Of a DNA stretch of 64,000 nucleotides, positions 1 to 64,000 are shown piece after piece. The DNA lies in assembly GCA_965248925.1 (NCBI GenBank), contig CBDFLE010000006.1, positions 512,001-576,000 on the forward strand. The letters run 5' to 3'. The position numbers and the translations under genes were made by a program. Numbering within the stretch: position 1 is the first letter of the stretch; the number at the start of each line of letters is the position of its first letter. Source of the DNA: Candidatus Multivoradales bacterium. Its GTDB lineage: Bacteria > Acidobacteriota > Thermoanaerobaculia > Multivoradales > J023. The notes under the pieces were generated by a model. The model saw nothing but the letters and a program-made list of their open reading frames with translations. It had not been told where the DNA came from and made no database searches.

Positions 1-2252
1 GTTGTCTCCTCAAATGCGCTGTTGTTCGAGTGGTCGTCGTCAACCGTGGCCGAGCCTGCGACGAATGACGCGTTAATAATTCCCGAGATTGCAGCGTCTA
101 TCGCCGCCGTCACTATGCAGGTACCGGACTCGCCGCTGCTCATGTCGCCAATGAAAACTCGAGTCGGGGAACTCGGTTCAAAAAAGCAGTTCGTCGATGA
201 CTCAACAGCCAGTCCAGGTTCTAAGACCACATCGACGAACGCATCGAGCGCTGAGTCAGGTCCCAGGTTCTTGACCTCGATCGAATATTGGATGGACGAG
301 TCTGCGACGATTGGGTCAAAGGAGTCGAGAGAAGAAACTATTGCCAAATCGGCGATGGCAGGATCAACGACCTGTGTGTTCTCCTGCGCTGTGTTGTTGA
401 GTGGATCAGGATCTGCCTCAATCCCGCTCACATCTGCGGCGCTTATGATCGCGCCGGCCTCGTCAGCCGTGACGACGATCTCAATGGACGGATACGTTAA
501 TCCGCTCGCGAGGTCACCGATGGTACATGTAACCACTCGATCCAATTCACTGCAAATGCTTGGCTGATTCGTTGACACAAACGTCGTCACACTTCCAAGA
601 ATTGTGTGGGTGAGCGTGATGCCGCTCGCATCATCTGGGCCGAGGTTTTCCGCCATCACCGAATAGGTTAGGTCCCCACCTACCATCACAGGATCAGGGC
701 TGTCGGCCAGATTCACGCTGAGATCGGCTTCGACGATTGGCGCATCAACAACAGAGAAGGTGAAGTCGGTTGCGTCGAAGACTCCGCTCGACGCATGGCG
801 AACGTAGAATCTCCAATCGGTCGCGATTGCGGCGCTGACAGGAATCGTGACGACTTCTTCGCCGTCATTGGGAGTATCTTCGGTAAAGCGGATCCAGTCG
901 ATACCATCTGGCTCGGTTTGACTCGGCGGTACGATGTCGCGTTTCATTGCCAAGGCCATCAACTCGGTTGGGTCAATACCGGTCGTGGTCCATTCGAGAA
1001 CCTCTGGGTCTCCGTGGCGGTAGGTACTTGGGACAGCTGGCCCAACGATAGTTGCCGTCGGAAGTGCTGGCGTGAATTCGTAAACGTAGGTCGAGCCAGC
1101 GAAGCTAATGCCGCTATGACTGTCAGCTATGGCCCCGACCACAACGAGATCGACGCCTGCCGCCACAGAGTCCCCAAAGCTGTCGAAGGCAGCAGCGTCG
1201 CTTGCAGTCAGCTTCTGCTCCATCCAAGCTCCGCCCACTCTCGTAAACACATAGGCTGCGCCAGAGTCGGTCCCCGCATCGTCGTCTCTGGGAGCTCCGA
1301 CAACAATCCTTTCACCATGAACAGTGACGGATTCTCCGAACCAATCAGCCGCTGAGCCATCGCTCGCGAGGAGCTTTTCCTCCTCGCTCCAACTCGTATC
1401 GCTTCGCACAAAAACATATGCAGAACCAGAGTCTGTCCCAACGTCATCGTCTCTCCGTGCTCCGGCAACGATCGTGTCGGCACTGATCGAGACTGATCGG
1501 CCAAACAGATCGTTCTCGGCTGCATCCCCTGCAATGAGTTTCTGCTGTTGTGACCATGTAGCCCCACCCCGCACAAAGACATAGGCTGCGCCGGCCTGAT
1601 TTCCAGCGTCGCTGTCGTTTGCGGCCCCAACGACGATATCGTCACCGTTGATCCAGACGGAGAGACCGAACCCATTGCCTGTGACATCCCCTGCAATGAG
1701 CTTTTGCTGCTCCACCCACGTCGGCCCGTCCTTCACGAATATATAGACCGCCTCGGAAGCTCCGATAGCAAGAGTTTCACCACTTATTGAGACCGAGAAT
1801 CCCAGGCTGTTGGTCGATGTACCGTCGCTCGTGACAAGTTTTTGATGCTGAATCCAGTTGATCCCATCCCACAAAAAGACATAACCCGAGCCGGAACTAG
1901 CGTTAGTGCGGGGAGCCCCAACTATCAGCGTGTCGCCGGACACTGAGACAGCTGCACCGAACTCCGCGAACGCTTCAGCATCGCTGGCTATCAGCCTCTG
2001 CTGTTCGTCCCACGAGGTCCCATTGTTCGAGAAGACATAGACGGACCCGGAGTCATCTCCAATGTCGTCATCGAATCTCGATCCAATCACTAGATTGTCT
2101 CCGTCTAAGGAAGTGGAGAACCCGAACTGGTCGTTTATTCCAGCATCACTTGCTAGCAATTTCGTCTCTTGAGTAGCTGGCGCTTCTGCGGCACTTCCAG
2201 AGGGTGCTGACAGAATGATGATAGCGGCAATAGAGGTCAAGGTCTGATTCAT
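1..2252 (-). CDS. Secreted FG-GAP repeat (integrin-like beta-propeller) protein with C-terminal DUF11/Ig-like domains; runs off the window start
   Basis: Manual translation from ATG at 2252 (GAGG upstream): signal peptide MNQTLTSIAAIIILSAPSGSAAE, repeats such as KLLASDAGINDQFGFSTSLDGDNLVIGSRFDDDIGDDSGSVYVF, then ADLSVNLADSPDPVMVGGDLTYSVMAENLGPDDA (DUF11-like, two copies). Missing from the ORF track because there is no stop inside the window. Confidence 0.85.
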   Translation of the reverse strand, partial: MNQTLTSIAAIIILSAPSGSAAEAPATQETKLLASDAGINDQFGFSTSLDGDNLVIGSRFDDDIGDDSGSVYVFSNNGTSWDEQQRLIASDAEAFAEFGAAVSVSGDTLIVGAPRTNASSGSGYVFLWDGINWIQHQKLVTSDGTSTNSLGFSVSISGETLAIGASEAVYIFVKDGPTWVEQQKLIAGDVTGNGFGLSVWINGDDIVVGAANDSDAGNQAGAAYVFVRGGATWSQQQKLIAGDAAENDLFGRSVSISADTIVAGARRDDDVGTDSGSAYVFVRSDTSWSEEEKLLASDGSAADWFGESVTVHGERIVVGAPRDDDAGTDSGAAYVFTRVGGAWMEQKLTASDAAAFDSFGDSVAAGVDLVVVGAIADSHSGISFAGSTYVYEFTPALPTATIVGPAVPSTYRHGDPEVLEWTTTGIDPTELMALAMKRDIVPPSQTEPDGIDWIRFTEDTPNDGEEVVTIPVSAAIATDWRFYVRHASSGVFDATDFTFSVVDAPIVEADLSVNLADSPDPVMVGGDLTYSVMAENLGPDDASGITLTHTILGSVTTFVSTNQPSICSELDRVVTCTIGDLASGLTYPSIEIVVTADEAGAIISAADVSGIEADPDPLNNTAQENTQVVDPAIADLAIVSSLDSFDPIVADSSIQYSIEVKNLGPDSALDAFVDVVLEPGLAVESSTNCFFEPSSPTRVFIGDMSSGESGTCIVTAAIDAAISGIINASFVAGSATVDDDHSNNSAFEET

Positions 2253-2389
2253 GAGACATCCTCAATCTAGCGGAAGAAGCGTCCTGTTTACTCGACCCTG
2301 GAATCTTCCGATGACGTTAAGATAATCCGAGGGGTTGATGGAGGGATCTGAAATCCCTTAGACGAGAACTGTTTTGGAATAGGCATCGC

Positions 2390-5284
2390 CTACTTCCCAT
2401 TCTCGGTGACCGCACTTGGAGGACTTTCTGCCTCCTGACATGTGCCTTGCTGACTGCGAAACCTCCTCGCAAGCTCCTGCTCATGTTCCGCTACCTTCTC
2501 GCGTTGGCCCGATTGGCGATAGAAGTCCAAGACTCGTTGCAATGTGCGAATCGCTGGTGGGCTTGCCCTCCCAGGATTCTTATCTAGCGACCGGAGGCTT
2601 GCCAAAAGAAGCGATTCTGCTGCGGCAGATTCGCCAAGACCCATAAGCGAACAGCCTAGGATGCCTTTCGCATTCCAGTGCTTCCAGTGTCCAGCTGGCA
2701 ACTCTGCAGCAAGCGTGTTGATTGCTTCCTTTGCCAGCTCTTTCGACTTGGCGTAGTTCCCTCGGGCGCACTCCAAAATAGCGATCTGAAGATGGACATC
2801 TGCGACGTGTTCATGGTGCTTACCTAGATCTCGTTCGCGAATCTGAAGCGCACGGTTGAGTACCTCTTGAGACTCGCTAAGTGACCCCTGATCCAGAAGA
2901 ATCGCTCCTAGTTCATGAAGCGCTTGAGCGGCCTTTAGGCTATCCGTCCCGACTAGCTCCGTTTCGATAGATAGCGCTTCTCGCGAATAGAGCTCGGCCC
3001 TATCCAGAGAGCTTCTGGAACGGTGGACCTTCCCGAGGCTGACCAGAATAAATGGCAGTATGGGAGGAGGCTTTGTCGCCTGGCGAACGAGTTGGAGGGC
3101 GGTTTCGAGGTGCTTTTGGGCGTCGCAGTAGTTGCCTTGTAACCAGAGCACTTCTGCAAGATAAACTGCTGTAGTTTGTGTTAGATGATGTTGTTCGCCG
3201 AGTAGCTGGCGTCTTGTTTCAAGAGCTCTCGTTATGAGCTCCGTAGCTTGTTGTAGGTCGCCTTTGTATTGGTGGAGAAACCGTCCGTAGCTTGTGTAGC
3301 TGTAGGCAAGATGTGAGTGTGGATCTTGGAAGAGGCGCTTGCGCATCTCAAGAGCTTCTAGATAAAGCGGCTCGGCCTCGCTCTCTTTGCCGCGATCTCT
3401 GAGCAAAATGGCTAGGTTGTCTATGCTCTTTGCGAGTTCGATGTGGTCGCCTGGATATGCCTGTCTAAGAACTGCCAGAGCTCGGCGGTCGAGCTTTTCT
3501 GTTGCCTCAAGGTTACCTCGTATCCAGAAAATCGTTGCTAGGTTATTCAGGCTATATGCTGTCTCTTCATGTTGCTCTCCCAGCTGCGAGAGCCGGATTT
3601 CAAGTGCCTGTCGGAACATGTCTTCTGCCTCGTCATATTCTCCCAGCTCCTGCTTCAAAGTTGCCAGGTCGTTGAGAGCAGAGGCATGCTGGGCACTTTC
3701 CCGCCCCATAGCCTTCAGCGAGTCACCGACCGATGATTGAAGGTGGCCCTCAGCCTTACCGAACAGGCCTAGGACGCGATAGATTTCTCCGATAACTCCT
3801 TCTACCTCTGCGCGAATAGCGGGTTCTTGGGCCAGCTCTTCGTAGACTTTCTGTGATCCGTTTTCGAGAACCTGGGCTACTGCAATGGCTCCAACATGCG
3901 CTTCGTCGGGCTCGGAGTTCTCGAAGAGGCCAATAAGGAAACGTCGAGTAACATTGGCCTGCCGAAGGCGGTGCTGGGCCAGGTCGCGCTGACGAACGGT
4001 TTCTTGGTACTGTCCCCACAACGCAAATGCCGCGATTCCAATGACAACCAAGAAAAGCCCGGCGATGGCGAGCCCAATCCGGTTCCTCTTGAGGAATTTT
4101 CGAGCCTTGTAGCCAGGGCTCGGCTCGCGAGCGTCGATAGGAAGGCCCGTGAGGTACTTCTCTATATCGTCGGCAAGCTTCTGAACGGTGGGATAACGCC
4201 TACCTGGCTCCTTCCGCAGCGCCATCAAGACGATGGTGTCGAGATCACCTTCGAGCTTCCGTTTGAAGCTGGCGGTCGTGGGATCGGTGGCAGGCGGGTC
4301 TTCCGATGACTCGGATTTGCTCGTCTCCGTCAATACCGTGCTGGGAGGTTCTGGTGTCTGGTCACAGACGATACTCCGGATTTCTTTCTCAGCCTGCGCT
4401 TTCAGACGGTAAGGACGATTGCCAGCGAGTAGTTCGTAGAGCAGGATGCCCAAGGAGTACACGTCGCTGGCAATGTGGATATCCTGACCGGTGATCTGCT
4501 CAGGGCTGGCGTAGTCGGGGGTGAAGAGCTTCTGGTCGCCGCCGGTGAGCACAGTGACGCCGACGTTTACCGCTGCACCCTCTTCCGCGAGCAACTTGGC
4601 CACACCGAAGTCGAGAAGCTTGGGTTCACCGTCGGTGGTTACCAGTACATTGCTTGGCTTGAGATCGCGATGGATGACGAGCTTGGTGTGGGCGTATTGC
4701 ACCGCGTCGCAGACTTTCTGGAAGAGTCGCAATCGGTCTTCCAGGGAGAGCTTCTCATCGCGGCAGTAGGCGTCGATCCTTTTCCCCTCGATGTACTCCA
4801 TTAGGTAGTAGAGGCGGCCGTCTTCGGTTCGGCCACCACTGTGGAGCTGGGCGATATTGGGGTGCTTGAGTTTGGCAAGAATGCCCATTTCCTGAAGAAA
4901 ACGCTGCTCGGCTTCGTCGCTCGTCTGGCCTGCCGGCAGGGTTGCCTGAAGGACTTTCAGGGCAACTTCGTGTTCGAATTCGTCCCCGATTCTGCTCGCC
5001 AGGTAGACGATTCCCATGCCGCCGCTGCCGAGTTTCCGAATGACCCGATACGCACCGACCTCGCTGTCTTTTTCGAGTTCATCCGTCTCACCGAGAATCC
5101 GGATGGGTGACTGCTCCATGAAGTCGACCTTCTCCAAGTCGGCATTCAGGAAGGACTCGACCTCTTGATGCAGCTCGCGGTCGTCGCCGCAGGCTTGATC
5201 CAGGAAGGCACTTCTTTCTTCACCGGAAAGCTCCCGAGCTTCCAAGGCGATGCTTCTGACGATCTTCCAGCGTTCAGAGTCCAT
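2390..5284 (-). CDS. Hanks-type Ser/Thr protein kinase with TM helix and C-terminal TPR array (ECF-associated kinase)
   Basis: GSGGMGIVY, VALK, HRDLKPSN, DFG and TPDYASPEQ motifs; TM segment; many TPR repeats; N-terminal MDSERWKIVR...ERSAFLDQACGDD typical of ECF-linked kinases. Confidence 0.95.
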   Translation of the reverse strand: MDSERWKIVRSIALEARELSGEERSAFLDQACGDDRELHQEVESFLNADLEKVDFMEQSPIRILGETDELEKDSEVGAYRVIRKLGSGGMGIVYLASRIGDEFEHEVALKVLQATLPAGQTSDEAEQRFLQEMGILAKLKHPNIAQLHSGGRTEDGRLYYLMEYIEGKRIDAYCRDEKLSLEDRLRLFQKVCDAVQYAHTKLVIHRDLKPSNVLVTTDGEPKLLDFGVAKLLAEEGAAVNVGVTVLTGGDQKLFTPDYASPEQITGQDIHIASDVYSLGILLYELLAGNRPYRLKAQAEKEIRSIVCDQTPEPPSTVLTETSKSESSEDPPATDPTTASFKRKLEGDLDTIVLMALRKEPGRRYPTVQKLADDIEKYLTGLPIDAREPSPGYKARKFLKRNRIGLAIAGLFLVVIGIAAFALWGQYQETVRQRDLAQHRLRQANVTRRFLIGLFENSEPDEAHVGAIAVAQVLENGSQKVYEELAQEPAIRAEVEGVIGEIYRVLGLFGKAEGHLQSSVGDSLKAMGRESAQHASALNDLATLKQELGEYDEAEDMFRQALEIRLSQLGEQHEETAYSLNNLATIFWIRGNLEATEKLDRRALAVLRQAYPGDHIELAKSIDNLAILLRDRGKESEAEPLYLEALEMRKRLFQDPHSHLAYSYTSYGRFLHQYKGDLQQATELITRALETRRQLLGEQHHLTQTTAVYLAEVLWLQGNYCDAQKHLETALQLVRQATKPPPILPFILVSLGKVHRSRSSLDRAELYSREALSIETELVGTDSLKAAQALHELGAILLDQGSLSESQEVLNRALQIRERDLGKHHEHVADVHLQIAILECARGNYAKSKELAKEAINTLAAELPAGHWKHWNAKGILGCSLMGLGESAAAESLLLASLRSLDKNPGRASPPAIRTLQRVLDFYRQSGQREKVAEHEQELARRFRSQQGTCQEAESPPSAVTENGK

Positions 5285-5361
5285 ATTGCTCGATGTCCAT
5301 TCGTTGGCAGGACGATTTGGCCTTCTCGATCTACGAAGGCGAGGTTTGGGGAAGAACTGGC

Positions 5362-5970
5362 TCAGTCGGGCGGAAGTGATCGCTCGACGTCGTCACCCAG
5401 CTCTCGGGCGAGGAACATCTTGGCGGCCGTCCAACGGCGGGTCACCTTGGCGCGGGACCAACCCAAAACCTGAGCGATCTCTTCACCAGTGAGACCCGCG
5501 AAAAACTTCAAATCGACGACCTCCGCAGCCTTGGGATCGACCTCTCTCAGCCGTTCCAGAGCCCGGTCGAGGTCGAGCAGTACGGCAGAGTCGATGTCGG
5601 TCTCTGTCGCTCGGTCCGTCGCGCCGGTCAGGGACACCATGGTGACCTTGCCGGGCCGCTTCGCTCTCTTTTTGTGGTTCGCGTGGTCGATCAGGATGAG
5701 GCGAATGAGCTTCCCCGCGAAAGCGAAAAACTGCTTGCGGGTGTCCCAGTTCGTGCTCGGCCAGCCCATCAAGCGTAGGGTAAGCTCGCTGACGATCGCG
5801 GTCGGCTGAAGAGTATGGTTGCCATCTTCCCGCTGGAAGTAGAACTGAGCGGCTCTTCGCAGCTCGGGCTCGACTTCAGTGATGAGCGCGTCCAGGGCTC
5901 CATCTTCGCCTCGGCTCCAGGCTTGGAGAATGCCCGTAATGTCATCGGACGTCGCGATAGCGGTCGTCAT
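5362..5970 (-). CDS. ECF sigma factor, kinase-associated (TIGR02999/ECF43-like)
   Basis: DITGILQAWSRGEDGALDAL, HTLQPTAIVSE, VVDLKFFAGLTGEEIA; lies immediately upstream of the kinase. Confidence 0.9.
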   Translation of the reverse strand: MTTAIATSDDITGILQAWSRGEDGALDALITEVEPELRRAAQFYFQREDGNHTLQPTAIVSELTLRLMGWPSTNWDTRKQFFAFAGKLIRLILIDHANHKKRAKRPGKVTMVSLTGATDRATETDIDSAVLLDLDRALERLREVDPKAAEVVDLKFFAGLTGEEIAQVLGWSRAKVTRRWTAAKMFLARELGDDVERSLPPD

Positions 5971-6153
5971 ACTGTTCCCCCTCTCGGATCACAGATCCAA
6001 TTCGGCACCCCACCGACGGGTCGCTACCAAGGTCGGTTGGGGCGGGTGTGCAAGGCCAGATTCTTAGCGATCTCACGAGCAGCATATACGTTTTCTCTTT
6101 CTTCCTGCATTCCAGAAGAAGTCAGTCTGGTCGTCATCTGCAGCCTCATGACC

Positions 6154-6663
6154 TCAGTAGGCGAGCTTCCGGCACTGCTCCTCCGTGGCTCGCTGGATTC
6201 GCTCGACGGTTCTCTGGAGCCGCTCCTCTGCCTGCTCGCGGCTCTCTTGGAAGGTCTGCATGGTGATGGATTCGAACGGCGTCTTGCCCTTGATGGTCAG
6301 CCATTCATCACCGCCGTCTACCTGGTTGATGAAGCAGATCTCATCCAGCACGAATGCTTGTCCGAGGCACCAATTTCCGTGGAACAAGCGCTCGGCCAGC
6401 TCTCGGATGTCGCGGCAAAAGGTGAAGCTCAAAACGGTGAAGGGCGGATCGACCGCCTCTTGGATCCAAGGATTCTGGCGGCCAATCGCCACCCACCAGG
6501 CGAGCTGTTCCCGTTGTTCGGTCGTCAGCTCGGCTATCTTGGCTTCACAGCGGCTACGGAATTCCTCGGATGATTCGGAGAGCCCATAGAAATAGGAGTC
6601 AGCGCAGAGATCCTGCGCGAGGATCGGGAGGTCGTCCCGAGATTTGTCGGTGTCAGATGGCAT
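6154..6663 (-). CDS. Hypothetical protein of the mobile element
   Basis: ORF with a natural-looking sequence (FHGNWCLGQAF...CFINQVDGGDEWLTIK); ATG at 6663 has the same pyrimidine-rich leader as its neighbours. Confidence 0.7.
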   Translation of the reverse strand: MPSDTDKSRDDLPILAQDLCADSYFYGLSESSEEFRSRCEAKIAELTTEQREQLAWWVAIGRQNPWIQEAVDPPFTVLSFTFCRDIRELAERLFHGNWCLGQAFVLDEICFINQVDGGDEWLTIKGKTPFESITMQTFQESREQAEERLQRTVERIQRATEEQCRKLAY

Positions 6664-6706
6664 GGTCGGTGGGATGAGAGGCGGGAAAGGTGCAGGCATG
6701 AAGGTG

Positions 6707-6973
6707 TCACGCCGCGAGGGCTTGGTCGTCATTGGCCGCACCGAGGTCGCAAGGGCGAACGTCGGGGGTCTGTTGCCCGGTCCACATGGAAAGGCGGCGG
6801 CGTGCTCTCGATCGGGTGTGGGTCAACCGCGAGCACGGGAAGCGTGCGATCTCGCAGGTTGGCTGCTCGTCGCGATCGGCCTTTGCGCGACTCTGAACCC
6901 GCTCGGATTTCAGGTTCTGGAAATCGACTCGCTCTGGCTTCAGGCATTGAGCCTGGACTCGTTCTGGTTTCAT
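6707..6973 (-). CDS. Small hypothetical protein with three 10-aa repeats (xKPERV)
   Basis: MKPERVQAQC-LKPERVDFQN-LKSERVQSR; pyrimidine-rich leader; fills the gap between co-oriented genes. Confidence 0.45.
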   Translation of the reverse strand: MKPERVQAQCLKPERVDFQNLKSERVQSRAKADRDEQPTCEIARFPCSRLTHTRSRARRRLSMWTGQQTPDVRPCDLGAANDDQALAA

Positions 6974-7032
6974 GGGGAATAGGGGTGAAAGAACAAAAGG
7001 GCAAAAGGGATCAGGAACTGAGAAAGGGCAGA

Positions 7033-7638
7033 TCAGGTGGCCTGCCAGGTTTCCTCCTCGGCGCTCAGGCTTCCGTGTTCAAGCTGTTGCCGGACGTAGA
7101 AGTTGACGCCAGCGACGGTCATCTCGTAGAGATCAATGTGGATACCCTCGCCTTCGATGTTGCGGTACTCGTAGACGCTCCACGGAGGCTCATCGCGCTC
7201 GGCGTAGTGCCGAAAAAGCTCGTAGGGGTTGTCGGCGAGGAGATCTTCGACGGGGAGATCTTTCTCGTCCAAGAGTTCTTCGATCTCCCGGAAAGCGTCA
7301 CGGGCGCGCTCTTCGCCGAGATAGCCGACGACCATCGCCGTCATCGTCTCGATGCGCGAGCGCAGTTCGCCAATCGTGACCGCACCGAGTTCCAGGTCGT
7401 AGTCCTGGGCGTAGTGATCCAGGAGGGTGAGCCGGTGGTCGAGATCCAGATCCAGGATCAGGCATTCATCGACGTACCAATCTTCAGCAGCTTCGCGGCA
7501 TTCTTCGATGGTGGCTTGCTTGTCGAACCGGAGCCGGTCTTGCACCAATTCGAGCTGACGGGCGCAGGCGGTGGCAACGGCTTCCTCAGCTTCAGCGCTG
7601 AGGCGAGAGTGGCCACCGCGAGAAAGGTATTCGGACAT
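7033..7638 (-). CDS. Acidic hypothetical protein
   Basis: 201-aa ORF co-oriented with and directly downstream of the relaxase. Confidence 0.7.
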   Translation of the reverse strand: MSEYLSRGGHSRLSAEAEEAVATACARQLELVQDRLRFDKQATIEECREAAEDWYVDECLILDLDLDHRLTLLDHYAQDYDLELGAVTIGELRSRIETMTAMVVGYLGEERARDAFREIEELLDEKDLPVEDLLADNPYELFRHYAERDEPPWSVYEYRNIEGEGIHIDLYEMTVAGVNFYVRQQLEHGSLSAEEETWQAT

Positions 7639-7676
7639 GGGAAAGGGGGTGAAGGGATGAAAAGCAAAATGAGAGG

Positions 7677-8588
7677 TCAGCGATCCCGCTCAGGAGTCCG
7701 GGAATGCTGTTGTTCGCATTGGGTGCTGTCGGCCAGCGACCTGAGCTGTTCGGGAAGGCGCCGCCAGCCGGCACGAACTCGCTCGAAGGTGTCCGCGAGC
7801 CCGAGAGTCTTGAGGCGGTACTTGCGTCCCTTCACAGACGGGTCGCTGATGCGACATCCTTCGAGGTCTTCGATGCCGATGGTCTTGCCACGCCTGTAGA
7901 GTCTGAGCCCATGGTCCAGCAATCGGCGGTAGCAGTCGGGACCGGAACGGGCGACGGCCAGCTCACTGGCAATCACTTCGCGAATGGTCTCCTTACGGCT
8001 TGGGCTCCGGTCGCCACGCCCAAGGCGACGGCGGCGTTCTTGCTCGGATCTCGTTTCCCGCACTTCCCGGTCGCCTCGTGGCTGCCGTGACCTTCGTGAC
8101 CTCCGGCCTTGCGCCAGGGAGTTGGTGAGGAACGGGTAGCGCTTTTTCTGGTACTGCTCCAGCTCGCGCTGGATCTGGCGGAAATGCTGTTTCGAGAGTC
8201 GGAGCCGCTGGCTGGCGCCGACGTTGTTCGCCGAGATCAACAGATGGACGTGCGGGCAATCGGTGTCGTAGTGCGCCTTGGCGTAGGCGAGGGCGTACGG
8301 AGCCCGGAGATCGAGATAGCGTCGCGTCAGATCTTCCTGAATGGCGGGGGTCAGGGCCGAGCTATCGCCTTCCCCGAAACTCAGGATCTCGTGGTAGAGC
8401 ACGTTCCCGTTCTTACGTGCCGGGAGCAGGTGAGCGTTGGTGTTGAACTCGCCGCGAATGGCGGCAGGGTCGTCTTGGTGGATCTGGAGGTTGTGCAGAA
8501 GCGCGGAGCCGGTCTTCTCCGGTGCGCTGAAATAGTCCAGCAGCTGGCCGAAGGAAACGCTCTTACGCGCCATCGACTTGATCATCAT
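7677..8588 (-). CDS. MOB_P-type relaxase/mobilization nuclease
   Basis: Motif I (QLLDYF), motif II (YHEILSF), HUH motif III (AHYDTDCPHVHLLIS); start MMIKSMARK at 8588. Confidence 0.9.
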   Translation of the reverse strand: MMIKSMARKSVSFGQLLDYFSAPEKTGSALLHNLQIHQDDPAAIRGEFNTNAHLLPARKNGNVLYHEILSFGEGDSSALTPAIQEDLTRRYLDLRAPYALAYAKAHYDTDCPHVHLLISANNVGASQRLRLSKQHFRQIQRELEQYQKKRYPFLTNSLAQGRRSRRSRQPRGDREVRETRSEQERRRRLGRGDRSPSRKETIREVIASELAVARSGPDCYRRLLDHGLRLYRRGKTIGIEDLEGCRISDPSVKGRKYRLKTLGLADTFERVRAGWRRLPEQLRSLADSTQCEQQHSRTPERDR

Positions 8589-9139
8589 GGGGATCTGTTG
8601 AAGAGGAGGAGGAAGACGGGAGAGATTCAAGAACGACGCGGAGCATGGTCACCTGACGCTCCAGCATCACAACCAGTTGGGCACCTTTGCGGAGGTCATC
8701 GTGGGTGAGCCGTTGGTAGGTGCTGGCGCGATCGGCGATCTGGTGGAAGCTGGTACCGACCCGGCGAATCTCCTGGACCATGCCTTGTAGGCGAGATTCC
8801 AGGGATGCTGGTAGGAGCGATTTTCGATCGAGGTACGCCAGCCCTACGTCGCGCAGGAAGGGTGCGACACGGCTATGAAATTGGTTAGCAGCATGCGAGA
8901 TCTTGAAGTACTGATCCGGGTAGAGTGCCTGCACCGACGGAAACCGACCACCGATTCCGATTGAAAGTGACCAGTGATTCCAACGGAATCTGACCATCGA
9001 TTCCGATCGAAAGTGACCACTTTTCCGGGTCGATCGGAATGGGTGGTCAGATTGGATCGGAATCCTGGCCACGGCGGAGTTCGACGGTAGCGCGCTCCTC
9101 ACAATTGGGGTATTCCAGCCTCCTTGAAAGGAGAATTGG

Positions 9140-10714
9140 ATGCCGAGAGTGAGGACATCGATGCGCAAGATACGCGAGGTACTGAGACTGAAATGGCAGC
9201 ATGGCCTGTCGCACCGCCAGATCGGACGGTCGGTTCGGCTGGGCCACGGGACGGTGTGCAACTACCTGCTGCGAGCCAAGGTTGAAGGCCTGAGCTGGGA
9301 GCAAGTAGCAGCTTTGAGCGACGCTGAGCTGGAGCAACGCCTGTACCCTCGGCCGCAGCCGCTTCGGAGGGGTGGTCAGCGAGCCTTGCCCGACTGGACC
9401 AAGGTGCATGGCGAGCTGAAGAAGAAGGGCGTAACCCTGTCGCTGCTGTGGCAAGAGTACCGGGAGGACCATCCTGACGGCTACGGTTTCAGCCGCTTCT
9501 GTCAGCTGTACCGGATCTGGGAAGGGCGCCTGGATGTGTGCCTGCGCCAAGCCTACCGGGCGGGCGAGAAGCTGTTCGTCGACTATGCCGGACAGACCGT
9601 GAGGGTGATCGACCCGGCGACTGGCAAAGCGCGCGAAGCGCAGATCTTCGTGGCGGTGCTGGGGGCGAGCAACTACACCTATGCCGAATCAACGTGGAGC
9701 CAGGGCCTGGAGGACTGGATCGGCTCTCATGTGCGGACCTTCGCGGCTCTGGGCGGGGTGAGCGAGCTGGTGGTGCCGGACAATCTGAAGAGCGGCGTGA
9801 CCAGCCCGTGCCGCTACGAGCCGGAGATCAATCGCACCTACGCGGAGTTGGCCGAGCACTACGGCGTGGCGGTGGTGCCGGCGCGGGTGAGGAAGCCCCA
9901 AGACAAGGCGAAGGTCGAAAACGGTGTATTGCAAGTGGAGCGCTGGATTCTGGCCCGGCTGCGTAACCAGCAGTTCTTCAGCCTGCGAGAGCTCAACGAG
10001 AGCATCGCGAAGCTTCTGGTCGAGCTTAACGACCGTCCGCTGAAGGTGTTGGGCGTCTCGCGCCGAGCGCTGTTCGAGCAGGTCGATCGTCCTGCTCTGG
10101 GTGCTTTGCCGCTCCAGCCCTACGAGCTTGCCGAATGGAAGAAGGTACGCGTTGCCCCGGACTACCACGTCGAGTTCGAGGGCCACTATTACAGTGTGCC
10201 GTACCAGCTGATCAAGAAGCAGCTCGATCTGCGGGCGACGGCGCAACTGGTGGAGGTGCTCGATCGCGGCAAGCGTGTGGCTGCTCATCGTCGCAATCGG
10301 TGTCGGGGTCGGCACACGACCCAGAGCGAGCACATGCCCAAAGCGCACCAGGCGTACCTGGAGTGGACACCGACACGGCTGATCAGCTGGGCGGCGAAAA
10401 CAGGCCAGGCGACGGCCGAACTGGTGGAGACCATCATGCTTAACCGCTCCCATCCTCAGCACGGCTTTCGCTCGTGTCTGGGGCTGATGCGCCTGGGCAA
10501 GACCTATGGTGCCAATCGTTTGGAGGCTGCGTGCCGCCGCGCGCTCGCCATTCACGGCCTGTCCTACAAGAGCGTGAAGTCGATCCTGAAGAGCGGCCTG
10601 GACCAGCAAGCAGCGCCCGAGCCCACCGAAGTGACGGCGCCGATCGAGCACCACAACGTCCGCGGCGCCAGCTACTACAGTGCCGCGCGCCGCGAGGAGA
10701 CGCCGCCATGCTGA
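9140..10714 (+). CDS. istA: IS21 transposase IstA
   Basis: N-terminal HTH, FVDYAG, VPDNLKSGV and KAKVE DDE motifs. Confidence 0.97.
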   Translation: MPRVRTSMRKIREVLRLKWQHGLSHRQIGRSVRLGHGTVCNYLLRAKVEGLSWEQVAALSDAELEQRLYPRPQPLRRGGQRALPDWTKVHGELKKKGVTLSLLWQEYREDHPDGYGFSRFCQLYRIWEGRLDVCLRQAYRAGEKLFVDYAGQTVRVIDPATGKAREAQIFVAVLGASNYTYAESTWSQGLEDWIGSHVRTFAALGGVSELVVPDNLKSGVTSPCRYEPEINRTYAELAEHYGVAVVPARVRKPQDKAKVENGVLQVERWILARLRNQQFFSLRELNESIAKLLVELNDRPLKVLGVSRRALFEQVDRPALGALPLQPYELAEWKKVRVAPDYHVEFEGHYYSVPYQLIKKQLDLRATAQLVEVLDRGKRVAAHRRNRCRGRHTTQSEHMPKAHQAYLEWTPTRLISWAAKTGQATAELVETIMLNRSHPQHGFRSCLGLMRLGKTYGANRLEAACRRALAIHGLSYKSVKSILKSGLDQQAAPEPTEVTAPIEHHNVRGASYYSAARREETPPC

Positions 10715-11472
10715 GGCACGCGACGCTCGATCAACTCGCCGCGCTCAAGCTCCACGGTATGGCCAAAGCCTTTGAGGAGCAGCTGTCGATGGTCGATGTC
10801 TCAGAGCTCTCCTTCGAAGAGCGCCTCGGGCTGCTGGTCGAGCGCGAAGCGACCGAGCGATCCAGCCGCCGCTTGATAGCGCGGTTGCGAAAAGCCAAGC
10901 TGCGCGAGCAGGCGGCCATCGAAGACATCGACTGGCGAGCCAAGAGGGGCCTGGACAAAGGCCAGATCCTGCGCCTGGCCTCGTGCCAGTGGATCGCCGA
11001 GCATCTCAACGTGCTGATCACCGGCAAGGCCGGGGTGGGCAAGACCTTTCTCGCCTGCGCCTTCGCGCACAAGGCATGTCGGGAGGGTTACACCGCTTTG
11101 TACCTGCGGGTGCCGAGGCTGTTTCGCCAGCTCGCCATCGCGCGGGGTGATGGTAGCTACGAGAAGCTGCTCAAGAGCTATGCTCGCACAGACCTGCTCA
11201 TCCTCGACGACTGGGGGCTGGCGCCGATCGGGGCCAGCGAGCGGCGCGACCTGCTCGAGATTCTTGAGGACCGCTACGGCAACCGCTCCACGCTGGTGAC
11301 CTCCCAGCTACCGGTTGAGAGCTGGTACGAGGTCATCGGCGATCCGACCTTGGCCGACGCCATCCTCGATCGCATTGTCCACGGCGCCTACAAGCTCGCG
11401 GTGGACGGTGACTCCATGCGGGCGAAGAGAGCCGGCGGTATTCGCAAGGCCGCCCAGCGAGAGGCAAGGTGA
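10708..11472 (+). CDS. istB: IS21 helper ATPase IstB
   Basis: Walker A GKAGVGKT, Walker B LLILDDWG, ADAILDRIVH; ATG at 10708 overlaps the end of istA. Confidence 0.97.
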   Translation: MLRHATLDQLAALKLHGMAKAFEEQLSMVDVSELSFEERLGLLVEREATERSSRRLIARLRKAKLREQAAIEDIDWRAKRGLDKGQILRLASCQWIAEHLNVLITGKAGVGKTFLACAFAHKACREGYTALYLRVPRLFRQLAIARGDGSYEKLLKSYARTDLLILDDWGLAPIGASERRDLLEILEDRYGNRSTLVTSQLPVESWYEVIGDPTLADAILDRIVHGAYKLAVDGDSMRAKRAGGIRKAAQREAR

Positions 11473-12134
11473 GATCCAAGAGCATGCTGAAGCGATCGCC
11501 GATCCTGACCCATCAGCGGGCCTGCGGCCCGATCCGGACCCGACCCAAGATGGACTGTGGAAGCTGCCGCGGCTGTGGAAATCGCTCTGCGATTCCCACA
11601 GCCGCTTGGAAAACGCCCCCCGGCCACCCACCCGCGTTTCCCACAGCTACGCACAGCCCCGACGACGGGTTATTTGAATACAATCAACCAAGAAGAAGAA
11701 CCGGAAGGAGGGCTCCAGCTACAGCGAAAGTGGACACCTACAACTGAGGAGAGCGCCAGCGTCGCTTCGCTCCGACAAGTGGTCGGTTTCGATCGGAATG
11801 GCTGGTCAGTTTCGTCGGAATAGGCAGGTAGAGATTGCAAGTGATGCGGTGGGTGTAGGTGCCGTGCATATGGAATGAGGGGAAAAAGGACACGCGGCCA
11901 TGAGCGAGCGCCCACGAACACAGCGCACCCTACGTCCCATCGTAGGCTGCTGGAAGAGCCTCGGCTTCTCGGCAGCCGGTTTTCTACGGAAGAGCGGATG
12001 AATTGACGGTGGGAAGCTGACGGGCGGTGGACTGGCGAGCTTCGAGAGACCGCGAAAGAACTACTGTAGCGGCGATCCCGCTTAAGGTTCCATTAATAAT
12101 TCCAGTGCGTCACAGTTCACAGCTGTGTTGTTTC

Positions 12135-12235
12135 GGGGGTCGTGGGGGCAGCGCCCCTACGCAAGATAGGACGCTCTGCGGACGGTGCAATTGGGCGGAC
12201 GAGCTGTGCTCGGCTGCCCAATTGCAATCTTGCCC
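12135..12235 (-). other. Candidate oriT (IncP-like nick region plus inverted repeat)
   Basis: Minus-strand CCTATCTTGC (12161-12170) resembles the RP4 nick region CCTATCCTG^C; adjacent hairpin TGCAATTGGGC...GCCCAATTGCA (12186-12226); upstream of mobC-relaxase. Confidence 0.55.
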
Positions 12236-12388
12236 CTGCTTTGCGGGGCCACTGCTCAGTGCTCATTTGCGATTGGGCTGCGCTGCTATGCACGTGCAGT
12301 CCTTGCGCTGTACACTTTCGCTGGCCAGAAGCCGGCAAAGCAGCAGCTATCATTCGAGGCAATCATTCGCTGTCGAGAAGGACGGGCC

Positions 12389-15300
12389 ATGACACCGGAT
12401 TTCACCTACGACGTTTTCTTGAGTCACAGCTCTCAGGACAAGCTCGCCGTGCGCGCTCTGGCAGAGCGATTGCGAGAGGACAGAATAAGAGTCTGGTTCG
12501 ATGAGTGGAAGATTGGCCCCGGCGACAGTATTCCAGCGAAGATCGAAGCAGGACTGGAGCAGTCGCGTGTGCTCGTGCTTTGCATGTCGGACAGTGCGTT
12601 CGGCTCTGACTGGGCGCAGCTAGAGGCCGGCACGTTCCGCTTTCGCGATCCACTGAACAGCGATCGCCGCTTCATCCCGTTGCGGCTCGACGATGCTCCC
12701 ATCAGAGGCTCCCTCGCTCAATTTCTCTACATCGACTGGCGGATTGAGGATCATGAGCAAGCCTACCTCGGATTGCTCAAGGCCTGTCGGGAGACCGAGC
12801 CAGGAAGTGCAACCGACATGCAGGATGAGAAATGGTGGTCGCGCGCGAAGCCACAGGATGTCGCCGCTCATGGGCCATCGAGGGATGACTTCCCTAAGAA
12901 GACCAAAGACACCCTTTCCCGAAGAGTAGGAATGAGGTGCTCCAATCCAGACTGCCGACAAACGACAAGCGGCCCACAATCCGATCCCGACAAAGCCATC
13001 AATATAGGTGTTGCCGCCCACATCACCGCTGCTTCGTCAGGCGGGCCGCGATATGACGGATCGCTTTCAAAGGTAGAGCGTTCTTCGATCCAGAATGGCC
13101 TCTGGCTCTGCCAGAACTGCGCGAAATTGGTGGATAGCGACGTAGGACGATTCACCGTCGAGTTGCTCCAAGAATGGAAGAAGAATGGGGAGAGGTCGGC
13201 TCAACGAGCGTTGGAGACCAGTGCGAGCATTGCTAGCGATATTGGCGATGCCGCCACCGACCGAAAGACGAGTGCTGCGAAAAGGAAGATCGACAAGGCG
13301 CAGGAGCTAGCTCGTTCAGGAAAACTCAGCGAAGCAATAGCGGAGGCTCTTGAGTCCCTCGAGATTGCGCGGAACGAGAACGACGAAGAGCAAGAGGTGG
13401 AAACCTTGCTCGCCTTAGCGCTGCTCTCGTCGGATCGACAAGGGATCGGAGACAGACTTCACTATTTTCAAGAAGCTGAGAAGAAAGTCGACAAGATCAA
13501 GGCACCTGCGGCTAAGGCTATCTACTTGCGCGCGAAGGCAGCAGTTCTGGGTGAGCAAGGCGACACCTCAGGAGCCGAGGCGCTCTACAAAGAGGCGCTC
13601 GACATCTGTTCGAGGGAGGAGGACGACGAGAAAAGAAATCTTGCGACTCAAGCGTGCATCTTGCGGTCAGACTATGTCCATCTCCTTTGCGGTGAGAAGA
13701 GATATGAGGAGGCGGAAGCAGTTCTAAGGGCGTGTGAAGATTATGCGCGCGACAACCGCGATGCTAGGAACACAGAACTCCTTGGGGCGGCGCTGGAGGC
13801 CGGGATACATCTGTACCTCGATACTAAGGACAAGGAAGGAGCCGTGGCCCGAATCGAAGAACTTGAAGCTGCGGCCACCACGATAAGGCTAGCGGATCGT
13901 ATCGGCGGCGAGCTCCTCAATATCGCGAATCACGCGGCCCACAGAAAGATGTATGGCGCTGCCCTTCGCGCGGCAGAAGCGAGCATACGGTTGGGTCACC
14001 GCTGTGATGATGGCAAGTCGCCGGGCTTCCTGATCGGAGCGTTGTATACCGAGGCAATGATCTTGGCGAAATCTGGTGATGAGATGGCGCTAACCAAGGC
14101 CCAAGCAGTACTGAGCGCCTGTTGTAGGCCAGAGGATCAGGCCGTCAGACAAGCGGCCAGCCAGCTGATCGCGGAGATACGACGGACAGCTGGCGATTCA
14201 GAGTCGGCAGTTGATCTCGCGCGCGGGGCCTTAGCGTTGGCCACAGGAGGGCCAGAGAACATCGCTTTCTCGAAGTCTGCGCTGGCCCGAGCGCTGAATG
14301 ACAACGGCCAAACTGAGGAGGCGTTCAATGAGGCGAGCGAGGCGTGGGCGCTACTTGAGCAAGCTAGTATTCCGCCTAAAACGGCACTGGATGTTCTGGC
14401 TCAGGTAACCAACTATGGATCGCAGATCGGCAACGACGCTGGTGTTCGGAGCGCACTCGACACGATCGCTGTGTTACCAGACGAGGAGGGGGAACTCGAG
14501 GAGGAGAAGACCCGTGTCGTCGCGCGGGCGGATGCTAACCGTCAGATTAGAGAGAGGATTCTGGAGATATCAACGCCGTCGAGTTCAGAAGATGGCCCGA
14601 ATATCGAGGCAGGTGTAGCCACTCTCCAGGACGCGAACGCGAGAGTTGTCGAGCAGTTAATCGGCCTTTGGGATGAAGTACCGGAAGCCGCCGGAGGAAT
14701 CTATGACTTCTGGGGTCGGGGCAATTTTGTGCGCCTGCTCGAGAATGCTCGGCGTTACCCAACTAGTTTTAATGTAACAGTCGAGGTGCGCAGTTTAGAG
14801 GACGTGAAACGAGCGATTCGCCTGTGGGGCCTCTACGCTGATTTTCTTCTGCTTCTCTGGAAGGGCGAGTCTCAGAGTGGGCTGGCCATCGTGCCCTTTC
14901 CGCGAGATTTCAAGGGGCCCGGAGGCTGGGGCTACATTGTGGCTATGGGCGACGAAATGAAGGTCGAAGGCTCATCGAAAATATGGCATGGCGCGTTGGC
15001 GCAGATTTCAAGTATCCCGGACGATGTAGCTGCATTTCTTGCAACTGAAGCCCGGCGGTTTGTGGAGACGGGTCGCCTGATTGTCGTGTCGGCTCCAGCT
15101 GTAGGTTGCACCAACCCAGGTCACGGACCGTTTGAGCAGCTGCTCGCTGAGAGTGCAAACGCGATCCCAAGCGTACGCTGGAAGGGCTTTGAAGGTGAGC
15201 CGATTGGTCTTGTGCCGTACTCCCCGAACGCACCGTTGGAACTGCTAGCTGAGCTGACAGAGATCGAGGATGACCGGCTAAGGAAGCTGAGACTTCTTCT

Positions 15301-15709
15301 CGTTGAGCGGAGCAGACAGCTAGTGCCTGGCAATGAAGTGAAGGCCGGTGCAAGAATATTAGCTCTGGAGATTGACGACGCATTGCGTGACCTGACTGAT
15401 AGGACGGATGCCTTCTCTCGTAGGAAGGGACTGGAAAGAGCAGCCGAGCCACTGTGCGCTGGAATCGCCCGCTTTAGACGTGAGGGACTGGCACTGTCTG
15501 ACGAGGCTTCTCACTCCCCATTTGCACCGCTGTTCGTACTCCAGAGCTTAGGATACGGGTGGCGAGTTGACAGCGGGGCGATACCGAAGCCCCCAGGGCG
15601 TTTCCAGCCAGAGTCCGGTGACATCGTTGGGACATGGTTGGCTCCACCAACAGCGGGCTGGACGGTACCTATCATGCGCGCTGTCGATGCCGATGATAGG
15701 GAGACTTGA
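12389..15709 (+). CDS. TIR + HNH-like nuclease + TPR + unknown C-terminal domain fusion; putative defence protein
   Basis: TIR (YDVFLSHSSQDK...SDWAQLE), Zn/HNH-like (RCSNPDC...AAHITAASSGGPRYD...NGLWLCQNC), helical TPR-like middle; ATG at 12389 with AAGGA upstream. Confidence 0.85.
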   Translation: MTPDFTYDVFLSHSSQDKLAVRALAERLREDRIRVWFDEWKIGPGDSIPAKIEAGLEQSRVLVLCMSDSAFGSDWAQLEAGTFRFRDPLNSDRRFIPLRLDDAPIRGSLAQFLYIDWRIEDHEQAYLGLLKACRETEPGSATDMQDEKWWSRAKPQDVAAHGPSRDDFPKKTKDTLSRRVGMRCSNPDCRQTTSGPQSDPDKAINIGVAAHITAASSGGPRYDGSLSKVERSSIQNGLWLCQNCAKLVDSDVGRFTVELLQEWKKNGERSAQRALETSASIASDIGDAATDRKTSAAKRKIDKAQELARSGKLSEAIAEALESLEIARNENDEEQEVETLLALALLSSDRQGIGDRLHYFQEAEKKVDKIKAPAAKAIYLRAKAAVLGEQGDTSGAEALYKEALDICSREEDDEKRNLATQACILRSDYVHLLCGEKRYEEAEAVLRACEDYARDNRDARNTELLGAALEAGIHLYLDTKDKEGAVARIEELEAAATTIRLADRIGGELLNIANHAAHRKMYGAALRAAEASIRLGHRCDDGKSPGFLIGALYTEAMILAKSGDEMALTKAQAVLSACCRPEDQAVRQAASQLIAEIRRTAGDSESAVDLARGALALATGGPENIAFSKSALARALNDNGQTEEAFNEASEAWALLEQASIPPKTALDVLAQVTNYGSQIGNDAGVRSALDTIAVLPDEEGELEEEKTRVVARADANRQIRERILEISTPSSSEDGPNIEAGVATLQDANARVVEQLIGLWDEVPEAAGGIYDFWGRGNFVRLLENARRYPTSFNVTVEVRSLEDVKRAIRLWGLYADFLLLLWKGESQSGLAIVPFPRDFKGPGGWGYIVAMGDEMKVEGSSKIWHGALAQISSIPDDVAAFLATEARRFVETGRLIVVSAPAVGCTNPGHGPFEQLLAESANAIPSVRWKGFEGEPIGLVPYSPNAPLELLAELTEIEDDRLRKLRLLLVERSRQLVPGNEVKAGARILALEIDDALRDLTDRTDAFSRRKGLERAAEPLCAGIARFRREGLALSDEASHSPFAPLFVLQSLGYGWRVDSGAIPKPPGRFQPESGDIVGTWLAPPTAGWTVPIMRAVDADDRET

Positions 15710-15887
15710 GGGGCGGACAGCGAGTCCTTCTGGAGCGTGTCGAGCCTGGACTCTTCTCTAGCTGGGCGGCGGACGAAGGCTCGATAGTTCAATCTCTGGC
15801 TTCAGGGCTGCCCCTTTTCATGGCGGGTCATTCGACCGGCCGCCGCAGGAGCCCAAAATAGGGAGGTGACTTTCATCCCTACTATCC

Positions 15888-17018
15888 ATGACCTCCGCAT
15901 CACGCCCACGTCTCATCGCCGAGAACCTCACCCAGATCCGCCAAAACACCAACTGGCGCCAGTTCTTCGAAGCCCTGAAGCTCCCCAGAGACCCCAAGAA
16001 ATCCAAAGACCACGACTGGTGGGCCAAGAGCCCCTTTCGACCTGACGAGCGTACTGCCTCGTTCCATATGAACGCTCGCGGCTGGTATTGCCACGCTACA
16101 AGCCAGGGCGGCGGCCCCATCGAATTGGTGCAGCGTCTCCATCCGGGAATGCACTGTTTCGATGCTGGCCGATGGCTTCTGGAGCATGGCGTCAGCCGCG
16201 TTGTATCGGATGTTCGGGAAGATCTTCATCTTCTCGAAGGCGCAGATACCGTTCAGTCCGAGAAGGAGCCCTCGAACGAGCCAGTCCGGCAGGATCTCCG
16301 GAGCCAGCTCTCCGCGAACCACCGGCTCTGCGCCGCTCGGGGCGTCCCTTCCGAGATCTACCGAGAATTGGGTGCTGGCTTCCTGGATCGGCCAATTCGG
16401 AAGAATGGGAGACCCGATCCACTGAACCACCGAATCGTGTTCCAGATCCGGGGACTCAAGGAGAACGAGACCGGAGAGCTTCATGCCGTTGTCCTCGGTC
16501 ATATGGGCCGAGCGACAACAGAAGACCAGGCCGACCGGGATGGCAAATGGTGGACGTATGCAGGATTCAAGAAAAGTCTGGAGCTGTACAACCTCGACCA
16601 CGCGATCCTTGACGATGAGGCCGTTGACCAAGCCAAGGGTACCGAGCATCTTCTCGTCGTGGAGGGACTGTTCGATGTCGCCAGGCTCTACGCCGCCGGC
16701 ATTCGCAACGTGGTCGCTACTTTCGGCGCCAGCCTCAGCACAGCTCAGCTCAGGCGACTCGATCTCATCAGCGAGATGGTCGGTGTCAACCGGTTCATCA
16801 TCTTCTACGATCGAGACCGGGCTGGACACAAGGGTGCCAAGAAGGCTCTTGAGGCGATTACGGCTTCGGGGCTCGGCATTCAGGCTGAAGTCTTCGATTG
16901 GAACCGCGTCTGGGAATCGACCGTCCGAGGTGATGTCGGCATTCCCGCATCGATCACCGATCCCGCCGAGTTCTCCCTCGGGCAGCTTCAATGGCTCCGT
17001 CATGAGGGGATCCTGTAA
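15888..17018 (+). CDS. DnaG-like primase (degenerate CHC2 zinc-finger region + Toprim)
   Basis: SPFRPDERTASF...WYCHATSQGGGPIELV; Toprim VVEGLFDV...ATFGASLS...FYDRDRAG. Confidence 0.85.
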   Translation: MTSASRPRLIAENLTQIRQNTNWRQFFEALKLPRDPKKSKDHDWWAKSPFRPDERTASFHMNARGWYCHATSQGGGPIELVQRLHPGMHCFDAGRWLLEHGVSRVVSDVREDLHLLEGADTVQSEKEPSNEPVRQDLRSQLSANHRLCAARGVPSEIYRELGAGFLDRPIRKNGRPDPLNHRIVFQIRGLKENETGELHAVVLGHMGRATTEDQADRDGKWWTYAGFKKSLELYNLDHAILDDEAVDQAKGTEHLLVVEGLFDVARLYAAGIRNVVATFGASLSTAQLRRLDLISEMVGVNRFIIFYDRDRAGHKGAKKALEAITASGLGIQAEVFDWNRVWESTVRGDVGIPASITDPAEFSLGQLQWLRHEGIL

Positions 17019-17030
17019 CCGTCCTCGCCC

Positions 17031-17918
17031 ATGAAGATCTCCAGCTTCCACCGGGAGTTCAAGCATTACGCGCTTCTAGGGAAAGGCATGACCAACGGCG
17101 TCTACCGCTCAATCGGCTACACCCTTCGGATGCTGTGTCGATATGCGGCGACTGAAGAAATCGGCTCGTTGACGCCGGACATGATTCGCGCTTTTCTCTA
17201 CTACGGACGAAGCGAGCGCGGCTGGGCGGCAAAGACCTACCGAAATCACTGGCAGTACCTCAAGATCTTCTTCGACTTCTGTCAGCGGCAAGGCTACGTC
17301 CGCTCCAATCCCGTCGAAGGAATCGAGAAGCCGAAGCTCCCGGAGCGACTCCCACGTTGCCTTTCTCACGAAGACTCCTTGAAAGTCCTGGCATACTCGT
17401 ACGGCTACGATTGGCGGTACCACCTTGAAGCTGCACGGAATCACGCGATCATCGCGACTCTGATGATGACCGGCCTCCGGCTGCAAGAGCTTCTGAATCT
17501 CGAAGTCCACGATCTCGACCTGTCGGGGTGCGGGATTCTCGTGAGGCGAGGGAAGGGCCGCAAGGATCGGCTCGTTCCTGTTTACCACAAACTTCTGCCC
17601 ATCCTTCGTAACTTCCTGGAAGCGAAGCGCCAGTCTGGGAAAATCTCTCGCTGGCTGTTCACGGGCGTCAAGTCTGACAAGCAGCTCGCGCAAAAGGACG
17701 TTCGTCGGATCTGCCAAAGAATCTCCGTCGCCTGCGGTGTCAAGTTCACTCCTCATGTTCTCCGGCACACCCTCGGCCGCGAGCTGGTAGACAACGGCGT
17801 CGATATCAAGACGGTGCAGCGAATCTTTGGTCACGCTCAGGTGACCACCACCGAGATCTACACTCATCTTTCTACGCGAGCGTTCAATGGGAATTTTCAA
17901 AGGGCGAGAATCTTTTGA
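17031..17918 (+). CDS. Tyrosine recombinase/integrase (XerC/D-like) 1
   Basis: TGLR, GKGRK, HVLRH, FGH and TTEIY catalytic motifs. Confidence 0.95.
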   Translation: MKISSFHREFKHYALLGKGMTNGVYRSIGYTLRMLCRYAATEEIGSLTPDMIRAFLYYGRSERGWAAKTYRNHWQYLKIFFDFCQRQGYVRSNPVEGIEKPKLPERLPRCLSHEDSLKVLAYSYGYDWRYHLEAARNHAIIATLMMTGLRLQELLNLEVHDLDLSGCGILVRRGKGRKDRLVPVYHKLLPILRNFLEAKRQSGKISRWLFTGVKSDKQLAQKDVRRICQRISVACGVKFTPHVLRHTLGRELVDNGVDIKTVQRIFGHAQVTTTEIYTHLSTRAFNGNFQRARIF

Positions 17919-18049
17919 CAGATCGCGAGGAAATCTCTACGGTGTGGATACCTGCCTTCAGGTCGCTGAACATCGGAAGCCCATCTTTGGGTCACCCATC
18001 GGAATGCCGCATAGGAACTTGCATTACGGGACTTGAAAGCCACTGAGCT

Positions 18050-18096
18050 GGCTCATAACCCGAAGGTCGCAGGTTCGAGTCCTGCCCCCGCAACCA
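18050..18096 (+). other. 3' fragment of initiator tRNA-Met (att-like site)
   Basis: GGCTCATAACCCGAAGGTCGCAGGTTCGAGTCCTGCCCCCGCAACCA matches the anticodon loop (CAT), T-arm, acceptor 3' strand and CCA of tRNA-fMet; the 5' half is absent. Confidence 0.9.
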
Positions 18097-18185
18097 ATAT
18101 CCGCTACAGGAGCGGACTCCGAAGAATCGACAGTCCGACAAAGAAGGTTCAGCGACCACAGGGCAGAGCCCTATGGTCACTGGCT

Positions 18186-19112
18186 ATGTCTGAAATTGAA
18201 CAACTCCATCGGCAATTCTGCGAGTTCTCGCTGACCTTCAAAGCGAATACTCCACGGACGATCAAGTGGCTCCGCGCCACGTTCGCCGATTTTCTGCGCG
18301 GGACTGAGTTGACCAGCGCGACGCAGCTCGACCGAAGAACAATCGAGAACTGGATCGTCCGCAAGAAGCTGGAGAACAGCTGGTCCGCGAAATCGGTGCG
18401 GAACAATCTCCAAGCCTTGAGCCTCTTCTGCGACTGGCTGGTTCGGGAGGAGTATCTGGTCGAGAATCCGACATCCCAAATCCCGAAACCCAAGCTGCCA
18501 CATACAATCCGTCCGCATCTGACGGTAGAGACAGCCCAGGATCTTCTCGACTGGACGCGGAACTTCCCGTTTGGGTATGCCTTCGAGCGAGCGCGAGCCA
18601 CGGCCATTCTCTCCACCTTCCTCCACACCGGCATTCGCCTGGAAGAGCTGAGAAACCTCCACTGCGTCCATGTCGACCTCGAAAACCGCTCCCTATTCGT
18701 GGAGAAGGGAAAATGCCAGAAGGATCGAATCGTTCCGTTCGGCCTACCGCTAGTGGAGGCGCTTCAGGAGTACTTGCGCCATAGAACCAGATTGAAGAAG
18801 AGCTGCCCCTATTTCTTTGCGGCGATGCGGCAAGACAGCCAGATGGGAGACTCGGTGATCAAGCGGCTCGTTTCCAGGCTGCGCGACAAGAGCGGGATCT
18901 ACTTCTATCCACACATGCTGAGGCACACCTACGCCACATTGATGTTGCAGGGCGGGGCCGACATCAGGGCGGTGCAAGAACTGTTGGGCCACGCCTCGAT
19001 CCTTTCGACACTGCCGTACCTGCATACGACGACGGCGCATCTCCAGGCGCAGATCCAAAAGTATCCGCTCAATGTAGATTGGCAGGGGCCTCACGGCATC
19101 AAGGGCCTCTGA
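18186..19112 (+). CDS. Tyrosine recombinase/integrase (XerC/D-like) 2
   Basis: TGIR, GKCQK, HMLRH, LGH and STLPY motifs; ATG at 18186. Confidence 0.95.
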   Translation: MSEIEQLHRQFCEFSLTFKANTPRTIKWLRATFADFLRGTELTSATQLDRRTIENWIVRKKLENSWSAKSVRNNLQALSLFCDWLVREEYLVENPTSQIPKPKLPHTIRPHLTVETAQDLLDWTRNFPFGYAFERARATAILSTFLHTGIRLEELRNLHCVHVDLENRSLFVEKGKCQKDRIVPFGLPLVEALQEYLRHRTRLKKSCPYFFAAMRQDSQMGDSVIKRLVSRLRDKSGIYFYPHMLRHTYATLMLQGGADIRAVQELLGHASILSTLPYLHTTTAHLQAQIQKYPLNVDWQGPHGIKGL

Positions 19113-19161
19113 ATGAATGAAATCTCAGACTTCGCCGGTTCGCCTCTGGCCAGACAGCCAG

Positions 19162-19992
19162 CTAGCGGTCGACTTTCAAACGAGCGCGGAGTTCGGCGAG
19201 GTTCTCCTCGATGTGGCTCGGGATAGGCACTTGCCGGTTAAGGGTTTCACGAAGAACCTGATACTTCTCATGCCATTGCCGGAAGTCCCGAAGTTCTTCT
19301 TTAAGCGAAAAGGCAAGAGCCTCGACGCAGGTGACGGCAACCATGGTGTACAAGTTGCAGAGGTTTCGAAGCACCTCTTCGTCGAGAGGACCACCGAATC
19401 TTCCCGCGAAGGCAAGCCCTCTGCCTATCTGCCCGCCATCCTGAAAGCTAGTGAACGCTGACGTCACCGGGAGGACGCTAGCATGCCCAAGAGGAGCCGT
19501 AATCAACCATGCCGTCCTGAGTCTTTGGAAAAGTTCACTCGGTATTGAGTCGAGTCTCCGTAGAACCGAACCCCCGGTGCCCTGTCGTGAATTCCAGACC
19601 TTCTGAAAGTCTGCCGGTGAGTGGACGCTGAAAACTTGGAAGATCGAGGCTTCTGCGGCCCCTCGCGAAAGCGTTAGGCTCACACGCGGATGAGCAATAA
19701 CGCTGCTGAACCAGCCCCATAAGAGATGATCGGCGGCGAAGCAGGCGAGGGCGACAGAGAGTCTGGGTGTCTCCGAAAAGTCCTGGCCGGAGAGAACATT
19801 GAGCCCACCAAGGTGAAGCTCGAACGCGGGTTTCAGTACAACGGCTTCAAGCTCGCGTACGATCTCTTTCGATTCAGGATGGGCATTGGCCGTGATCCAT
19901 TGATTGTAGGTCTTCTCGGCACTCTCAAATGCCTCAGCCTCCGTGAGCGTGGGGGCAACCTCCTCGCGAGAGGGCAGTTTCTGATGAGTCAT
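19162..19992 (-). CDS. Hypothetical protein, possibly HEPN-like helical fold
   Basis: 276-aa ORF; LSRGAAE and ...APLGH motifs loosely resemble HEPN-superfamily patterns. Confidence 0.65.
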   Translation of the reverse strand: MTHQKLPSREEVAPTLTEAEAFESAEKTYNQWITANAHPESKEIVRELEAVVLKPAFELHLGGLNVLSGQDFSETPRLSVALACFAADHLLWGWFSSVIAHPRVSLTLSRGAAEASIFQVFSVHSPADFQKVWNSRQGTGGSVLRRLDSIPSELFQRLRTAWLITAPLGHASVLPVTSAFTSFQDGGQIGRGLAFAGRFGGPLDEEVLRNLCNLYTMVAVTCVEALAFSLKEELRDFRQWHEKYQVLRETLNRQVPIPSHIEENLAELRARLKVDR

Positions 19993-20051
19993 TGTCTTGC
20001 CTCAGAATTCGCGTAAGCGCCTTTGTAGTATGTTTGTTGTCGCGGCGTATT

Positions 20052-21377
20052 CTACTGGGCCGAGGACTTGACGAACAGGAAGCCGACTCCACAAGAGGGT
20101 GGGGACAACCAGTGGAAATGACCATCCTCCAGTGAATCCGGAGCAGTCTTCCTTCGTTGGAGTTTGTGTCGACGAAGAGGCATTCGACGACGCCGAAACG
20201 GCTTTCTCCGCCCCAAATCCCAAAGCAAGTACAAGGGATTCCGGCGAAGCTCCAGGCCGCTGTCAGAGGCCTGTCGAAGACACTCGCAAAGTCCTGCCGC
20301 GGCAACTCCTCCGGCAGCCGCCACGAGAGCTGTCCCAACTGCTCCAGTTGCTCCAGCCGCACTTCCTAGCGCGGCTGCGGTGGTGCCAACAATGCCTCCC
20401 AGCCCCGTTACTGTTGCTCTGAACCGACGAGCCCGATCTGAAAGAGCCAGCTCCGAGACCTCGTAGTTGAGTTCCGAAACAAATTCCTCTAAGCGGTCAT
20501 GAGGAGAGGCCTCAGCAAGTCGGCGAAACGCGACTCGTAGGCGTTCAAGTTCAACAGGGGAATCCGCCATCATGCTGTCGAACTCTGCGGGTGCCATCCC
20601 GTCCAACACCGGAAGATCAAGTGATAGCAGCTTTTCCTCGGTTTGACTCAGCATCGCGCTATCCCGGAGAGGGAGCGCTCCCACAAGATTCTCGAAGCCA
20701 GTGCGAACATCGTCGGCGGCGGACGACAGTCCAATCAGCTCTTCCGGCGCAACAAAGACATCACCGCGTGAGAACGCGAGTGGTCCTTCTTCGACGATCC
20801 AATCCCCGACGACTTCTGGTAGCAAGCGAGCGTAGCCAAAGATCTCAGACCAGAGTCGACCGCGCATCTTTATCTCGTTGGTGATCGCTAAGTATCCCCA
20901 CCCAGCATCCCAGAGGCTGTCGGGTTCGCCCGGATGGAGATGCGACACTCGCACTGGTCTACTGAGTGCTCCTCGCCATAGGAATTCAATTGGAACCCCA
21001 AGCAACGCTAGTCGGCGATATGTCCAACGCATCTCGTCGACGAATTGAACTGAGACTTGGAGTGGACGGACTGCGTTTAGGTTGTTGTGGATCAGCCGCC
21101 GCGCATAGTTTCCGCGAGCCCAGAAGTCCAAAGACGCCGAGCGGCCCCTAGCTGACTTCATCCAATCCAGCAGCAGATCGTATTTCGGCGCTGGTGGTTT
21201 ACCAGAGGGGTAAGACGAGAGATCGAATGGCGTCGCTGGGTACGCATATAGCTCCGCCGAGCGGGGGTCTTTACCATCGATCGTGATCCTAGCTTTCGGT
21301 TCCAATTTGGCAGGATCCCTTTCCTGATGTCGTGGTCTCTGACCTTGGTTGCGTCGACTTTGGCAATCAGATTGCAC
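20052..21377 (-). CDS. Hypothetical protein homologous to the C-terminal domain of the TIR-HNH-TPR protein; start uncertain
   Basis: Shares collinear DFWxRGN, LW[KR]G, GWGY, PL[YF]xLxxLG and WLxPP motifs; has an extra Gly/Ala hydrophobic segment. Confidence 0.8.
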   Translation of the reverse strand: MQSDCQSRRNQGQRPRHQERDPAKLEPKARITIDGKDPRSAELYAYPATPFDLSSYPSGKPPAPKYDLLLDWMKSARGRSASLDFWARGNYARRLIHNNLNAVRPLQVSVQFVDEMRWTYRRLALLGVPIEFLWRGALSRPVRVSHLHPGEPDSLWDAGWGYLAITNEIKMRGRLWSEIFGYARLLPEVVGDWIVEEGPLAFSRGDVFVAPEELIGLSSAADDVRTGFENLVGALPLRDSAMLSQTEEKLLSLDLPVLDGMAPAEFDSMMADSPVELERLRVAFRRLAEASPHDRLEEFVSELNYEVSELALSDRARRFRATVTGLGGIVGTTAAALGSAAGATGAVGTALVAAAGGVAAAGLCECLRQASDSGLELRRNPLYLLWDLGRRKPFRRRRMPLRRHKLQRRKTAPDSLEDGHFHWLSPPSCGVGFLFVKSSAQ

Positions 21378-21391
21378 GATCCGCTCCCACA

Positions 21392-21520
21392 GCAGATCAT
21401 GAAATGTAGGCCCTTTAGCTTGGCCTCCCCACAGATTCTACGCCATGGAACCTTCAGCTTGGATAAGTGCGTTTTGGGAACATAGCCCTCCACGACTCAT
21501 GGATTGCCCACTCGTCCGAG
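21392..21520 (-). pseudogene. Tyrosine integrase remnant
   Basis: Reads GNP*VVEGYVPKTHLSKLKVPWRRICGEAKLKGLH, then FHDL after a 1-nt frameshift: integrase pre-box II/box II region with an in-frame stop. Confidence 0.7.
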
Positions 21521-21695
21521 GAATCGGTGCGACCGATTCCGGCGCGATGGTCACCAGGAAGAAGGTCTTTGCGGCAGCCTTGAGGTCCGACCAAGTTCGT
21601 CAAAGCGCCACAGATTACTCTCTACGGTGGTTACTCAGTGGTTACTTTGTCGATCGCGGCGAGAGGGGGAATCTGTCGTAAGTTATTGAATCTAA

Positions 21696-21770
21696 TGGAG
21701 CCGATGAGCGGATTTGAACCGCTGACCTGCTGATTACGAATCAGCTGCTCTACCCCTGAGCTACATCGGC
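21696..21770 (-). tRNA. tRNA-Thr(CGT)
   Basis: GCCGATGTAGCTCAGGGGTAGAGCAGCTGATTCGTAATCAGCAGGTCAGCGGTTCAAATCCGCTCATCGGCTCCA folds as a cloverleaf, anticodon CGT, encoded CCA. Confidence 0.97.
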
Positions 21771-21888
21771 CTGGAAGGCGAGCGGGTGCTGCCGCTGGAG
21801 GCGAGATTGTAGGGGATTCTCGCTGGGGCTGCAATGCTGAGGCGGTCAGCTCCGTGTTGTAGGCGGCTCCGGTTAGCAGCCCCTTGGC

Positions 21889-23730
21889 TTAGGGGTCGGA
21901 GGCCGCGTGCTCGATTACTAGCCAATGGCGATCTAGGGCTCGTATCCAGCGCAGCCGCACTGGGCCGAGAAGCTCGCGATCTAGCTCTTCTGCAAGAGCC
22001 ATTTGCTGGCGGATCTGTGGCTCTGCCCGCGGCAGCGGCACAATGGGCTCTCTGGCTGAGAGGAGAAAGGGCAACCAACGGCGCCAGGGAGCGGCGATGG
22101 GACCTAGTATCACCGGCGTGGCGGAAGCCGCCCGGCGCGCTAAGCGGCGAGCTCGGGCGAGATCGCTGGGCTTGGGCTGCCGACCACCGGCGGGCCAAGC
22201 TTCTAGCTGACGGCGGCCGGCGCCGGCTCGGTCGACGGCAATTAGCCAGCTGCCACCAAGCCCCGGAGGACGGGTGCGGAAAAGCTGCCAACGATCTATA
22301 ACTCCGGCGGGCTCGAGAGCCAGGTCGTAGCCCGCCAGGGAGGTCAGAAGAGCCTCGGTGGGCAAGCTGGAGACCCGCCGCTGGAGGTGGGTCGCCAGCC
22401 GGCCCGCTTCACGGTAGGCCCTGGATTGCGCGGCTGGGTGGTCGAGCAGGAGCAGGAGGTCACCCCTACCCACACTCGCCGAAGTCAGGTGCCGGGCAGC
22501 CAATGGCCGCAGCCGGGCTCGCAGCACGCGATTCTCGAAGCTGGTCCGCCACAGGTCTCGTAGGGGACGGATCTGCCAGCGGCTTGGCTCGCTGGGCTGC
22601 GCGGATAGATCGAGGTAAATCGGCGGTAGGGGCCATAGTGCGACCTGCCGACCACCGGCGACCGTGTCGCCAGGCTGAGGCAGGCAGAGACCGACCAGGA
22701 GAAACAGAGCGGCAAGCCGTCGGAGCAGCGGTGGGCGCAGATGGCTCAGGCCGGCAGCCACCAGGAAGGCGGTGGGCAGGTAGGCATAGGTCATGAACCG
22801 CTGGCTGCTGTAGCCGTAAAACAGGACGAAGAACAACAGTTGAGCAACCAACAACAGCAGCAGGGTGCCTTCCCAGGACCGCGTCCGCGCTCGACGAAGC
22901 ATGACCGGCAGACCAAGAACAGCGAGTATCAGAGCCGGCAAACCGAGCAAGCGCAAGCCGGCAATCAGGTAGAAACCCACCGCATCGCCGCTCACCCTCA
23001 ATAGGCCCCAATGCCGCACCTCGACATCGATCAGCTCAACTAGCAGCCCCTGGCGAATCAACCACCAGATCGCCGTCGGTCCGAGAAACGCCACCATGGC
23101 CAAGTAGTGCCGCCGACTCGGCCGACGCCGCTGTAGCACCCCGATCGCAGCTGCTGACAAGGGCAGCAACCAAGCCAACGGCTGGGTGATGGTGCTGAGC
23201 CCGCCGCAGAAGCCTGCCACTAGCAGCAACTTGGGGCGGCATTCTGCCCAGCGAGCAAAGAATAGAGCCCAGGCCAACAAGCAGGCGGCCAACATGTCGG
23301 CCATCAACTCTAGCGAGCGACAACGCCAGACAAAACCCATTAGCCAAGCCAACGAAACTAGCAACGACAACTGCCAGGGATGCTGCCGCCGCAAGACTGC
23401 GTACAACGCTAGAATGGTGCCCTGCGCTACCAGCTGCAAGGCGAGCGGCAGCCAAGGCAGCAGATTTGCCCTCTCGGCTAAAGCAACTAACAAGGGCAAC
23501 AATGGCAATCGCGCTGAATAGCGCACTTCCGCTCCGACCCAACGCAGGCCGTTGGCCAACCAATCGTAAGTGTCACCGCCGACGAAGGGGTAGTCTAGCG
23601 CTAGGCTCGGATAGAGCAACTTCGGCAGCAACCAGACGAGCTGACAAAGCACCACCAGCAAGAGACAGCGGAATCCAAGGTCGTGGGCGAGGCTCCGCGG
23701 TAAGCGGTGGGTTGCAACGAATCTAGACAC
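21889..23730 (-). CDS. Polytopic membrane protein, GT-C (ArnT/PMT-like) glycosyltransferase candidate
   Basis: Many TM helices, GGDTYDW loop after the first TM, R-x-P-L-L-P motif, QRFMTY. Confidence 0.6.
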   Translation of the reverse strand: MSRFVATHRLPRSLAHDLGFRCLLLVVLCQLVWLLPKLLYPSLALDYPFVGGDTYDWLANGLRWVGAEVRYSARLPLLPLLVALAERANLLPWLPLALQLVAQGTILALYAVLRRQHPWQLSLLVSLAWLMGFVWRCRSLELMADMLAACLLAWALFFARWAECRPKLLLVAGFCGGLSTITQPLAWLLPLSAAAIGVLQRRRPSRRHYLAMVAFLGPTAIWWLIRQGLLVELIDVEVRHWGLLRVSGDAVGFYLIAGLRLLGLPALILAVLGLPVMLRRARTRSWEGTLLLLLVAQLLFFVLFYGYSSQRFMTYAYLPTAFLVAAGLSHLRPPLLRRLAALFLLVGLCLPQPGDTVAGGRQVALWPLPPIYLDLSAQPSEPSRWQIRPLRDLWRTSFENRVLRARLRPLAARHLTSASVGRGDLLLLLDHPAAQSRAYREAGRLATHLQRRVSSLPTEALLTSLAGYDLALEPAGVIDRWQLFRTRPPGLGGSWLIAVDRAGAGRRQLEAWPAGGRQPKPSDLARARRLARRAASATPVILGPIAAPWRRWLPFLLSAREPIVPLPRAEPQIRQQMALAEELDRELLGPVRLRWIRALDRHWLVIEHAASDP

Positions 23731-23987
23731 TGCGGCAGCATACCCTCATGGGTAGACCTGCATGAGTGAGAGCCGAAAATTGCCGGCAGCCCGGCAGCGG
23801 ATTCAACTGACCGGTCTGCCGGCGGCTGTCACTCAGGCTTTCAATGATCCACCCCCCTCTCCCAGACAAACGCTGCCTCACAAAAATCACTGCTGCCCAA
23901 GATAACTCTGACTGAAGCCTGAATGGCCCGTGAAATGGGTCTTGAGGGGCACTGAAGGGCACTGAGTGAGGTCAAGGTCTCCATTTC

Positions 23988-25187
23988 TCAAGAAACCAGC
24001 TGTCCAAGACCCGGCAGGTCTAGCTGGAAATGCTCCGGTGCTGTGTTCTCTGGTGGTGTCCCGAACGGTTCATCGAGCCAATCGCGCAAGTCCCGATAAG
24101 TGAAGAGGTTCAGTCGTAGCATCGATGCAAGATTCGAGAATGACCACCCCGCCTTGGAGAGGAAGTGAAGCCAGCGGAGCAGCAGCAGCGCGATCAAGGC
24201 TGTCCAGATCTGGATCCGCAGGGCATTCTCACTGGTCCCGACGAAGGTCTTGACCTTCAGGTTCTGCTTCAGCGTCTTGAAGAAAAGTTCGATCTGCCAG
24301 CGGTCTCGATAGATCGCGGAGATCGTCGTGGCTCCGAACGTCAGATGATTGGTCAGCAAAACGATCTCTCGCTTCTTCTCAGCATCCCAGACTACGACAC
24401 GGCGCAGCAGATAAGGACAGGCCTTGCGCGCCTTCGGCGTCTCGAACTCGATGATTTGGTCGGAAAGGATCGAGCGATTCTGCGGCACCTCCCGGATCTC
24501 GACGATAGAGTAGGCGGTAGCCTCCTTCATGCGGGTAACGAAGAAGACCCCCTGCTCGGTCCAATCGGCAAAGAGCCGAAAGTCGTTGTAGGCAGGGTCC
24601 ATTGCAACGATGGAGCCCGGGTTGAGCTGCAGCCCTCGGGCGCTGCGCACGTCGGCCTGCCTGGCGTCGGTCAGTAGCGCGTAGGAAGGCATGTAGTCGC
24701 CGTGGTCGAGCAGCACATGGAGCTTGACGCCGCCTTTGGAGCGGCGGAAATCGGCCCAAGGAAACAGTGCGAGGCACAGCGAGATGGTCGTGGAGTCGAG
24801 TGAGAGAAGCTTGTTCTTGAACCGGAACTTCTGCTGGCCGAGCGTGCCCAGGGAGCCCTGCCCACGGAAACGCTGGAGGGCGGACCAGAAGAGACTCTCG
24901 AAAAGAGCAGCGGGTCGATGCTGGTTGGCGTAGGAGAGGGTGGATTTATTGGGAGCCTTGTCGATGCCAAGGTGGGCAAGCTTGCCCACGCAGCAGGCAA
25001 GGCCGTTGCAGATCTCGCGCAGAGAGTCGGCGCGAGCGGTCTGGCAGAAAAGCATGGCGACGAACTGAGACCAACAGGTGAAGCCCTTGGCGGAGCGCTC
25101 AGCCTGATGATCACGGACCAAGGCGGCGAACTCGAGGCGTGGGAAGTGTTGAAGCAGTTGACTGAAGAGGCTGGCGCTGCGTACCAT
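23988..25187 (-). CDS. IS4-family transposase (DUF4372 + DDE)
   Basis: SLFSQLL...FTCWSQFVAMLF, LDSTTI, AMDPAY, YRDRWQIELFFKTLKQ (YREK motif). Confidence 0.95.
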   Translation of the reverse strand: MVRSASLFSQLLQHFPRLEFAALVRDHQAERSAKGFTCWSQFVAMLFCQTARADSLREICNGLACCVGKLAHLGIDKAPNKSTLSYANQHRPAALFESLFWSALQRFRGQGSLGTLGQQKFRFKNKLLSLDSTTISLCLALFPWADFRRSKGGVKLHVLLDHGDYMPSYALLTDARQADVRSARGLQLNPGSIVAMDPAYNDFRLFADWTEQGVFFVTRMKEATAYSIVEIREVPQNRSILSDQIIEFETPKARKACPYLLRRVVVWDAEKKREIVLLTNHLTFGATTISAIYRDRWQIELFFKTLKQNLKVKTFVGTSENALRIQIWTALIALLLLRWLHFLSKAGWSFSNLASMLRLNLFTYRDLRDWLDEPFGTPPENTAPEHFQLDLPGLGQLVS

Positions 25188-25291
25188 GGGTCGACCCTCC
25201 GTGTGCTGCCCAGTGCGTATGGGCAGTAGTTTTTGCTTGACGGCAACGGAGGGTCATCCTACCCAAGCAGCTCAGAGGTCGCCAGCGACTC

Positions 25292-27820
25292 CAGACCTCC
25301 TGACCTACCCCTCCTAACCCTCTGAAAACACAGGACCGCCCCTCAGAGGTGGTGCGGACCCAAAACTGTCCGCTTTTTTCGGTGCCGAGGCATGATCGAG
25401 CATGGCACTGACGAGCGAGCACACCGTCCTGTTCCCAGACCACGCCGGGGTCCCCGATGGGGTTGTGGTGATCAACGACCGCTGCCGCCTCCAGCAGAGG
25501 GGCGGCTATCGGGTGGTGGTGGTCAGCGGCATGCCGCTCGCTCACTTCGCTGCCGGCGACAGGACAGGCGAGGCCCACGCGATGGTGAGTCTCGTTGAAT
25601 TGGGCTGGGCACAGCAACGCGAGGTGGCCCTTGCGTTCGCTTGTGATGTGCGGACTGTGCGCCGGAATCAGCGCCGCTTCGAAGAAGGTGGGCTGGCTGC
25701 TCTGGGCCGGCCGCGCGGTTTTCCCCGGGGTCAGTCTCGGGTAGCGCAGGGCCGCCTGGACGCGGTCAACGGCTGGAAGGCCGAGGGTGTGTCGAATCGC
25801 GAGATTGGCCGGCGGCTGGGCATCGATGAGAAGGCCGTTCGCAAGCTCGCCAAGCGCCTGGGCTGGAAAGAGCGGTCGGTAGTGCAGATGACGATGCCCT
25901 TCGAGAGTGCGGACCCAAAACTGTCCGCCTCTGATGAGCAGCAGGTCGACGGCCCCCTGAAAACTGCGGATCTTGCGCTCGACGCTGAGGGTGGCGGTGA
26001 CCCAGCGGCTGCGGACCCAAAACTGTCCGCTTCTGCGTCCGAGCAAGATCAGGTTCCCCTCTCGCTGGACCTCGATCCAGCGGATCGCGCCAGCGATCGG
26101 CTGCTGGCGAGGCTGGGATTCCTCGATGATGCGGCGCCGATCTTCGGAGCGGCGACCCAGCTACCGGGCGCCGGTGCTCTGCTGGCGATTCCCGCCCTGG
26201 TGGACAGCGGCGTGCTCTCCATCGCGCAGGAGCTGTACGGCAGCATCGGGCCGGCCTTCTATGGGCTGCGCACCACTCTGGTAACCCTGCTGCTGATGGC
26301 ACTGTTGCGGGTCAAGCGACCCGAAGGGCTCAAGGAGCGCTCACCCCGGCATTTGGGTCAGCTTCTCGGGCTCGACCGAGCGCCGGAAGTGAAAACCTTG
26401 CGCAACAAGCTCGCTCGGCTGGCCGCGCATGGCCTGGCCGCGGATCTCGGTCGCGCCCTCGCTCAGCGCCGGGTCGCCACCAGGGGCCATGCCATGGGCT
26501 TCCTCTACGTGGACGGGCATGTGCGCGCCTACCACGGTGGCCGAGAGATTCCCAAGACACACGTAGCGCGGATGCGGATCGCGATGCCGGCCACCACCGA
26601 CTACTGGGTCAACGATGCTGAGAGCGAGCCTCTCTTCGTGGTTCCCACCGAGGCCAACAAGGGGCTTGCGACGATGCTTCCCCTCATTCTCGAAGAGGTA
26701 CGAAAGCTACTCGGAGACCGGCGAGTCACCGTCGTCTTCGACCGTGGGGGTTGGAGCCCGAAGCTGTTTGCGAAGCTCATCGCCAAGAAGTTCGACATCC
26801 TCACATACCGAAAGGCCCCCTTTCGTCCGGTGCCGTTGAGCAAGTTCGGGCAGATCAAGGACACGATCCACGGGCGGAAGCTCGAGTACCTCCTCGCCGA
26901 TCAGCGTATCTACCTCGAGTATGGCCCGAGGAAGAAGCGCAAGCGGCTGTACCTGCGCCAGGTCACCCGCCTCTGCGACAACGGCCACCAGACGTCCATC
27001 ATCACCTCCCGCCGCGACCTCTCCACACTCGAGGTCGCCTACCGCATGTTCGATCGTTGGAGGCAAGAGAACTTCTTCAAATACCTGCGCGAAGAATTCG
27101 CACTCGATGCCCTGGTGGACTATGGCACCGAGCCAGCGGACGCCGCCCGCGATGTGCCGAATCCCGAGCGCGGCAAGATCAATGCAGAGCTGCGCAAAGC
27201 TCACGCACATCTCGAGCAGCTCCGGGCCCACATCGGGATCGCTGCTCTTGAAAACCGCGAGGATCGGCGGCGCACGATGCGCGGATTCAAGATCGCCAAC
27301 GCCGCCATCTCCGCCAGGGTCCGGGCAGCGATAGAGCAGATCACCGAACTCGAGAACCAGCGCGCGACCCTCCCCGTCCGCGTCCCCGTCCAAGAGGTCG
27401 TCGAAGCGGATGTCATCAAGCTGTCCGTCGAGCGCAAGCACCTCACCGATATTCTCAAGATGGTCGCCTACCAGGCCGAAGGTGATCTTCTCCGGCTCCT
27501 ATCACCCCACTACCGCCGCACCGAGCAGGAGGGACGCACCCTGATCCAAAGCGCTTTCGCGGCCGGCGGCGATATGGAGGTTACCGACACCGTGCTGCTC
27601 CTTTCCATCGACCCGCTCAGCTCTCCCCACAAGACGGCGGCGATCGCCGCCGTCTGCGAAGAACTCAACGCTACCGCCACCCACTTCCCCGGCACCGAGC
27701 TACGGATGCGGTTCGCGATCAAGAAGGCGCCACCCCGGAGCCTGGCCTTCCCAGGGCCTCGGAACACCTCCGGAGAGGCTCAACCGGACATTTGAGAAAA
27801 AGGGTATGTCAGGAGTTCTG
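25292..27820 (+). mobile_element. Insertion sequence of uncertain family with 19-bp IRs and 5-bp TSD GACTC
   Basis: CAGACCTCCTGACCTACCC versus reverse complement CAGAACTCCTGACATACCC; GACTC at 25287-25291 and 27821-27825. Confidence 0.9.
25402..27795 (+). CDS. Large DDE transposase with two N-terminal HTH domains
   Basis: YVDGH, VFDRGG and RWRQENFFKY motifs; HTH motifs (QREVALAFACDVRTV; SNREIGRRLGIDEKAV). Confidence 0.9.
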   Translation: MALTSEHTVLFPDHAGVPDGVVVINDRCRLQQRGGYRVVVVSGMPLAHFAAGDRTGEAHAMVSLVELGWAQQREVALAFACDVRTVRRNQRRFEEGGLAALGRPRGFPRGQSRVAQGRLDAVNGWKAEGVSNREIGRRLGIDEKAVRKLAKRLGWKERSVVQMTMPFESADPKLSASDEQQVDGPLKTADLALDAEGGGDPAAADPKLSASASEQDQVPLSLDLDPADRASDRLLARLGFLDDAAPIFGAATQLPGAGALLAIPALVDSGVLSIAQELYGSIGPAFYGLRTTLVTLLLMALLRVKRPEGLKERSPRHLGQLLGLDRAPEVKTLRNKLARLAAHGLAADLGRALAQRRVATRGHAMGFLYVDGHVRAYHGGREIPKTHVARMRIAMPATTDYWVNDAESEPLFVVPTEANKGLATMLPLILEEVRKLLGDRRVTVVFDRGGWSPKLFAKLIAKKFDILTYRKAPFRPVPLSKFGQIKDTIHGRKLEYLLADQRIYLEYGPRKKRKRLYLRQVTRLCDNGHQTSIITSRRDLSTLEVAYRMFDRWRQENFFKYLREEFALDALVDYGTEPADAARDVPNPERGKINAELRKAHAHLEQLRAHIGIAALENREDRRRTMRGFKIANAAISARVRAAIEQITELENQRATLPVRVPVQEVVEADVIKLSVERKHLTDILKMVAYQAEGDLLRLLSPHYRRTEQEGRTLIQSAFAAGGDMEVTDTVLLLSIDPLSSPHKTAAIAAVCEELNATATHFPGTELRMRFAIKKAPPRSLAFPGPRNTSGEAQPDI

Positions 27821-28215
27821 GACTCAGCTCACCCGAGACTGGGCCTTGTGCTTCGAGGAAAACTCAAGAGGCGGCAGCCAAGGGATGCCGTAAACTCACA
27901 ACATCAAACATTTTTGAGCTTTTGTTTTGGACAAGAGTGACAAAAAATAGTCCAGGTGAAACGGCGAGATGACAGCTCCTGCGAGACCCGACTGTAATGG
28001 AGCCCGTAACCTCCTTGCCCTATTCTCGCATTTGTCAGCAATAAATCGCTCTCAGATTTCAGGCCGACAGGGACTGGACGCCCGAGTTTGATTCCGAATT
28101 CGGCACCGACGACTCATCGCTGACAGTCTTGTACTACGTTGCTTTCCGTCCCGCGGAGAGCTGTCAGAGGAGTAGCAGAGAATTGGGATTTGCCAACAAC
28201 GAAAGGACGCTGCAG

Positions 28216-29964
28216 ATGCATTCTTCCAGAAGGGCAACGCGTATCTGGGCGGGGGCGACGGGGTGGGTTTCTAGATCAGGATCGAGGGCGCACCTCAGGG
28301 GAATTACCTGCGCTGTCATTGCCGCTTGCGCGGCGACCGCTATCATTCTCTTGCCAAGTACCAGTTACCTAGGCACAGCACAGCCAGCAGCCACGACGCC
28401 GCTAGTCCGGGTGATCGTCCAGGCCGACAATGCCGATAAGGCAGCTGAGCAGGTGTTGGCGGTCGGTGGTCTGCCAAGCCACCAGCTCAAGCTGATCGGA
28501 GCCGTCGCCGCTGAACTCAGCGAACAGCAGGTAGCGACTTTGCGCCGTTTGCCAAAAGTGTTGAGAATCTACTCTGACCGAGCGGTGCATTCGAGCTCTC
28601 AACACGGCAACTCGGATGGACTTGAACAACCCACCGAGGGGCTGGCTGACTTATATACGGACTTTCCGGCCCAGATCGGCGCCGACACCCTACACGTCGC
28701 AGGCATCACCGGCCGGGGAATCACCCTAGCTGTAATCGACAGTGGTCACACCAAGCTCCCCGGATTGAAGTTTAACCTAGACGCCGAGCGCCGAGTGCTG
28801 GCGCAATACGATGCCATCAATGATCGCGAGCTGGGTGACACCCCCAGAGACCCTCATGGCCACGGTAGTCATGTCTCGTCGGTCAGCCTGAATAGCGATC
28901 GCGACTCGACCTCACAGCGCTACAATGGCATCGCTCCGGGCGCCGACCTGGTTGTCGTCTGCGCCTTTGACGAAGCCGGCCAAGGCACTTACTCTGATGT
29001 CATCCGCGGCCTTGACTGGGTAGTGGAAAACAAGGCTGCCTACGGTATTCGAGTGCTGAATCTTTCCTTCAGCTCACCGCCGCAGTCATTCTACTGGGAA
29101 GACCCACTCAACCAAGCGGTGATGAAAGCCTGGCAATCAGGATTGGTGGTGGTGACCTCGGCCGGCAACAGGGGGCCTGAGGCTATGACCGTCGGTGTCC
29201 CCGGCAATGTCCCCTATGTGATCACGGTCGGAGCCATGAGCGACAACTTCACCCCTGAAGATGGCCGCGACGATCGACTGGCGAGTTTCTCTTCGTCCGG
29301 CCCCTCCATCGAGGGATTCGTCAAACCTGAGCTGCTGGCTCCCGGCGGACACCTGAAGGGATTGCTGAACGGCAGCTCCGAGCTGCGGCATGACTACCCC
29401 GAATGGCGGGATGGAATTTACTTCGCTATGTCTGGAACTTCGCAAGCGACAGCGGTGGTTTCTGGTGCCGCTTTGCTGTTGCTCGAAAGAGAGCCTTGGT
29501 TGACCCCTGACGACGTCAAGTGCCGACTGATGCGCACCGCTAGGCTGGCGATCGACAACCAGGGCGAGCTAATCTACAGTGTCTTCCAACAGGGCGCCGG
29601 ATTGATCGATGTCGCCGCGGCTTCTGTCTCCGCAGCTAGGGGCTGCGCCAACACAGGACTGTCGCTGGAGAAGGATCTCGCCAACCTGGAACACTACGCC
29701 GGCCCGGCAAGGCAAGACGAGAACGGAAACTTCTACCTCGAGGGCCACGAAGAGATAGTGTGGGACGGTGAGTACCTCTACGATGATGTTTTCGTCTGGA
29801 ATGACGTATTCGTTTGGAATGACGTATTCGTTTGGAATGATGTCTTTGTTTGGAATGATGTCTTCGTCTGGAATGACGTATTCGTTTGGAATGATGCCTT
29901 TATTTGGAACGACTGTGAGGACGAGGAGGGGTTCGACGTCGACACCTGGATCGACCAAGAGTAA
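28216..29964 (+). CDS. S8 subtilisin-like serine peptidase with C-terminal (DVFVWN)7 repeat
   Basis: Catalytic triad VIDSG, HGHGSHV, SGTSQA; oxyanion SAGN; prodomain; N-terminal hydrophobic segment; start uncertain (28129 or 28216). Confidence 0.92.
   Translation: MHSSRRATRIWAGATGWVSRSGSRAHLRGITCAVIAACAATAIILLPSTSYLGTAQPAATTPLVRVIVQADNADKAAEQVLAVGGLPSHQLKLIGAVAAELSEQQVATLRRLPKVLRIYSDRAVHSSSQHGNSDGLEQPTEGLADLYTDFPAQIGADTLHVAGITGRGITLAVIDSGHTKLPGLKFNLDAERRVLAQYDAINDRELGDTPRDPHGHGSHVSSVSLNSDRDSTSQRYNGIAPGADLVVVCAFDEAGQGTYSDVIRGLDWVVENKAAYGIRVLNLSFSSPPQSFYWEDPLNQAVMKAWQSGLVVVTSAGNRGPEAMTVGVPGNVPYVITVGAMSDNFTPEDGRDDRLASFSSSGPSIEGFVKPELLAPGGHLKGLLNGSSELRHDYPEWRDGIYFAMSGTSQATAVVSGAALLLLEREPWLTPDDVKCRLMRTARLAIDNQGELIYSVFQQGAGLIDVAAASVSAARGCANTGLSLEKDLANLEHYAGPARQDENGNFYLEGHEEIVWDGEYLYDDVFVWNDVFVWNDVFVWNDVFVWNDVFVWNDVFVWNDAFIWNDCEDEEGFDVDTWIDQE
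29785..29910 (+). repeat. 7 x 18-bp coding tandem repeat (DVFVWN x6, DAFIWN)
   Basis: GAYGTNTTYGTYTGGAAT units with synonymous variation. Confidence 0.95.
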
Positions 29965-29990
29965 CTCTCGGCGTCTATTCCAAAAGCAGA

Positions 29991-32900
29991 ATGTCTAGAT
30001 TCATCCGGATTTGGCAACCACCAGCACTGCGCCGGTGGTTGTTCTCCTGTGCTATCGCTGGCGCCGCGGTGCTGTGCTGCGGACCGGCGGCGGCAGATCC
30101 TAACATTCGTTTCCAACGCCTTTCGGTACGCCAGGGCCTGCCGCAAGCGCAGGTCAGTTGCAGCTTGCAAGATAAGCAGGGTTTCATGTGGTTTGGCACC
30201 GAAGAGGGACTGAGCCGTTACGATGGACACCGCTTCGTCAATTTTTCCCACGATCCCCGCGAGTCAAGCTCGCTGTCACACAACACGGTCAAGGCGATGC
30301 TCGAGGACCGCACCGGCAACCTGTGGATCGGGACCGATGGCGGTGGCTTGAATCTGTTTCGACAAGCCGACCAGAGCTTCGCCCATTACCGCCATTCACC
30401 GACCCATCCGGCCAGCCTGTCGAACGACGACATTCGCTCATTGCTCGAAGATTCAAACGGGCGGCTGTGGGTCGGCACCGATGGTGGCGGCCTCGACCGC
30501 TTCGACCCCAACAGCGGCACTTTCGAGCATTTCAAACACCATCCGCAACGCCCAGACAGCTTGGCCAGCAACGCCGTGCGCGGCCTGGCGGCAAGTCGGG
30601 ATGGCAAGCTGTGGGTCGCCACAGATGGCGGCGGTCTCGATCTACTCGACCCGGCGACCCAGCAGGCTGTGCACTACCGCCACCACCCTGAAGATCCCAC
30701 CAGCCTCTCAAGCGATCGTGCTCGCCAGCCTTTCGTCGACCGCGCGGGCACTCTCTGGGTAGGTACTTACGATGGTGGGCTAAATCGCCTCGATGGGGAC
30801 CATTTCAAGCAATTCCACCAGCAGCGAGACGATCCAGACAGCCTCGCCTCAGATAGCGTGTGGACGCTGTTCGAGGATATGAGTGGCACCCTCTGGGTAG
30901 GCACTGACGCCGGCCTCGAGATCTACCGCCCTAGCGTGGAGAACTTCGCCCACTACCGCCATCGGGCGACCGACCCGGCCAGCTTGAGCAACGATCGGGT
31001 GACCTCGATCTTCCAGGATAGGGGCGCCGTGCTGTGGGTCGGCACCTACGACGGCCTAAACTCCTGGAATGCCACCACTGGCGCCTTCGCTCACTATCGC
31101 CGAGGCGACAAGAGCAGCGATCAGCTGAGTAACGATTTCATCACTTCCTTCGCCGAAGGTGAGCCGGGTGTGCTGTGGGTCGGCACCTATGGCGGCGGCA
31201 TCAATCGCTTCGACCGACAGCGCGGGACTTTCCGCCCCTTCCGCCACCACCCCGACGATCGGCGCAGCTTGAGCGACGACCGGGCCATGTCCCTGGTCTA
31301 CTCCGCAGCCGGTGAGCTGTGGGTCGGCACCCTCGGCGGCGGTCTCAACCGGATGTCCGCGGACGGCCGATTCGAACGCTTTCTACACCATCCGGAAGAA
31401 GACCGCAGCCTGGCATGGAACGGCGTTACGACTCTGTTGGAGAGCAGCCAGGGCAAGCTGTGGGTGGGCACCTACCGCGGCGGTCTGGACCGGTTCGACG
31501 CCATCAAGGGAAGCTTTGTCCACCACCGTCACGACCCGGACCAATCGGCTAGCCTGTCGAGCAACCTAGTGCTCGATATCGCCGAAAGCAGCGATGGTCT
31601 GCTGTGGATCGGTACCGACGGCGGTGGGCTCAACCGCTTCGACCCGCAGACCGGCAGCTTCGAGCATTTCCGTCACGACCCCAACGACCCCTCCAGCCTA
31701 TCGAGCGATCATGCCTGGTGGGTGCTCGAAGATCCCCGCGGCAACCTGTGGATCGGCACCCAGAATGGTGGCCTCAATCGCTGGCGGGCAGAGGACCGTC
31801 GCGCCGGAAGAGCGGTTTTCGAACGCTTCGGCAAGAGCAACGGCCTGCCCAGCAACATGATCTATGGCGTGCTACAGGATGACTTGGGCAACCTCTGGCT
31901 GTCGAGCAACCGTGGCATTGCCAGCCTCGATCCCAGCAATGGCAACATCCGGATTTTCGGCTCGCACCACGGACTGCAAGGGGAGGAATTTAACTTCGGC
32001 GCCGCTTTCGAGGCCGCCGATGGCGAGTTCTTCTTCGGCGGGGTCAACGGCTTCAGCAGCTTCTATCCGGCCGCGATCTACGCTAACCCCTATCGCCCGC
32101 AAATCAAGCTTACCCGAGTGCTGAAGTTCAACGATCCGCTGCGTTTCGACCAGCCGCTGGCACAGGTCGAGCAGATCACTCTCGGACACCGCGACGACAT
32201 GATCTCTTTCGAGTTCGCGGCCCTTGACTTCACCGCTCCCGACAAGAACCGCTATCGCCACCGGCTGGTGGGTTTCGACCGCGACTGGATCGACTCTAGC
32301 GAACCTCGTCGGGCGACCTACACCAACCTGGCAGCCGGCACTTACACCTTGCAGGTTCAGGGCTCGAACAACGATGGCCTGTGGAGCGACCAAGATCTCG
32401 AACTTGAGCTGTTGGTACTGCCGCCGCCGTGGCAGACCTGGTGGGCCTGGGGACTCTATGCCGTCGCCTCCGCCTGGATGCTATTGCTCTTCTACCGGAC
32501 TCAGCAAAGCAAGCGGCGACGAGCCGCTGAACTGGCGCGCACTAACTCCGTCCTGCGCCGCGAGATCACTGAAGGCCAGGCCAAGGAAGAAGCCCTCGGG
32601 CGCGAGCAGAAGCGGGCGCAGGCCTATCTCGATGTTGCCGAGGTGATCATGGTCGCGGTCGATGCCGCGGGTCAGGTGACATTGATCAACCCCAAGGGGC
32701 GTGAGCTTCTCGGCTGCCTCGAGCAGGAGACCGTGGGCAAGAGCTGGGTCGATTGCTTTGTGCCGGTGGAGCATCGGTCGAGAGTTCGCAGCCACCTCGA
32801 CAGCGTGGCCACCGGGGCCTACGAGTATCCGCTGCTCACCCGCTACGGCGAAGAACGCATCATCGAGTGGCGGACCGCCCGCCTGCCGGGTCTTGATGGC

Positions 32901-35012
32901 GAGCCCGGCGGCACTCTAAGTTCGGGATTGGATCTGACCCAGGTACGGCAACTCAAAGAAGCAAAGGAAAGCGCCGAGCAGGACAACCGCGCAAAATCGC
33001 TCTTCTTGGCCAATATGAGCCACGAGATTCGCACGCCGATGAACGGCGTTCTGGGCATGATCGAGCTGCTGCTCAACACCCCCTTGACCGAGCGCCAGAC
33101 GAAGTTCGCCATCACCGCTCGACGCTCGGCACACAACCTGCTGGACTTGCTCAACAACGTCCTCGATTTCTCCAAGATCGAGGCTGGCAAGCTCGAACTC
33201 GAGCAAGTCGAGGTACCCTTGGCCGAGCTGCTTTATGAGGTCGCCGAGCTCTTTGCCGAAGCCAGCGACGCCAAGGACATCGAACTGCTGTGCGAGATCG
33301 ACCCGCAGCTGCCTGAGCAGCTCGCTACCGATCCCACCCGGCTACGCCAGATTCTGGTCAATCTGCTCAGTAACGCCATCAAGTTCACCGACCGCGGCCA
33401 AGTGACGCTCAGCGCCACCCCCCAGGCAGAATCCCTGCTCACCGACGGCAGCGATGAAGAGCGTCCGCAAGTGCTGTTCGAAATCGTCGACACCGGCATT
33501 GGCCTCGACGAGCAGGCGCGCGCGCGGATTTTCGGAGCTTTCCATCAGGCCGACGGCTCGACCACTCGCAAGTACGGCGGCACCGGACTCGGGCTGTCGA
33601 TCTGCACCGAGCTGGTGGCCCTGATGGGAGGCCGGATGGGGGTCGACAGCGGCAAGGTCGGAAGTGCTGGTGGCGCCGGCGGGGGCGGCATGGGCTCGCG
33701 ATTCTGGTTCACTTTACCCCTCGATCCGAGCGCCGCCACAAGCCGCCAGCGCGCGACCTTCAAGGATCCTCCGCGAGTGCTGGTTGTCGACGACAATCAG
33801 GCCTGTCGCCGCGGTCTAAAGAGCCAACTTGAGTCCTGGAAGATCGCCGTGGATACCGCTTCCACCGGCCCCGAGGGGTTCCGGAAGCTGCTGGCGGCAA
33901 GCGTCGAGGGTCGGCCCTATGGCCTGTTGTTGGTCGACCGCCGGATGCCCGGCATGGACGGTATTGAGTTCGCCCTCGCGCTTCGCGGCTGCCCACCATT
34001 GGCAGACGTTCCGACCATCCTAATGGCCGCCGTCGCACCACCGAGCAGCGAGCAACTCGAAAATACTCGGCTGGTGCATTTGCTGTCCAAACCGGTGCGC
34101 CCGAATGAACTCTACGATTGCCTGCGGGCGGTCGTCTCCCCCGACCAATTCACCCTCGCGCGGTCGGCAGAAAAGCCGGCGACCTTCACCAAGCTCGATG
34201 GCGCCCAGTTGTTGGTGGTTGAAGACAACCAGGTCAACCAAGAGGTGGCGCGCTCGATCCTGGAGAATCAGGGCTGTCAGGTAGAGGTAGCCAGCAACGG
34301 AGTTCGCGCCCTCGAACTACTCGCCTGTCGCCGTTTCGACGCCGTGTTGATGGACTGTCAGATGCCGGAGCTCGATGGCTACGAAATCACCCGCAAGCTC
34401 CGCCACCGTGAGCTTCATTCGGGCTCGGACCGACTGCCAGTCATCGCCATGACCGCCAACGCGATGCAAGGGGATCGGGAGCGCTGTCTAGCCGCCGGCA
34501 TGGATGATTACTTGAGCAAGCCTTTTCGCCCCGAAGAGCTTCGCCACTGCCTGCTACGCTGGTTGCCGGCCCACCGGCCCGGGGGCCAGGCGACCAGCCC
34601 GGTCAAGCAGCCGCCACCTTTGCTCACTCCGCCCGCCAGGCCCAGCCAAACTACCCCGGGACAACTCAACCCGCGAGCGTTGGAGCAACTACGTAAGATC
34701 GAAGCGCGAGGTTCACGCGGCTTCTTTCGCCGTATCGTCAGACAATATCTGGCCACTACCCCAACTCTCGTCGACCAGCTACAGCGGGCCCTCGAAGGCC
34801 ATCAGCAGAGCAACATTCGGCGGACCGCACACAGCCTGAAATCGTCGAGCGGCAATCTCGGCGCCGGCCACCTGGCTGGCCTCTGTAGGCAGCTAGAGCT
34901 GGTGGACGAGGATCAGGCCCGGAATCTGCCAAGCCTGGTAGGGGCGGTGGCCAGCGAGCACAGCCAGATCTGCGCCCAACTCGAACACGAACTTCTCGGC
35001 GAAGCTTCCTAG
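29991..35012 (+). CDS. Hybrid sensor histidine kinase: periplasmic beta-propellers + Y_Y_Y, TM, PAS, HisKA/HATPase, 2 REC, Hpt
   Basis: Repeated LWIGTDGGGL motifs; YTNLAAGTYTLQV; FLANMSHEIRTPMNG; G-boxes; two receiver domains; AHSLKSSS Hpt motif. Confidence 0.95.
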   Translation: MSRFIRIWQPPALRRWLFSCAIAGAAVLCCGPAAADPNIRFQRLSVRQGLPQAQVSCSLQDKQGFMWFGTEEGLSRYDGHRFVNFSHDPRESSSLSHNTVKAMLEDRTGNLWIGTDGGGLNLFRQADQSFAHYRHSPTHPASLSNDDIRSLLEDSNGRLWVGTDGGGLDRFDPNSGTFEHFKHHPQRPDSLASNAVRGLAASRDGKLWVATDGGGLDLLDPATQQAVHYRHHPEDPTSLSSDRARQPFVDRAGTLWVGTYDGGLNRLDGDHFKQFHQQRDDPDSLASDSVWTLFEDMSGTLWVGTDAGLEIYRPSVENFAHYRHRATDPASLSNDRVTSIFQDRGAVLWVGTYDGLNSWNATTGAFAHYRRGDKSSDQLSNDFITSFAEGEPGVLWVGTYGGGINRFDRQRGTFRPFRHHPDDRRSLSDDRAMSLVYSAAGELWVGTLGGGLNRMSADGRFERFLHHPEEDRSLAWNGVTTLLESSQGKLWVGTYRGGLDRFDAIKGSFVHHRHDPDQSASLSSNLVLDIAESSDGLLWIGTDGGGLNRFDPQTGSFEHFRHDPNDPSSLSSDHAWWVLEDPRGNLWIGTQNGGLNRWRAEDRRAGRAVFERFGKSNGLPSNMIYGVLQDDLGNLWLSSNRGIASLDPSNGNIRIFGSHHGLQGEEFNFGAAFEAADGEFFFGGVNGFSSFYPAAIYANPYRPQIKLTRVLKFNDPLRFDQPLAQVEQITLGHRDDMISFEFAALDFTAPDKNRYRHRLVGFDRDWIDSSEPRRATYTNLAAGTYTLQVQGSNNDGLWSDQDLELELLVLPPPWQTWWAWGLYAVASAWMLLLFYRTQQSKRRRAAELARTNSVLRREITEGQAKEEALGREQKRAQAYLDVAEVIMVAVDAAGQVTLINPKGRELLGCLEQETVGKSWVDCFVPVEHRSRVRSHLDSVATGAYEYPLLTRYGEERIIEWRTARLPGLDGEPGGTLSSGLDLTQVRQLKEAKESAEQDNRAKSLFLANMSHEIRTPMNGVLGMIELLLNTPLTERQTKFAITARRSAHNLLDLLNNVLDFSKIEAGKLELEQVEVPLAELLYEVAELFAEASDAKDIELLCEIDPQLPEQLATDPTRLRQILVNLLSNAIKFTDRGQVTLSATPQAESLLTDGSDEERPQVLFEIVDTGIGLDEQARARIFGAFHQADGSTTRKYGGTGLGLSICTELVALMGGRMGVDSGKVGSAGGAGGGGMGSRFWFTLPLDPSAATSRQRATFKDPPRVLVVDDNQACRRGLKSQLESWKIAVDTASTGPEGFRKLLAASVEGRPYGLLLVDRRMPGMDGIEFALALRGCPPLADVPTILMAAVAPPSSEQLENTRLVHLLSKPVRPNELYDCLRAVVSPDQFTLARSAEKPATFTKLDGAQLLVVEDNQVNQEVARSILENQGCQVEVASNGVRALELLACRRFDAVLMDCQMPELDGYEITRKLRHRELHSGSDRLPVIAMTANAMQGDRERCLAAGMDDYLSKPFRPEELRHCLLRWLPAHRPGGQATSPVKQPPPLLTPPARPSQTTPGQLNPRALEQLRKIEARGSRGFFRRIVRQYLATTPTLVDQLQRALEGHQQSNIRRTAHSLKSSSGNLGAGHLAGLCRQLELVDEDQARNLPSLVGAVASEHSQICAQLEHELLGEAS

Positions 35013-35016
35013 CTGC

Positions 35017-35553
35017 TCAAAGCTGGAAGCGAAAGATCGCACCCAGGGTGTAGGTGTCGGTGTCGACATCAAAGTCTTCGAGCTGGTCCCAATCATCGAA
35101 TCGGTAGGTGGCGTTGAGGTCGATCCGCAGCGCCCCGAGCAACTGCAATTCCCAACCCAGGCGGACGGCGTAGAAGGGGTCGTAATCGTCGTCGAGACCG
35201 GATGAATAGGTGACCCCTGCGCCTACTCCGCCGTAAAACGAACCGCCGACCAGGATGAAGGCCTGCGGCGCCCAGGCGGTTTCGTCGGTGCCGGCAAAAC
35301 CGTTCTCGAAGACCTCTAGATCGAGTTCAAAGCGAAAGAATCCACCGGGCACGTATTGGTAGCTCAGGATGTAAGACTCGCCATCGTCATCGATGTTGTC
35401 GAGTTCACTGTTGCTAGGCAAGCCATCGAATGTCTGCCAATAGCGCAGGCCGATGCCGAGTCGGTGATCGGCGGCGGTGCTCGGCGAAGCCACGGCCAGC
35501 GCTGCCAAGGTTGAAAAGAGCAGCACGCTCAGAGCCAAACGACTGCGAATCAT
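35017..35553 (-). CDS. Outer-membrane beta-barrel protein
   Basis: Signal peptide MIRSRLALSVLLFSTLAALAVA, alternating beta strands, C-terminal YTLGAIFRFQL. Confidence 0.8.
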   Translation of the reverse strand: MIRSRLALSVLLFSTLAALAVASPSTAADHRLGIGLRYWQTFDGLPSNSELDNIDDDGESYILSYQYVPGGFFRFELDLEVFENGFAGTDETAWAPQAFILVGGSFYGGVGAGVTYSSGLDDDYDPFYAVRLGWELQLLGALRIDLNATYRFDDWDQLEDFDVDTDTYTLGAIFRFQL

Positions 35554-35691
35554 CTGCAATCCTCCAGTTGTTCCGCCGGAAAAGAATTGTCCGGACTGCG
35601 AAATTCCACACTCAGCATACCGCGCCGGACCCTCGGCGTGCGATCGCCTGCTACTGTGGAGTTTCACCGACAAACTAAGGAACCCAATGAT

Positions 35692-36678
35692 ATGTCCCCC
35701 TCCCTTACGGATCTTGATGTTCAGCCAAGTATCGCCGATCTCGAAGACGCGGCAGGGCGGATAGCACCCTTCATCCACCGCACCCCGGTGGTGACTTGCA
35801 ACACGATCAACCAGCGGCTGGGCGCCGAGCTGTATTTCAAATGTGAGAACTTCCAGCGAATCGGCGCCTTCAAGATGCGCGGCGCCAGCAATGTGTTGGC
35901 CTCGCTGAGCGAGGACGAACTACAACGCGGCGTCACCACTCATTCGTCGGGCAACCACGCTCAGGCAGTGGCCCTGGCGGCTCGGCTGATCGGCACCCGA
36001 GCCCACTTGGTGATGCCCAAGAACGCCCCGCGAGTGAAACTTGGGGCGGTTCGCGGCTACGGCGCCAAGGTGACCCTGTGCGAGCCTACCCAGGCCGCCC
36101 GCGAGCAAGCCACCGCCGAGATAGTGGCCACCCACGGCATGTCGATGGTCCATCCGTTTAATGATCCACGGATCGTTGCCGGCCAGGCCAGCGTCGCCCG
36201 CGAGCTACTCGAAGACGTACCGCAGCTTGATTTGATCGTCGCCCCGACGGGTGGCGGCGGACTGCTCGCGGGTACCTCCTTGACTCGCCACTACCAGGCA
36301 CCACAGGTGCAAGTCTTCGGCGCCGAGCCCGAGGCCGCCGACGATGCCCAGCGCTCACTGCGCGGTGGCCAACGAGTCGCCAACGAGAGCCCACCCATAA
36401 CTATCTGCGACGGTCTGCTGACTTCCATCGGCGAATACCCTTGGTCGATCATCCGACACCACGTCGCTGACATTCTGACCGCCTCTGACGCCGAAGTCAC
36501 CAGCGCCATGCGGCTGATCTGGGAACGGATGAAAATCATCGTCGAGCCTTCCGCAGCGGTGGCTTTGGCGGTGCTGCTAGCCGGCCGGCTGGAGGTCAGC
36601 AATAAGAAGGTCGGAGTGATCCTCTCCGGCGGCAACGTCGATCTCGACCATCTTCCCTGGCTGGGCACCGGCGGCTGA
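35692..36678 (+). CDS. PLP-dependent serine/threonine dehydratase / serine racemase family
   Basis: FKCENFQRIGAFKMRGA, SSGNHAQ, PTGGGGL, ILSGGN. Confidence 0.93.
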   Translation: MSPSLTDLDVQPSIADLEDAAGRIAPFIHRTPVVTCNTINQRLGAELYFKCENFQRIGAFKMRGASNVLASLSEDELQRGVTTHSSGNHAQAVALAARLIGTRAHLVMPKNAPRVKLGAVRGYGAKVTLCEPTQAAREQATAEIVATHGMSMVHPFNDPRIVAGQASVARELLEDVPQLDLIVAPTGGGGLLAGTSLTRHYQAPQVQVFGAEPEAADDAQRSLRGGQRVANESPPITICDGLLTSIGEYPWSIIRHHVADILTASDAEVTSAMRLIWERMKIIVEPSAAVALAVLLAGRLEVSNKKVGVILSGGNVDLDHLPWLGTGG

Positions 36679-37025
36679 GGAGGCTGCGGCTCGACAATTC
36701 CCCATCTCGTGAATGAATATCATGCACGCCAGGAGTGATTGTCATTCACAGCCTCTCCCCCGATCACTCAGGCAGATCCAGCTTTGGGCATTGGAATCGC
36801 CTTCTTGCCTGGTGCTCATCGGCGCCCGACAGGTGGAAAAGGCTCTGAATCAGACAGACCGACCGCTGCCCACCCTGTTGGCGGCCGGGCGACTAGCGCA
36901 CCAAGATGGCGAGTTTCGACGGGCAGAAACGCCCACTTGGTGGCCGCTGAACGCCAGATCTACTCGGTATTGATCTTGCTGTGTAGATTGTCTGGAGACC
37001 GAGAACAACCCAGGGAAGGCTCGCC

Positions 37026-38768
37026 ATGAACGAAATCTTTATCAGCTACTCGCGCCGGGACCGAGCGCGGGCCAAGCAGCTTGCGCAGGCCCTTGAAGAC
37101 GAAGGCTTCCAAATCTGGTGGGACCGCAAGATTCCGCCGGGTCGAACCTTCGACGAAGTCATCGAGGAAGCCCTCGATCGAGCCAAATGCGTGATCGTAC
37201 TGTGGTCGCGGGTGTCGACCGAATCGGATTGGGTCAAGGAAGAGGCAGCCTACGGCAAGCAGCGTGGCATCCTGGTGCCGGTGCTGATCGACGCCACCGA
37301 CCTCCCCCTCGGCTTCGGCCGTATTCAAACCGCCAACCTGGTGCATTGGAAGGGCGAGAACGACCATCCAGATTGGCTCAGTTTGGTGGCTTCGATCACC
37401 GCCCGCGTGGGTCCCCGACCGCCCTCACCTACGCTCCCACCCACACGACCAGAGTTTCGTCGATCTCGACTGTGGCTATGGGCGACGGTGCTGGTGACGG
37501 TGCTGGCGCTGGCTGGCGGCTTCCTAGCCAGCCGCTGGGGGCTTGTCGAGCGCTGGATCGACCCTAGTACAGTGGACCTACCACCGATCCCGAATAGAGA
37601 AAGCAGACCGGCAAGGGTGGCGACCGAGGAAGAGGCCAAAGCTGAGGAAGAGGCCAAAGCTGAGGAAGAGGCCAAAGCTGAGGAAGAGGTCAAGGCTGAG
37701 GAAGAGGCCAAAGCTGAGGAAGAGGCCAAGGCTGAGGCACCCAAGATGGCGAGCGCCCGACTAGCAGCAATCGACCAGCTAGCGCTCACCGCCATCGACG
37801 ATCAAGAACTGATCGACGCCTACCGACTGCTGCTCGAGAAGCATGGAACGCACCTCGACCCGGCCCAGGCGAAGCGGGTGAGCAGAACTGCCGGCGCATT
37901 GCAACAATCTCTGAAAGAGTCCAACCAGCTCGCGGCGGCCGGCTCCGAGCTAGCCCTCGACAAGCTGGAGCGAGCCTGGACCGCCTTCGAACCACCGCGG
38001 CCGCCCAGTCCCTTGGCCAGCGAACGCCAGCGCCAGCTGCAGCAGATCAAGCGCATCCACCAAGAGCAAGCGACTGTCGTCACCGCTGAAAAGAACTTCA
38101 TCACCGGCAGCTCTTTCCGCTCGGGCGCCGACGATAGGGTGACCGGCGTGACCGGCATCAGCCGAAGATTCGCAGCCGGCACGGCGGTCCATCTTTTTGC
38201 CCGCGTCCACGCACCGCGGGCAGAAGTGCTGCGACTGGAATGGCGATTCGAAGACAAGATCTTGCACTCGCGCCAACAGCAGGTTCAGGCCTCCGCCGGC
38301 TACCGCTTATTCTTTTCCAAAACCTATGGCCAGGCTGGCCAGGGCGAGGTACGGCTGTACAACCAAGAGCAAGTGTTGATCGCTCGCCGCGAGCTGATCA
38401 TCGAGGGTGCTAGCCGGGGGGGCCCCCGCCGGCGCTTCGTCGAACGCGACAGTGAAACCTTCGTCGACAGCCAGCGAAACCACCTCTGGACCCGGCATGA
38501 TCAGGCGGCGGGCAAAGCTCTGCGCTGGGAGGCCGCCGCCAAGGTCTGCTCTCAGCTGCGGCTCAGCGGCAGGACCGACTGGCGGCTGCCATCGATCGGT
38601 GAACTGGCGGAAGTCCACAAGTTCGCTGGCGAAATCAAGCTAGCGCTCGCTGCCAAGCAAAGCAGCATATGGAGCTCCGAGCAGCAGCAGTTGGACTTCA
38701 CCGACGGCCAGTACCCCAGTAGTCGCGACCGCAAACGACGGGCCGGTGTGCTTTGCGTCCACGACTGA
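37026..38768 (+). CDS. TIR domain membrane protein with EEEAKA repeats and C-terminal DUF1566 (Lcl-like) domain
   Basis: IFISYSRRD...SDWVKEEA; TM helix; WEAAAKVC...DWRLPSIGEL...VLCV. Confidence 0.85.
   Translation: MNEIFISYSRRDRARAKQLAQALEDEGFQIWWDRKIPPGRTFDEVIEEALDRAKCVIVLWSRVSTESDWVKEEAAYGKQRGILVPVLIDATDLPLGFGRIQTANLVHWKGENDHPDWLSLVASITARVGPRPPSPTLPPTRPEFRRSRLWLWATVLVTVLALAGGFLASRWGLVERWIDPSTVDLPPIPNRESRPARVATEEEAKAEEEAKAEEEAKAEEEVKAEEEAKAEEEAKAEAPKMASARLAAIDQLALTAIDDQELIDAYRLLLEKHGTHLDPAQAKRVSRTAGALQQSLKESNQLAAAGSELALDKLERAWTAFEPPRPPSPLASERQRQLQQIKRIHQEQATVVTAEKNFITGSSFRSGADDRVTGVTGISRRFAAGTAVHLFARVHAPRAEVLRLEWRFEDKILHSRQQQVQASAGYRLFFSKTYGQAGQGEVRLYNQEQVLIARRELIIEGASRGGPRRRFVERDSETFVDSQRNHLWTRHDQAAGKALRWEAAAKVCSQLRLSGRTDWRLPSIGELAEVHKFAGEIKLALAAKQSSIWSSEQQQLDFTDGQYPSSRDRKRRAGVLCVHD
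37626..37733 (+). repeat. 6 x 18-bp coding repeat (EEEAKA)
   Basis: GAGGAAGAGGCCAAAGCT units. Confidence 0.95.
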
Positions 38769-38777
38769 ACCTTGTGC

Positions 38778-41048
38778 TCAGTGAACCTCGGCATCGGGGA
38801 AATTGAGCATAATCTGGCCATCGCGGGCATCGACCACCACCCGACCGCCGCCGGTGAGGCGGCCGAAGAGCAGCTCTTCAGTCAGCGGGCGCTTGACCGT
38901 ATCCTCGATCACCCGGCCTAGGGGGCGGGCGCCGAACGCCGGGTCGTAGCCCTTCTCGGCCAGTAGATCGCGGCCAGCGGCGGTGACTTCCAGGGTCACC
39001 TTCTTCTCCTTCAGCGGTTGGCGAAGTTGGTCGAAGAACTTGTCGACAATCCGCGCCATGACCTTTGGATCGAGGGGGTTGAATCGCAGCTGAGCATCGA
39101 GGCGATTGCGAAACTCGGGGCTGAACAAGCGCTCTACCGCCCGCTCACCCGCGCTGCCAAGTTCGCCCTGGTGGTCGCCGAATCCCAGGCTGCGAGCAGC
39201 CATCTCACGGGCGCCCACATTGGAAGTCATCAATAAGATGACGTGGCGAAAGTCTGTCTGCTTACCGTTGGTGTCGGTCAAAGTACCATGGTCCATCACT
39301 TGCAGCAGAATGTTGAAGACGTCGCCGTGGGCCTTCTCGATCTCATCCAGTAGCAGCACCGCGTGCGGGTTCTTCGACACCGCTTCGGTGAGCAGGCCGC
39401 CGCGATCGTAGCCCACGTAACCTGGGGGCGCACCGACCAACCGCGACACCGTATGCCGCTCCATGTACTCACTCATGTCGAACCGCAAGAAGGAGATCCC
39501 GAGCACCTCGGCGAGCTGTTTGGCGGTCTCGGTCTTGCCCACCCCGGTAGGACCGGTGAGCAAGAAGGAACCGACCGGTTTCTCCGGCTCACGCAGACCG
39601 GCTCGCGAAACCTTGATCGCGCTGACCAGCCGGCCGATGGCTTCTTCTTGGCCGAATACCACCGTCTTGAGCTGCTCTTCGAGCCCTTCTAGCCGCCGAC
39701 GATCATCGCCCTTGACCTGGCGCACCGGGATCCGCGCCATGGTCGCTAGCACCTGCTCAAGTTCGCCAACGCCAACCCGATGAGCACCGCGCAGCGCCAC
39801 CGCCGCGCCGGCTTCGTCGAGCAGGTCGATCGCCTTGTCCGGTAGCTTGCGATCCCGCAGATGACGGCCGGCAAGCTCGGCGGCGGCACGAATCGCCGGC
39901 AGCGTGTAGCGCACCCCGTGGTGGGCTTCGTAGCGAGCGCGCAGGCCGAGAAATATTTTCTCGGTTTCGGCCACTGAGGGCTCGTTGATCTCGACCTTCT
40001 GGAAGCGTCGCGCCAAGGCCTGGTCTTTACGAAAGTTCTGCCGGTACTCTTCCCAAGTGGTGGCGCCGATGGCCCGCAGCCGCCCACTTTGCAGCGCCGG
40101 CTTGAGCAGGTTGGAGGCATCCATGCTGCCACGGCCAGCGCTGCCAGCGCCGACCAGGGTGTGGATCTCATCGATGAACAAGATGGGCTTGGGCTGAGCG
40201 TCGAGCGCCGCCAACACCGCTTTGAATCGGTTCTCGAAATCACCACGGTAGCGAGTTCCTGCCAACAGCGAACCCATGTCGAGGCGATAAATCCGCGCCG
40301 CGCGGAAAACCTCGGGCACCTCACCAAGGTGGATCCGCCGGGCCAGGCCCTCTACCAGAGCGGTCTTGCCAACCCCCGGATCACCGACAAATAGAGGGTT
40401 GTTCTTGCGCCGCCGCTGGAGAATGTGAAATGCCCGCTGCACCTCCTTGTCGCGGCCGATCAACGGATCGATGCCACCTTCGGCGGCCAGCGCCACCAAC
40501 TCCTGGGTGTATGCCTCGAGGGCTTCGTCGCCACGAGGGGACTCGCCGCCAGCCTCTTCGTCGGCGCCGCCCGCGCCGATGGGCACCGCTTGGGTTCCCG
40601 GCAGGGTGGGCTGTAGCTTGGAGTGGCCATGGGCAAGAAAACTGACCACATCGAGCCGGCCAACGCCCTGCTCGGCGAGCACAAAAACGGCGTGCGAGTC
40701 GGGCTCGCCAAACATCGCCACCAGCAGGTCGGTGCCGGTCATCTCTTCTTTGCCAGCGCTTTCGACATGCATGCCGGCATGGGTGATCACCCGTTGCAAA
40801 GCTAGGCTGGGCCGCGGCTCGAACTCGTCGTCAACCTCGAGCCGTTCGAGCTCGTCGGCCAGGTAGCGCTCCAGCTCTCGCCGCAGCGCCGCCGGGTCAC
40901 CGCCAGCGTGGCGCAGCACCTGAGCAGTATCTTCGTCGAGACACAGAGCGAGCAACAAATGCTCCAGCCCGGCGTATTCGTGCCCCAAACGCCCGGCCTC
41001 GGTCATCGCCACGGTCAGGGAGATCTGTAAGTCTTGTGAGAGCTTCAT
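38778..41048 (-). CDS. clpA: ATP-dependent Clp protease ATP-binding subunit ClpA
   Basis: Two AAA modules ([16 protein letters not shown]), [25 protein letters not shown]; downstream of clpS. Confidence 0.96.
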
Positions 41049-41121
41049 CGAATCCTGAAATCTCCGGCCGCGCAGCGACCCGTCTACTGGGATGCGGGTG
41101 GGAAGCGAGCCACTCGGTGGC

Positions 41122-41442
41122 TCAATCCACCTCGGTGGTCAGCTGCAAGGGCATCTCGTTGGCCCGCGCTTCTTCGGTGACCTCGGCCACCTTGGTCTCG
41201 GCGACCTCACGCGAGTAGACCCCGGCAACGCCAGCCCCTTTGTGATGCACTTGCAGCATGACTTGAGTCGCCGCAGCGGTGGACTTATGGAAGTGCTCCA
41301 CCAACACATGGATGACAAAATCCATGGTGGTGAAATCGTCGTTGTGCAGCAGCACCTTGTAGCGCCTTGGCCGCTTGACCTTGCGGCGCTCTTCGGTGGC
41401 GGATTCACCGTCGTGCTCAAAATCGTCTTCAAACTGGCCCAT
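41122..41442 (-). CDS. clpS: Clp protease adaptor ClpS
   Basis: YKVLLHNDDFTTMDFV...MLQVHHKG...EVAETK. Confidence 0.96.
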   Translation of the reverse strand: MGQFEDDFEHDGESATEERRKVKRPRRYKVLLHNDDFTTMDFVIHVLVEHFHKSTAAATQVMLQVHHKGAGVAGVYSREVAETKVAEVTEEARANEMPLQLTTEVD

Positions 41443-41573
41443 GGCGCGCAATCTAACAGGCTACGGGCTCGCCGGGAGGTCGGCACGACCGGAACAAGGA
41501 CCCGGGCCAGCCCACCGATCAGTACAACAACCCGCGGATTGGGCGAATTCCCCGGCACCGCCAGGCAGCTCCC

Positions 41574-42146
41574 TCAACCAGTCCGATCCCCGCCACCGTA
41601 CAGTTCCGGGCGAGTGAAAGGCACCATCGCCAACAACACTGCCGGGGCATAGAGTTCGGCCCGGCCGATGGCGCCTCGGGTGAGTAGGCCAACCGCCCCT
41701 TCGCGGTGTTTCGAATCCGTACGACCAAAGACTTGGTCGTCGGCCGCGCCGAGTTCGACCCCTGAGCGCACCAGGCGAGCGATTTCTGGGGGCAAGGCAA
41801 AGCTCGCCGTCCGTGCCTTGCCAGCGCCGGTCGACCCGCGAACAACCGCCCAGGCAAAAGCCATTAAGGTACCCTCGATATCTTCGATTCCACCTTCGAG
41901 ACCCACTGCCAAGTCGGCCTCGGGAGAACGTTCGAGCGCGGCGCGGGCACGTTCGACAGCACCCCGTCGGGTCTCACCGTCGGTCATTGGCTGATCGGCG
42001 ACGCCGGATGGCACCACTAAGGCCAGGATCTGGATCCGGCGCGGTGCGAACAACCGCTGACTAGCGATCGCCACCGCTCGTCGCTTCACCGGATTGCCTG
42101 ACGCGACGACAATTCTCAATTCCCTGCCAGCTCTAGGATCGTTCAA
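41574..42146 (-). CDS. yjjX: Inosine/xanthosine triphosphatase YjjX family
   Basis: ASGNPVK, SGVADQP, VGLEGG, GAVGLLT. Confidence 0.9.
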   Translation of the reverse strand: MNDPRAGRELRIVVASGNPVKRRAVAIASQRLFAPRRIQILALVVPSGVADQPMTDGETRRGAVERARAALERSPEADLAVGLEGGIEDIEGTLMAFAWAVVRGSTGAGKARTASFALPPEIARLVRSGVELGAADDQVFGRTDSKHREGAVGLLTRGAIGRAELYAPAVLLAMVPFTRPELYGGGDRTG

Positions 42147-42175
42147 CCTTGGCCAACTCCTTCCTCTACTGCAAG

Positions 42176-44074
42176 CTAATCGGTGATCGCGAGAAGTTCA
42201 TCCAACTTGGCAAATAGGACTTCGGCGGTGAAGGGTTTCTCCAGCACGATGCAGGAGCCAGGGCTGTGCAAGTCGACCAAGTTCTCGGCCAAGCCGCTGA
42301 TCGCCAGCACCCGCACCGCCGGATCGAGTTGACGAAGGGCTCGGATGGCTTCTTTGCCGTCGAGAAAGGGCATCGAGATATCGGTGACCACCGCATCGAT
42401 CAACCGCCGATGCTTGGCGTAGAGAGCCACCGCTTCGGCGCCGTCGCCGGCAGCGATTACCCGGTAGCCCTGCTGTTCGAGAGTCTCGCGGGTGATCTCG
42501 CGCACCACAGGATCATCTTCCGCCAACAATAACTGGCGGCCCTCTCCCCAACATGGGGGACGATTGCTGGCCGGTAGCAAAGTCGCTGGCTGCCGCGCCG
42601 GCAGGAAGACTCGCACCGTAGTACCTTCGCCAGGCTGGCTGGAAACATCTACAAAACCCCCATGGCCATGGACGATCGAACGTACCGTGGTCAATCCCAT
42701 GCCAGTACCGGCCACGGGACCCTTGGTGCTGAAGAAAGGATCGAAAATCTGCTCCAGCTCAGCCTCGCCAATGCCTGTGCCCGTGTCGCTGACCGTGAGC
42801 AGGAGATAGTCACCTTCGCGAGCCTCGCTGCGCATAGCGGCATAGTGTCGGTCGATGCGCACTCCGCTAACGCTCAGCGCGATGCGACCTTTGCCGGTGA
42901 TCGCATCGCGGGCGTTCGCGCAGAGGTTCATCAGCACCTGGAAGAGCTGCGCCGGATCACCTTCGAGGGTTGCCCCGGAGACGGAATAGTCGCTAATGAT
43001 CTCAATCCGCGGCGGATAAGTCTCGCGAATCACCCGCTCGAGGTCGGCGGCGACCGCCCTCAGGTCGAATTCGGTGCGCTCTCCCTCGACTCCGCGGGCA
43101 AACCACATCAGTTGTTTGACCATGCCCATCGCTCGCATCACCGACGCCTCGAGGGTCACCAGGGTCTTGCGCCGCGCCGACTGAATCTCGTCATGCAGCA
43201 AGCCTAGGGAGAGCATGATCGGCGTCAGCACATTGTTGAGGTCGTGAGCGACCCCACCGGCAAGGGTGCCGAGGCTCTCCAAGCGCTGCGTTCGCAGCAC
43301 CCGGGCCTCGAGTTGCTTCTTCTCGGTGATGTCGGAATTGAATCGCAGGATCGAACAAGGCTCGCCCATCCCATCACTCTCCAGAGTCCAACGGCTGGCG
43401 ACCACCAAGTCATCACCGCGGCGACAGGTTTGGCGCAGCTCGCCAGCCCACTCGCCACTTTCGAGGACCCGCACCAGAGCCTTGTGATACGCCTGCGAAT
43501 CGTCGTTGGCGATCAACTCTGAGATCTCCCGCCCAGCGACTTCCTCAGCTTTCCAGCCGTAGAGGTTCTGTGCTCCCCGGTTCCAGTAAACCACCCGATC
43601 ATCGAGAGTGGAGATGATGATCGCATCGCTGACCTGGTCCAGCAGCTCAGCATGCTGCCCTGCGATCCAGCAATCGCCAGGGCGCCGGTGGTCGGCCGCT
43701 GGCAAGAGGACCGAGATCCAAGCGCGGATCGAATTTGGTTTCAGGTCATCGGCGGCCAAGGCCAAATAGCCGCGGGCTCCTGCCGCCACCGCCTGTGCCG
43801 CCGCTCGCCGTTGCTCTTCCTGGCCCGACTCCTCGACTCCCAACACCGCCCAGGGAGTCGTGTCGAGTGCCGGCTGCAACTGATGAGCCACCCCGTCATC
43901 GCAAACCGCGGCGGTGAGGACCAGATCAAAGCGGTGCTCAGCCAGCAGTGCACGAGCCTCGCCTAGCCCTGCTGCCAGTCGGGCGTGGCAGCTCAGGCGT
44001 AGGATTTCGATCACCGCTGCGGCGAACATCGGGTCTGAGAAAACCAGCAGAATCCCGTGGTTGGACCTTGGCAT
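42176..44074 (-). CDS. PAS-domain hybrid sensor histidine kinase (CckA-like architecture)
   Basis: Degenerate N-terminal REC, PAS, LAGGVAHDLNN, FDPFFSTK, C-terminal REC. Confidence 0.93.
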   Translation of the reverse strand: MPRSNHGILLVFSDPMFAAAVIEILRLSCHARLAAGLGEARALLAEHRFDLVLTAAVCDDGVAHQLQPALDTTPWAVLGVEESGQEEQRRAAAQAVAAGARGYLALAADDLKPNSIRAWISVLLPAADHRRPGDCWIAGQHAELLDQVSDAIIISTLDDRVVYWNRGAQNLYGWKAEEVAGREISELIANDDSQAYHKALVRVLESGEWAGELRQTCRRGDDLVVASRWTLESDGMGEPCSILRFNSDITEKKQLEARVLRTQRLESLGTLAGGVAHDLNNVLTPIMLSLGLLHDEIQSARRKTLVTLEASVMRAMGMVKQLMWFARGVEGERTEFDLRAVAADLERVIRETYPPRIEIISDYSVSGATLEGDPAQLFQVLMNLCANARDAITGKGRIALSVSGVRIDRHYAAMRSEAREGDYLLLTVSDTGTGIGEAELEQIFDPFFSTKGPVAGTGMGLTTVRSIVHGHGGFVDVSSQPGEGTTVRVFLPARQPATLLPASNRPPCWGEGRQLLLAEDDPVVREITRETLEQQGYRVIAAGDGAEAVALYAKHRRLIDAVVTDISMPFLDGKEAIRALRQLDPAVRVLAISGLAENLVDLHSPGSCIVLEKPFTAEVLFAKLDELLAITD

Positions 44075-44258
44075 CCGGCAGCCTCCTCAGGAGAATACCC
44101 CTGCGCGGGCGGTGGCCGGCACGGGAATCAAATCGGACAAGATCGAATCATCAGCTATTGGAACCCGCAGAGCTTACAGCAGAGCCTACAGCAGAGCCTA
44201 CAAGAGACCGAGCTGACACCCACCTGAAGACCCACTGTGCTAGCTTGACCGCTGGCCG

Positions 44259-44837
44259 TTGCAGAAAGACCCCGTCAGACAGGCCCGGTCAAAACCTGTG
44301 CAAGAACCCACCCCAGCTACCCATCAGTTGCGAGTCATCCACACTTGGGACGGTCAGCGAGCAGCGCCCGGCGAGATCGCTGAACTGACTCTGCGCTTCA
44401 CCCCGCGCCATTTGCAGATCATCGTCGAAGCGGGCTATCACCGCGATCCGCCACCACCGGGGGCACCGGGATCCTGCGATGGGCTGTGGCGCCACGAGGT
44501 AGTCGAGTTGATCGTCGCCGCCGCCGCGACGATCAACACTCGAGCCGACTACACCGAGTTCGAACTCTCTCCGCATGGCCATTGGCTGGGCCTGCGTTTC
44601 GCCGGTTGGCGCCAGCGGGTCGGCGATCCCCTGGCGCTGCACTACCGGGCGCAGATCGTTGGCCGGCGCTGGCACGGCCGAGCAGAACTCGAACGCCACC
44701 TACTGCCGCCACCACCCTACTTGGCCGGCGCTTTCGCGATCCACGGCGAGGGTGCCGGGCGCCGCTTTCTAACCGCGTTTCCCAGCCCCGGAGAAGCGCC
44801 TGACTTTCATCGAGCAGAGAGTCTGATCCCCTTGTAG
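44259..44837 (+). CDS. DOMON-like/UPF0462-like protein
   Basis: GLWRHEVVEL...YTEFELSPHGHWL...PDFH; start uncertain. Confidence 0.65.
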   Translation: MQKDPVRQARSKPVQEPTPATHQLRVIHTWDGQRAAPGEIAELTLRFTPRHLQIIVEAGYHRDPPPPGAPGSCDGLWRHEVVELIVAAAATINTRADYTEFELSPHGHWLGLRFAGWRQRVGDPLALHYRAQIVGRRWHGRAELERHLLPPPPYLAGAFAIHGEGAGRRFLTAFPSPGEAPDFHRAESLIPL

Positions 44838-44882
44838 ACACCACCGAGACCCACCTCAATAGCCTCTTCCTGGGCACCCCCC

Positions 44883-45338
44883 TCAGGGGCTGGCCAGGCG
44901 ACCGCTGCCGTTGAGCGACCGCAGATGCTCTTGATAGTCGACCAACTCGCGACTGGCCTCACCAGTGGCAGAGGTACTGGCAAGAAGGTCGAGCAAACCG
45001 CTACGAAAACTCGAATCATGCTCGGCGTGGGCCGCCAGGGCACGACCCACGCGCCCGGCCGCATCGTCCTCTTGCTCTGCCAGGAGGCGCTCGATCGAGT
45101 GCTCCAAGCCCGCCAGACCAGTGCCCATTGCCGCCAGGAAAACCACCAAGGTGGACCACCCCGGCTGAGCGTCGCCACGTTCATACTTGGACAGCATCGA
45201 GCGAGTGATCTTGCGGCCAGTGCGCTTCTCGATACCTTCCTCTGCTGCCGACAAGGTGCTAAATCCGGCTCGCAACCGGATATCGCGAAATACCTGAGGC
45301 AAACTCTGAATCACCAAATCAACCTCACCGTCCATCAT
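44883..45338 (-). CDS. XRE-family HTH transcriptional regulator
   Basis: IRLRAGFS...ITRSMLSKYERGDAQPG; GGAGG upstream. Confidence 0.75.
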   Translation of the reverse strand: MMDGEVDLVIQSLPQVFRDIRLRAGFSTLSAAEEGIEKRTGRKITRSMLSKYERGDAQPGWSTLVVFLAAMGTGLAGLEHSIERLLAEQEDDAAGRVGRALAAHAEHDSSFRSGLLDLLASTSATGEASRELVDYQEHLRSLNGSGRLASP

Positions 45339-45701
45339 CTTCTGTCCTCCACTCGAGACTGGCAAATACGAGGCTCAGCCGACGAGCGTCCGATAATTTT
45401 GCTCGCGCGGGCTAACTACTGCGCACACGCGACATCGCGGCTCCGCTGGCCGTGCTAGCGACCTGGAGCCGACGAGTTGGTTTGTTCCCCGCTAGGAACA
45501 GCGACAAATTCGAAAACAGTAAATCTGCTGACTATTATGCCCCAGGAGTCGGCTGGCGAAAAGGGGCATAGTGATAGTCTTCCCACAATTGATCTCAGCC
45601 ACAGATTAGCGCGGCATCGTGCCACTACCTAGGTCCGTTGACCGGCAATCAGATTTGGTGGGCGGGGAGCGTGGGCGTCCTATTGCAAAGGAGCTAGACA
45701 G

Positions 45702-46133
45702 ATGTTGAATGAATTCAAGAAGTTCGCCGTCAAGGGCAGTGTCTTCGACATGGCCATCGGCATCATTATTGGCGGTGTCTTCACCCCAATCGTCAAGTCG
45801 TTGGTCAACGACATTGTGATGCCGCCGATCGGCCTGATCTGGAACGCCGACTTCACCAATATGTTCAAGGTGCTGAGCGAGGGAGCTGTCGCCGGCCCCT
45901 ACGACACCTTGGCGGCGGCCCAGGAGGTGGGCGCGGTGACAATGAACTACGGCCTGTTCATCAACTCGATCATCACCTTCATTCTGGTCGCGTTCGCCGT
46001 CTTCATGTTGGTCCGAGTAATCAACAAGTGGAAGGATAGGGAAGAAGAAGCACCGGCAGCGGCGCCTAAGCCGAGCGACGAAGTGGTGCTCTTGACCGAG
46101 ATCCGCGATGCCTTGAGCAACCGCGGCTCCTGA
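45702..46133 (+). CDS. mscL: Large-conductance mechanosensitive channel
   Basis: MLNEFKKFAVKGSVFDMAIGIIIG...LLTEIRDAL. Confidence 0.97.
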   Translation: MLNEFKKFAVKGSVFDMAIGIIIGGVFTPIVKSLVNDIVMPPIGLIWNADFTNMFKVLSEGAVAGPYDTLAAAQEVGAVTMNYGLFINSIITFILVAFAVFMLVRVINKWKDREEEAPAAAPKPSDEVVLLTEIRDALSNRGS

Positions 46134-46146
46134 GCCCCGCGGGTCG

Positions 46147-46171
46147 AGGAGGCCGCAACCGGCGGCCTCCT
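46147..46171. terminator. GC-rich hairpin between convergent genes
   Basis: AGGAGGCCGC-AACCG-GCGGCCTCCT perfect 10-bp stem, no strong U-tract. Confidence 0.55.
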
Positions 46172-46186
46172 GCTACTTCCTTGCCT

Positions 46187-46852
46187 TCACTGGCTTTCCC
46201 GTCCCGCCTTCGGCCGCAGTTTGCCTTCGTAGGTAAAGACGAACTCCTGCAAGCCGTTGCGCAGTTGGAACGAGCGTAACGGCCGGAAGTCGGCCATCAG
46301 CAACTCGACGTCGCGGGTCCGTAGATTGGGCGGATCGACCTTCGAGTCGTCGTGCAAGGTGTAGAGCAGGCGGTCTGCGCGATCGATCTTGAACTGGATC
46401 GGAGTAGCGGGAATGGGGGCGATCGCCGAAGCCATCACCATCACCAATGCCCCTGGGGCGCACAACCCGGCCAGTTGCGCCATCAACTCGGCACATTGGG
46501 GGCGTTCGAAATAATGCAGCAGATCCCAGACCAGCAACACATCGAACGGACCATCGTCCGACCCAGGAATCGGCAGCTGATCAAGATCCTCGAAACGGTA
46601 GGCCGAGGTGCGTGAGCCGGGCTGCGCGCCGGAACTTCTAAAGAGGTCCTGGATCAGCACTTTGCCACCATAGGCAGAAAGGAACTCGACATTCTCAGTC
46701 GAAGAAGGCCCCAGATCGAGAATCGCCCGTGGCGGCCGTTTGTCGAGTTCGCCGACCAAGGTGGCCAAACCGGGCGAGTTATGCGGCCCGGAACTGATCG
46801 GGGCCGGCCCCAGAGTTTCGCGACGGCGGCGGTGGCGCGAAAACCAACTCAC
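46187..46852 (-). CDS. Class I SAM-dependent methyltransferase-like protein
   Basis: ILDLGP, FDVLLVWDLLHY, LCAPGALV. Confidence 0.7.
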   Translation of the reverse strand: MSWFSRHRRRRETLGPAPISSGPHNSPGLATLVGELDKRPPRAILDLGPSSTENVEFLSAYGGKVLIQDLFRSSGAQPGSRTSAYRFEDLDQLPIPGSDDGPFDVLLVWDLLHYFERPQCAELMAQLAGLCAPGALVMVMASAIAPIPATPIQFKIDRADRLLYTLHDDSKVDPPNLRTRDVELLMADFRPLRSFQLRNGLQEFVFTYEGKLRPKAGRESQ

Positions 46853-46903
46853 CGCAGCGACCCTTCGCCCAGTTGCTGCTCAATCGTTTCGTTGCTCAAC
46901 TCG

Positions 46904-47674
46904 TCAGCTCCTCAGGTAAGACGCCCCGTTGACGTCGATAATCGCGCCGGAAGCAAATTCCGCCCGCTCGTCGGCCAAGCAACCCACCCAATAGGCAACA
47001 TCTTCGACTCGGGCGACGCGGCCGAACGGGCTTTGCTGGCGAATCGCCGCCGCCTGATCGCCGCTCAGCTGTTCGCGCACCATGGCGGTTTCGACAAACC
47101 CCGGGGCGATCGCGAAAACCGCCACCCGATGGGGGGCCAAAGCCACCGCCAACGATTGACTGAGGGAATTGAGCCCCGCCTTGCTAGCGCCATAGGCCGG
47201 ACTTTCAGGCTCGCCGCGAAAAGCCCCGCGCGAGCTGATGTTGATAATCCGCCCGCCACCCTGGGCCACCATTTCCTGAGCGGCCAGGTGGCATAGATGG
47301 GCGGGTGCCAGAAGGTTCAACCCCAGAGTGCGCTGCCAATACTGCCGCCAATCGTCGAAATCAACGGCGATGGGTGGGTGCCGTTCAAAGATGCCAGCAT
47401 TGTTCACCAGAATATCGAGTCGGCCGGCGCGGGCGGTCACCCGGCCGACCAACGCGGCTACCTGGTCACCATCTAACAAGTCAGCGTCGACCTCGAAATG
47501 AGGCCCGCCTGGAAGGCTGGCCCGCAACTCGCGAACCGCCTGCGGACGACTGCGGTAGTGCAAAGCGAGTTGCGCCCCGCGAGCAGCCAGAGTGCGGCAA
47601 ACCGCCGCGCCAATTCCACCCGAAGCGCCGGTCACCAAGGCTACCTTGCCAGCCAGGGGAGTGTCGCTCGTCAC
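46904..47674 (-). CDS. Short-chain dehydrogenase/reductase
   Basis: TGASGGIG, NNAG, YGASK; GTG start estimated. Confidence 0.93.
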   Translation of the reverse strand: MTSDTPLAGKVALVTGASGGIGAAVCRTLAARGAQLALHYRSRPQAVRELRASLPGGPHFEVDADLLDGDQVAALVGRVTARAGRLDILVNNAGIFERHPPIAVDFDDWRQYWQRTLGLNLLAPAHLCHLAAQEMVAQGGGRIINISSRGAFRGEPESPAYGASKAGLNSLSQSLAVALAPHRVAVFAIAPGFVETAMVREQLSGDQAAAIRQQSPFGRVARVEDVAYWVGCLADERAEFASGAIIDVNGASYLRS

Positions 47675-47844
47675 CTCGTCGGACTTTGCCAAGATCGAGC
47701 CCAACCTCCATTGCCGTCGGGGCGCGGGCAGCCATCGCCCGGTTCGCGGCAGATTCACCAGCCTACCACCGAAAGCTCCCCCACAGCGCCATCGACCGCG
47801 ATAGAGTGCGCCGCCCCCACAGCAATCCTGGGGAGGAGGTCGAG

Positions 47845-49035
47845 ATGTCTGAAAAGAAGCTGGCGATCCACACTCTGCGGCTCAAACAAGGCCGAGACAA
47901 AGCCATCCGCCAGGGCAATCCCTGGCTGTTCTCGGGTGCCGTTGAGAGTTCTTCTGGCCCCGCCGACGCCCCCTTGGCGCGAGTCTTGGCGACCGATGGC
48001 AGCTCCCTCGGCCTGGGTTTCCACAGCCCGAACTCACGGATCCGGGCTCGGCTAGTCGGCGGCAACGTCGATCAAATCGACCGCGGTTTCTTCCGTGCTC
48101 GTCTGCGTAAGGCGATGGATTTGCGCCAGGCAATGTTGCCGCCGGACACCGATGGCTATCGCCTGGTCAACGCCGAAGGCGACGGTCTGCCCGGCTGGAC
48201 CGTGGATCGCTATGGCGATCTGCTGGTCAGCCAAATCACCTCAGCGGGTCTCGAGGCAATGCGCCACGACGCTTACGAGATGCTCGGCGAGCTGCTGCCC
48301 GAGGCTGCCATCGTCCAGAGCAACCGGGTCAAGGCGCGGCGCCAGGAAGGTCTCAGCCAAGCAGACGAGACAGTCCGCGGTACCCCCCCCGACGAAGCCG
48401 AGTTACGCGAATCCGGCCTCCGCTTCCTCGCCGAGCTGGGTCAGGGTCAAAAGACCGGCTTCTACTGCGACCAACGCTCGAACCGCCGGTTGGCCGAGAG
48501 CCTCGCAGGTGGCCGCCGGGTGCTCGACCTATTTTGCCACAGCGGCGCTTTCGGCGCCTACGCTCTGCGGGGTGGCGCCAAGAGCCTGGTCGGGGTCGAG
48601 TCCGCGCCGCGCTTGCTTGAACGAGCACAGCACCATATCGAGTTGAACCAACTCCCCGCGGACCGTGCCGAGTGGCGTAAAGCCAACGTCTTCGAACACT
48701 TGCGCACTACGCAAGAAACATGGGATTTAGCGATCTGCGACCCACCGCCGCTGGTCCTGCGCCGCGATCAGCTCGACGGTGGCGCCCGCGCCTACAAAGA
48801 CGTCAATCGCCTGACCCTCGGTCGCCTGGCACCCGGTGGTTACATGCTCACTTTTAGCTGTAGCGCCGCGGTAGATGCCCGACTCTTCCGCCAAATCCTC
48901 TTTTCCGCCGCCCGCGAAGCCAGCGTCCGCCTACAACTGCTGCGCCCCTTGGCCGCCGGCGAAGATCACCCGGTAGCCCTCAACCACCCCCAAGGCGAGT
49001 ACCTCAAGGGTTGGCTGGTACGAGTGATGGGCTGA
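47845..49035 (+). CDS. rlmI: 23S rRNA m5C1962 methyltransferase RlmI-like
   Basis: PUA (GNPWLFSGAV), NAEGDGLPG, GQKTGFYCDQR, DPPP, FSCS, YLKG; GGAGG upstream of ATG 47845. Confidence 0.88.
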   Translation: MSEKKLAIHTLRLKQGRDKAIRQGNPWLFSGAVESSSGPADAPLARVLATDGSSLGLGFHSPNSRIRARLVGGNVDQIDRGFFRARLRKAMDLRQAMLPPDTDGYRLVNAEGDGLPGWTVDRYGDLLVSQITSAGLEAMRHDAYEMLGELLPEAAIVQSNRVKARRQEGLSQADETVRGTPPDEAELRESGLRFLAELGQGQKTGFYCDQRSNRRLAESLAGGRRVLDLFCHSGAFGAYALRGGAKSLVGVESAPRLLERAQHHIELNQLPADRAEWRKANVFEHLRTTQETWDLAICDPPPLVLRRDQLDGGARAYKDVNRLTLGRLAPGGYMLTFSCSAAVDARLFRQILFSAAREASVRLQLLRPLAAGEDHPVALNHPQGEYLKGWLVRVMG

Positions 49036-49050
49036 ACTCGCTACTTCCCT

Positions 49051-49848
49051 CTAGCCGTGCCGAGGCTCGAGCACCTGATCGTTCAGCTCGACGCTGATCG
49101 GGCAATGGTCCGAGCCCATCACTTCGGGATGAATGGCAGAGCTGGTGAGCTGCTCCAGGGCCGCGGGTGAGGCCAACATGTAGTCGATCCGCCAACCGAC
49201 ATTGCGCTCGCGCACGCCGCGGCGCTGGCTCCACCAGGTGTAGTGCCCGGCATCCTGGTGAAAATGGCGGAAGCAGTCGGTCCAGCCGTTTTCTAACCAG
49301 CGCCGCAGCTCGTCCCGCTCCTCGGGGCGAAAGCCACTAGTCTGGCGGTTCTGCTGCGGTCGGGCCAGGTCGATCTCTTCTACCGCGGTATTGAAATCTC
49401 CCAGCACCAGAATCGCCTCACCCGCTTGCCGGGCCGGCTCCAGACGAGCGAAAAGGGCCTGGTAGTAACGCAGCTTGTAGGGAATCCGGCTGAGATCTCG
49501 ATTCTTGCCGTTGCCATTGGGGAAATAGCTGTTGGCTACGGTCAGAGCACCGAAACGTGCGACCTGCAAGCGACCCTCGCGGTCGAATTCCTCAGCCCCG
49601 AGCGTGGTCTCGTGGTGCCCGGGAGGCTGCCGCGAGAACATGCCTACACCACTGTAGCCGGCCCGCTCACCCGCGACCACTTCAAGATGCCAACCCGCCG
49701 CCTCTAGCAACTCTGGAGGCAGCTGCTCGCGCCGCGCGCGAACCTCTTGCATGGCCACTACGTCGGCACCGCAAGCGGCCAACCAAGAACCAAACCCCTT
49801 GCGCGCGCAAGCCCGCAATCCATTGACATTCCATGAGACAATTCGCAT
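49051..49848 (-). CDS. xth: Exodeoxyribonuclease III
   Basis: SWNVNGLRA, GYSGV, GDFN, GWRIDY, GSDHCP. Confidence 0.96.
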   Translation of the reverse strand: MRIVSWNVNGLRACARKGFGSWLAACGADVVAMQEVRARREQLPPELLEAAGWHLEVVAGERAGYSGVGMFSRQPPGHHETTLGAEEFDREGRLQVARFGALTVANSYFPNGNGKNRDLSRIPYKLRYYQALFARLEPARQAGEAILVLGDFNTAVEEIDLARPQQNRQTSGFRPEERDELRRWLENGWTDCFRHFHQDAGHYTWWSQRRGVRERNVGWRIDYMLASPAALEQLTSSAIHPEVMGSDHCPISVELNDQVLEPRHG

Positions 49849-50030
49849 CGGTTCGCTCCTCGCGGCAGAGTCTACCGCAGCCTCGACATGCCGCCGGTAG
49901 ACGATCGTCCGGGCTGCTATGATCAGCTCCTTCGACCGAGGCCGTGTCTGGAAGAGCGCCCGCAGCTTGGCGCCGCCCGGACTTTTTCAATCGCTCAGCC
50001 AAGGAGAGTCGCAGCTACTCGCCGGCACCG

Positions 50031-51005
50031 ATGGACCGTAGATCATTTCTCCAAGCTGTCCCTATCGGCGCGGCAGCCTTCGCCGCCGGCTATCTCGGCA
50101 TGCGCCAGTACGTCGGCCACCACCTGCTGTGCCCAGAATGCGGCCCAGCCCCCGCCGCAGCCGACTTCACCAGCGACACCGCCACCAGCGACACTGCCAC
50201 CGGCGACACTGCCACCGGCGACACCGCCATCATCGATCCGGTGAGCGACGAGGGAGCCTTGCCGCCCCAAGGTCCTCTGCTCGAGACCGCAGTTGGTCCT
50301 TACGCCAAAATTCGCGAATTCGACCGTTCTTGGATCGACGATGTGTTCATCGAGCGCCAGCGCATACCGCTGCTGCACACCCTCTCTGCTCGGCTCGCCC
50401 GGGCACAGAACTTTGTCGGCCACGGCCACTTCAACCTGCTGGGATTTGACGAACTGCTGCAATACGGTCGCAATTTCGCCAAGGTTGGCCGCTTTCAGAC
50501 CGCCGAACAAGAGCTGCTCGACGAGGTCTTCCACACCGATGCCGCCCGCTACGGCTTTTTCGGCGACAAGGTGTTGGACAAGCTCGGCGCGAGGATCAGC
50601 AAACGTGACACGCAGAAGGTGCCGGGTAGCGGCCACAGCCTGTTGCGTGGCTCCTCCCTAGACAAATATCAGCGCATCCGCCGCGACGTCGGTGGCAGCT
50701 TGCAGCTGACGTCGGGAATCCGCGGCTTGGCCAAGCAATTCCAGCTCTTCCTGGCCAAAGTAGTGGAAACCGAGGGCAATCTCTCACAAGCTTCCCGCTC
50801 TTTGGCTCCACCAGGCTACTCGTACCACGCCGTGGGTGACTTCGACGTCGGCAAACAAGGATTCGGACTCGACAACTTCACTGAGTCCTTCGCCAACACT
50901 GACGAGTACAAGCGGCTCATCGAATTGGGCTACGTCGCGATTCGCTACACCGAAACCAACCCCTTCGGTGTCCGCCACGAACCCTGGCACATCAAGATCA
51001 GCTAA
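50031..51005 (+). CDS. Tat-exported M15 (VanY-like) D,D-carboxypeptidase
   Basis: MDRRSFL Tat motif; TSGIR, APPGYSYHAVGDFD, EPWH. Confidence 0.85.
   Translation: MDRRSFLQAVPIGAAAFAAGYLGMRQYVGHHLLCPECGPAPAAADFTSDTATSDTATGDTATGDTAIIDPVSDEGALPPQGPLLETAVGPYAKIREFDRSWIDDVFIERQRIPLLHTLSARLARAQNFVGHGHFNLLGFDELLQYGRNFAKVGRFQTAEQELLDEVFHTDAARYGFFGDKVLDKLGARISKRDTQKVPGSGHSLLRGSSLDKYQRIRRDVGGSLQLTSGIRGLAKQFQLFLAKVVETEGNLSQASRSLAPPGYSYHAVGDFDVGKQGFGLDNFTESFANTDEYKRLIELGYVAIRYTETNPFGVRHEPWHIKIS
50169..50228 (+). repeat. 4 x 15-bp coding repeat (T[S/G]DTA linker)
   Basis: ACCAGCGACACCGCC-like units. Confidence 0.85.
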
Positions 51006-51039
51006 GCCGGTACCTGCCGCGAGTGGAGCAACCGTTGCC

Positions 51040-51897
51040 ATGATCACCCGCAAAGAGCCCGCCAATCCGGGTCTGTTGGACTGGGGCCGACGCCGGATGA
51101 GGCACCGGATGAGGCGGCTGTGGAGCCGGCTTGGCGGCCATCCCTCGGGATTGGATATTGCCGGCATCGTCGGCCGGGTGCATCCGGGCGACACCATGTG
51201 CGATCACCAGACCGCCGCCGGGGTCGAGAACTACAGCCGCGCCGGCCAATCCGCCCTGGACAACATGACAGCTGGCCTGCAGACCGCCGGCCGCAATTTT
51301 GCCTGCCTGCGCTCTTGCCTCGACATGGGTTGTGGCTACGGCCGGGTGCTGCGGCTGCTGTGTCAGCAAATAGCGCCCGCGAAGATCACAGCCTGTGACC
51401 TGGACGCCGAAGCCGTGCAGTTTTGCGCCAGCGAGTTCGGCGTCCAACCGCTGCTGTCAAGCCCGCGGTTGGAAGCCCTCGTGCTAGGCAGCTACGATCT
51501 GATCTGGGTTGGTTCTTTACTCACCCACTTGGTCCCCGAAGACTGCGACCTCCTGCTCGCCAAGCTGGGCCAGGCGCTACTTCCCGGGGGTCTGCTGGTG
51601 CTATCGTTCCACGGCCGCGCCAGTCGGGAACACCTCGACCAACTCTATGGCGGCGCCTACGCCGAGCAGGCCGAGGCGATCAGAACCGAGGTCGAAAGTC
51701 GCGGCATTGCCTATCGGCCTTATCCGGACACCTACCTATCCTACGCCGCCGACCGCTACGGCATGACCTGGCACAGTGCGAAGTTTGTGGAATCTCGACT
51801 GAGCGAACTCGGCGAGGGAAAAATCCAGCAAATCGCCCTCTTTCCGCAAGGGTGGGACAACCACCACGATGTGGTCGTCCTGATCCGGCGGTCCTGA
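51040..51897 (+). CDS. Class I SAM-dependent methyltransferase
   Basis: LDMGCGYGRVLR, YDLIWVGSLLTHL, PGGLLVLS. Confidence 0.9.
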   Translation: MITRKEPANPGLLDWGRRRMRHRMRRLWSRLGGHPSGLDIAGIVGRVHPGDTMCDHQTAAGVENYSRAGQSALDNMTAGLQTAGRNFACLRSCLDMGCGYGRVLRLLCQQIAPAKITACDLDAEAVQFCASEFGVQPLLSSPRLEALVLGSYDLIWVGSLLTHLVPEDCDLLLAKLGQALLPGGLLVLSFHGRASREHLDQLYGGAYAEQAEAIRTEVESRGIAYRPYPDTYLSYAADRYGMTWHSAKFVESRLSELGEGKIQQIALFPQGWDNHHDVVVLIRRS

Positions 51898-51941
51898 AGG
51901 CCGGGGCGAAGGGGGCCGCGGCAGCCTCCCCCGAACTTCTA

Positions 51942-52367
51942 CTAGCGGCTGTTCTCATCAATCACCCGATCAAGCTCGTCGAGAGCCTCCTGAGTGCGTC
52001 CTGTCTCCTTGTAAAGATCGCGCAGCTTGAAGCGCACCGCGTTGCGCACCGTCTGGTTGTCGCGGTTCTTGTCCAAGATCTTCTGCAGATGCGGAATAGC
52101 TTTGGCTTTCTCGCCGCGCTGCTCGTAGATCTCGACGATGCCCTCGATGGCCAGAAAAATGACCGTCTCTCGTTGTGAGGTCATTTCGACCCATTGATCG
52201 GAGACTCCGAGGTAGCTCTGCATCAGTGCCAGGAACTGGTCCATCTGCTGCATATCCTCATCGGCCCAGGCCACCGCTGGCACCATCAGAGCCAGGCTGA
52301 GCAGCAACATCAGCAGTACAGTGGCGGCAGCCAGGGACTTCGGGCAATGCTCTTGCTTGCGAATCAC
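51942..52367 (-). CDS. Secreted TPR-like helical protein
   Basis: Signal peptide ending AVAWA; TPR-like C-terminus. Confidence 0.75.
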   Translation of the reverse strand: MIRKQEHCPKSLAAATVLLMLLLSLALMVPAVAWADEDMQQMDQFLALMQSYLGVSDQWVEMTSQRETVIFLAIEGIVEIYEQRGEKAKAIPHLQKILDKNRDNQTVRNAVRFKLRDLYKETGRTQEALDELDRVIDENSR

Positions 52368-53008
52368 GATCGTTCTCCTTGTCGGTAATCGGTGGTGGCC
52401 GGCCCAGCATCACTCGCGGCAGGGGCGGACGGGCGAGGCAGCGAAGGGAAGGTCAGAGGCCTGCCGCCACTGGGCGGCGTCGGACGGCGCAGGCGGCCGG
52501 GTGACAAGCTACCCAGGGACGACATCGACGGCCGCTGAGGTGCCCGCGGCACCTCCCATGTGACCCGCGGCCCGTAAGAGTCCCGGACGAGAACCTCGCC
52601 GATCGCCTGCCGTGGATCCACGGAAGGTACTCTCAGTAGCCAAACCAAGCTCAAACCAAGGACGGTGAGCAGCAGCGCCGCCAGCGATAGCAAGCGCTTG
52701 ATGGCGCCTGGTCGCCAGCGCGGCATTGAACTCCTCGCCGTCGCCATGGTCCATTGGGGCCTCTCCAAACTGGCGCCTGAAGCTTGACCCAGAACGGTCG
52801 AGAAGTCCGGCATTGGGCCACCGTAGCGCAGCTCATCATAGCGCTGGTGCTCTTCCTCCAGCAGCTCCGCGAGGCGTTGAGCAGCAGCCAATTCGGTGCT
52901 GCAAGCAGCGCAGCCCACGGCCAGACGGCTGACTTCGAGCCGAGCCATGGCATCGAGCAGCGGCCAATCGTCGAGCCGGCGGTGCAGCCGCTGACAATCG
53001 TGGCTCAT
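52364..53008 (-). CDS. Putative anti-sigma factor
   Basis: N-terminal C...CxxC zinc-finger-like motif, single TM; overlaps the ECF gene end. Confidence 0.7.
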   Translation of the reverse strand: MSHDCQRLHRRLDDWPLLDAMARLEVSRLAVGCAACSTELAAAQRLAELLEEEHQRYDELRYGGPMPDFSTVLGQASGASLERPQWTMATARSSMPRWRPGAIKRLLSLAALLLTVLGLSLVWLLRVPSVDPRQAIGEVLVRDSYGPRVTWEVPRAPQRPSMSSLGSLSPGRLRRPTPPSGGRPLTFPSLPRPSAPAASDAGPATTDYRQGERS

Positions 53009-53553
53009 CGCCCGTCCCTCACCAGCAGACGGCGCATCTGTCCGAGGGCTCGGTGCAGATGCACCTTCACCGTACCTTGGCTACAACCGGCGGCGACCGC
53101 GGCTTCGCGGGTGGTCATGCCTTCGAGATAGCGCAACATGACGATTTCGCGCTGCCGCGGTGGCAGCCTATCGAGCAATCGATAAAGCTCGACCGGCGCC
53201 GATGGATCTACCGCCGGCAGTACCCGCGGCAGCGCTTCGGCCTGGTCCAACAAACGCGCCTGACGTTGCCGACCGCGGCGCAGCTCATGCGATGTGTTTC
53301 GGGTCATTGTGTACAACCAGGTGGTGAATTTCGCCCGCCGACTCCAGCGTCGGCGGCCTCTCGTCAGCCGCAGGAAGACCTCCTGGGTTACATCTTCGGC
53401 CAGCTCGCGCTCACCCAGAAAACCGCAGGCGAGGCGAAAGACAAAGTCCTTGTGACGTTCGAAGAGGATGCCCATCGCACCCTCGTCGGCGACCTCCAAC
53501 AAGAGGTGCCAATCGTCGGCGTCACGGTCGTTAGCTTCTGTGGCGTCCACCAT
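53005..53553 (-). CDS. ECF RNA polymerase sigma factor
   Basis: AEDVTQEVF, FTTWLY, LPPRQREIVMLRY, GTVKVHLHRA. Confidence 0.93.
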   Translation of the reverse strand: MVDATEANDRDADDWHLLLEVADEGAMGILFERHKDFVFRLACGFLGERELAEDVTQEVFLRLTRGRRRWSRRAKFTTWLYTMTRNTSHELRRGRQRQARLLDQAEALPRVLPAVDPSAPVELYRLLDRLPPRQREIVMLRYLEGMTTREAAVAAGCSQGTVKVHLHRALGQMRRLLVRDGR

Positions 53554-53740
53554 CAATGAATGTCCGCGGAGAGTAGAACGGTTGACACGAACATAGCGCG
53601 CTAGCGCCGCGCACTGACAAGTTCAGCGTCTCATCGCTCCAACTTTTTTCCTCCCCAAAGCAAGAAGGCCGACTAGAAGCGCGTCCCTGTAGCCGGAATC
53701 TAGATCGCAAAGACGGCAAACCATCTGTGGAGGAAAGAAC

Positions 53741-54166
53741 ATGATGAAGACTCTGACCACCCTACTCACCACCCTGCCGGCAACTGCCGGCTACGGCTCG
53801 ACACCACCCGCCAACGAGCACCCAGGAGCACGCCGACAGCGCTTGGAGCGCTTGCGACGAACCGCCGACGGCAGTCTCGCTCGAGGCTACTCCCGCGGCG
53901 CCTTGAGACTCTACCGTCGCCTCTTGGCCGAGTGCCCCGAGGACTTGCAGATTCTCAACCGCACCGGCGAGCTGCTGGCGCGAGTGCGCCAGACAGATCA
54001 AGCGGTGGCTCTCTTCGTGCGCGTTGCCCGGGCTTATGCCGCCACCGGTTTCGAAGCCAAAGCGGCGGCGATGTATCGCAAGGTGCTGCGCTTGGAGCCC
54101 AATCATCCAGACGGACTCGGCTACCTCTATGGCTCGCTCGAACCTGGGCCAGACGAGCCGCGGTGA
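53741..54166 (+). CDS. TPR protein
   Basis: TPR-like helices (AAAMYRKVLRLEP); GGAGG upstream. Confidence 0.75.
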   Translation: MMKTLTTLLTTLPATAGYGSTPPANEHPGARRQRLERLRRTADGSLARGYSRGALRLYRRLLAECPEDLQILNRTGELLARVRQTDQAVALFVRVARAYAATGFEAKAAAMYRKVLRLEPNHPDGLGYLYGSLEPGPDEPR

Positions 54167-54197
54167 GAACCGACGGCCAAGATGCGGCGGACAACCC

Positions 54198-57100
54198 TCA
54201 GCCCTGGTCCCTGGCGGCGGGCGGCGGCCAAAGTCCCGGTGTGCCGGTGACCTGGCGCAGCAAGATCCACGAGCCCAGCACCTCGAGCCGGGCCAGCGCC
54301 TGAGCGGTAACCTGGGCGCGCAGCTCGGCTTCGGCGTCGAGCAAATCGTTGGTGGTCGCTCGCCCCGCCTGGTAGCGCGCTCGCTCGACTCGCAGGGTCT
54401 CCTGGGCCAATTCGACGCCGCGGTGGCGCACTCGCACCGCCGCTCGCGCCACCGCCAGCCGCGCCAGCCCGTCGTCGATTTCGAGGCCGATGCTGCGGCG
54501 CAGCTCTTCGAGATCCGCGGCCAACGCCCGCCGTTCAGCGGCAAGGCCCGCGCGGCGCGGCGCGCGAGTGCCAGCGGCAAAGGGGTTCCAAGCCAGACCG
54601 ACGGTCAGTTGGCCAATTTCATCAGCCTGGAAAGGATCACCATCGCTGCTCGACCAGGTAGCCACGGCTTGCAACCTGGGCAGGCGCTCGGCAGCGATCG
54701 ACTTGTCCAGCAGCTCCACAGCCCGCAACTGAGCCTCGGCGGCGAGGATGTCCGGACGCGAACTCGCCGCCGCGTCGATCAGCACCTGGCGCTCGAGTTC
54801 CAACCGCTGATCGACGACCTGATCGAACAGCGGCTCTACCGGCTGCGTGCTGCCTACCGCGAGTCCTAACTCGCGGGCGGCTACCCGGCGTTGCTCGCCC
54901 AGACGTAGCAGATCGAACTCGGCGGCCTCCAGATCGAGTCGCAGCTTCAGCGCATCGGCCTCCAGCGAGCGACCGGCTGCGACCCGCTGCTCGGTCTCCT
55001 CCAGTCGCGCCTTCAGGCTCGCGATAAAGGTCGCGGTGGCCTCGCCGCGAGCATCGATCGCCAGCACCGCGATGAAGCTCTGGGCTGCCTGCGCCGCCAA
55101 CCGCTGCTTGAGCCGCGCCGACCGGCTGGCCGCCGCCAGCGCCTGGGAACGGGCCGCGGGCGCGGCGTAGAGCCAGCGCGAAACATCGAGTAGGGGCTGC
55201 GTGAGCCGTACTTCTAGCGCCTCGCTATGCCGCTGGCCCAAGCTCAGCTCACCGAGCGGCGTGGCGAAAGAGAAATCGCGATCCCGCCAGCTGGTGCCGA
55301 GAGTCACCCCGAGAGTTGGCCACAACGAGCCGCGGCGGCGCATCACCGCGCTCTGCTCGGCGGCTTGGGCGCGTTCCTCTGCCGCCAGCGCCTGCGGTCG
55401 TGCCGCCGCCCGCTCCATCGCCTGGTGCAGATCCAGAGATTCACCGCGAGCCGGCGGGATCGTCAAGCCGGCCAGCAGCACCAGCAGGCCAGCGGTCACT
55501 TTGGCGGGCCGCAGGCGCACCCGCCGACGAGGTGAGAACAAAAGGCGGTAGAGCGCTGGAATCACCAACAGGGTCAGCAAGGTCGAAGCGGCCAGACCGG
55601 AGATCATCGCCCAAGCCAACGGCGGCCACAACGCCGCCGGCGAGAAAGCCAGCGGCAGTAGGCCGGCAACAGTGGTGGACATGGTCAGCAGAATCGGCCG
55701 GGTGCGGCGGATCACCGCCTGCCGTAGGGCCTCCTCGACACTGGCCCCAACCGCGCGGTTACGCTCCACCAGATCGAGCAGCACGATGGCATTGTTGACC
55801 ACGATCCCGACCAAAGACACCATTCCCAACAAAGAAGTAAAGCCGAACGGATTGCCGGTGAGCAGCAGGCCGGGGACCACCCCCACCGCCGCCAGCGGCA
55901 CCGTCATCAGGACAATCCCCACCCGGCGAAAGGAATTGAATTCGGCGAGCAAAAAGAACAACAGCAGCAAGACGCCGATCGGCGCGCTGCGCAGAATGGC
56001 GGAGTTCGCCGCTCCGGACTCGGCCACCTCGCCGCCAATCTCCCAGTGCATTCCAGGCGCCAAATCAAGCTCCGCCAACAAGGGCTCGAGTTCCGCAACC
56101 ACCGCTACCGAAGTGCCCTCGGCGGTGAGTTCGGAACGTACCCGCACCAGACGTTGCCGATTGCGATGGTAGATCGCCGCCGGTCGCCACTCGACCCCCA
56201 AGCGGGCAACCTGCTCCAGCGGCACAGGCACTCTTCCTGGTGACCCCACATCGATGCTCGCCAACTCAGCAACCGGCAGATCCTCGCCAGCGGCAGAGCG
56301 CAGCAAGATCGGCACCGGGTCGTCGCCCATTCGGTATTGACCGATCTCGGTACCCAGGGTGCGGCCGTAGAGCGCCCGCGCCACGCTGGCGCGATTCAAA
56401 CCGTGGCGGGCGGCGGCGGCATCGTCGATATCGACAGTCACCGACGGGCTGCCCAAGCCGAGATCGTGGCGGGCGTCGCGAGTGCCGTCGATGCCGCGAA
56501 TCAGACTGAGAACCTGATCCGACACCAGCTGCAGTTCTTCGAGATCCTCACCATATACCCGTACTTCGATCGGCGCCGGGATCGACGGTCCCTGAACCAG
56601 CCGCCGAGCCACCACCTCGGCCTGCGGCACCCGCCGAGCGGCGAACTCCCGCACCGCCGCGATCACCGCCGGCAGCTCCCTCTTATGCTGCGTCTGCACG
56701 ATCACCGAGGCCAGGTAAGGACTGCGCGGGCGGGAGGTCAGGTTGTAGTAGATGTGCGGCGTACCGCGACCGATGAAAGATGCCACCGAAGTCACTTCGG
56801 GCAGCTCCGCCATCGCCTCCTCAAGCAGCCGAGTCGCCGCGTCGGTGCCATCGAGGTGGGTACCCTCTGGCAGTTCCAAGTCGACCAGCACCAAGGTCCG
56901 ATCGGCGCCGGGAAAGAACTGCTGCTTGACAAAGCCAGCGGCGAAGACCGTCGCCAGCAGCAACAGCAGCGTCGCCGGCAACACCCAACGCCACCCATCC
57001 ACCGCCCAATCGGCCAGCCGCCCGGCCCAGCGGCTCTCCAGTGCCGAATCGGCCTTCGGCCGACGGCGCAAAGTCAGCTCCGCCAGCACCGGTGTTACCA

Positions 57101-58526
57101 TCACCGCGAAGAGATAGCTCACCGCCAAGGCCAGCATCACCAAGGTGGGAATGGCACGAGTGAAATCCGCGGTACCGCCACTGGACAGCAGCATGGGCAC
57201 AAAAGCAGCCAGCGTGGTGCCGGTGGCGGTGCCGAGGGGCAGCGCCAGCTCGCGCACCGATGCCGCCGCCGCCTGATGCACTGTCTCACCAGAATCGAGA
57301 CGAAACTGGATGTTCTCGACCATGACGATGGCGTTGTCCACCAACATGCCGAGAGCGATCACCAAAGCGGCGATCGAGATCTGGTGCAAAATACCGCCGG
57401 CCATGGCGTAGAGCGCCAGCGAACTGAAGGTGACCAACGGTACGACCATGGCCACCAGAAAGCCGAGGCGCAGCCCCATCACCAAGAAAAGCACTCCGGC
57501 GACGATCAAAATACCAAGCTTGAGGGAACGGCTGAGCTCATCCAGTCGGTGCTCCACCGAATCGGGTTGAAAGAGCACTTCTTCGATCCGTAGCGGCGCC
57601 AATTCCGGCCCCAGTTCGGCCAGCGCGGCTCGCACCCGCTGTCCCCATCGGATCCGATCGATTTCGAAACGAGGTACCACCCCGAGACCTACCGCCGGTT
57701 CACCTTCGAAGCGCATCCGCGCCAGGTCGGGCTCGCGCGGACCGTGGCGGACTCGGGCCAGTTCGCCGAGCGGCAGCGAGGCACCTGAAGGCAAGACGAT
57801 CTGGGTCGCGGCGATCTCCCGCAGCGAGCCGAAGTCAGTGCGCGGGCGCAGGGTGACGGTCTTCTCGCCCAGGTGCACCACACCGCCGGGCTCGATGGCG
57901 CTGCGCGCCGCCAACTGCTGGCCCAGCTGCCCCGGATCCAACCCCAGCCGCCGCGCGACGGCGTCCTCGTATTCGATGGTGATCTGCTCGCCTGGATCGG
58001 CGATCAGCTCGACCACCTTGACCCCCTCGACCCCCAGCAAGCGACGTTTGACTCGCTCGGCAGCGGCACCGAGCACCAGCGGATCGACGGAACCGACCAC
58101 CGCCAACAGCACCGCGTCCTGTTGCGTCAGGTCATGATCGAGTTCCGGCTTACCCACTCCACGGGGGAAGTCAGGCCGCGCCCGATCGAGGGCGTCCTCG
58201 ACGTCGTCCCACACCGGTCCGGTGTCGTAGAGCCGGTCTTCGAGTTCCAGGAACAACACCGCGATACCGGCGCGGACGCTCGATTCGACCAACTCCAATC
58301 CTTCGACCTCGGCCAGCTGCTCTTCGATCGGCTCCACCACCAGCCGCTCGACGGTCTCAGCATCGGTACCGGGGAAGGACACCACCACCAGCCCGTTGCG
58401 CTCCGGAAAGCGCGGGTCCTCCTCCCTCGGCATGGTATTCCAGCTGAACAAACCAGCCAACGACAGGAGGATGACGGTAGCGATGATCAGCCGGCGACGG
58501 GCGAGAAGCAGAGGTAGGATCTTCAA
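54198..58526 (-). CDS. RND efflux permease (AcrB/AcrD/AcrF family) fused to a TolC-like outer-membrane factor
   Basis: MPREEDP, GMLVDNAIV, GIVVNNAIVL and RTRPILLT in the first ~1000 aa; OEP repeats afterwards (RYQAGRATTNDLLDAE). Confidence 0.92.
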   Translation of the reverse strand: MKILPLLLARRRLIIATVILLSLAGLFSWNTMPREEDPRFPERNGLVVVSFPGTDAETVERLVVEPIEEQLAEVEGLELVESSVRAGIAVLFLELEDRLYDTGPVWDDVEDALDRARPDFPRGVGKPELDHDLTQQDAVLLAVVGSVDPLVLGAAAERVKRRLLGVEGVKVVELIADPGEQITIEYEDAVARRLGLDPGQLGQQLAARSAIEPGGVVHLGEKTVTLRPRTDFGSLREIAATQIVLPSGASLPLGELARVRHGPREPDLARMRFEGEPAVGLGVVPRFEIDRIRWGQRVRAALAELGPELAPLRIEEVLFQPDSVEHRLDELSRSLKLGILIVAGVLFLVMGLRLGFLVAMVVPLVTFSSLALYAMAGGILHQISIAALVIALGMLVDNAIVMVENIQFRLDSGETVHQAAAASVRELALPLGTATGTTLAAFVPMLLSSGGTADFTRAIPTLVMLALAVSYLFAVMVTPVLAELTLRRRPKADSALESRWAGRLADWAVDGWRWVLPATLLLLLATVFAAGFVKQQFFPGADRTLVLVDLELPEGTHLDGTDAATRLLEEAMAELPEVTSVASFIGRGTPHIYYNLTSRPRSPYLASVIVQTQHKRELPAVIAAVREFAARRVPQAEVVARRLVQGPSIPAPIEVRVYGEDLEELQLVSDQVLSLIRGIDGTRDARHDLGLGSPSVTVDIDDAAAARHGLNRASVARALYGRTLGTEIGQYRMGDDPVPILLRSAAGEDLPVAELASIDVGSPGRVPVPLEQVARLGVEWRPAAIYHRNRQRLVRVRSELTAEGTSVAVVAELEPLLAELDLAPGMHWEIGGEVAESGAANSAILRSAPIGVLLLLFFLLAEFNSFRRVGIVLMTVPLAAVGVVPGLLLTGNPFGFTSLLGMVSLVGIVVNNAIVLLDLVERNRAVGASVEEALRQAVIRRTRPILLTMSTTVAGLLPLAFSPAALWPPLAWAMISGLAASTLLTLLVIPALYRLLFSPRRRVRLRPAKVTAGLLVLLAGLTIPPARGESLDLHQAMERAAARPQALAAEERAQAAEQSAVMRRRGSLWPTLGVTLGTSWRDRDFSFATPLGELSLGQRHSEALEVRLTQPLLDVSRWLYAAPAARSQALAAASRSARLKQRLAAQAAQSFIAVLAIDARGEATATFIASLKARLEETEQRVAAGRSLEADALKLRLDLEAAEFDLLRLGEQRRVAARELGLAVGSTQPVEPLFDQVVDQRLELERQVLIDAAASSRPDILAAEAQLRAVELLDKSIAAERLPRLQAVATWSSSDGDPFQADEIGQLTVGLAWNPFAAGTRAPRRAGLAAERRALAADLEELRRSIGLEIDDGLARLAVARAAVRVRHRGVELAQETLRVERARYQAGRATTNDLLDAEAELRAQVTAQALARLEVLGSWILLRQVTGTPGLWPPPAARDQG

Positions 58527-59623
58527 GGCGCCACCTCTACCCGCTCGCCATCCAGCAGGCCACGCTGCCCCCCAACCACCACCCGATCGCCAGCCCGCAG
58601 CGCGCCGCGCACGATCACCAGCTCGCCGACCAGGCCATCGACCTCGATCACCACCTTCTCGACGGTCTCACCACGCAGCCTGAAAACCGCTGGCTGACGG
58701 CCGCCGGGGTTGACCACGGCTTCGACCGGTACCGCCAATGTATCGTTGCTGGAAACCTCGATTAGAACTTCCGCGGTCATCCCAGAAACCACTTGCGGCG
58801 GCACCTCGATCGCCGCCACCACCGGAAAAAGGCGCCCCTGGCCGATCGCCATATGTGCCACCGAAGTCACCTGGCCGGGGACGCCAGTGATGCCTAGTGC
58901 TGGCAAATCGACCTGCACCGCGTCGCCGCGAGCGACCTTGATGATCAGCGACTCCGGCAACTCGACCTCGACCTCGATCGGCCCGTCGCCGGAGAGCACC
59001 ACCACCGGCCGACCGGCGGCGGCAAATTCGTCAGCCTCGAAGAACACCTCGGTGATGGTGCCGTCGAAGGGCGCTCGTAAGACCACTTCGTCGCGCCGAC
59101 GCTGCGCCTCGCGCAGCCGCGCAGTCGCCGCCTGCTCGGCGGCGCGCAGAGCGTCGAGAGCCGCGGTGCTGCGTTCCAGCTCTTCGCCGGTGGCCGCCTT
59201 GGCGGCGACCAGGCGCCGCGCGCGCTCGGCTTCGCGCTCGCCCTGAGCCCGACGGGCGGCAAACTCGGCCAGCTGCGCGCGGGCAGCGGCAACCGCATTG
59301 TCGAATTCCACGGCGTCACGGCGCGCCAATACTTGTCCCCGACGAACCCGGTCGCCGACCTGCACCGGTCGGCTGACCACCCGTCCACCGCGGGTGAATC
59401 CAAGCCGGGCGCGCCGCACCGAGCGCAGCACGCCGGAGAACCGCACCTGGCGAGCAGCCTGCGCAGTGGCGACTGTCGCCACTTCGACCCGCTTGCTCGG
59501 CCGCCGGCGAGAGAGATCAGCAGCCGTTTCAGAATCGGCCGACAAGTAGACCGCACTGAGCAGCACTCCGGCTGCCACCAGCACCCTGGCGGTCCAAGAC
59601 ATCAGCTTTCTTTCGCTGCTCAT
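58523..59623 (-). CDS. RND membrane fusion protein (periplasmic adaptor)
   Basis: VQVGDRVRRGQVLA, LRAPFDG, GMTAEV. Confidence 0.93.
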   Translation of the reverse strand: MSSERKLMSWTARVLVAAGVLLSAVYLSADSETAADLSRRRPSKRVEVATVATAQAARQVRFSGVLRSVRRARLGFTRGGRVVSRPVQVGDRVRRGQVLARRDAVEFDNAVAAARAQLAEFAARRAQGEREAERARRLVAAKAATGEELERSTAALDALRAAEQAATARLREAQRRRDEVVLRAPFDGTITEVFFEADEFAAAGRPVVVLSGDGPIEVEVELPESLIIKVARGDAVQVDLPALGITGVPGQVTSVAHMAIGQGRLFPVVAAIEVPPQVVSGMTAEVLIEVSSNDTLAVPVEAVVNPGGRQPAVFRLRGETVEKVVIEVDGLVGELVIVRGALRAGDRVVVGGQRGLLDGERVEVAP

Positions 59624-59725
59624 GGTTGGGCTCCGTAGATCGATAATCGGACCGCGGCAGCAGCTTTGCCCGCCGCTCTAAAAGGCCGTAAGATTTGCCA
59701 GGATTTTTGCGAGGGGAATTGCAAA

Positions 59726-59741
59726 CTGGCCGGCCGGTCAA
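59726..59741. promoter_or_regulatory. Putative TetR operator upstream of the efflux operon
   Basis: CTGGCCGGCCGGTCAA, near-identical to the palindrome at 60535. Confidence 0.65.
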
Positions 59742-59791
59742 TTACAGAAAGAAGGTAGCTAGCGGTCAACATCAGCGGTCCTCAACTTGTT

Positions 59792-60430
59792 TTAGGGGCG
59801 CGCGCCGTCGAAGAACAGGCGCTGAATATTCGCCAGATAGCGTTCGTCCTCGACCGTCATATCGGTGCCCGTCGGCACCAGCTGTGAGTAGAGGCGTTTG
59901 TGCTGAAACCAGTGCTCACACAGGGCCAGCATCTGCTTGATCAGGAAGAACGGGTCGAGATCGTCGCGTAGGCCGCCGTTCCGCTGCGCCGCGCGGATGC
60001 TCTCGGCGCCGAGTTCGAATAGCTCCTTCTCCATGTCGAGGCAGATGTCGTCCTCCTCGACACAGCGCCAACTCATGAACCGCACCGCGTCCGGGCGGTG
60101 TTGCAAGAAGCGGAAATAGGCCACCATCGACTCACGAAGCAACTCACCATCGGTGTTGTCAGAGGCCAGCAGCAGAGCCTTCTGGTGGTCGTAGTACTCA
60201 CTGAAGAAGTGCCTCTTGACCTCATTCCAAAGCTCTTCCTTGGAGCCGAAATGATGATGGATCAGACTTTTGGTGACCCCCGCCCGGCGGCCGATCTCAC
60301 GAGTCGAAGTAGCGGCGACGCCCCGCTCGATAAACAGCTTCGTCGCCGCCGCCAGAATGGCGGCGCGGGTAGCCTCCGGGTCGCGGCGACGGCGTGGTCT
60401 GGACGGATCGTGCGGGGTTGTCTTGGGCAT
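59792..60430 (-). CDS. TetR/AcrR-family regulator
   Basis: TRAAILAAATKLF...STREIGRRAGVTKSLIHHHFGSKEEL; ATG at 60430. Confidence 0.95.
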   Translation of the reverse strand: MPKTTPHDPSRPRRRRDPEATRAAILAAATKLFIERGVAATSTREIGRRAGVTKSLIHHHFGSKEELWNEVKRHFFSEYYDHQKALLLASDNTDGELLRESMVAYFRFLQHRPDAVRFMSWRCVEEDDICLDMEKELFELGAESIRAAQRNGGLRDDLDPFFLIKQMLALCEHWFQHKRLYSQLVPTGTDMTVEDERYLANIQRLFFDGARP

Positions 60431-60431
60431 T

Positions 60432-60483
60432 GTCTTCCTGGCCGGTCTTCCTGGCCGGTCTTCCTGGCCGGTCCTCCTGGCCG
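60432..60483. repeat. 4 x 13-bp tandem repeat abutting the tetR start codon
   Basis: GTCTTCCTGGCCG x3 plus GTCCTCCTGGCCG. Confidence 0.9.
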
Positions 60484-60533
60484 CGGGTCGGCGAACCAGG
60501 GCGTGATCTCGTTGCAACCACAGGCTACTATTA

Positions 60534-60551
60534 ATTGGCCGACCGGTCAAT
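60534..60551. promoter_or_regulatory. Putative TetR autoregulatory operator
   Basis: Imperfect palindrome ATTGGCCGACCGGTCAAT upstream of tetR. Confidence 0.65.
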
Positions 60552-60726
60552 ACCTGCGAGAGCGAGCAAGTTTTCGTCAGATCAAGGCGCAAAACCGCAG
60601 GAATATTGGTAATCTTGCGAGGTTTTGTAACGCGGAGCTGGCGAAAAATGGCCGCTCGGAGCGTGGCGAGACTTTTGCCACAGGCTGCTAGACCCACGAA
60701 CACCAAAGGCGCAGACTGGCCCAATC

Positions 60727-61005
60727 ATGGCGATAACCGACAGGCTCGCCTGGCATTGTTCTAAGGAGGAGTCGGCACCTCGGTCTCTGGACAGCCAAGT
60801 TGCTCGTTCTAAGGCGCGATAAGGGTCTAGGAGTGAAGAACATCGAGGGCGTCATCCGCGAGTACCTAGACATTGTCGAAGAGCATTTGGCTGGCACCGA
60901 TATGGGTGAAATAGAAGTCGCTGCCTGAAGGCCACGAATCCAAGAGGCGACCACCATCGAGCTGCAACCGCCCTGACGAAATCCGGCTTCGCGATTGCAA
61001 ACAAA
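60727..61005 (+). pseudogene. Decayed hicB-hicA-like toxin-antitoxin pair
   Basis: Fragments VKNIEGVIREYLDIVEEHLAGTDMGEIEVAA* (HicB C-terminus, stop at 60928) and DHHRAATALTKSGFAIA (HicA N-terminus); stops and frameshifts upstream. Confidence 0.6.
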
Positions 61006-61088
61006 TCGTCAGGAACGCTTGCTCTGAGCGGGGCTAAACGAGACGGCACGAATCAATGACCCATTGAAAGCCAGGAGATGAGAAGCCA

Positions 61089-61349
61089 GTGCCTGAAATC
61101 AGCCGCTTTCTTGGAATAGTGATTGCGATGTATTACAATGACCATGCACCGCCACATTTTCGCGGTCGCTACAGCGGCAAGGAAATCCGCGTGAATATCG
61201 AGAACGGCCGGATCATGTCCGGAGAGTTTCCGAAGCGAGCGCAGGGACTAGTCCTCGAGTGGCTTGGTTTATATCGTGATCAATTGATGACGGATTGGCG
61301 TCTGGCGAAAGAACGCAAACCGATGAACAAGATCGCCCCGTTGGAGTAA
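61089..61349 (+). CDS. DUF4160 family protein (TA-like)
   Basis: MPEISRFLGIVIAMYYNDHAPPHF...KIAPLE. Confidence 0.9.
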   Translation: MPEISRFLGIVIAMYYNDHAPPHFRGRYSGKEIRVNIENGRIMSGEFPKRAQGLVLEWLGLYRDQLMTDWRLAKERKPMNKIAPLE

Positions 61350-61353
61350 TCAT

Positions 61354-61593
61354 ATGACGCCGAAACTATCGAAAGCTGAGTTCGTCGTTGACTACAAAAT
61401 CAGAGTGTCATTCGAAGACGGAACAGTAGGCATCATCGATCTACAGAACGATCTATGGGGCGAAGTCTTTGAGCCTCTCAGAGACCCCGAAAAGTTCCAA
61501 GATTTCAGAGTCGACCCTGAGCTACAAACCATAGTGTGGCCCACAGGTGCCGATTTGGCCCCAGAGTTCCTCTACGAGCGAGCTGCCGCGTAG
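61354..61593 (+). CDS. DUF2442 family protein (TA-like partner)
   Basis: YKIRVSFEDG...GEVFEPL...TIVWPTGADLAPEFLY. Confidence 0.9.
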   Translation: MTPKLSKAEFVVDYKIRVSFEDGTVGIIDLQNDLWGEVFEPLRDPEKFQDFRVDPELQTIVWPTGADLAPEFLYERAAA

Positions 61594-61835
61594 TCGCCTC
61601 GCCGGACCGCTGTTACGGCTGGCACCTCAACCCCTCTAGCTTTCGGCGTCAGAATACTCTGCCGAGCGCAAGCGTTCCCTGAGCTACCCACTCTGCGACC
61701 GCTCCCGCTTTGATCAGCAGCCGGCTAGCCCCACAGAGCCGGAGGTCCGTTCTTCGGCTGCCAGCGAATACACAGCCGGCTGTACCCTCCGACAGTCTCG
61801 GTACCGGTCCGGGAGCAGAACCCGCGCCAGACCTT

Positions 61836-62225
61836 CTAGCCGCTGGCTTCGTAGAAGCCCACCAGGCACTCGAGCAGTAGCAAGCGGTCGGCGGCGGGCC
61901 AGGGCTCGAAACGGACACCGCCGCTCAAGCCGTCGTGATGGCGCACCACCGCCGGCACGCGCGAGAACTCGGTCTGCTCGTCGAGGCGAAAGCTGAGCAG
62001 CACTTCGGTGCCCGCAGGTAGCTCTGGTGGCAACACCAGACCGATGCCGTAGGCGCTGATGTCGATGGCGTCGACCACCCACGGCTGGTCGGCGATTTTC
62101 GGCGCGTCGATGGCTACCAACACACCATGGATCGGTCGGCGGCGACTGCGCCGCTGCGAACCTCCCGCGGACGATTGCGCCGCGGCCTGCTGAGCAGGGA
62201 CGGCATCTGATCCAGACTCGGACAT
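61836..62225 (-). CDS. PilZ domain protein
   Basis: QRRSRR and DISAYG c-di-GMP-binding motifs. Confidence 0.85.
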   Translation of the reverse strand: MSESGSDAVPAQQAAAQSSAGGSQRRSRRRPIHGVLVAIDAPKIADQPWVVDAIDISAYGIGLVLPPELPAGTEVLLSFRLDEQTEFSRVPAVVRHHDGLSGGVRFEPWPAADRLLLLECLVGFYEASG

Positions 62226-62440
62226 GTCTCTCACCTCCTGTAGGTCACCGCGGCTATCGCTGTATCCTTAGAGCCCGCGCGAACTTCCCCGCAAAAAGAT
62301 GCCGCAGTCTACCTCAAGTCCGCCCACCTACCACCACGCCGGGTCCGTCCTCTTCTACATGCTATGATCCGCCGTGATTTAGACTATTTAGACTAGCTGC
62401 CGTTGTCTCCATCAAGGACCGCGGCCCGAGGGCTCTGTGC

Positions 62441-63544
62441 ATGTCTCAACTGACTCTGGGAATCGAGGAGGAATACCAGATCATCGATCCGGACTCCGGT
62501 GAACTCAAGTCCTATATTCAGGAGTTTCTTGAAGAGGGGCGAGTGGTCTTGCAGGACCAGATCAAGCCAGAGTTCTTGCAGTCTCAGGTCGAGGTGGGTA
62601 GCCATATCTGCCGCAACATTCAGGAGTTGCGCCAGGAGGTCGTGCGGCTGCGACGCTCGATCATCGAACTCGCCGCCGGCCACGGGCTGAAGGTCTGCGC
62701 CGCCAGCACCCACCCGTTTTCGAGCTGGGCACGGCAAGAGGTCAACATCGGTGAGCGCTACACCCAACTGCGCACCGACATGGCCGATCTGGCGCGCCGC
62801 ATGTTGATCTTCGGCATGCACATCCACGTCGGTATCGACGACAAGGCATTGCTGATCGACGTGATGAATCAGGCCCGCTATTTTCTGCCTCACCTGCTGG
62901 CCTTCACCACCAGCTCACCCTTCTGGCAGGGGCGCGACACCGGTCTCAAGTCGTACCGCACGGTAATCTTCGAGAGCCTGCCACGCACTGGCTTGCCACC
63001 GTCGCTCGAGTCCTGGTCGGAATACCAGGGGTTCATCGAGACCTTAGTCGCCACCGGCTGCATCGATGAGCCAACCAAGATCTGGTGGGATATGCGACCC
63101 CATCCGAAGTTCCCGACCTTGGAGTTCAGGGTCTGCGACATCTGCACCACGGTCGACGAGGCGGTCTGCATCGCTGCCCTGGTGCAGGCTTTGGTGGCCA
63201 AGCTGATCAAGCTGCGGCAGAACAATCAGAGCTGGCGTCACTACCGCCATCACCTGATCACCGAGAACAAATGGCGCGCGGTGCGCTATGGCATCGAAGG
63301 GAAATTCATCGACTTCGGCCTGCGCCGAGAGGTGCCGTTGAAGGAACTCGGCGTGGAGCTGCTGGAGTTCGTCGACGATGTCGTCGATGAGCTCAAGAGT
63401 CGCCGCGAAGTCGAGTTCTTGCATACCTTGCTGGCGCAAGGCACCAGTGCCGATCGCCAGCTGGCCACCTACCGCGAAACCGGCGACATGAAGAAAGTCG
63501 TCGAGCAACTGATCGAGGAAACCTCGGCGGGTTGCATGGAGTAA
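62441..63544 (+). CDS. ybdK: Carboxylate-amine ligase YbdK (glutamate-cysteine ligase 2)
   Basis: TLGIEEEYQ, FGMHIHVG, SSPFW, WWDMRPHPKFPTLEFRVCD. Confidence 0.93.
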   Translation: MSQLTLGIEEEYQIIDPDSGELKSYIQEFLEEGRVVLQDQIKPEFLQSQVEVGSHICRNIQELRQEVVRLRRSIIELAAGHGLKVCAASTHPFSSWARQEVNIGERYTQLRTDMADLARRMLIFGMHIHVGIDDKALLIDVMNQARYFLPHLLAFTTSSPFWQGRDTGLKSYRTVIFESLPRTGLPPSLESWSEYQGFIETLVATGCIDEPTKIWWDMRPHPKFPTLEFRVCDICTTVDEAVCIAALVQALVAKLIKLRQNNQSWRHYRHHLITENKWRAVRYGIEGKFIDFGLRREVPLKELGVELLEFVDDVVDELKSRREVEFLHTLLAQGTSADRQLATYRETGDMKKVVEQLIEETSAGCME

Positions 63545-63575
63545 GGCCGGCAGAAACGTCCGGCCGAGTAACGAA

Positions 63576-64000
63576 TTGCCTGCCCCCAGTATCCAGCTAA
63601 GCCTGTTCGAGCCGCTTGTCGCTGGCCCGGACCGCCACCCAGCACCAGCGACCCAAGCTGATCTAGAAGCGCCGACAGCGGCTCTCGAAGTCGCCGAGAA
63701 CCCGGTCCAGCGGCTGCGCCGCCGGCTGGGATCACGGGTTGACGTGCCTCTTCTACGGGTGGTCTTGACCGATAATCGGCAGCGGATCTTTTCGGCCCGG
63801 CAGCAGCGTGCTGACGGCGCTCTTGAGCTGCGCATTCACCGCTCCTTTGTCGACGCCGACGACCGGCTGCTGAGCGAACTCGGCCGCTTGCTGAGCGACC
63901 AGCTCGACCCGGCCGGCCGCCGCCGCGTACTCGACCTGGTGCGACACCACCACGCTGCTCATTCGTCCCCTCCACCCCCACGGCGACTACAGCTGTACGC
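63576..64000 (+). CDS. Partial hypothetical protein, possibly the N-terminus of a SprT-like metallopeptidase; runs off the window end
   Basis: Open frame from TTG at 63576: ...VVLTDNRQRIFSA...LELRIHRSFVDADDRLL... Confidence 0.55.
   Translation, partial: MPAPSIQLSLFEPLVAGPDRHPAPATQADLEAPTAALEVAENPVQRLRRRLGSRVDVPLLRVVLTDNRQRIFSARQQRADGALELRIHRSFVDADDRLLSELGRLLSDQLDPAGRRRVLDLVRHHHAAHSSPPPPRRLQLY

Follow-up and report, generated by a model that had tools for sequence, protein, structure and literature searches.

An unannotated domain shared by a TIR-HNH-TPR fusion and a stand-alone protein in a bacterial mobile island: a candidate constant module of single-gene conflict proteins

Two nearby genes of Candidatus Multivoradales bacterium (Acidobacteriota) encode divergent copies of one domain, hereafter domain X, which is absent from the collections of known domain models. 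In one protein, the domain follows TIR, HNH-type and TPR regions; in the other, it stands alone and harbors a membrane-type hydrophobic hairpin. Both architectures recur in other genomes as single genes with a patchy distribution and in island-like settings. We propose that domain X is the constant module of single-gene conflict proteins of the abortive-infection type, that it would act within them as a sensor or switch, and that the two genes considered here are separate systems; in our judgment, this proposal stands about an even chance of being correct.

Results

Two proteins and their domains

The window, i.e., the whole stretch of DNA analyzed, is 64,000 nucleotides long (contig CBDFLE010000006.1 of assembly GCA_965248925.1, positions 512,001 to 576,000) and contains the following features of the two proteins:

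12389..15709, + strand: TIR-HNH-TPR-X fusion protein (P0001), 1106 aa, 100% identical to collection entry P0022
12413..12763, + strand: TIR domain of the fused protein (Pfam TIR_2, E 3.3e-26)
12881..13243, + strand: HNH-type endonuclease region resembling the Cap5/SAVED-HNH effector head (PADLOC and PDB matches)
13316..14359, + strand: TPR region of the fused protein (Pfam TPR_12 and TPR_10; NCBIfam NsdA-like TPR)
14630..15706, + strand: domain X, fused copy, 359 aa (from hhalign to the stand-alone family and AlphaFold2)
20052..21377, - strand: stand-alone domain X protein (P0002), 441 aa, equal to collection entry P0003
20280..20414, - strand: Gly/Ala-rich hydrophobic hairpin within stand-alone X (residues ~322-366), followed by the motif RRNPLYLLWDLG

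The frame of the fused gene is open from a GTG at 12185 (12185-15709, + strand), but translation is likely to begin at the ATG at 12389, as in the collection entry. The stand-alone protein begins some 30-45 residues before the start of its relatives.

The first-pass annotation, made from the sequence alone, had placed TIR and HNH-like parts ahead of the shared domain, and both were recovered, as was the TPR region. The TIR model PF13676 scores 92.6 bits (cut-off 28 bits), and the nearest solved relative is the NAD+ hydrolase AbTIR (PDB 7uwg/8g83, E 2.5e-12 and 6.4e-12). Within a W-x-x-x-E motif, the Glu of 'DWAQLE' in the fused protein aligns opposite the Glu of 'DWTNYE' in AbTIR, and we take it to be the catalytic residue. 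The HNH region matches the PADLOC models PDC-M68A (E 1.7e-25), Effector endonuclease (E 3.6e-18) and SAVED_HNH (E 1.4e-17), along with PDB entry 9om4, an HNH endonuclease (E 2e-8), and the SAVED-HNH chains 7rwm/7rwk. Its sequence contains His, Asn and two Cys pairs; however, the second CxxC is followed by Ala-Lys, at a position where, as we understand it, many HNH nucleases carry His. Because the usual His is replaced, nuclease activity of the fused protein is not certain. Helical sequence runs on beyond the TPR region to ~14629.

Homology of the two copies

That the two proteins share a collinear C-terminal domain was originally claimed from eight pairs of motifs, and the claim is substantiated by pairwise alignment, shuffling and profile comparison. 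BLASTP aligns residues 841-977 of the fused protein with 84-219 of the stand-alone protein (E 9e-8, 36/142 identities) and also aligns the WLAPPTAG/WLSPPSCG block. The Smith-Waterman score of 110 is equaled in 0 of 500 shuffles (38.8 +/- 6.6, maximum 79; z 10.7), and the semi-global score of 80 in 0 of 300 (11.6 +/- 6.0). Comparison of the profiles of the two families by hhalign (19 and 66 sequences) yields a probability of 99.4% (E 5.5e-22) over 341 columns, which span the DFW(G/A)RGN motif through WL(A/S)PP and keep all eight motif pairs in register. By these alignments, the two copies are homologous across the entire domain. Since they are only ~25% identical, they do not represent a recent duplication, as had been surmised.

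Structure and conserved residues

The AlphaFold2 model of the fused copy (pLDDT 86.8, pTM 0.87) runs from a helical hairpin with DFWGRGN, through an alpha/beta core bearing LLWKG and GGWGY and a second helical hairpin, to C-terminal strands with WLAPPTAGW. Structure comparison assigns the core to the three-layer alpha/beta sandwiches of the Rossmann-like kind. Domain X is thus an unnamed domain of ~340 residues, with a D-x-W-x-R-G-N hairpin, a Rossmann-like core with a G-x-G-Y loop, and a short beta end with W-L-x-P-P. Residues common to both classes are D84, W86, R88, G89, R93, R121, G159, G161, Y162 and E197 (stand-alone numbering), from which conservation singles out D84, R88, R93, R121, Y162 and E197 as a set for mutagenesis. 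The fused family additionally keeps a C-x4-H-G motif (C160 and H165 of the domain) and E169; the motif is missing from the stand-alone family.

The domain was first described as unannotated, and this still applies: when both window proteins and members of the family were scanned, no Pfam, NCBIfam or PADLOC model covered it. Nor did Foldseek with the full model retrieve a significant relative, with nothing at E<=0.001 in the PDB (best 0.071) or BFVD (best 0.025). PDB sequence searches with the family profiles gave chance-level matches only, and the ESM Atlas gave no usable match for the fused copy. As far as the text of published accounts of related conflict systems goes, the domain is not named there.

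A family with two architectures

A profile search recovered 484 representatives at E<=1e-3 and 192 at E<=1e-10 (clusters at 50% identity), which fall into two classes by architecture. Class A proteins carry one or two exchangeable effectors at the N-terminus, then a TPR array and domain X; in class B, domain X occurs alone and contains a ~45-aa Gly/Ala-rich hydrophobic hairpin. A survey of fusions with the family profile identified, besides the TIR and HNH heads of the window protein and the stand-alone form, Pkinase (P0040, P0184), PNP_UDP_1 (P0193, P0194, P0199, P0203, P0221), Trypsin_2 (P0209), DUF676 (P0068), DUF4062 (P0079) and LmuA/DUF626-like (P0220) heads before TPR-X. TPR_12 was found in 36 of 45 members scanned, and weak Mrr_cat matches in two. 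In a preprint (10.64898/2026.09.04.749371), DUF4062 is reported to be an immune NADase. With effectors and TPR in one class and a hydrophobic hairpin in the other, the description of domain X as a modular core is borne out.

The membrane-type segment previously noted in the stand-alone copy is real as a hydrophobic stretch: residues ~322-368 are 68% G/A/S/T, with a best 19-residue Kyte-Doolittle window of 1.83, and the fused window copy has nothing equivalent at this position. The hairpin, whose mean hydropathy is only 0.7-1.2, is present in 21/21 stand-alone sequences of the family alignment. Of 225 family proteins, 107 align across the region (the other 118 being excluded from these counts); in this set, the hairpin rule scores the segment as present in 51 of the 73 proteins with <=480 aa, versus 0 of 34 longer ones. 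A plain hydropathy threshold is unspecific for the hairpin, since beta-strands of the core pass it too. Judged from composition, insertion of the hairpin into a membrane is plausible.

Genomic context

The two X genes are convergent, lie within 4.3 kb, and are surrounded by mobile-element genes and a tRNA gene:

8986..11813, + strand: IS21-type element just upstream of the fused gene (istA 9140-10714, istB 10474-11472; 40-nt inverted ends)
15888..19112, + strand: mobile-element genes between the X genes (Toprim protein 15888-17018; tyrosine recombinases 17031-17918 and 18033-19112)
21696..21770, - strand: tRNA-Thr (CGT), lying 319 bp from the stand-alone X gene, with its 3' end directed towards it

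The tRNA-Thr is the likely insertion point of the island. No repeat of its 3' part (att) occurs within the window, and the borders of the island are therefore putative. The window also encodes a relaxase, two transposases and an unrelated kinase-TPR protein. Across 401 genomes of the phylum, the X forms occur in one, namely that of the window, which contains only these two copies.

Neither the six stand-alone loci nor the fused loci have a conserved neighbor (one locus, L009, was omitted from neighbor analyses, its match being partial, 43 residues). Neighbors of the stand-alone form comprise ThsB-TIR with SLATT and NERD; Macro; TIR with Dcm, GHKL ATPase and Vsr; Cas1; and AAA_13. Those of the fused form (16 loci, 111 ORFs) include restriction-modification genes in five loci, TPR-CHAT, ABC-3C, TOTE primase, conjugation genes and an integrase; loci L019/L020, L027 and L045 lie amid ordinary metabolic or transport genes. 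Neither family was found in the IMG/VR viral contigs, which is neutral for a reading as defence. Both forms are thus single-gene units whose changing neighbors are often defence or mobile genes, and this fits the conflict or defence-island context claimed at the outset, as far as the observed neighbors go.

Discussion

Architecture and neighbors together suggest that the domain X family serves in defence. Under the proposed mechanism, domain X, with the TPR array in class A, would keep the protein in an off state until an infection cue changes its conformation or assembly. In the TIR-HNH-TPR-X protein, this switch would free the TIR part as an NADase and the HNH part as a DNase; in the stand-alone protein, it would push the hairpin into the membrane. 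The two genes of the window would be anciently diverged systems that were collected in a mobile island at the tRNA-Thr and are not partners. As to its role, domain X may be a sensor or switch, though an enzyme or an assembly module would suit the same proteins equally well.

A bolder version, which we consider rather doubtful, is that domain X marks out an unnamed and widespread group (at least ~480 clusters) of one-protein, NTPase-free immune sensors that drive either warheads on TPR arms or a glycine-zipper-like, membrane-perforating hairpin. The stand-alone form would then be a complete sense-and-kill unit of ~400 residues, and DUF6236 would be its sister family, with the same killing module at the C-terminus.

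Several other explanations have to be weighed against the proposal that domain X is the constant module of separate one-gene systems. The two window proteins might form one two-gene system, in which association between the X domains links the membrane form with the TIR-HNH form. Homologous domains often self-associate, and the two genes lie within 4.3 kb of each other in the one genome, out of 401 from the phylum, where either form occurs. But a fused copy is found in 0/6 stand-alone loci and a second X gene in 0/40 fused loci (19 of these 40 loci being under 5 kb of DNA), the genes converge on an intervening Toprim gene and two recombinase genes, and the loci have no neighbor in common; the earlier suggestion that the two proteins interact is therefore unsupported, and we consider a joint system very improbable. 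Nor do we give much credence to the idea that these are non-immune signaling or housekeeping proteins of large-genome soil bacteria, with TIR, kinase and PNP heads in regulatory roles. The loci amid metabolic or transport genes, the kinase-TPR protein of the window and the lack of a phage link in the viral contigs would accord with it, whereas the presence of the family in a single genome of the phylum, the mobile-element and defence-type neighbors, and effector heads typical of immune proteins speak against it. Somewhat less improbable, though still unlikely, is that domain X is itself an enzyme or nucleotide-binding toxin, with the hairpin and the N-terminal domains as its targeting or anchoring accessories: the Rossmann-like fold with its Gly-rich loop (GGWGY), the D, R, E and Y residues common to both classes, and the additional C160, H165 and E169 of the fused family are all compatible with an active domain.

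An alternative of similarly low probability arises from the closest described analog of the family, the effector-TPR-GreA/B-C-PIN system (Kaur, Iyer, Burroughs and Aravind, eLife 2021, PMC8195603). As set out in the text of that paper, the proteins begin with an effector of variable type (HNH, REase, PNPase, TIR and trypsin among others), continue with a TPR array and end in a constant module, and the genes mostly stand alone, without conserved neighbors. The X family has the same design, overlapping effectors, and genes that stand alone with few conserved neighbors; but it additionally includes a form that lacks effector and TPR and carries a hydrophobic hairpin, of which that text makes no mention. 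If the fused protein belonged to this system, domain X would combine a GreA/B-C domain with a divergent PIN RNase directed at hijacked RNA polymerase, and the effector would form a second line. The three-layer Rossmann-like sandwich, which is also that of PIN, and the acidic residues kept in both classes are in keeping with such an assignment. However, hhalign of the X profiles gave probabilities of 0.1% and 0.9% against a GreA-C profile (13 sequences) and of 0.4% and 0.8% against a PIN profile (16 VapC-type sequences); hmmscan of 45 members at E<=10 has neither GreA_GreB nor PIN among the matches listed (25 of 90 families); and the best 50 structure-comparison (VIA) rows include no Gre C-domain or PIN chain. 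Where a beta-rich FKBP-like domain would be expected, i.e., between the TPR array and the alpha/beta core, the AlphaFold2 model has two helices. In addition, the strings WGRGN, WARGN and GGWGY and the archetype accession (WP_017307658.1) are absent from the text-format supplements of the paper, whose alignments seemingly omit this system. Domain X may nevertheless contain a very remote version of GreA/B-C, or a divergent PIN domain.

These comparisons bear on how new the family is. Because the combination of variable effector, TPR array and constant module is already in print for another C-terminal module (PMC8195603), systems of this kind have a published precedent. The annotation's 'modular core of an undescribed defence or conflict family' therefore holds for the unmodelled core and its island context, but not for the design, and the C-terminal half of the stand-alone form is probably a distant relative of DUF6236.

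If domain X is a sensor or switch, it would provide compact, ATPase-free control of an NADase, DNase, kinase, nucleosidase, protease, lipase or membrane hairpin, and would extend the range of mechanisms by which immune proteins of bacteria are known to link detection with killing. The stand-alone form of ~400 aa would be unusually simple for studies of activation. The family would also give DUF6236 its first functional context.

Comparison with known systems

DUF6236 (PF19749, a Pfam label without a function) comprises proteins of ~370-400 aa in which helices with E-L-x-x-F-R lead to a Gly/Ala-rich hairpin and then N-P-x-x-Y-L-L, as in the C-terminus of stand-alone X. Comparison with the stand-alone family by hhalign gave 82-84% (E 1e-5 to 8e-6) over the C-terminal 119-124 columns only, and a single comparison with one member gave 67% over 48 columns; the N-terminal two thirds of domain X, with DFWxRGN and GWGY, are unmatched. 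DUF6236 clusters are also the nearest language-model neighbors of the stand-alone protein (score 0.97). The Pfam model (cut-off 26.2 bits) had no match in either window protein or the whole genome (E<=1) or in 22 members (E<=10), nor among the matches listed for 45 members, and DUF6236 is absent from the papers searched. On these alignments, DUF6236 is probably a distant relative of the C-terminal half of stand-alone X.

Like SLATT and similar two-helix membrane effectors, the stand-alone form has a short hydrophobic helical hairpin, which is its sole candidate killing part; unlike them, its hairpin is unusually Gly/Ala-rich and embedded in a soluble domain. The stand-alone family has no sequence match to SLATT, the sole match being DUF4231 (E 0.24) in 1 of 22 members; a SLATT gene adjoins one member of the family (L003).

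The Avs and bacterial NLR-like (STAND) sensors are likewise single polypeptides with repeats and an exchangeable effector at the N-terminus (TIR, nuclease, DUF4062, protease and others). Their order is effector-NTPase-repeats in Avs, as opposed to effector-TPR-X in the present family, and no STAND or other P-loop NTPase was found in the fused window protein or in 54 fused relatives scanned. Finally, the two N-terminal domains of the fused protein match the TIR NADases (AbTIR, ThsB) and the Cap5-type HNH effectors. Those effectors are regulated through SAVED, SLOG or a partner protein, whereas in the fused protein the TPR array and domain X are the sole candidates for such a role.

Results

Two open reading frames in the window carry the same unnamed domain of about 340 residues (here called X), fused to other domains in one protein and standing alone in the other:

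12185-15709, forward strand: long ORF with X; its start in the protein collection is the ATG at 12389 (1106 aa, P0022)
20052-21377, reverse strand: short ORF with X; 441 aa in the public protein collection (P0003)

The first-pass annotation had described this domain from sequence as present in both proteins, collinear and divergent, and each part of that description holds. BLASTP aligned residues 841-977 of the long protein with 84-219 of the short one (E 9e-8, 36/142 identities) and also recovered the WLAPPTAG/WLSPPSCG block at the C-termini. The shuffle test that the annotation had proposed came out in favor of homology: the local alignment score of 110 was reached by none of 500 shuffles (38.8 +/- 6.6, maximum 79), and the semi-global score of 80 by none of 300 (11.6 +/- 6.0). 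When relatives were gathered for each protein (18 for the short protein; 66 for the long one, using its C-terminal 360 residues), hhalign comparison of the two family profiles gave a probability of 99.4% (E 5.5e-22) over 341 aligned columns, with every one of the previously proposed motif pairs in register. The homology of the two copies is certain; and because their identity is only about 25%, they are old and do not represent a recent duplication.

As had been supposed, the domain is unannotated: neither the last ~350 residues of the long protein nor the whole of the short protein has a match in Pfam, NCBIfam or PADLOC. Ahead of X, the long protein contains a TIR domain (PF13676, 92.6 bits), whose closest relatives of solved structure are the AbTIR NAD+ hydrolases, and which retains the Glu of the W-x-x-x-E motif, presumably the catalytic residue; an HNH-type nuclease region (PADLOC matches, E 1.7e-25 to 1.4e-17; PDB 9om4, E 2e-8) of the kind present on CBASS Cap5-like effectors; and a TPR array that precedes X. 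The TIR head also matches PDB 9m0n (E 0.0023), a solved 824-aa 'tetratricopeptide repeat protein' that the X profile does not match and that could serve for comparing structures of the TIR-TPR part.

A profile built from both forms of X (A4), searched against 1.84 billion representative proteins, recovered 484 at E<=1e-3, of which 192 passed E<=1e-10 and 75 passed E<=1e-30. Two architectures predominate. Class A proteins (~900-1250 aa) consist of a variable N-terminus followed by TPR and X, and class B proteins (~380-440 aa) of X alone. The N-terminal domains of class A were scanned in two sets, of 20 and 34 proteins.

Table. N-terminal heads of class A proteins
TIR+HNH: window protein 12389-15709
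Protein kinase: P0040, P0184
PNP_UDP_1 phosphorylase/nucleosidase: P0193, P0194, P0199, P0203, P0221
Trypsin-like peptidase: P0209
DUF676 esterase: P0068
DUF4062: P0079
DUF626/LmuA-like: P0220
Common head of ~190 aa: Mrr_cat matched weakly in 2 of 45 members (E 0.021)

A 2026 preprint (10.64898/2026.09.04.749371) reports DUF4062 to be an immune NADase. In P0040 and P0147, a SEC-C zinc motif forms an additional C-terminal tail beyond X (E 9.8e-10 and 4.7e-10).

In class B, X contains an additional segment of 43-54 residues, composed mainly of Gly, Ala, Ser, Thr and aliphatics and located after the second helical hairpin and before the conserved R-x-N-P-x-x-L-L-W-x-L-G motif; a short polar turn divides it. 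This hydrophobic hairpin is present in each of the 21 stand-alone rows of A4, whereas 20 polar residues occupy the corresponding place in the fused copy. Defined as at least 30 residues, at least 80% small or hydrophobic, with at most 3 charges, the hairpin occurred in 51 of 73 short proteins (<=480 aa) and in 0 of 34 longer ones, a count that covers the 107 of 225 family proteins in which the region is aligned; most of the remaining short proteins have the same segment, somewhat more charged. Because no longer protein satisfied this rule, hairpin and N-terminal effector plus TPR were found together in no protein tested. The earlier view of X as a modular core is borne out by its joining to swappable effectors in class A and to the hairpin in class B.

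An AlphaFold2 model of the fused copy (66 sequences; pLDDT 86.8, pTM 0.87) predicts two helices with DFWGRGN, an alpha/beta core that contains LLWKG and GGWGY and into which a beta-meander is inserted, a helical hairpin of 65 residues, two further strands, and a poorly defined tail with WLAPP. Ten residues are kept at 80% or more in both classes (D84, W86, R88, G89, R93, R121, G159, G161, Y162 and E197, in the numbering of the short protein), and this conservation makes them the obvious candidates for a site of ligand binding or interaction.

The region with the two X genes is a mobile island; other features in and beside it are:

8986-11813: IS21-type element (istA, istB) with 40-nt inverted ends, 85% complementary
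15888-17018, forward strand: Toprim protein, in the interval that separates the X genes
21696-21770, reverse strand: tRNA-Thr (CGT); the short X gene starts 319 bp away
21889-23730, reverse strand: 613-aa ORF without family, on the other side of tRNA-Thr from the short X gene

The X genes converge on each other across 4.3 kb, with the Toprim gene and two tyrosine recombinase genes in between and two transposases and a relaxase fragment nearby; G+C is 0.57-0.58 across 12-22 kb versus 0.62-0.63 in both flanks. The IS21-type element immediately precedes the TIR-HNH-TPR-X gene and is next to a relaxase ORF (7677-8630), which may have been interrupted when the element inserted. The island, which lies to the left of tRNA-Thr, probably inserted at this tRNA gene; no att repeat of its 3' part was found within the window.

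Several other genes in the window deserve mention. The Toprim protein matched PADLOC DRT models in their primase-like parts only (RT_UG29, E 1e-20; RTasDnaG-like, E 1.8e-14), and no reverse transcriptase was seen. At 2390-5284 (reverse strand), a 964-aa protein kinase plus TPR protein (Pkinase E 4.6e-44, TPR_12 E 8.1e-49) has the same effector-TPR layout without X, the genome search having returned two X copies only. A second TIR protein (37026-38768, forward strand; TIR_2 E 4e-25, C-terminal Lcl_C) lies 15 kb from the island. The 3'-terminal part of a subtilase ORF (28129-29964, Peptidase_S8) contains, at 29747-29930, about eight tandem 18-nt units (...TTCGTTTGGAATGA...), which would encode a six-residue peptide repeat.

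Neither form of X turned up in a sample of 400 further genomes of the phylum or in IMG/VR viral contigs. Six stand-alone loci from genomes of other species were compared (L009, a partial match of 43 residues, was dropped), and no neighbor recurs from one to another; those seen are ThsB-type TIR plus SLATT and NERD (L003), Macro (L005), TIR, Dcm, GHKL ATPase and Vsr (L006), Cas1 (L007) and AAA_13 (L008). Forty metagenome loci with the fused form likewise have no widely conserved neighbor, the sole recurring one being an ATP-grasp (MvdD pre-ATP-grasp) gene directly upstream of X in three related loci (L026:286-1332, L032:339-1385, L038:4861-6270). The 16 larger fused loci (111 ORFs) include restriction-modification genes in 5, as well as a TPR-CHAT protein, ABC-3C components, a TOTE-type primase, conjugation genes and an integrase, and several have plainly ordinary surroundings. 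The suggestion that the two window proteins act as partners receives no support from co-occurrence: a fused copy was present in none of the six stand-alone loci, within the locus DNA examined, and a second X gene in none of the forty fused loci, 19 of which span less than 5 kb.

Discussion

The two window genes share a conserved module, the effector heads ahead of TPR-X are swappable, the hydrophobic hairpin is confined to proteins without such heads, and X genes are single, patchy in distribution and tend toward islands. From this combination we infer a controlling role for X as the constant part, in which it would act as a sensor or switch and perhaps also as a platform for assembly, and a killing role for the variable parts. 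The 12389-15709 protein might then act by NAD+ depletion and DNA cleavage, and the 20052-21377 protein by membrane damage through its hairpin. The chief alternative has X acting as an enzyme in its own right, in favor of which is a C-x4-H-G motif that is additionally conserved in the fused class and missing from the stand-alone class. For X as a control part, a defence role together with a switch function is plausible, and we place our confidence in it near the midpoint.

One lead to a named family was DUF6236, beside whose clusters a language-model search placed the short protein (score 0.97, with 'recognition' low). The Pfam DUF6236 model did not match X proteins. Alignments of DUF6236, built from a member in a genome of the same phylum, its relatives and one divergent viral-contig member, matched the X profile by hhalign at 82-84% probability (E 1e-5 to 8e-6, 119-124 columns), the aligned columns spanning the helices with E-L-x-x-F-R, the hydrophobic hairpin and the N-P-x-x-Y-L-L motif. 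From these alignments DUF6236 is probably related to X, in the C-terminal halves only. No publication on DUF6236 was found in the literature searched. Its viral member (L051:5694-6857, forward strand, IMG/VR) is ~35% identical to the others and lies among small ORFs.

Among described systems, Kaur, Iyer, Burroughs and Aravind (eLife 2021, PMC8195603) present a widespread single-gene conflict system in which a variable N-terminal effector (EAD10, REase, HNH, PNPase, TIR, SIR2, trypsin and others) precedes constant TPR, GreA/B-C and novel PIN regions. Because class A has the same design and an overlapping set of effectors, X was tested as the GreA/B-C-PIN region. Profiles of GreA-C (13 sequences) and VapC-type PIN (16 sequences) aligned to the X profiles at hhalign probabilities of 0.1% and 0.9%, and of 0.4% and 0.8%, respectively; neither GreA_GreB nor PIN was among the 25 families listed by hmmscan for 45 X members (E<=10); the predicted model has helices at the expected place of the Gre-type beta domain; and the archetype accession and the X motifs are absent from the paper's supplements outside the PDF architecture tables. 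On these grounds we take the system to be the nearest analogue described, rather than the X family itself, and consider it improbable that X is its constant region in a version too remote for profile and model tests.

Two observations were made in passing. The whole genome gave 53 PIN (PF01850) model matches, all over the cut-off, a very large VapC-type toxin repertoire. In 11 of 13 GreA_GreB hits (L053-L064 and G000:C6:1571622-1571825), the C-domain forms the extreme terminus of a 699-1023-aa open frame and is not part of a ~160-aa Gre factor; these are either long frames that lack stops in G+C-rich DNA or Gre-like proteins of unusual length.

The claim of an undescribed defence or conflict family survives in part, in that X belongs to a real and fairly large family without name, model or structural relative, whereas its modular style is already described (PMC8195603). 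The style in which X is used, that of a modular conflict protein, is a known one; the minimal stand-alone form, with its built-in hydrophobic hairpin, is the more unusual use.

Follow-up and report, generated by a model that had tools for sequence, protein, structure and literature searches.

One gene in the stretch of DNA analysed here (64,000 nucleotides, hereafter the window) encodes a protein in which a TIR domain, an HNH domain and TPR-like repeats are followed by a C-terminal domain (CTD) of no known family. Comparison with its relatives shows that the C-terminal 800 residues form a constant module and that the N-terminus serves as a slot for interchangeable "warheads", occupied here by a predicted TIR domain of the NADase type and an HNH domain of the Cap5 type. 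We consider it probable, judging from the sequence comparisons set out below, that the gene specifies a one-protein abortive-infection sensor-effector that uses no NTPase and belongs to a family so far undescribed. The new point is the TPR+CTD core as a constant module under many different N-terminal domains.

The gene occupies positions 12389..15709 of the plus strand, as the first-pass annotation had it. By the ORF list and translation, its frame runs from an ATG at 12389 to a stop codon at 15707-15709 and specifies 1106 amino acids, and the motif GAAGGA lies about 8 nt 5' of the ATG. A longer frame from a GTG at 12185 is unsupported: we preferred the ATG because the alignment with P0005, a full-length relative of 1109 aa (99% coverage), begins at residue 1. 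The first-pass annotation had also recognised a TIR that keeps its Glu, then a zinc/HNH-like module, helices resembling TPRs and a domain that it could not name; profiles and alignments bore out all four parts. It had further seen no NTPase, and this too agrees with what we found: the 1106-aa protein contains no Walker A motif ([AG]xxxxGK[ST]), and matches no STAND, NACHT or AAA family in Pfam or NCBIfam at E<=1 (Pfam gave four families). Walker A-type motifs occur by chance in 5 of 58 relatives, at unrelated positions.

The TIR domain covers residues 9-125 (12413..12763, plus strand), where the match to Pfam TIR_2 (PF13676) passes its curated cutoff of 28 with 92.7 bits (E 3e-26). The motif WAQLE, whose Glu had been taken for catalytic, lies at residues 75-79. 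In the alignment with the solved NADase AbTIR (8g83_A, E 6e-12), E79 (codon 12623-12625) falls on the Glu of 'DWTNYE', the catalytic residue of that enzyme, and an NADase role is predicted from this position. The domain also aligns with PdTIR and others, and WAQLE or WARLE is retained in all 10 of the TIR-bearing cassettes aligned. The best PADLOC score for this part of the protein came from PDC-S66 (1.1e-19, profile positions 148-223 of 282). Taken alone, the TIR (residues 1-134) is 70-80% identical to the N-terminal TIRs of many WD40/GTPase proteins.

Residues 165-285 (12881..13243, plus strand) form a Cap5-like HNH domain of the His-Me finger type with a Cys4 zinc site. What had been described as a zinc/HNH-like module with the pattern CxxPxC...AHI...N.LWLCxxC can thereby be placed more closely, on the strength of PADLOC HNH profiles and PDB chains, and nuclease activity is predicted for it. 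The PADLOC profiles matching here are PDC-M68A (1.6e-25, over profile positions 4-116 of 253), the CBASS endonuclease effector (3.2e-18) and SAVED_HNH (1.2e-17), and the PDB matches, which include 9om4_A (5e-9) and 7rwm_A (4e-5), are to solved Cap5 chains and an HNH endonuclease. Residues C184, C189, H211, N236, C241, C244 and D249 are retained in 14 of 14 aligned cassettes. H211, N236 and D249 align with Cap5, as do the 'AHI..GPR' motif, the Asn and the 'xxD' motif. Cap5 has a His-His pair following the Cys that starts the helix; the corresponding residues here are Cys-Ala (C244-A245). For this reason the metal site of the HNH domain may differ from that of Cap5, or the domain may solely bind DNA.

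TPR-like helical repeats follow at residues ~300-700 (13286..14488, plus strand) and make up the N-terminal half of the constant module. The roughly 400 aa of TPR-like helices noted at first pass appear in this protein as sub-threshold matches: Pfam TPR_12 scores 27.9 bits where 30.1 are required, and an NsdA-like TPR and the PADLOC TPR likewise fall below threshold. Relatives cross the line, with TPR scores of 30.8 for P0002 and 34.2 for P0052, and 52 against 45 on TPR_MalT for P0160. The region is kept in 57 of 57 close relatives.

The remaining ~390 aa, residues 715-1106 (14531..15706, plus strand), are the CTD, which we delimited with alignments A1-A3 and AF2 models. The "unknown domain" previously suspected at the C-terminus is real and is conserved across relatives far beyond chance. 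It has no model in Pfam, NCBIfam, PADLOC or PHROGs and no match in PDB sequences or the ESM Atlas, and residues 291-1106 as a whole match no PDB sequence at E<=1. In the AF2 models (pLDDT 79.1 and 89.6) and alignments, the CTD is predicted to combine helices with a Rossmann-like alpha/beta subdomain (residues 760-950, 14666-15238, plus strand), and it has in addition a long hairpin of helices and a tail that reads 'WLAPPxxGW'. Foldseek gave no match at E<=0.001 for either model. A fold search with the subdomain found none of 48161 chains at Z>=8; the top match, 5u76_A (Z 6.2, rmsd 3.2, 88 residues aligned), is weak and generically Rossmann-like, and ATP sulfurylase 4maf_A is likewise a weak match (Z 5.8, rmsd 3.9, 110 aligned). 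When the whole CTD model was run through VIA-align, the helical hairpin dominated the rows; run on its own, the subdomain gave only generic Rossmann-like ones with Z<=6.2. The best Z over the fold searches was 6.1-6.2. Across the alignment the CTD has invariant Arg, Asp and Tyr residues and Gly-rich loops; residue 901 is Ser here as against Pro in 98% of 171 CTDs. A PD-(D/E)xK or Cys-His hydrolase was considered for the CTD and dropped because none of the candidate residues is universal: K825 and C907 are lost in stand-alone forms, and D818 falls below 85% conservation.

One of these stand-alone forms is encoded close by. The ORF at 20052..21377 (minus strand), beside a tRNA-Thr gene at 21696-21770, specifies a 441-aa protein that carries the island's second copy of the CTD (hhalign against A1: probability 95%, E 2e-8) and is 29-33% identical over ~370-398 aa to six stand-alone CTD relatives. 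Such proteins are ~400 aa long, lack TPRs and contain a Gly-rich hydrophobic segment.

The evidence for a constant module under changing N-termini comes from the relatives. All 57 close relatives match residues 300-1106, that is the ~800 residues of TPR+CTD, at 45-73% identity, and their N-termini include HNH alone, REase-like domains, a protein kinase, an esterase, and helical or membrane segments; P0017, for instance, begins with a kinase and P0046 with a DUF676 esterase, and P0002, P0004 and P0006 are HNH-only. Remoter relatives carry PNP phosphorylase, Mrr, TIR, trypsin-like protease or DUF4365 domains in the same place, and some members have HTH-like N-termini. In 123 family members, 60 aa or more precede the repeats; sorted by motif, 2 of them have TIR+HNH, 4 have HNH alone and 28 a single REase-like domain, which leaves 89 others. 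A Pfam scan of 44 of these 89 recognised PNP_UDP_1 in 9, Mrr_cat in 5, TIR, Pkinase and Trypsin_2 in 2 each and DUF4365 in 1; in the other 23 of the 44, Pfam recognised no N-terminal domain. PADLOC ties N-termini of relatives to defence effectors, namely the CBASS PN-superfamily effector, Aga_REase and the PD-T4-6/mad6 kinases.

The warhead found here also has a life elsewhere. Proteins with nSTAND3/5, NACHT, NPHP3_N/AAA_16, pentapeptide or PIN-TPR-GreABC parts carry TIR+HNH cassettes that share 60-69% identity with this one. The best match to the core, P0003 (73%), has a REase-like N-terminus, and the sole other TIR+HNH member of the family has a core that is 53% identical. Core and N-terminal cassette have different nearest relatives, which points to a mosaic origin.

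The family is thinly spread. The CTD is rare, with 229 clusters among 1.84 billion proteins, and the gene is sporadic: with its own genome counted, it occurs in 7 of the order's 201 genomes, and of the 23 others that belong to the same taxonomic family, 1 has it. By record titles, relatives span Planctomycetota, Acidobacteriota, Verrucomicrobiota, Alphaproteobacteria and Syntrophobacteraceae. No common flanking gene was found across 11 related loci (ORFs of at least 120 aa, E<=1e-8); a single ORF match, 84 aa long, joins two of them. Among the neighbours are AbiEi, VirB4/TraG, a type I R-M S subunit, Dcm with HATPase_c_3, DUF4062 and Toprim genes; many are ordinary, such as the acyl-CoA dehydrogenase and DUF3500 protein at locus L010, and 20 of 33 scanned neighbour proteins have no Pfam family. 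The family gave no match in plasmids or phages (tblastn of the core) or in viral contigs (scan). We regard this absence as neutral for a defence reading, to which it adds no support.

In the window, the gene lies in what looks like a mobile island, and the mobile-element setting proposed earlier holds: the surroundings include relaxase and primase genes, two tyrosine recombinases and part of a tRNA. The MobA/VirD2-like relaxase (7677..8630, minus strand; Pfam Relaxase, E 1.2e-10) is separated from the gene by an IS21-family insertion (8953..11830, plus strand, ends approximate), which comprises istA (9140-10714, plus strand; rve / Mu-transpos_C_2), istB (10708-11472, plus strand; IstB_IS21) and terminal repeats at 8953-9064 and 11774-11812. 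The repeats at 8953-9064, beside the relaxase, look like the opposite end of the IS21, and we take them for IS21 termini rather than for a candidate oriT. Directly 3' of the gene lies a DnaG/Toprim primase (15888..17018, plus strand; Pfam Toprim_4, PHROG phrog_47 DNA primase 5e-35), so that the neighbours of the gene are IS21 and a DnaG-type primase. Then come a tyrosine recombinase (17031-17918, plus strand; Pfam Phage_integrase) and a probable second one (18186-19112, plus strand). Between the two we recognised by eye the 3' half of a tRNA (~18045-18096), which ARAGORN and Rfam do not call and which occurs once in the window. No direct repeat of this fragment or of the tRNA-Thr that would mark the island's ends was found in the window. 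Around the gene G+C is lower (0.56-0.58) than it is further along the window (0.60-0.69). TPR-kinase and ECF sigma genes are abundant in the genome.

How might such a protein work? TIR domains and Cap5-type HNH domains both need proximity for activity. We propose that the protein is inactive at rest, and that the trigger would be a product of an invader (a phage or another mobile element) that binds the TPR+CTD module. Binding would lead to self-assembly and bring the N-terminal domains together; TIR and HNH in proximity would then degrade NAD+ and cut DNA, and the infected cell would be stopped, with neither a partner gene nor an NTPase involved. The sensor part could be the TPRs or the CTD. 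By analogy with the STAND NTPase of Avs/NLR sensors, the CTD is most likely a ligand-binding or assembly switch. A more specific form of this idea, which we put forward tentatively and hold to be rather unlikely, is that the CTD is a non-P-loop Rossmann-like switch that binds an anionic ligand, drives assembly and replaces the STAND NTPase in a separate receptor lineage, and that it also works without TPRs in the stand-alone proteins. Its ligand would then be a nucleotide, or a small molecule from the invader or from damage, held by the invariant Arg, Asp and Tyr and the Gly-rich loops. If this were true, the CTD would be the core of a wider, unrecognised superfamily of immune proteins.

The first-pass annotation had proposed a single-gene, dual-effector defence system. 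Swappable effectors on TPR+CTD, a cassette that travels, the lack of a shared neighbour gene and the sporadic distribution support that proposal. Because the TPR+CTD module is absent from defence libraries, 'defence' rests here on guilt by association, and the same machine could serve another conflict, as an addiction module of the carrying mobile element or as its weapon against competing plasmids or integrative elements. The relaxase, primase and two integrases of the island would suit this, as would the relatives that adjoin VirB4/TraG and Toprim genes and the lack of members in the phage collections searched. However, no conserved antitoxin-like partner accompanies the gene at the 11 loci, the effector repertoire is that of phage-sensing proteins, and mobile elements commonly carry defence genes anyway, so we think a role of this kind unlikely.

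Similarly improbable, in our view, is that the protein is a defence system with one killing domain rather than a true dual effector, the TIR being mainly for assembly or scaffolding, or the HNH a non-cleaving, DNA-binding zinc module. The HNH-only members and the closely similar TIRs on WD40/GTPase proteins suggest that each domain can work without the other, and the Cys-Ala in place of the His-His of Cap5 leans the same way. Against this, E79, H211, N236, D249 and the four Cys are retained in every aligned cassette, and the TIR+HNH pair transfers as one unit to STAND proteins, which suggests selection on both domains. That the protein is instead a planctomycete TPR scaffold for signalling or housekeeping, outside any conflict and with N-terminal enzymes that regulate through cellular substrates, would fit the abundance of TPR-kinase and ECF sigma genes in the genome and the protein kinase or HTH-like N-termini of some members, but is very unlikely for a mosaic module that is sporadic, spread over several phyla and headed by destructive enzymes (nucleases, NADase, PNP, protease).

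Known one-protein bacterial immune sensors are mostly STAND NTPases (Avs, bNACHT) or isolated cases like DSR2, and Planctomycetota and Acidobacteriota are thinly covered in defence catalogues. The family described here follows a 'swap the warhead, keep the sensor' logic on an uncharacterised core, TPR plus a new domain. If confirmed as a defence system, it would offer a new sensor scaffold, a new domain awaiting a function, and a natural case of one sensor that fires two effectors, one depleting NAD+ and the other cleaving DNA; HMM A2 of the constant module is a handle for finding all members.

Our literature search returned no paper on a TIR-HNH fusion; the family may nevertheless be listed in a supplement. 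Judged by titles and abstracts, work on TIR-TPR proteins does not include a TIR-HNH-TPR-CTD architecture, and PDC-M68 and PDC-S66 appear in genome-survey mentions only. The TPR+CTD module is not described in the passages on TPR and HNH of Kaur et al. 2020 (PMC7159879), and a term search of bioRxiv 10.64898/2026.01.04.697583 returned no relevant passage. The first-pass annotation had named PADLOC as a check, and its profiles gave single-domain matches only. The candidates PDC-M68A and PDC-S66 share with this protein the top PADLOC scores for the HNH part and the TIR part, respectively, but these matches are partial; no full-length match to PDC-M68 or PDC-S66 was found, and no PADLOC model listed covers the CTD or the TPR+CTD module.

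Systems that need a partner gene differ from the one-chain arrangement seen here. Thoeris ThsB and bacterial TIR NADases such as AbTIR share the TIR fold and the Glu at the catalytic position, and ThsB profiles match the TIR only; here, in contrast, the TIR is fused with nuclease and sensor in one chain and has no adjacent ThsA-like partner, since Pfam found no ThsA (SIR2 or Macro/TM + SLOG) among 18 ORFs from 3 to 35012. Cap5, the HNH-SAVED effector of CBASS, shares the HNH type, but has 'C..HH' where this protein has a second CxxC. The SAVED_HNH profile is matched only at positions 3-120 of 368, so the 1106-aa protein has no SAVED domain, and no CD-NTase lies nearby, the neighbours being IS21, primase and integrases. 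The earlier observation that no Thoeris or CBASS partner is adjacent therefore stands: IS21 and the primase flank the gene, and the Pfam scan found no such genes. BcTir/BcTpr, as described in bioRxiv 10.1101/2023.05.26.542521, is a two-gene anti-phage system with a glycosidase-type N-terminal domain; compared by description only, it shares an NADase domain under the control of a C-terminal TPR without an NTPase, but is split over two genes and has neither HNH nor CTD.

Closer in plan are large single proteins. Avs and bacterial NLR-like sensors likewise begin with a swappable effector, which may be TIR, Mrr/REase, HNH or a protease, and end in repeats of the TPR type, and the same TIR+HNH cassette occurs on nSTAND/NACHT proteins. 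They differ in their NTPase, and with neither Walker A nor a STAND family the protein is rightly set apart from them, as had been done at first pass; moreover, its conserved 390-aa CTD stands after the repeats, not before. DSR1/DSR2 are single-gene defence proteins in which a SIR2 NADase is joined to a large helical-repeat sensor, with no NTPase. No DSR model is among the best 25 of the 29 PADLOC families matched at E<=1. By analogy, DSR1/DSR2 would be the nearest working model: they share one gene, an N-terminal NAD+-degrading effector and C-terminal helical repeats without an NTPase, whereas the protein studied here has TIR+HNH instead of SIR2, a polymorphic effector slot and a distinct CTD.

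A search of 5.8 billion proteins, in which 8000 candidates were scored, returned 216 matches to P0001, the TIR-HNH-TPR protein of the window, and the best 120 of these contained two independent sets of relatives. The first (P0002-P0058) shares residues 300-1106, i.e. the TPR-like region together with the C-terminal domain (CTD, residues 715-1106). Among the best 120 of 216 matches, this constant module was common to 57 of 57 members, at 45-73% identity by BLAST and usually end to end. In the second set (P0059-P0067), eight of the nine proteins among the matches listed are 60-67% identical to P0001 in the TIR+HNH part (residues 1-290) and have quite different C-termini; the ninth, P0063, shares the TIR only. 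At least about 50 more proteins (P0069-P0119, from many metagenomes) share the TIR alone (residues 1-134, 70-80% identity), ahead of WD40/small-GTPase architectures. The TIR of P0001 is a very mobile, well conserved module. We also built a CTD profile (A2) from the window and 11 loci carrying relatives. Among 1.84 billion representatives it matched 229 proteins at E<=1e-3, a number that falls to 184 at E<=1e-10 and to 112 at E<=1e-30; most are about 1000 residues long and carry the CTD at their C-terminal end. Altogether 268 proteins were collected; the CTD profile matches 206, of which 123 have an N-terminal region of at least 60 residues ahead of the repeats.

The N-terminus preceding the repeats varies across the first set. 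Among the matches listed, only P0001 and P0005 combine TIR and HNH in this architecture; P0002, P0004 and P0006 carry HNH alone, and P0007 appears to be cut at its 5' end. Some members begin with a domain of about 170 residues bearing a "GDRKNDGY...FQVYAP" signature, named by no library scanned (Pfam, PADLOC), which we read as restriction-endonuclease (REase)-like. Other REase-like N-termini occur in P0003 and P0052/53/55, a Ser/Thr kinase in P0017 (Pfam; PADLOC mad6/PD-T4-6), a DUF676 esterase in P0046, and helical or membrane-like segments in further members. When the 123 CTD proteins were sorted by motif, 2 were TIR+HNH and 4 HNH, 28 bore the "GDRKNDGY" signature and 89 fell into none of these classes. 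A Pfam scan of 44 of these 89 identified PNP_UDP_1 (9), Mrr_cat (5), TIR_2 (2), Pkinase (2), Trypsin_2 (2, one below cutoff) and DUF4365 (1), and 23 of the 44 had no recognisable domain ahead of the repeats. In PADLOC, the PNP domain corresponds to the "PN-superfamily" effector of CBASS (1e-35), and DUF4365 to the REase found in short-Argonaute systems. The range of N-termini in the family, from nucleases, an NADase and a nucleoside phosphorylase to a protease, a kinase, a lipase-like enzyme and membrane segments, is the one known from the effector position of Avs/NLR-like, CBASS, retron and Argonaute systems.

The TIR+HNH cassette is also found on proteins with nSTAND3/nSTAND5, NACHT, NPHP3_N/AAA_16, pentapeptide repeats or PIN-TPR-GreABC parts. 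Because sensors of several kinds carry it, bona fide STAND NTPases included, we regard it as a mobile two-enzyme warhead, and this placement is the strongest argument that TIR+HNH would act as the effector in P0001. Among the matches listed, the core of P0001 is closest to that of P0003 (73%), whose N-terminus is REase-like; P0005 is 53% identical in the core and 69% in the cassette. Judged by these sequences, the P0001 gene is of mosaic origin.

The first-pass annotation had described P0001 as a TIR with its catalytic Glu, a zinc/HNH-like module and TPR-like helices, with no NTPase, and our searches bear this description out. Pfam places TIR_2 at residues 9-125 (E 3e-26), and the Glu of WAQLE (residues 75-79) lines up with that in solved structures of bacterial TIR NADases (AbTIR 8g83_A, E 6e-12). 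Residues 165-285 match the PADLOC HNH profiles PDC-M68A (1.6e-25), CBASS endonuclease effectors (3e-18) and SAVED_HNH (1.2e-17, over profile positions 3-120 of 368 only), as well as solved Cap5 and HNH chains. All 14 aligned cassettes keep the zinc cysteines C184, C189, C241 and C244, along with H211, N236 and D249. P0001 differs from Cap5 in having "CQNCA" in place of "C..HH". TPR matches fell under curated cutoffs in P0001 and above them in relatives. The P0001 sequence has no Walker A motif and no match to a STAND family in Pfam or NCBIfam.

The P0001 frame opens on the plus strand at ATG 12389 and closes with the stop at 15707-15709 (1106 residues); GTG 12185 would be an alternative, longer start. 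We prefer the ATG because P0005 (1109 aa), the sole full-length relative of the same architecture among the matches listed, aligns from residue 1, and because a GAAGGA sequence precedes it by about 8 nt. At 12186-12226, 163 bp before the start codon, is an inverted repeat of 19 nt (89% complementary, 3-nt loop) that might serve as an operator or terminate transcription arriving from upstream.

We next turn to the CTD, which is covered by no model in Pfam, NCBIfam, PADLOC or PHROGs; nor is the TPR+CTD module named in any of these libraries. The CTD had no sequence match in the PDB, and the ESM Atlas gave no lead. An AlphaFold2 model from 37 sequences was confident (pLDDT 79.1, pTM 0.83). It predicts helices at the N-terminus, an alpha/beta subdomain and a long helical hairpin, and, with less confidence, a tail rich in beta structure. 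Modelled by itself from 74 sequences, the subdomain (residues 760-950) had a pLDDT of 89.6. Foldseek returned nothing at E<=0.001 for either model. In exhaustive structural alignment, the whole CTD had a best Z of 6.1, in a match confined to the hairpin. The subdomain reached Z 6.2 at best; 15 chains scored Z>=5 and no chain scored Z>=8. They were a mixture of Rossmann-like domains, with repeated appearances of nucleotide binders of the HUP class (ATP sulfurylases, Z 5.3-5.8; pantothenate synthetase; QueC; NadM). Because such Z values are background level by the aligner's guidance, we class the fold as generic Rossmann-like, without assigning it to a family. At least 85% of 171 CTDs keep D773, W775, G776, R777, G778, R782, R811, W824, K825, G826, G845, G846, G848, Y849, P877, L884, A888, G895, R896, L897, P901, A902, G906, C907, G913, P943, L953 and R968. 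The universal Arg, Asp, Tyr and Trp and the Gly-rich loops would resemble an anionic-ligand site more than a catalytic triad. P0001 itself has Ser at residue 901 (15089-15091), where 98% of the 171 CTDs have Pro ("VVPA" to "VVSA").

A CTD also occurs by itself in the same island. The 441-aa minus-strand ORF at 20052-21377, which has no Pfam, PADLOC or PHROG match, contains a CTD (hhalign probability 95%, E 2e-8) and is 29-33% identical over about 370-398 residues to six CTD-profile proteins of about 390 aa. Such stand-alone proteins keep "DFWARG", "GGWGY" and a "WL.PP..GW"-like tail; K825, R896 and C907 are not kept in them, and they have a Gly/Ala-rich hydrophobic stretch, which, as read from the sequences, fused forms lack. 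In the 441-aa protein this stretch is near the C-terminus and the tail reads "WL.PP..G". Their existence argues that the CTD is an autonomous module, more than a TPR tail. Directly downstream of the 441-aa ORF lies a 276-aa ORF (19162-19992, minus strand) with no family and no homologue beside the relatives in L019 and L020, two loci with flanks of only 1.5 kb.

The setting is an integrative, mobilisable island, whose ends were not found in the window. Upstream of the P0001 gene is a MobA/VirD2-type relaxase (7677-8630, minus strand), and an IS21-family element (istA, istB) is inserted between the two. We read the repeats next to the relaxase as belonging to IS21, whose multiple short terminal repeats lie at 8953-9064 and 11774-11812; because its right end is about 580 bp upstream of the start codon, the element may affect P0001 expression. 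Downstream follow a DnaG-type primase, two tyrosine recombinases, two ORFs and then tRNA-Thr (21696-21770, minus strand). Between the recombinase genes, at about 18045-18096 on the plus strand, we read by eye a putative tRNA-Met 3' half (anticodon loop with CAT, T-arm, acceptor end with CCA), called by neither ARAGORN nor Rfam and without a second copy in the window. It looks like an attachment-site remnant. It overlaps the listed TTG start of the second recombinase gene, which makes ATG 18186 the more probable start. The P0001 gene has a G+C of 0.56-0.58, compared with 0.60-0.69 in the right half of the window; the left part is also low (0.53-0.59). That part holds an FG-GAP/DUF11 repeat protein (3-2252, minus strand) and a Ser/Thr kinase with a long TPR region (2390-5284, minus strand) adjoining an ECF sigma factor (5362-5970, minus strand).

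The 11 related loci come from MAGs labelled Planctomycetota, Acidobacteriota, Verrucomicrobiales, Syntrophobacteraceae and an alphaproteobacterium. All-against-all BLAST of their ORFs (>=120 aa, E<=1e-8) revealed no flanking gene shared across the 11 loci; the links were homologues, antisense ORFs inside homologues and one 84-aa match. The test is weaker for six of the 11, whose flank on one side is shorter than 3 kb. The 84-aa match, in two of 11 loci (L003 1316-1678 and L005 9074-9649, both minus strand; 43% identity, E 4e-13), could reflect a small conserved gene or, in DNA this rich in G+C, mere chance. A Pfam scan around relatives (31 neighbours, 2 homologues) gave a family in 13 and none in 20. 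The families included AbiEi, VirB4/TraG, a type I R-M S subunit, Dcm with HATPase_c_3, DUF4062, Toprim, HTH_17, acyl-CoA dehydrogenase, DUF3500, an ATP-grasp protein and a QueC-like protein. In a Pirellulaceae MAG (L010), the DUF4062 protein (5490-6128, plus strand) nearly abuts a family member from upstream (the member starts at 6132). Within the same order, the CTD profile matched 7 of 201 genomes, own genome included (5 of 154 good-quality genomes; 1 of 23 others in the same family). Of the seven matches, two represent the short stand-alone form and a third is a remnant of 127 aa; one full copy and the stand-alone ORF are present in the own genome. The family had no match in 72,556 plasmids, 50,697 phage records or IMG/VR contigs.

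The architecture, the conserved catalytic-position residues, the modularity and the lack of both an NTPase and a partner gene can be seen directly in the sequences, and from them we infer how P0001 might work. The protein would be held inactive until TPR+CTD meets a trigger; the trigger would then cause assembly, bringing the N-termini together, and the resulting NAD+ loss and DNA breaks would abort infection. TIR NADases require head-to-tail TIR-TIR contacts, Cap5-type HNH nucleases require oligomerisation for DNA cleavage, and TIR, Mrr-type REase, PNP and protease are effectors switched on by clustering. That the same module carries clustering-activated effectors would agree with an assembly mechanism.

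The comparative evidence is clean and concerns a rare, unstudied family. We found no description of this architecture in the literature, supplements aside; in their passages on TPR and HNH, Kaur et al. 2020 (PMC7159879) treat other systems. We rate P0001, which the first-pass annotation had proposed as a single-gene dual-effector defence protein, as a probable effector-repeat immune sensor in which a new core domain replaces the NTPase, the general logic being already familiar. Although it is a member of neither, its nearest working models are DSR2, which likewise works without an NTPase, and, for the effector logic, Avs.

What the first reader, a model, noticed from the sequence alone, without database searches (positions are those of the whole stretch)
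17031..19112. Two intact tyrosine recombinases sandwiching a tRNA-fMet 3' fragment (att site in mid-island)
Int1 (17031-17918) and Int2 (18186-19112) are co-oriented and both keep the R-K-HxxR-H-Y residues. Between them is a 47-nt tRNA-fMet 3' half beginning at the anticodon stem/loop, a known crossover position for tRNA-targeting integrases. An att fragment normally marks an island edge, yet here mobile DNA lies on both sides and the nearest intact tRNA is Thr on the opposite strand. Possible readings: an unrecombined attP of a two-recombinase (XerC/D-like heteromeric) element captured within a tRNA-Thr island, or a junction between tandemly accreted elements.
Basis: partly seen in the sequence, partly recalled or inferred. 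Interest (0 to 1): 0.7.

Follow-up and report, generated by a model that had tools for sequence, protein, structure and literature searches.

The report
Two-integrase attachment site inside an island
Two related integrase genes flank an unused attachment site that copies the last 47 bases of the initiator tRNA, inside a mobile island that entered this genome at a different tRNA using a third integrase; the paired layout recurs across several bacterial phyla.

Summary
Int1 (17031-17918) and Int2 (18186-19112) are intact Xer-like tyrosine recombinases. Between them, 18050-18096 matches 43 of 47 bases of the 3' part of the host's only initiator tRNA, which lies 2.5 Mb away.

The locus sits in a 46.4-kb island with conjugation-type genes. 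The island is bounded by exact 48-bp repeats of tRNA-Thr(CGT) and has its own P4-like integrase at the far end. The fMet site is therefore an unrecombined attP, not an island edge.

Toprim-Int1-tRNA fragment-Int2 recurs in 5 loci of 4 related Acidobacteriota genomes. The fragment is fMet-like in two and tRNA-Pro(GGG)-like in three. All five share three accessory motifs at fixed positions, and these motifs covary.

Relatives of Int2 sit directly downstream of intact tRNAs. One lies behind an initiator tRNA with the same downstream arm. A deeper paralogue pair shows the predicted integrated layout, tRNA-IntB...IntA-fragment. All 11 Int1-clade genes found have an Int2-clade neighbour, and the two proteins co-diverge (r = 0.85).

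Joint, heteromeric action is inferred, not shown. I rate it a new variant of a known kind, of moderate to high interest.

The parts
15888..17018 (+). Toprim/DnaG-like primase gene, 12 nt upstream of Int1. It is a conserved left neighbour of the module.
   Evidence: Pfam Toprim_4 E 1e-13; NCBIfam dnaG domain E 6e-24, below cut-off. Homologues at 55-59% identity lie directly upstream of Int1 in G004:C228, G044:C6, G004:C43 (cut by the contig end) and G017:C369.
17031..17918 (+). Int1, 295 aa. A Xer-like simple tyrosine recombinase, the A-type partner.
   Evidence: PF00589 E 1e-33. XerC/XerA/XerD NCBIfam matches are far below cut-off. Catalytic residues are invariant in 24 family members. The family has about 70 clusters, nearly all 295 aa.
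17952..17971 (+). P-arm accessory motif P1 (forward copy of ..GCC-N4-GGTCGC..). It is an inverted repeat of P'1.
   Evidence: the repeat finder I1: 20 nt, 85% complementary to 18147-18166. It holds the same position in 5 loci. 9 of 20 pairs change on both sides, and 0 of 500 shuffles reach the score.
18050..18096 (+). attP core: the 47-nt 3' part of an initiator tRNA, from the last pair of the anticodon stem through ACCA.
   Evidence: 43 of 47 to the host tRNA-fMet. 45 of 47 to the tRNA-Met that precedes an Int2 relative in L029. Homologous loci carry fMet-like or Pro(GGG)-like fragments that start at the same tRNA position.
18147..18182 (+). P'-arm accessory motifs P'1 (reverse) and P'2 (forward). 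They form a 13-3-13 palindrome (18152-18180) that ends 5 nt before the Int2 ATG.
   Evidence: 13 pairs, 84.6% paired in 5 loci, 4 pairs with changes on both sides, covariation reached by 0 of 500 shuffles. The same palindrome follows the intact tRNA-Met in L029.
18186..19112 (+). Int2, 308 aa. A Xer-like simple tyrosine recombinase, the B-type partner that sits next to the tRNA.
   Evidence: PF00589 E 6e-33. 31% identical to Int1 without a single gap over 290 aa, and each is the other's best paralogue in the genome. Relatives sit directly downstream of intact tRNAs.
19162..21377 (-). Two ORFs of unknown function (276 and 441 aa) between Int2 and the island edge. This is variable cargo.
   Evidence: No Pfam, NCBIfam or PADLOC match. 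No homologue in the related islands.
21628..21647 (+). GGTTACT-type repeat inside the island next to attL. A 20-nt copy lies next to the far repeat at C6:487506-487525. Probably an arm site of the P4-like integrase.
   Evidence: 100% over 20 nt; sequences.
21696..21770 (-). tRNA-Thr(CGT), the island's real insertion site. Its 3' 48 nt (21696-21743) are repeated exactly at C6:487341-487388, 24.6 kb left of the window, beside a 387-aa P4-like integrase (C6:487542-488705, +).

Best explanation
The locus is an intact, unrecombined attP-type attachment region of a two-integrase integration module. The core is a copy of the 3' 47 nt of an initiator tRNA, so the crossover is placed in or next to the anticodon loop. 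The core is flanked by three copies of a roughly 14-nt motif that resembles the core's own right half-site (anticodon-stem 3' strand, variable loop, start of the T stem). One copy lies about 100 nt upstream; an inverted pair lies about 90-110 nt downstream and abuts the Int2 start. Two paralogous Xer-like recombinases without an arm-binding domain are encoded on either side. Recombination with a tRNA gene would rebuild the tRNA, leave Int2 directly behind it, and carry Toprim-Int1 to the far end beside the displaced tRNA fragment. The module belongs to the backbone of a 46.4-kb island with conjugation-type genes (T4CP, Replic_Relax, TrwB-like ATPase). In this genome the island inserted at tRNA-Thr(CGT) with a separate P4-like integrase, so the fMet site stayed unused and the host's tRNA-fMet is unoccupied. 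Shown: the anatomy, its conservation, the switch of tRNA identity, the integrated forms in relatives, and the linkage and co-divergence of Int1 and Int2. Inferred: that the motifs are recombinase-binding sites, that Int1 and Int2 act together on one site (about 50% on its own), and that the module is still active.
For: 1. Island bounds: an exact 48-bp tRNA-Thr repeat 46.4 kb away, a P4-like integrase beside it, and shared 20-nt arm-like repeats.
2. The genome holds a single copy of the fMet fragment. The only initiator tRNA is 2.5 Mb away, and the Int1/Int2 tblastn lists of the genome show no hit near it.
3. Toprim-Int1-fragment-Int2 occurs in 5 loci of 4 genomes: G000, G004:C43, G004:C228, G017:C369 and G044:C6. 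Protein identity is 36-61%, and the fragment is fMet-like in 2 loci and Pro(GGG)-like in 3.
4. G044:C6 is likewise bounded by 115-bp repeats at tRNA-Phe, with a P4-like integrase 60% identical to G000's, and its module is internal and unrecombined.
5. P1, P'1 and P'2 hold the same positions and orientations in all 5 loci and covary.
6. Integrated counterparts exist. L029 has an intact tRNA-Met, the same P' palindrome and an Int2 relative at 49%. Seven further loci have an intact tRNA within 140 nt upstream of an Int2- or S-clade gene: L034, L035, L036, L037, L038, L039 and L132. L038 reads tRNA-Thr, B-type integrase, about 7 kb, A-type integrase, then a 44-nt tRNA 3' fragment that shares only the anticodon loop and the acceptor end.
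7. Pairing: 11 of 11 loci with an Int1-clade gene also hold an Int2-clade gene, within 2.8 kb. Distance matrices correlate at r = 0.85 for 15 pairs (Mantel 0 of 5000) and r = 0.78 for the 8 pairs seen in loci (1 of 5000).
8. In the tree, Int2 and S form one side of a branch (SH-aLRT 95), and Int1 and X are the partner lineages.
Against: No locus with the tandem Int1-att-Int2 layout was found in the recombined state; all 5 are in attP form. The Pro-type fragments match each other (91%) far better than any tRNA of their own hosts (at most 81% over 37 nt). In those hosts the site may therefore have no usable target, or it may serve another purpose. Six of 17 loci with an Int2-clade gene show no Int1, although 4 of these lie on short or cut contigs and one gene is truncated. 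Several S-clade integrases behind tRNAs have no partner within 10 kb (L034, L039, L130). The left half of the core is unlike the tRNA (5 of 14 by my own reading of the sequences). Only 5 sequences, two of them close kin, support the covariation, and the tested pairings were derived from G000 itself. The tree used the quick method (Int1 clade 91, Int2 clade 83). Seven of the 15 pairs in the Mantel test are inferred only from equal contig lengths. No read-level evidence of activity could be obtained.
Confidence: 0.7

Rival explanations
1. The module is a resolution or maintenance system. Int1 and Int2 recombine two copies of the site in multimers of the excised circular island, as Xer does at cer or TnpI at the IRS. 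The tRNA-like core is a leftover of an ancestral integration site.
For: All 5 tandem loci are unrecombined, and at least two of the islands insert with a different P4-like integrase. The Pro-type cores have no close tRNA in their hosts. The design, a core plus accessory copies of the same motif, resembles TnpI/IRS (abstract of PMC2847244).
Against: The core keeps tRNA identity from the anticodon loop to ACCA in both tRNA types, which a resolution site does not need. Close relatives are found integrated at intact tRNAs with the same P' arm. L038 shows the split layout that integration predicts.
Confidence: 0.12
2. Int2 alone is the integrase for this attP. Int1 is linked but does a separate job: a second specificity, a regulator or directionality factor, or a spare copy.
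For: Single integrases of the sister S clade sit behind tRNAs with no partner within 10 kb in L034, L039 and L130. The position of Int1 relative to Int2 varies: tandem, or convergent with a 3-nt gap.
Against: 11 of 11 Int1-clade genes have an Int2-clade neighbour. The two co-diverge through a change of target tRNA. Both keep all catalytic residues in about 24 aligned members each. A deeper paralogue pair (X/S) shows the same arrangement in at least 13 of 24 S-clade loci.
Confidence: 0.12
3. The locus is a decayed relic or an accretion junction. It would be the attR of one element abutting the start of another, or an attL whose tRNA 5' half was lost, with no present function.
For: The fragment differs from the host tRNA at 4 of 47 positions, and the island is a mosaic with IS elements.
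Against: Both genes are intact. There is one copy of the fragment and no tRNA-fMet within 2.5 Mb. The junction, its spacing and its covarying motifs are conserved in 5 loci at 36-61% protein identity and across two tRNA identities.
Confidence: 0.04

Closest known systems
tRNA-targeting tyrosine integrases with attP (phage P4, lambda-type, many genomic islands and ICEs)
   Same: The attP core copies the 3' part of a tRNA gene, so integration rebuilds the tRNA. The integrase gene lies directly downstream of the tRNA in integrated relatives. Repeated protein-binding-like motifs flank the core.
   Different: Int1 and Int2 are about 300-aa Xer-like proteins with no arm-binding N-terminal domain. 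There are two paralogous recombinase genes, one on each side of attP. The accessory motifs resemble the core half-site rather than a separate arm-type sequence.
XerC/XerD at dif, cer and psi, and elements that use Xer (recalled from general knowledge)
   Same: They are the best family matches by sequence. A pair of paralogous simple recombinases is encoded together here, which would fit one protein per half of an asymmetric core.
   Different: Scores are far below the XerC and XerD equivalog cut-offs (172 and 162 bits against 335 and 330). The genes are carried by a mobile island, the site is tRNA-derived, and heteromeric action is untested.
TnpI/IRS of Tn4430 (abstract of PMC2847244 read)
   Same: A simple tyrosine recombinase whose core is regulated by adjacent accessory copies of its own binding motif, which set selectivity and the order of strand exchange.
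   Different: TnpI is a single recombinase that resolves cointegrates. Here there are two recombinases and a tRNA-derived core, with integrated forms in relatives.
Elements with two tyrosine recombinase genes: Tn6283 intA/intB (passages of PMC5991714 read), Prevotella MTnPi tandem integrases (passages of PMC4755523 read), Tn554 TnpA/TnpB (recalled)
   Same: Two recombinase genes in one integration module, with a suspicion that both are needed.
   Different: Tn6283 IntA (467 aa, with an arm domain) and IntB (731 aa) are unlike each other and do not target tRNA. [quoted passage not shown] None is described there as flanking a tRNA-derived attP.
Tripartite ICEs of Mesorhizobium with IntG, IntM and IntS (abstract of PMC5882170 seen in the listing)
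   Same: One conjugative element that carries several integrases and several att sites, one of them recalled to target tRNA-Met.
   Different: There each integrase acts alone on its own site and the element is split into three regions. Here the island is one piece, and the second site is unrecombined.

Membership tests
Tyrosine recombinase superfamily (PF00589) | Catalytic domain with the R-K-H-R-H/W-Y residues | tested here: met
   for both Int1 and Int2.
XerC/XerD chromosome dimer resolvases | Scores above the NCBIfam equivalog cut-offs (TIGR02224, TIGR02225) | tested here: not met
   Int1 172.4 and 162.4 bits, Int2 177.8 and 155.4 bits, against cut-offs of 335 and 330.
XerC/XerD chromosome dimer resolvases | Two paralogues act as a heterotetramer on one asymmetric site | not testable with these tools
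   Only linkage (11 of 11) and co-divergence are available.
tRNA-targeting integrase with attP | The attP core is identical to the 3' part of a tRNA gene from the crossover to the 3' end | tested here: met
   43 of 47 to the host tRNA-fMet positions 31-77. Pro-like cores in homologous loci start at the same tRNA position.
tRNA-targeting integrase with attP | Integrated state: intact tRNA, integrase, element, then a repeat of the tRNA 3' part | tested here: met
   Seen in relatives only: L029 and L038. Not seen for the tandem Int1/Int2 loci themselves.
Lambda/P4-type integrases | N-terminal arm-binding domain | tested here: not met
   Int1 and Int2 have only SAM-like core-binding and catalytic domains in 295 and 308 aa. 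The island's third integrase (387 aa) has a longer N-terminal part that I recognise, from recall, as P4-like.
Integrative conjugative or mobilisable element | Direct repeats at a tRNA, an integrase, and conjugation genes | tested here: inconclusive
   Repeats and integrase are present. T4CP, Replic_Relax and a TrwB-like ATPase were found, but no mating-pair genes were recognised by Pfam.
Recombinase-in-trio or gamma-mobile-trio elements | Three adjacent recombinase genes of the RitA/B/C or GmtY/Z families | tested here: not met
   Only two adjacent genes. GmtY and GmtZ matches are at 23-31 bits against cut-offs of 340-600.

The most novel reading that the evidence does not exclude
Int1 and Int2 are the two halves of an obligate heteromeric integrase, a mobile-element counterpart of XerC/XerD. 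It arose by duplication of a tRNA-targeting simple recombinase and is spread over Acidobacteriota, Patescibacteria, Bacteroidota, Myxococcota and others. Because attP lies between the two genes, integration sends them to opposite ends of the element. Their joint expression, for example read-through from the Toprim-Int1 operon across attP into Int2, would then depend on whether the element is circular or integrated. In this island family the module is a second, tRNA-specific docking system kept alongside a P4-like integrase.
Probability: 0.4. Interest if true: 0.75.

Novelty: new variant of a known kind. Interest (0 to 1): 0.6.

Why it matters
tRNA-targeted integration is textbook, but it is described for single integrases, usually with an arm-binding domain. 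Here a conserved pair of short paralogous recombinases brackets attP, and the accessory sites mimic the core half-site. The pair co-diverges through a change of target tRNA, and a deeper paralogue pair shows the same design in several phyla. If both proteins are needed, this would be a natural heteromeric integrase that reads an asymmetric tRNA site. That bears on how simple recombinases gain directionality, on annotating islands that carry an integrase at each end, and on programmable tRNA-site integration tools. It also documents an island family that carries two independent integration modules, with anti-phage cargo concentrated beside the unused one. My four literature searches for paired or adjacent tyrosine recombinases and tRNA-derived attP sites found no description of this arrangement. 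They cover open-access full text only.

Tried and rejected
I did not try again, so activity remains untested.
- Complex prediction of Int1 with Int2: no answer, score 0.00. This is evidence neither for nor against binding.
- Viral contigs: 80 loci were kept, best 33% identity, no family member.
- PLSDB plasmids: the listed best matches are at most 34% identical and are generic Xer-like genes. The phage record collection was not searched by protein.
- Phylum-wide sample: Int1 was found in 1 of 401 genomes, G000 itself. In the order: 6 of 300.
- The metagenome scan with the Int1 alignment mostly returned generic Xer-like genes; only L122-L136 were usable.
- The sigma-70 scan found no promoter in 15700-19300. 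The only terminator-like hit in the att region is the P'1/P'2 palindrome read on the - strand, and the count is no more than in shuffles.
- The att region folds better than shuffles as single-stranded DNA (z = -3.4). I do not take this as evidence for a folded substrate, because inverted protein-binding sites give the same result.
- A search for a duplicated att copy around the 2.8-kb insert in G044:C6 found none, so the insert is not a cassette captured at the site.
- Rfam did not call the fragment at E up to 1.
- Earlier notes of this scan: none for this place or this sequence.
- Contigs of the closest database relatives (P0001 and P0122, 88-89%) could not be fetched. Their co-location rests on equal contig lengths only.
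Full report
**Observation.** The window is G000:C6:512001-576000 of a 7.98-Mb, 62% G+C genome in six contigs.
- Int1 (17031-17918, 295 aa) and Int2 (18186-19112, 308 aa) are open, co-oriented frames. Both match PF00589 at E about 1e-33 and carry SAM-like core-binding domains.
- Their best NCBIfam matches are XerC, XerA and XerD, far below the cut-offs. Their best solved relatives are the archaeal XerA-like protein 4a8e and XerD.
- In alignments of 24 family members each, the residues R, K, H-x-x-R, H and Y are invariant.
- Int1 and Int2 are 31% identical over 290 residues without a gap. Each is the other's closest paralogue in the genome.
- Between the genes, window 18050-18096 matches positions 31-77 of the host's only initiator tRNA (C6:3054153-3054229) at 43 of 47 bases. 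That tRNA lies 2.5 Mb away, and the genome has no other copy of the fragment.
- The only tRNA in the window is tRNA-Thr(CGT) at 21696-21770 on the - strand.

**Where the locus sits.**
- The 3' 48 nt of tRNA-Thr (21696-21743) recur exactly at C6:487341-487388, 24.6 kb left of the window.
- Directly inside that far repeat lies a 387-aa integrase with a long N-terminal part, which I recognise from recall as P4-like. A 20-nt GGTTACT-type repeat lies just inside both ends.
- The 46.4-kb interval has lower G+C than the flank over its last 10 kb.
- It holds a T4 coupling protein, a Replic_Relax protein, a TrwB-like ATPase, a DNA methylase, HicB, three transposases, a kinase-TPR protein, a TIR-TPR protein and the Toprim primase.
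- It is therefore one island with conjugation-type genes, inserted at tRNA-Thr by its own integrase. Int1-fragment-Int2 lies 2.6 to 4.7 kb inside its tRNA-proximal end.

**The module is conserved.** Among 61 relatives, 8 genomes have an Int2 match at E up to 1e-30. In 300 genomes of the order, 6 have an Int1 match. In a sample of 401 genomes of the phylum, only G000 does. A family-level relative carries a record title placing it in Acidobacteriota.
- Five loci in four genomes share the order Toprim, Int1, tRNA fragment, Int2: G000, G004:C43, G004:C228, G017:C369 and G044:C6. G044:C6 has a 2.8-kb insert carrying a PDC-S06 defence gene between Int1 and the att region.
- Int1 and Int2 identities to G000 are 61/57%, 37/36% and 42/42% for G004:C43, G004:C228 and G044:C6. 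G017:C369 has a 37% Int1 and the first third of Int2.
- No intact tRNA lies beside any of them.
- The fragment is fMet-like in G000 and G004:C43.
- In the other three it has a CTGGGGG loop and a CCCCGACCA end. It aligns to G000's own tRNA-Pro(GGG) from position 34 to 77 at 32-34 of 44 bases.
- In all five, likeness to a tRNA begins at the same place, the junction of anticodon stem and loop.
- G044:C6 is bounded by 115-bp repeats (91% identical) at tRNA-Phe. A P4-like integrase 60% identical to G000's lies beside the distal repeat. So a second island of the family also inserted with the P4-like enzyme and kept the Int1-att-Int2 module unrecombined inside.
- Circularised, both islands have the same gene order: Int2, P4-like cassette, T4CP, Toprim, Int1. 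The module therefore belongs to the backbone rather than being a captured stranger.

**Anatomy of the site.** All five loci carry three copies of a motif of the form (T/A)G(C/T)C-N4-GGTC(G/A)(C/T):
- P1, forward, about 100 nt upstream of the copy inside the tRNA core;
- P'1, reverse, about 87 nt downstream;
- P'2, forward, about 110 nt downstream.

In G000 these are 17952-17971, 18147-18166 and 18168-18182. P'1 and P'2 form a 13-3-13 palindrome ending 5 nt before the Int2 ATG.

The motif resembles the stretch of the tRNA just 3' of the anticodon loop. By my own comparison of the sequences printed, G044 P1 and its core agree at 11 of 13 positions, and G000 P'2 and its core at 10 of 14.

Across the five loci:
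- the P1/P'1 inverted repeat keeps 79.6% of cells paired, with changes on both sides in 9 of 20 pairs (0 of 500 shuffles reach the score; slid controls at most 47% paired);
- the P'1/P'2 palindrome keeps 84.6% paired, with 4 of 13 such pairs (covariation reached by 0 of 500 shuffles; slid controls at most 56%).

Caveats: there are only five sequences, two are close kin, and the pairings were read from G000. I take the motifs to be recombinase-binding accessory sites, as in TnpI/IRS (abstract). This is an inference.

**Integrated counterparts.**
- The Int2 family is a distinct group of about 60 clusters (38-89% identity) above a sharp drop to generic Xer proteins. The Int1 family has about 70 clusters.
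- In a Peribacteria contig (L029), an intact initiator tRNA whose last 47 nt match the G000 fragment at 45 of 47 is followed by the same P'1/P'2 palindrome and an Int2 relative at 49%. That is the attL form of the G000 site.
- Intact tRNAs also lie 30-140 nt upstream of Int2-clade or sister-clade genes in L034, L035, L036, L037, L038, L039 and L132.
- A tree of 111 proteins (quick method) gives four groups. Int1 has 29 rows (SH-aLRT 91). Int2 has 35 (83). Its sister S has 25 (99), with Int2 and S together on one side of a branch (95). X has 13 (100).
- X genes lie about 370 bp upstream of S genes in seven loci. tRNA 3' parts or AACAGGTC-type repeats lie between them.
- X lies at the far end of the element in L035 and L038.
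- In L038 the order is tRNA-Thr(GGT) 9890-9963, S 9998-10894, X 17804-18748, then a 44-nt tRNA 3' fragment at 18960-19003. The fragment shares its first 9 nt (anticodon loop) and last 9 nt with the tRNA but differs in the T arm, 30 of 44 overall.
- This is the layout that a crossover in the anticodon loop of an attP lying between the two genes predicts.

**Are the two integrases a unit?**
- All 11 loci with an Int1-clade gene or gene part also hold an Int2-clade gene, within 2.8 kb. Five are tandem. Six are convergent: L025, L045 (the same place as L024), L031, L122, L124 and L029.
- Of 17 loci with an Int2-clade gene, 11 have Int1. The six without are L136 and L028 (contigs of 1.3 and 2.2 kb), L030 and L046 (gene near a contig end), L037 (2.6 kb of downstream sequence) and L022 (a truncated gene).
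- Pairwise distances among Int1 proteins and among their Int2 partners correlate at r = 0.85 for 15 pairs (Mantel 0 of 5000) and r = 0.78 for the 8 pairs verified in loci (1 of 5000). Seven of the 15 pairs are inferred from equal longest-contig lengths.
- Kinship and linkage alone can produce such a correlation. It shows stable co-inheritance through a change of target tRNA, not physical interaction.

**What speaks against an active integration site.**
- None of the five tandem loci is recombined.
- The Pro-type cores match each other at 91% but no tRNA of G004, G044 or G000 better than 81% over 37 nt.
- The initiator tRNAs of G004, G036 and G044 are intact, with no Int1 or Int2 within 1.5 kb.
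- This fits either an unused alternative docking module or a shift to another role, such as resolution of island multimers.

**Comparison and verdict.**
- The kind is known: a tRNA-targeting tyrosine integrase with an attP that repairs the tRNA.
- The variant is new as far as my searches show. Two paralogous arm-less Xer-like recombinases bracket attP, the accessory sites copy the core half-site, and the module is carried as a second integration system by an island that uses a P4-like integrase.
- The literature searches returned only looser parallels. These are Tn6283 intA/intB (passages), tandem non-homologous integrases in Prevotella mobilisable transposons (passages), tripartite ICEs (abstract in a listing) and TnpI/IRS (abstract).
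- In the tyrosine-recombinase classification paper PMC8138268, a term search for tandem, pairs, two YRs and heterotetramer found no such passage.
I did not check it.

Noticed in passing
window 12185-15709 (+), 2390-5284 (-); L020:2360-9753; L023:9550-11832; L021:12710-17636: The cargo beside the Int1-att-Int2 module is anti-phage in every island. G000 has a 1174-aa TIR, endonuclease-like and TPR protein and a PD-T4-6-like kinase-TPR protein. G004:C43 has Gabija GajA/GajB and a bSEFIR-TPR protein. G044:C6 has a PDC-S06 (AAA_13) gene inserted between Int1 and the P arm. G004:C228 has a type I restriction-modification system.
   Followed up: partly
L135:329-365 and 580-603; L040:9708-9743; L032:9443-9476 and 9604-9623: tRNA-Thr 5' parts lie upstream of S-clade integrases. 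In L135 they are about 215 bp from the matching 3' part. In L032 there are two 5' copies. They may be split or interrupted tRNA genes, or nested att sites.
   Followed up: no
L123:3033-3106; L127:2050-2435: In L123 a full-length tRNA-Lys-like gene lies between the X and S integrases, but by my reading of the sequence its acceptor strands do not pair, so it may be chimeric. In L127 the tRNA 3' fragment between the two integrases is inverted.
   Followed up: no
G011:C9:57033-57068 (L294): A further 36-nt fMet-like fragment (92%) in a relative, with no tRNA call and no Int1 or Int2 within 1.5 kb.
   Followed up: no
C5:837917-839065, C5:284851-285999, C6:1318164-1319025: The genome holds three more P4-like integrase genes, 52-61% identical to the island's. 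The C6 copy is broken into three frames. About 20 copies of another roughly 28-30% Int-like gene occur in clusters on C5, C6 and C4.
   Followed up: no
window 9140-10714 (+) and C6:499282-501102 (+): Two genes with a Mu-transposase C-terminal domain (one also with rve), plus an IS4-type DDE transposase at C6:491520-492677, lie inside the island. It is a mosaic.
   Followed up: no
G044:C6:77133-77207: ARAGORN calls a tRNA with the unusual anticodon ATT (Asn) about 7 kb beyond the tRNA-Phe island's distal repeat. Rfam also scores it as a tRNA at 58 bits.
   Followed up: no
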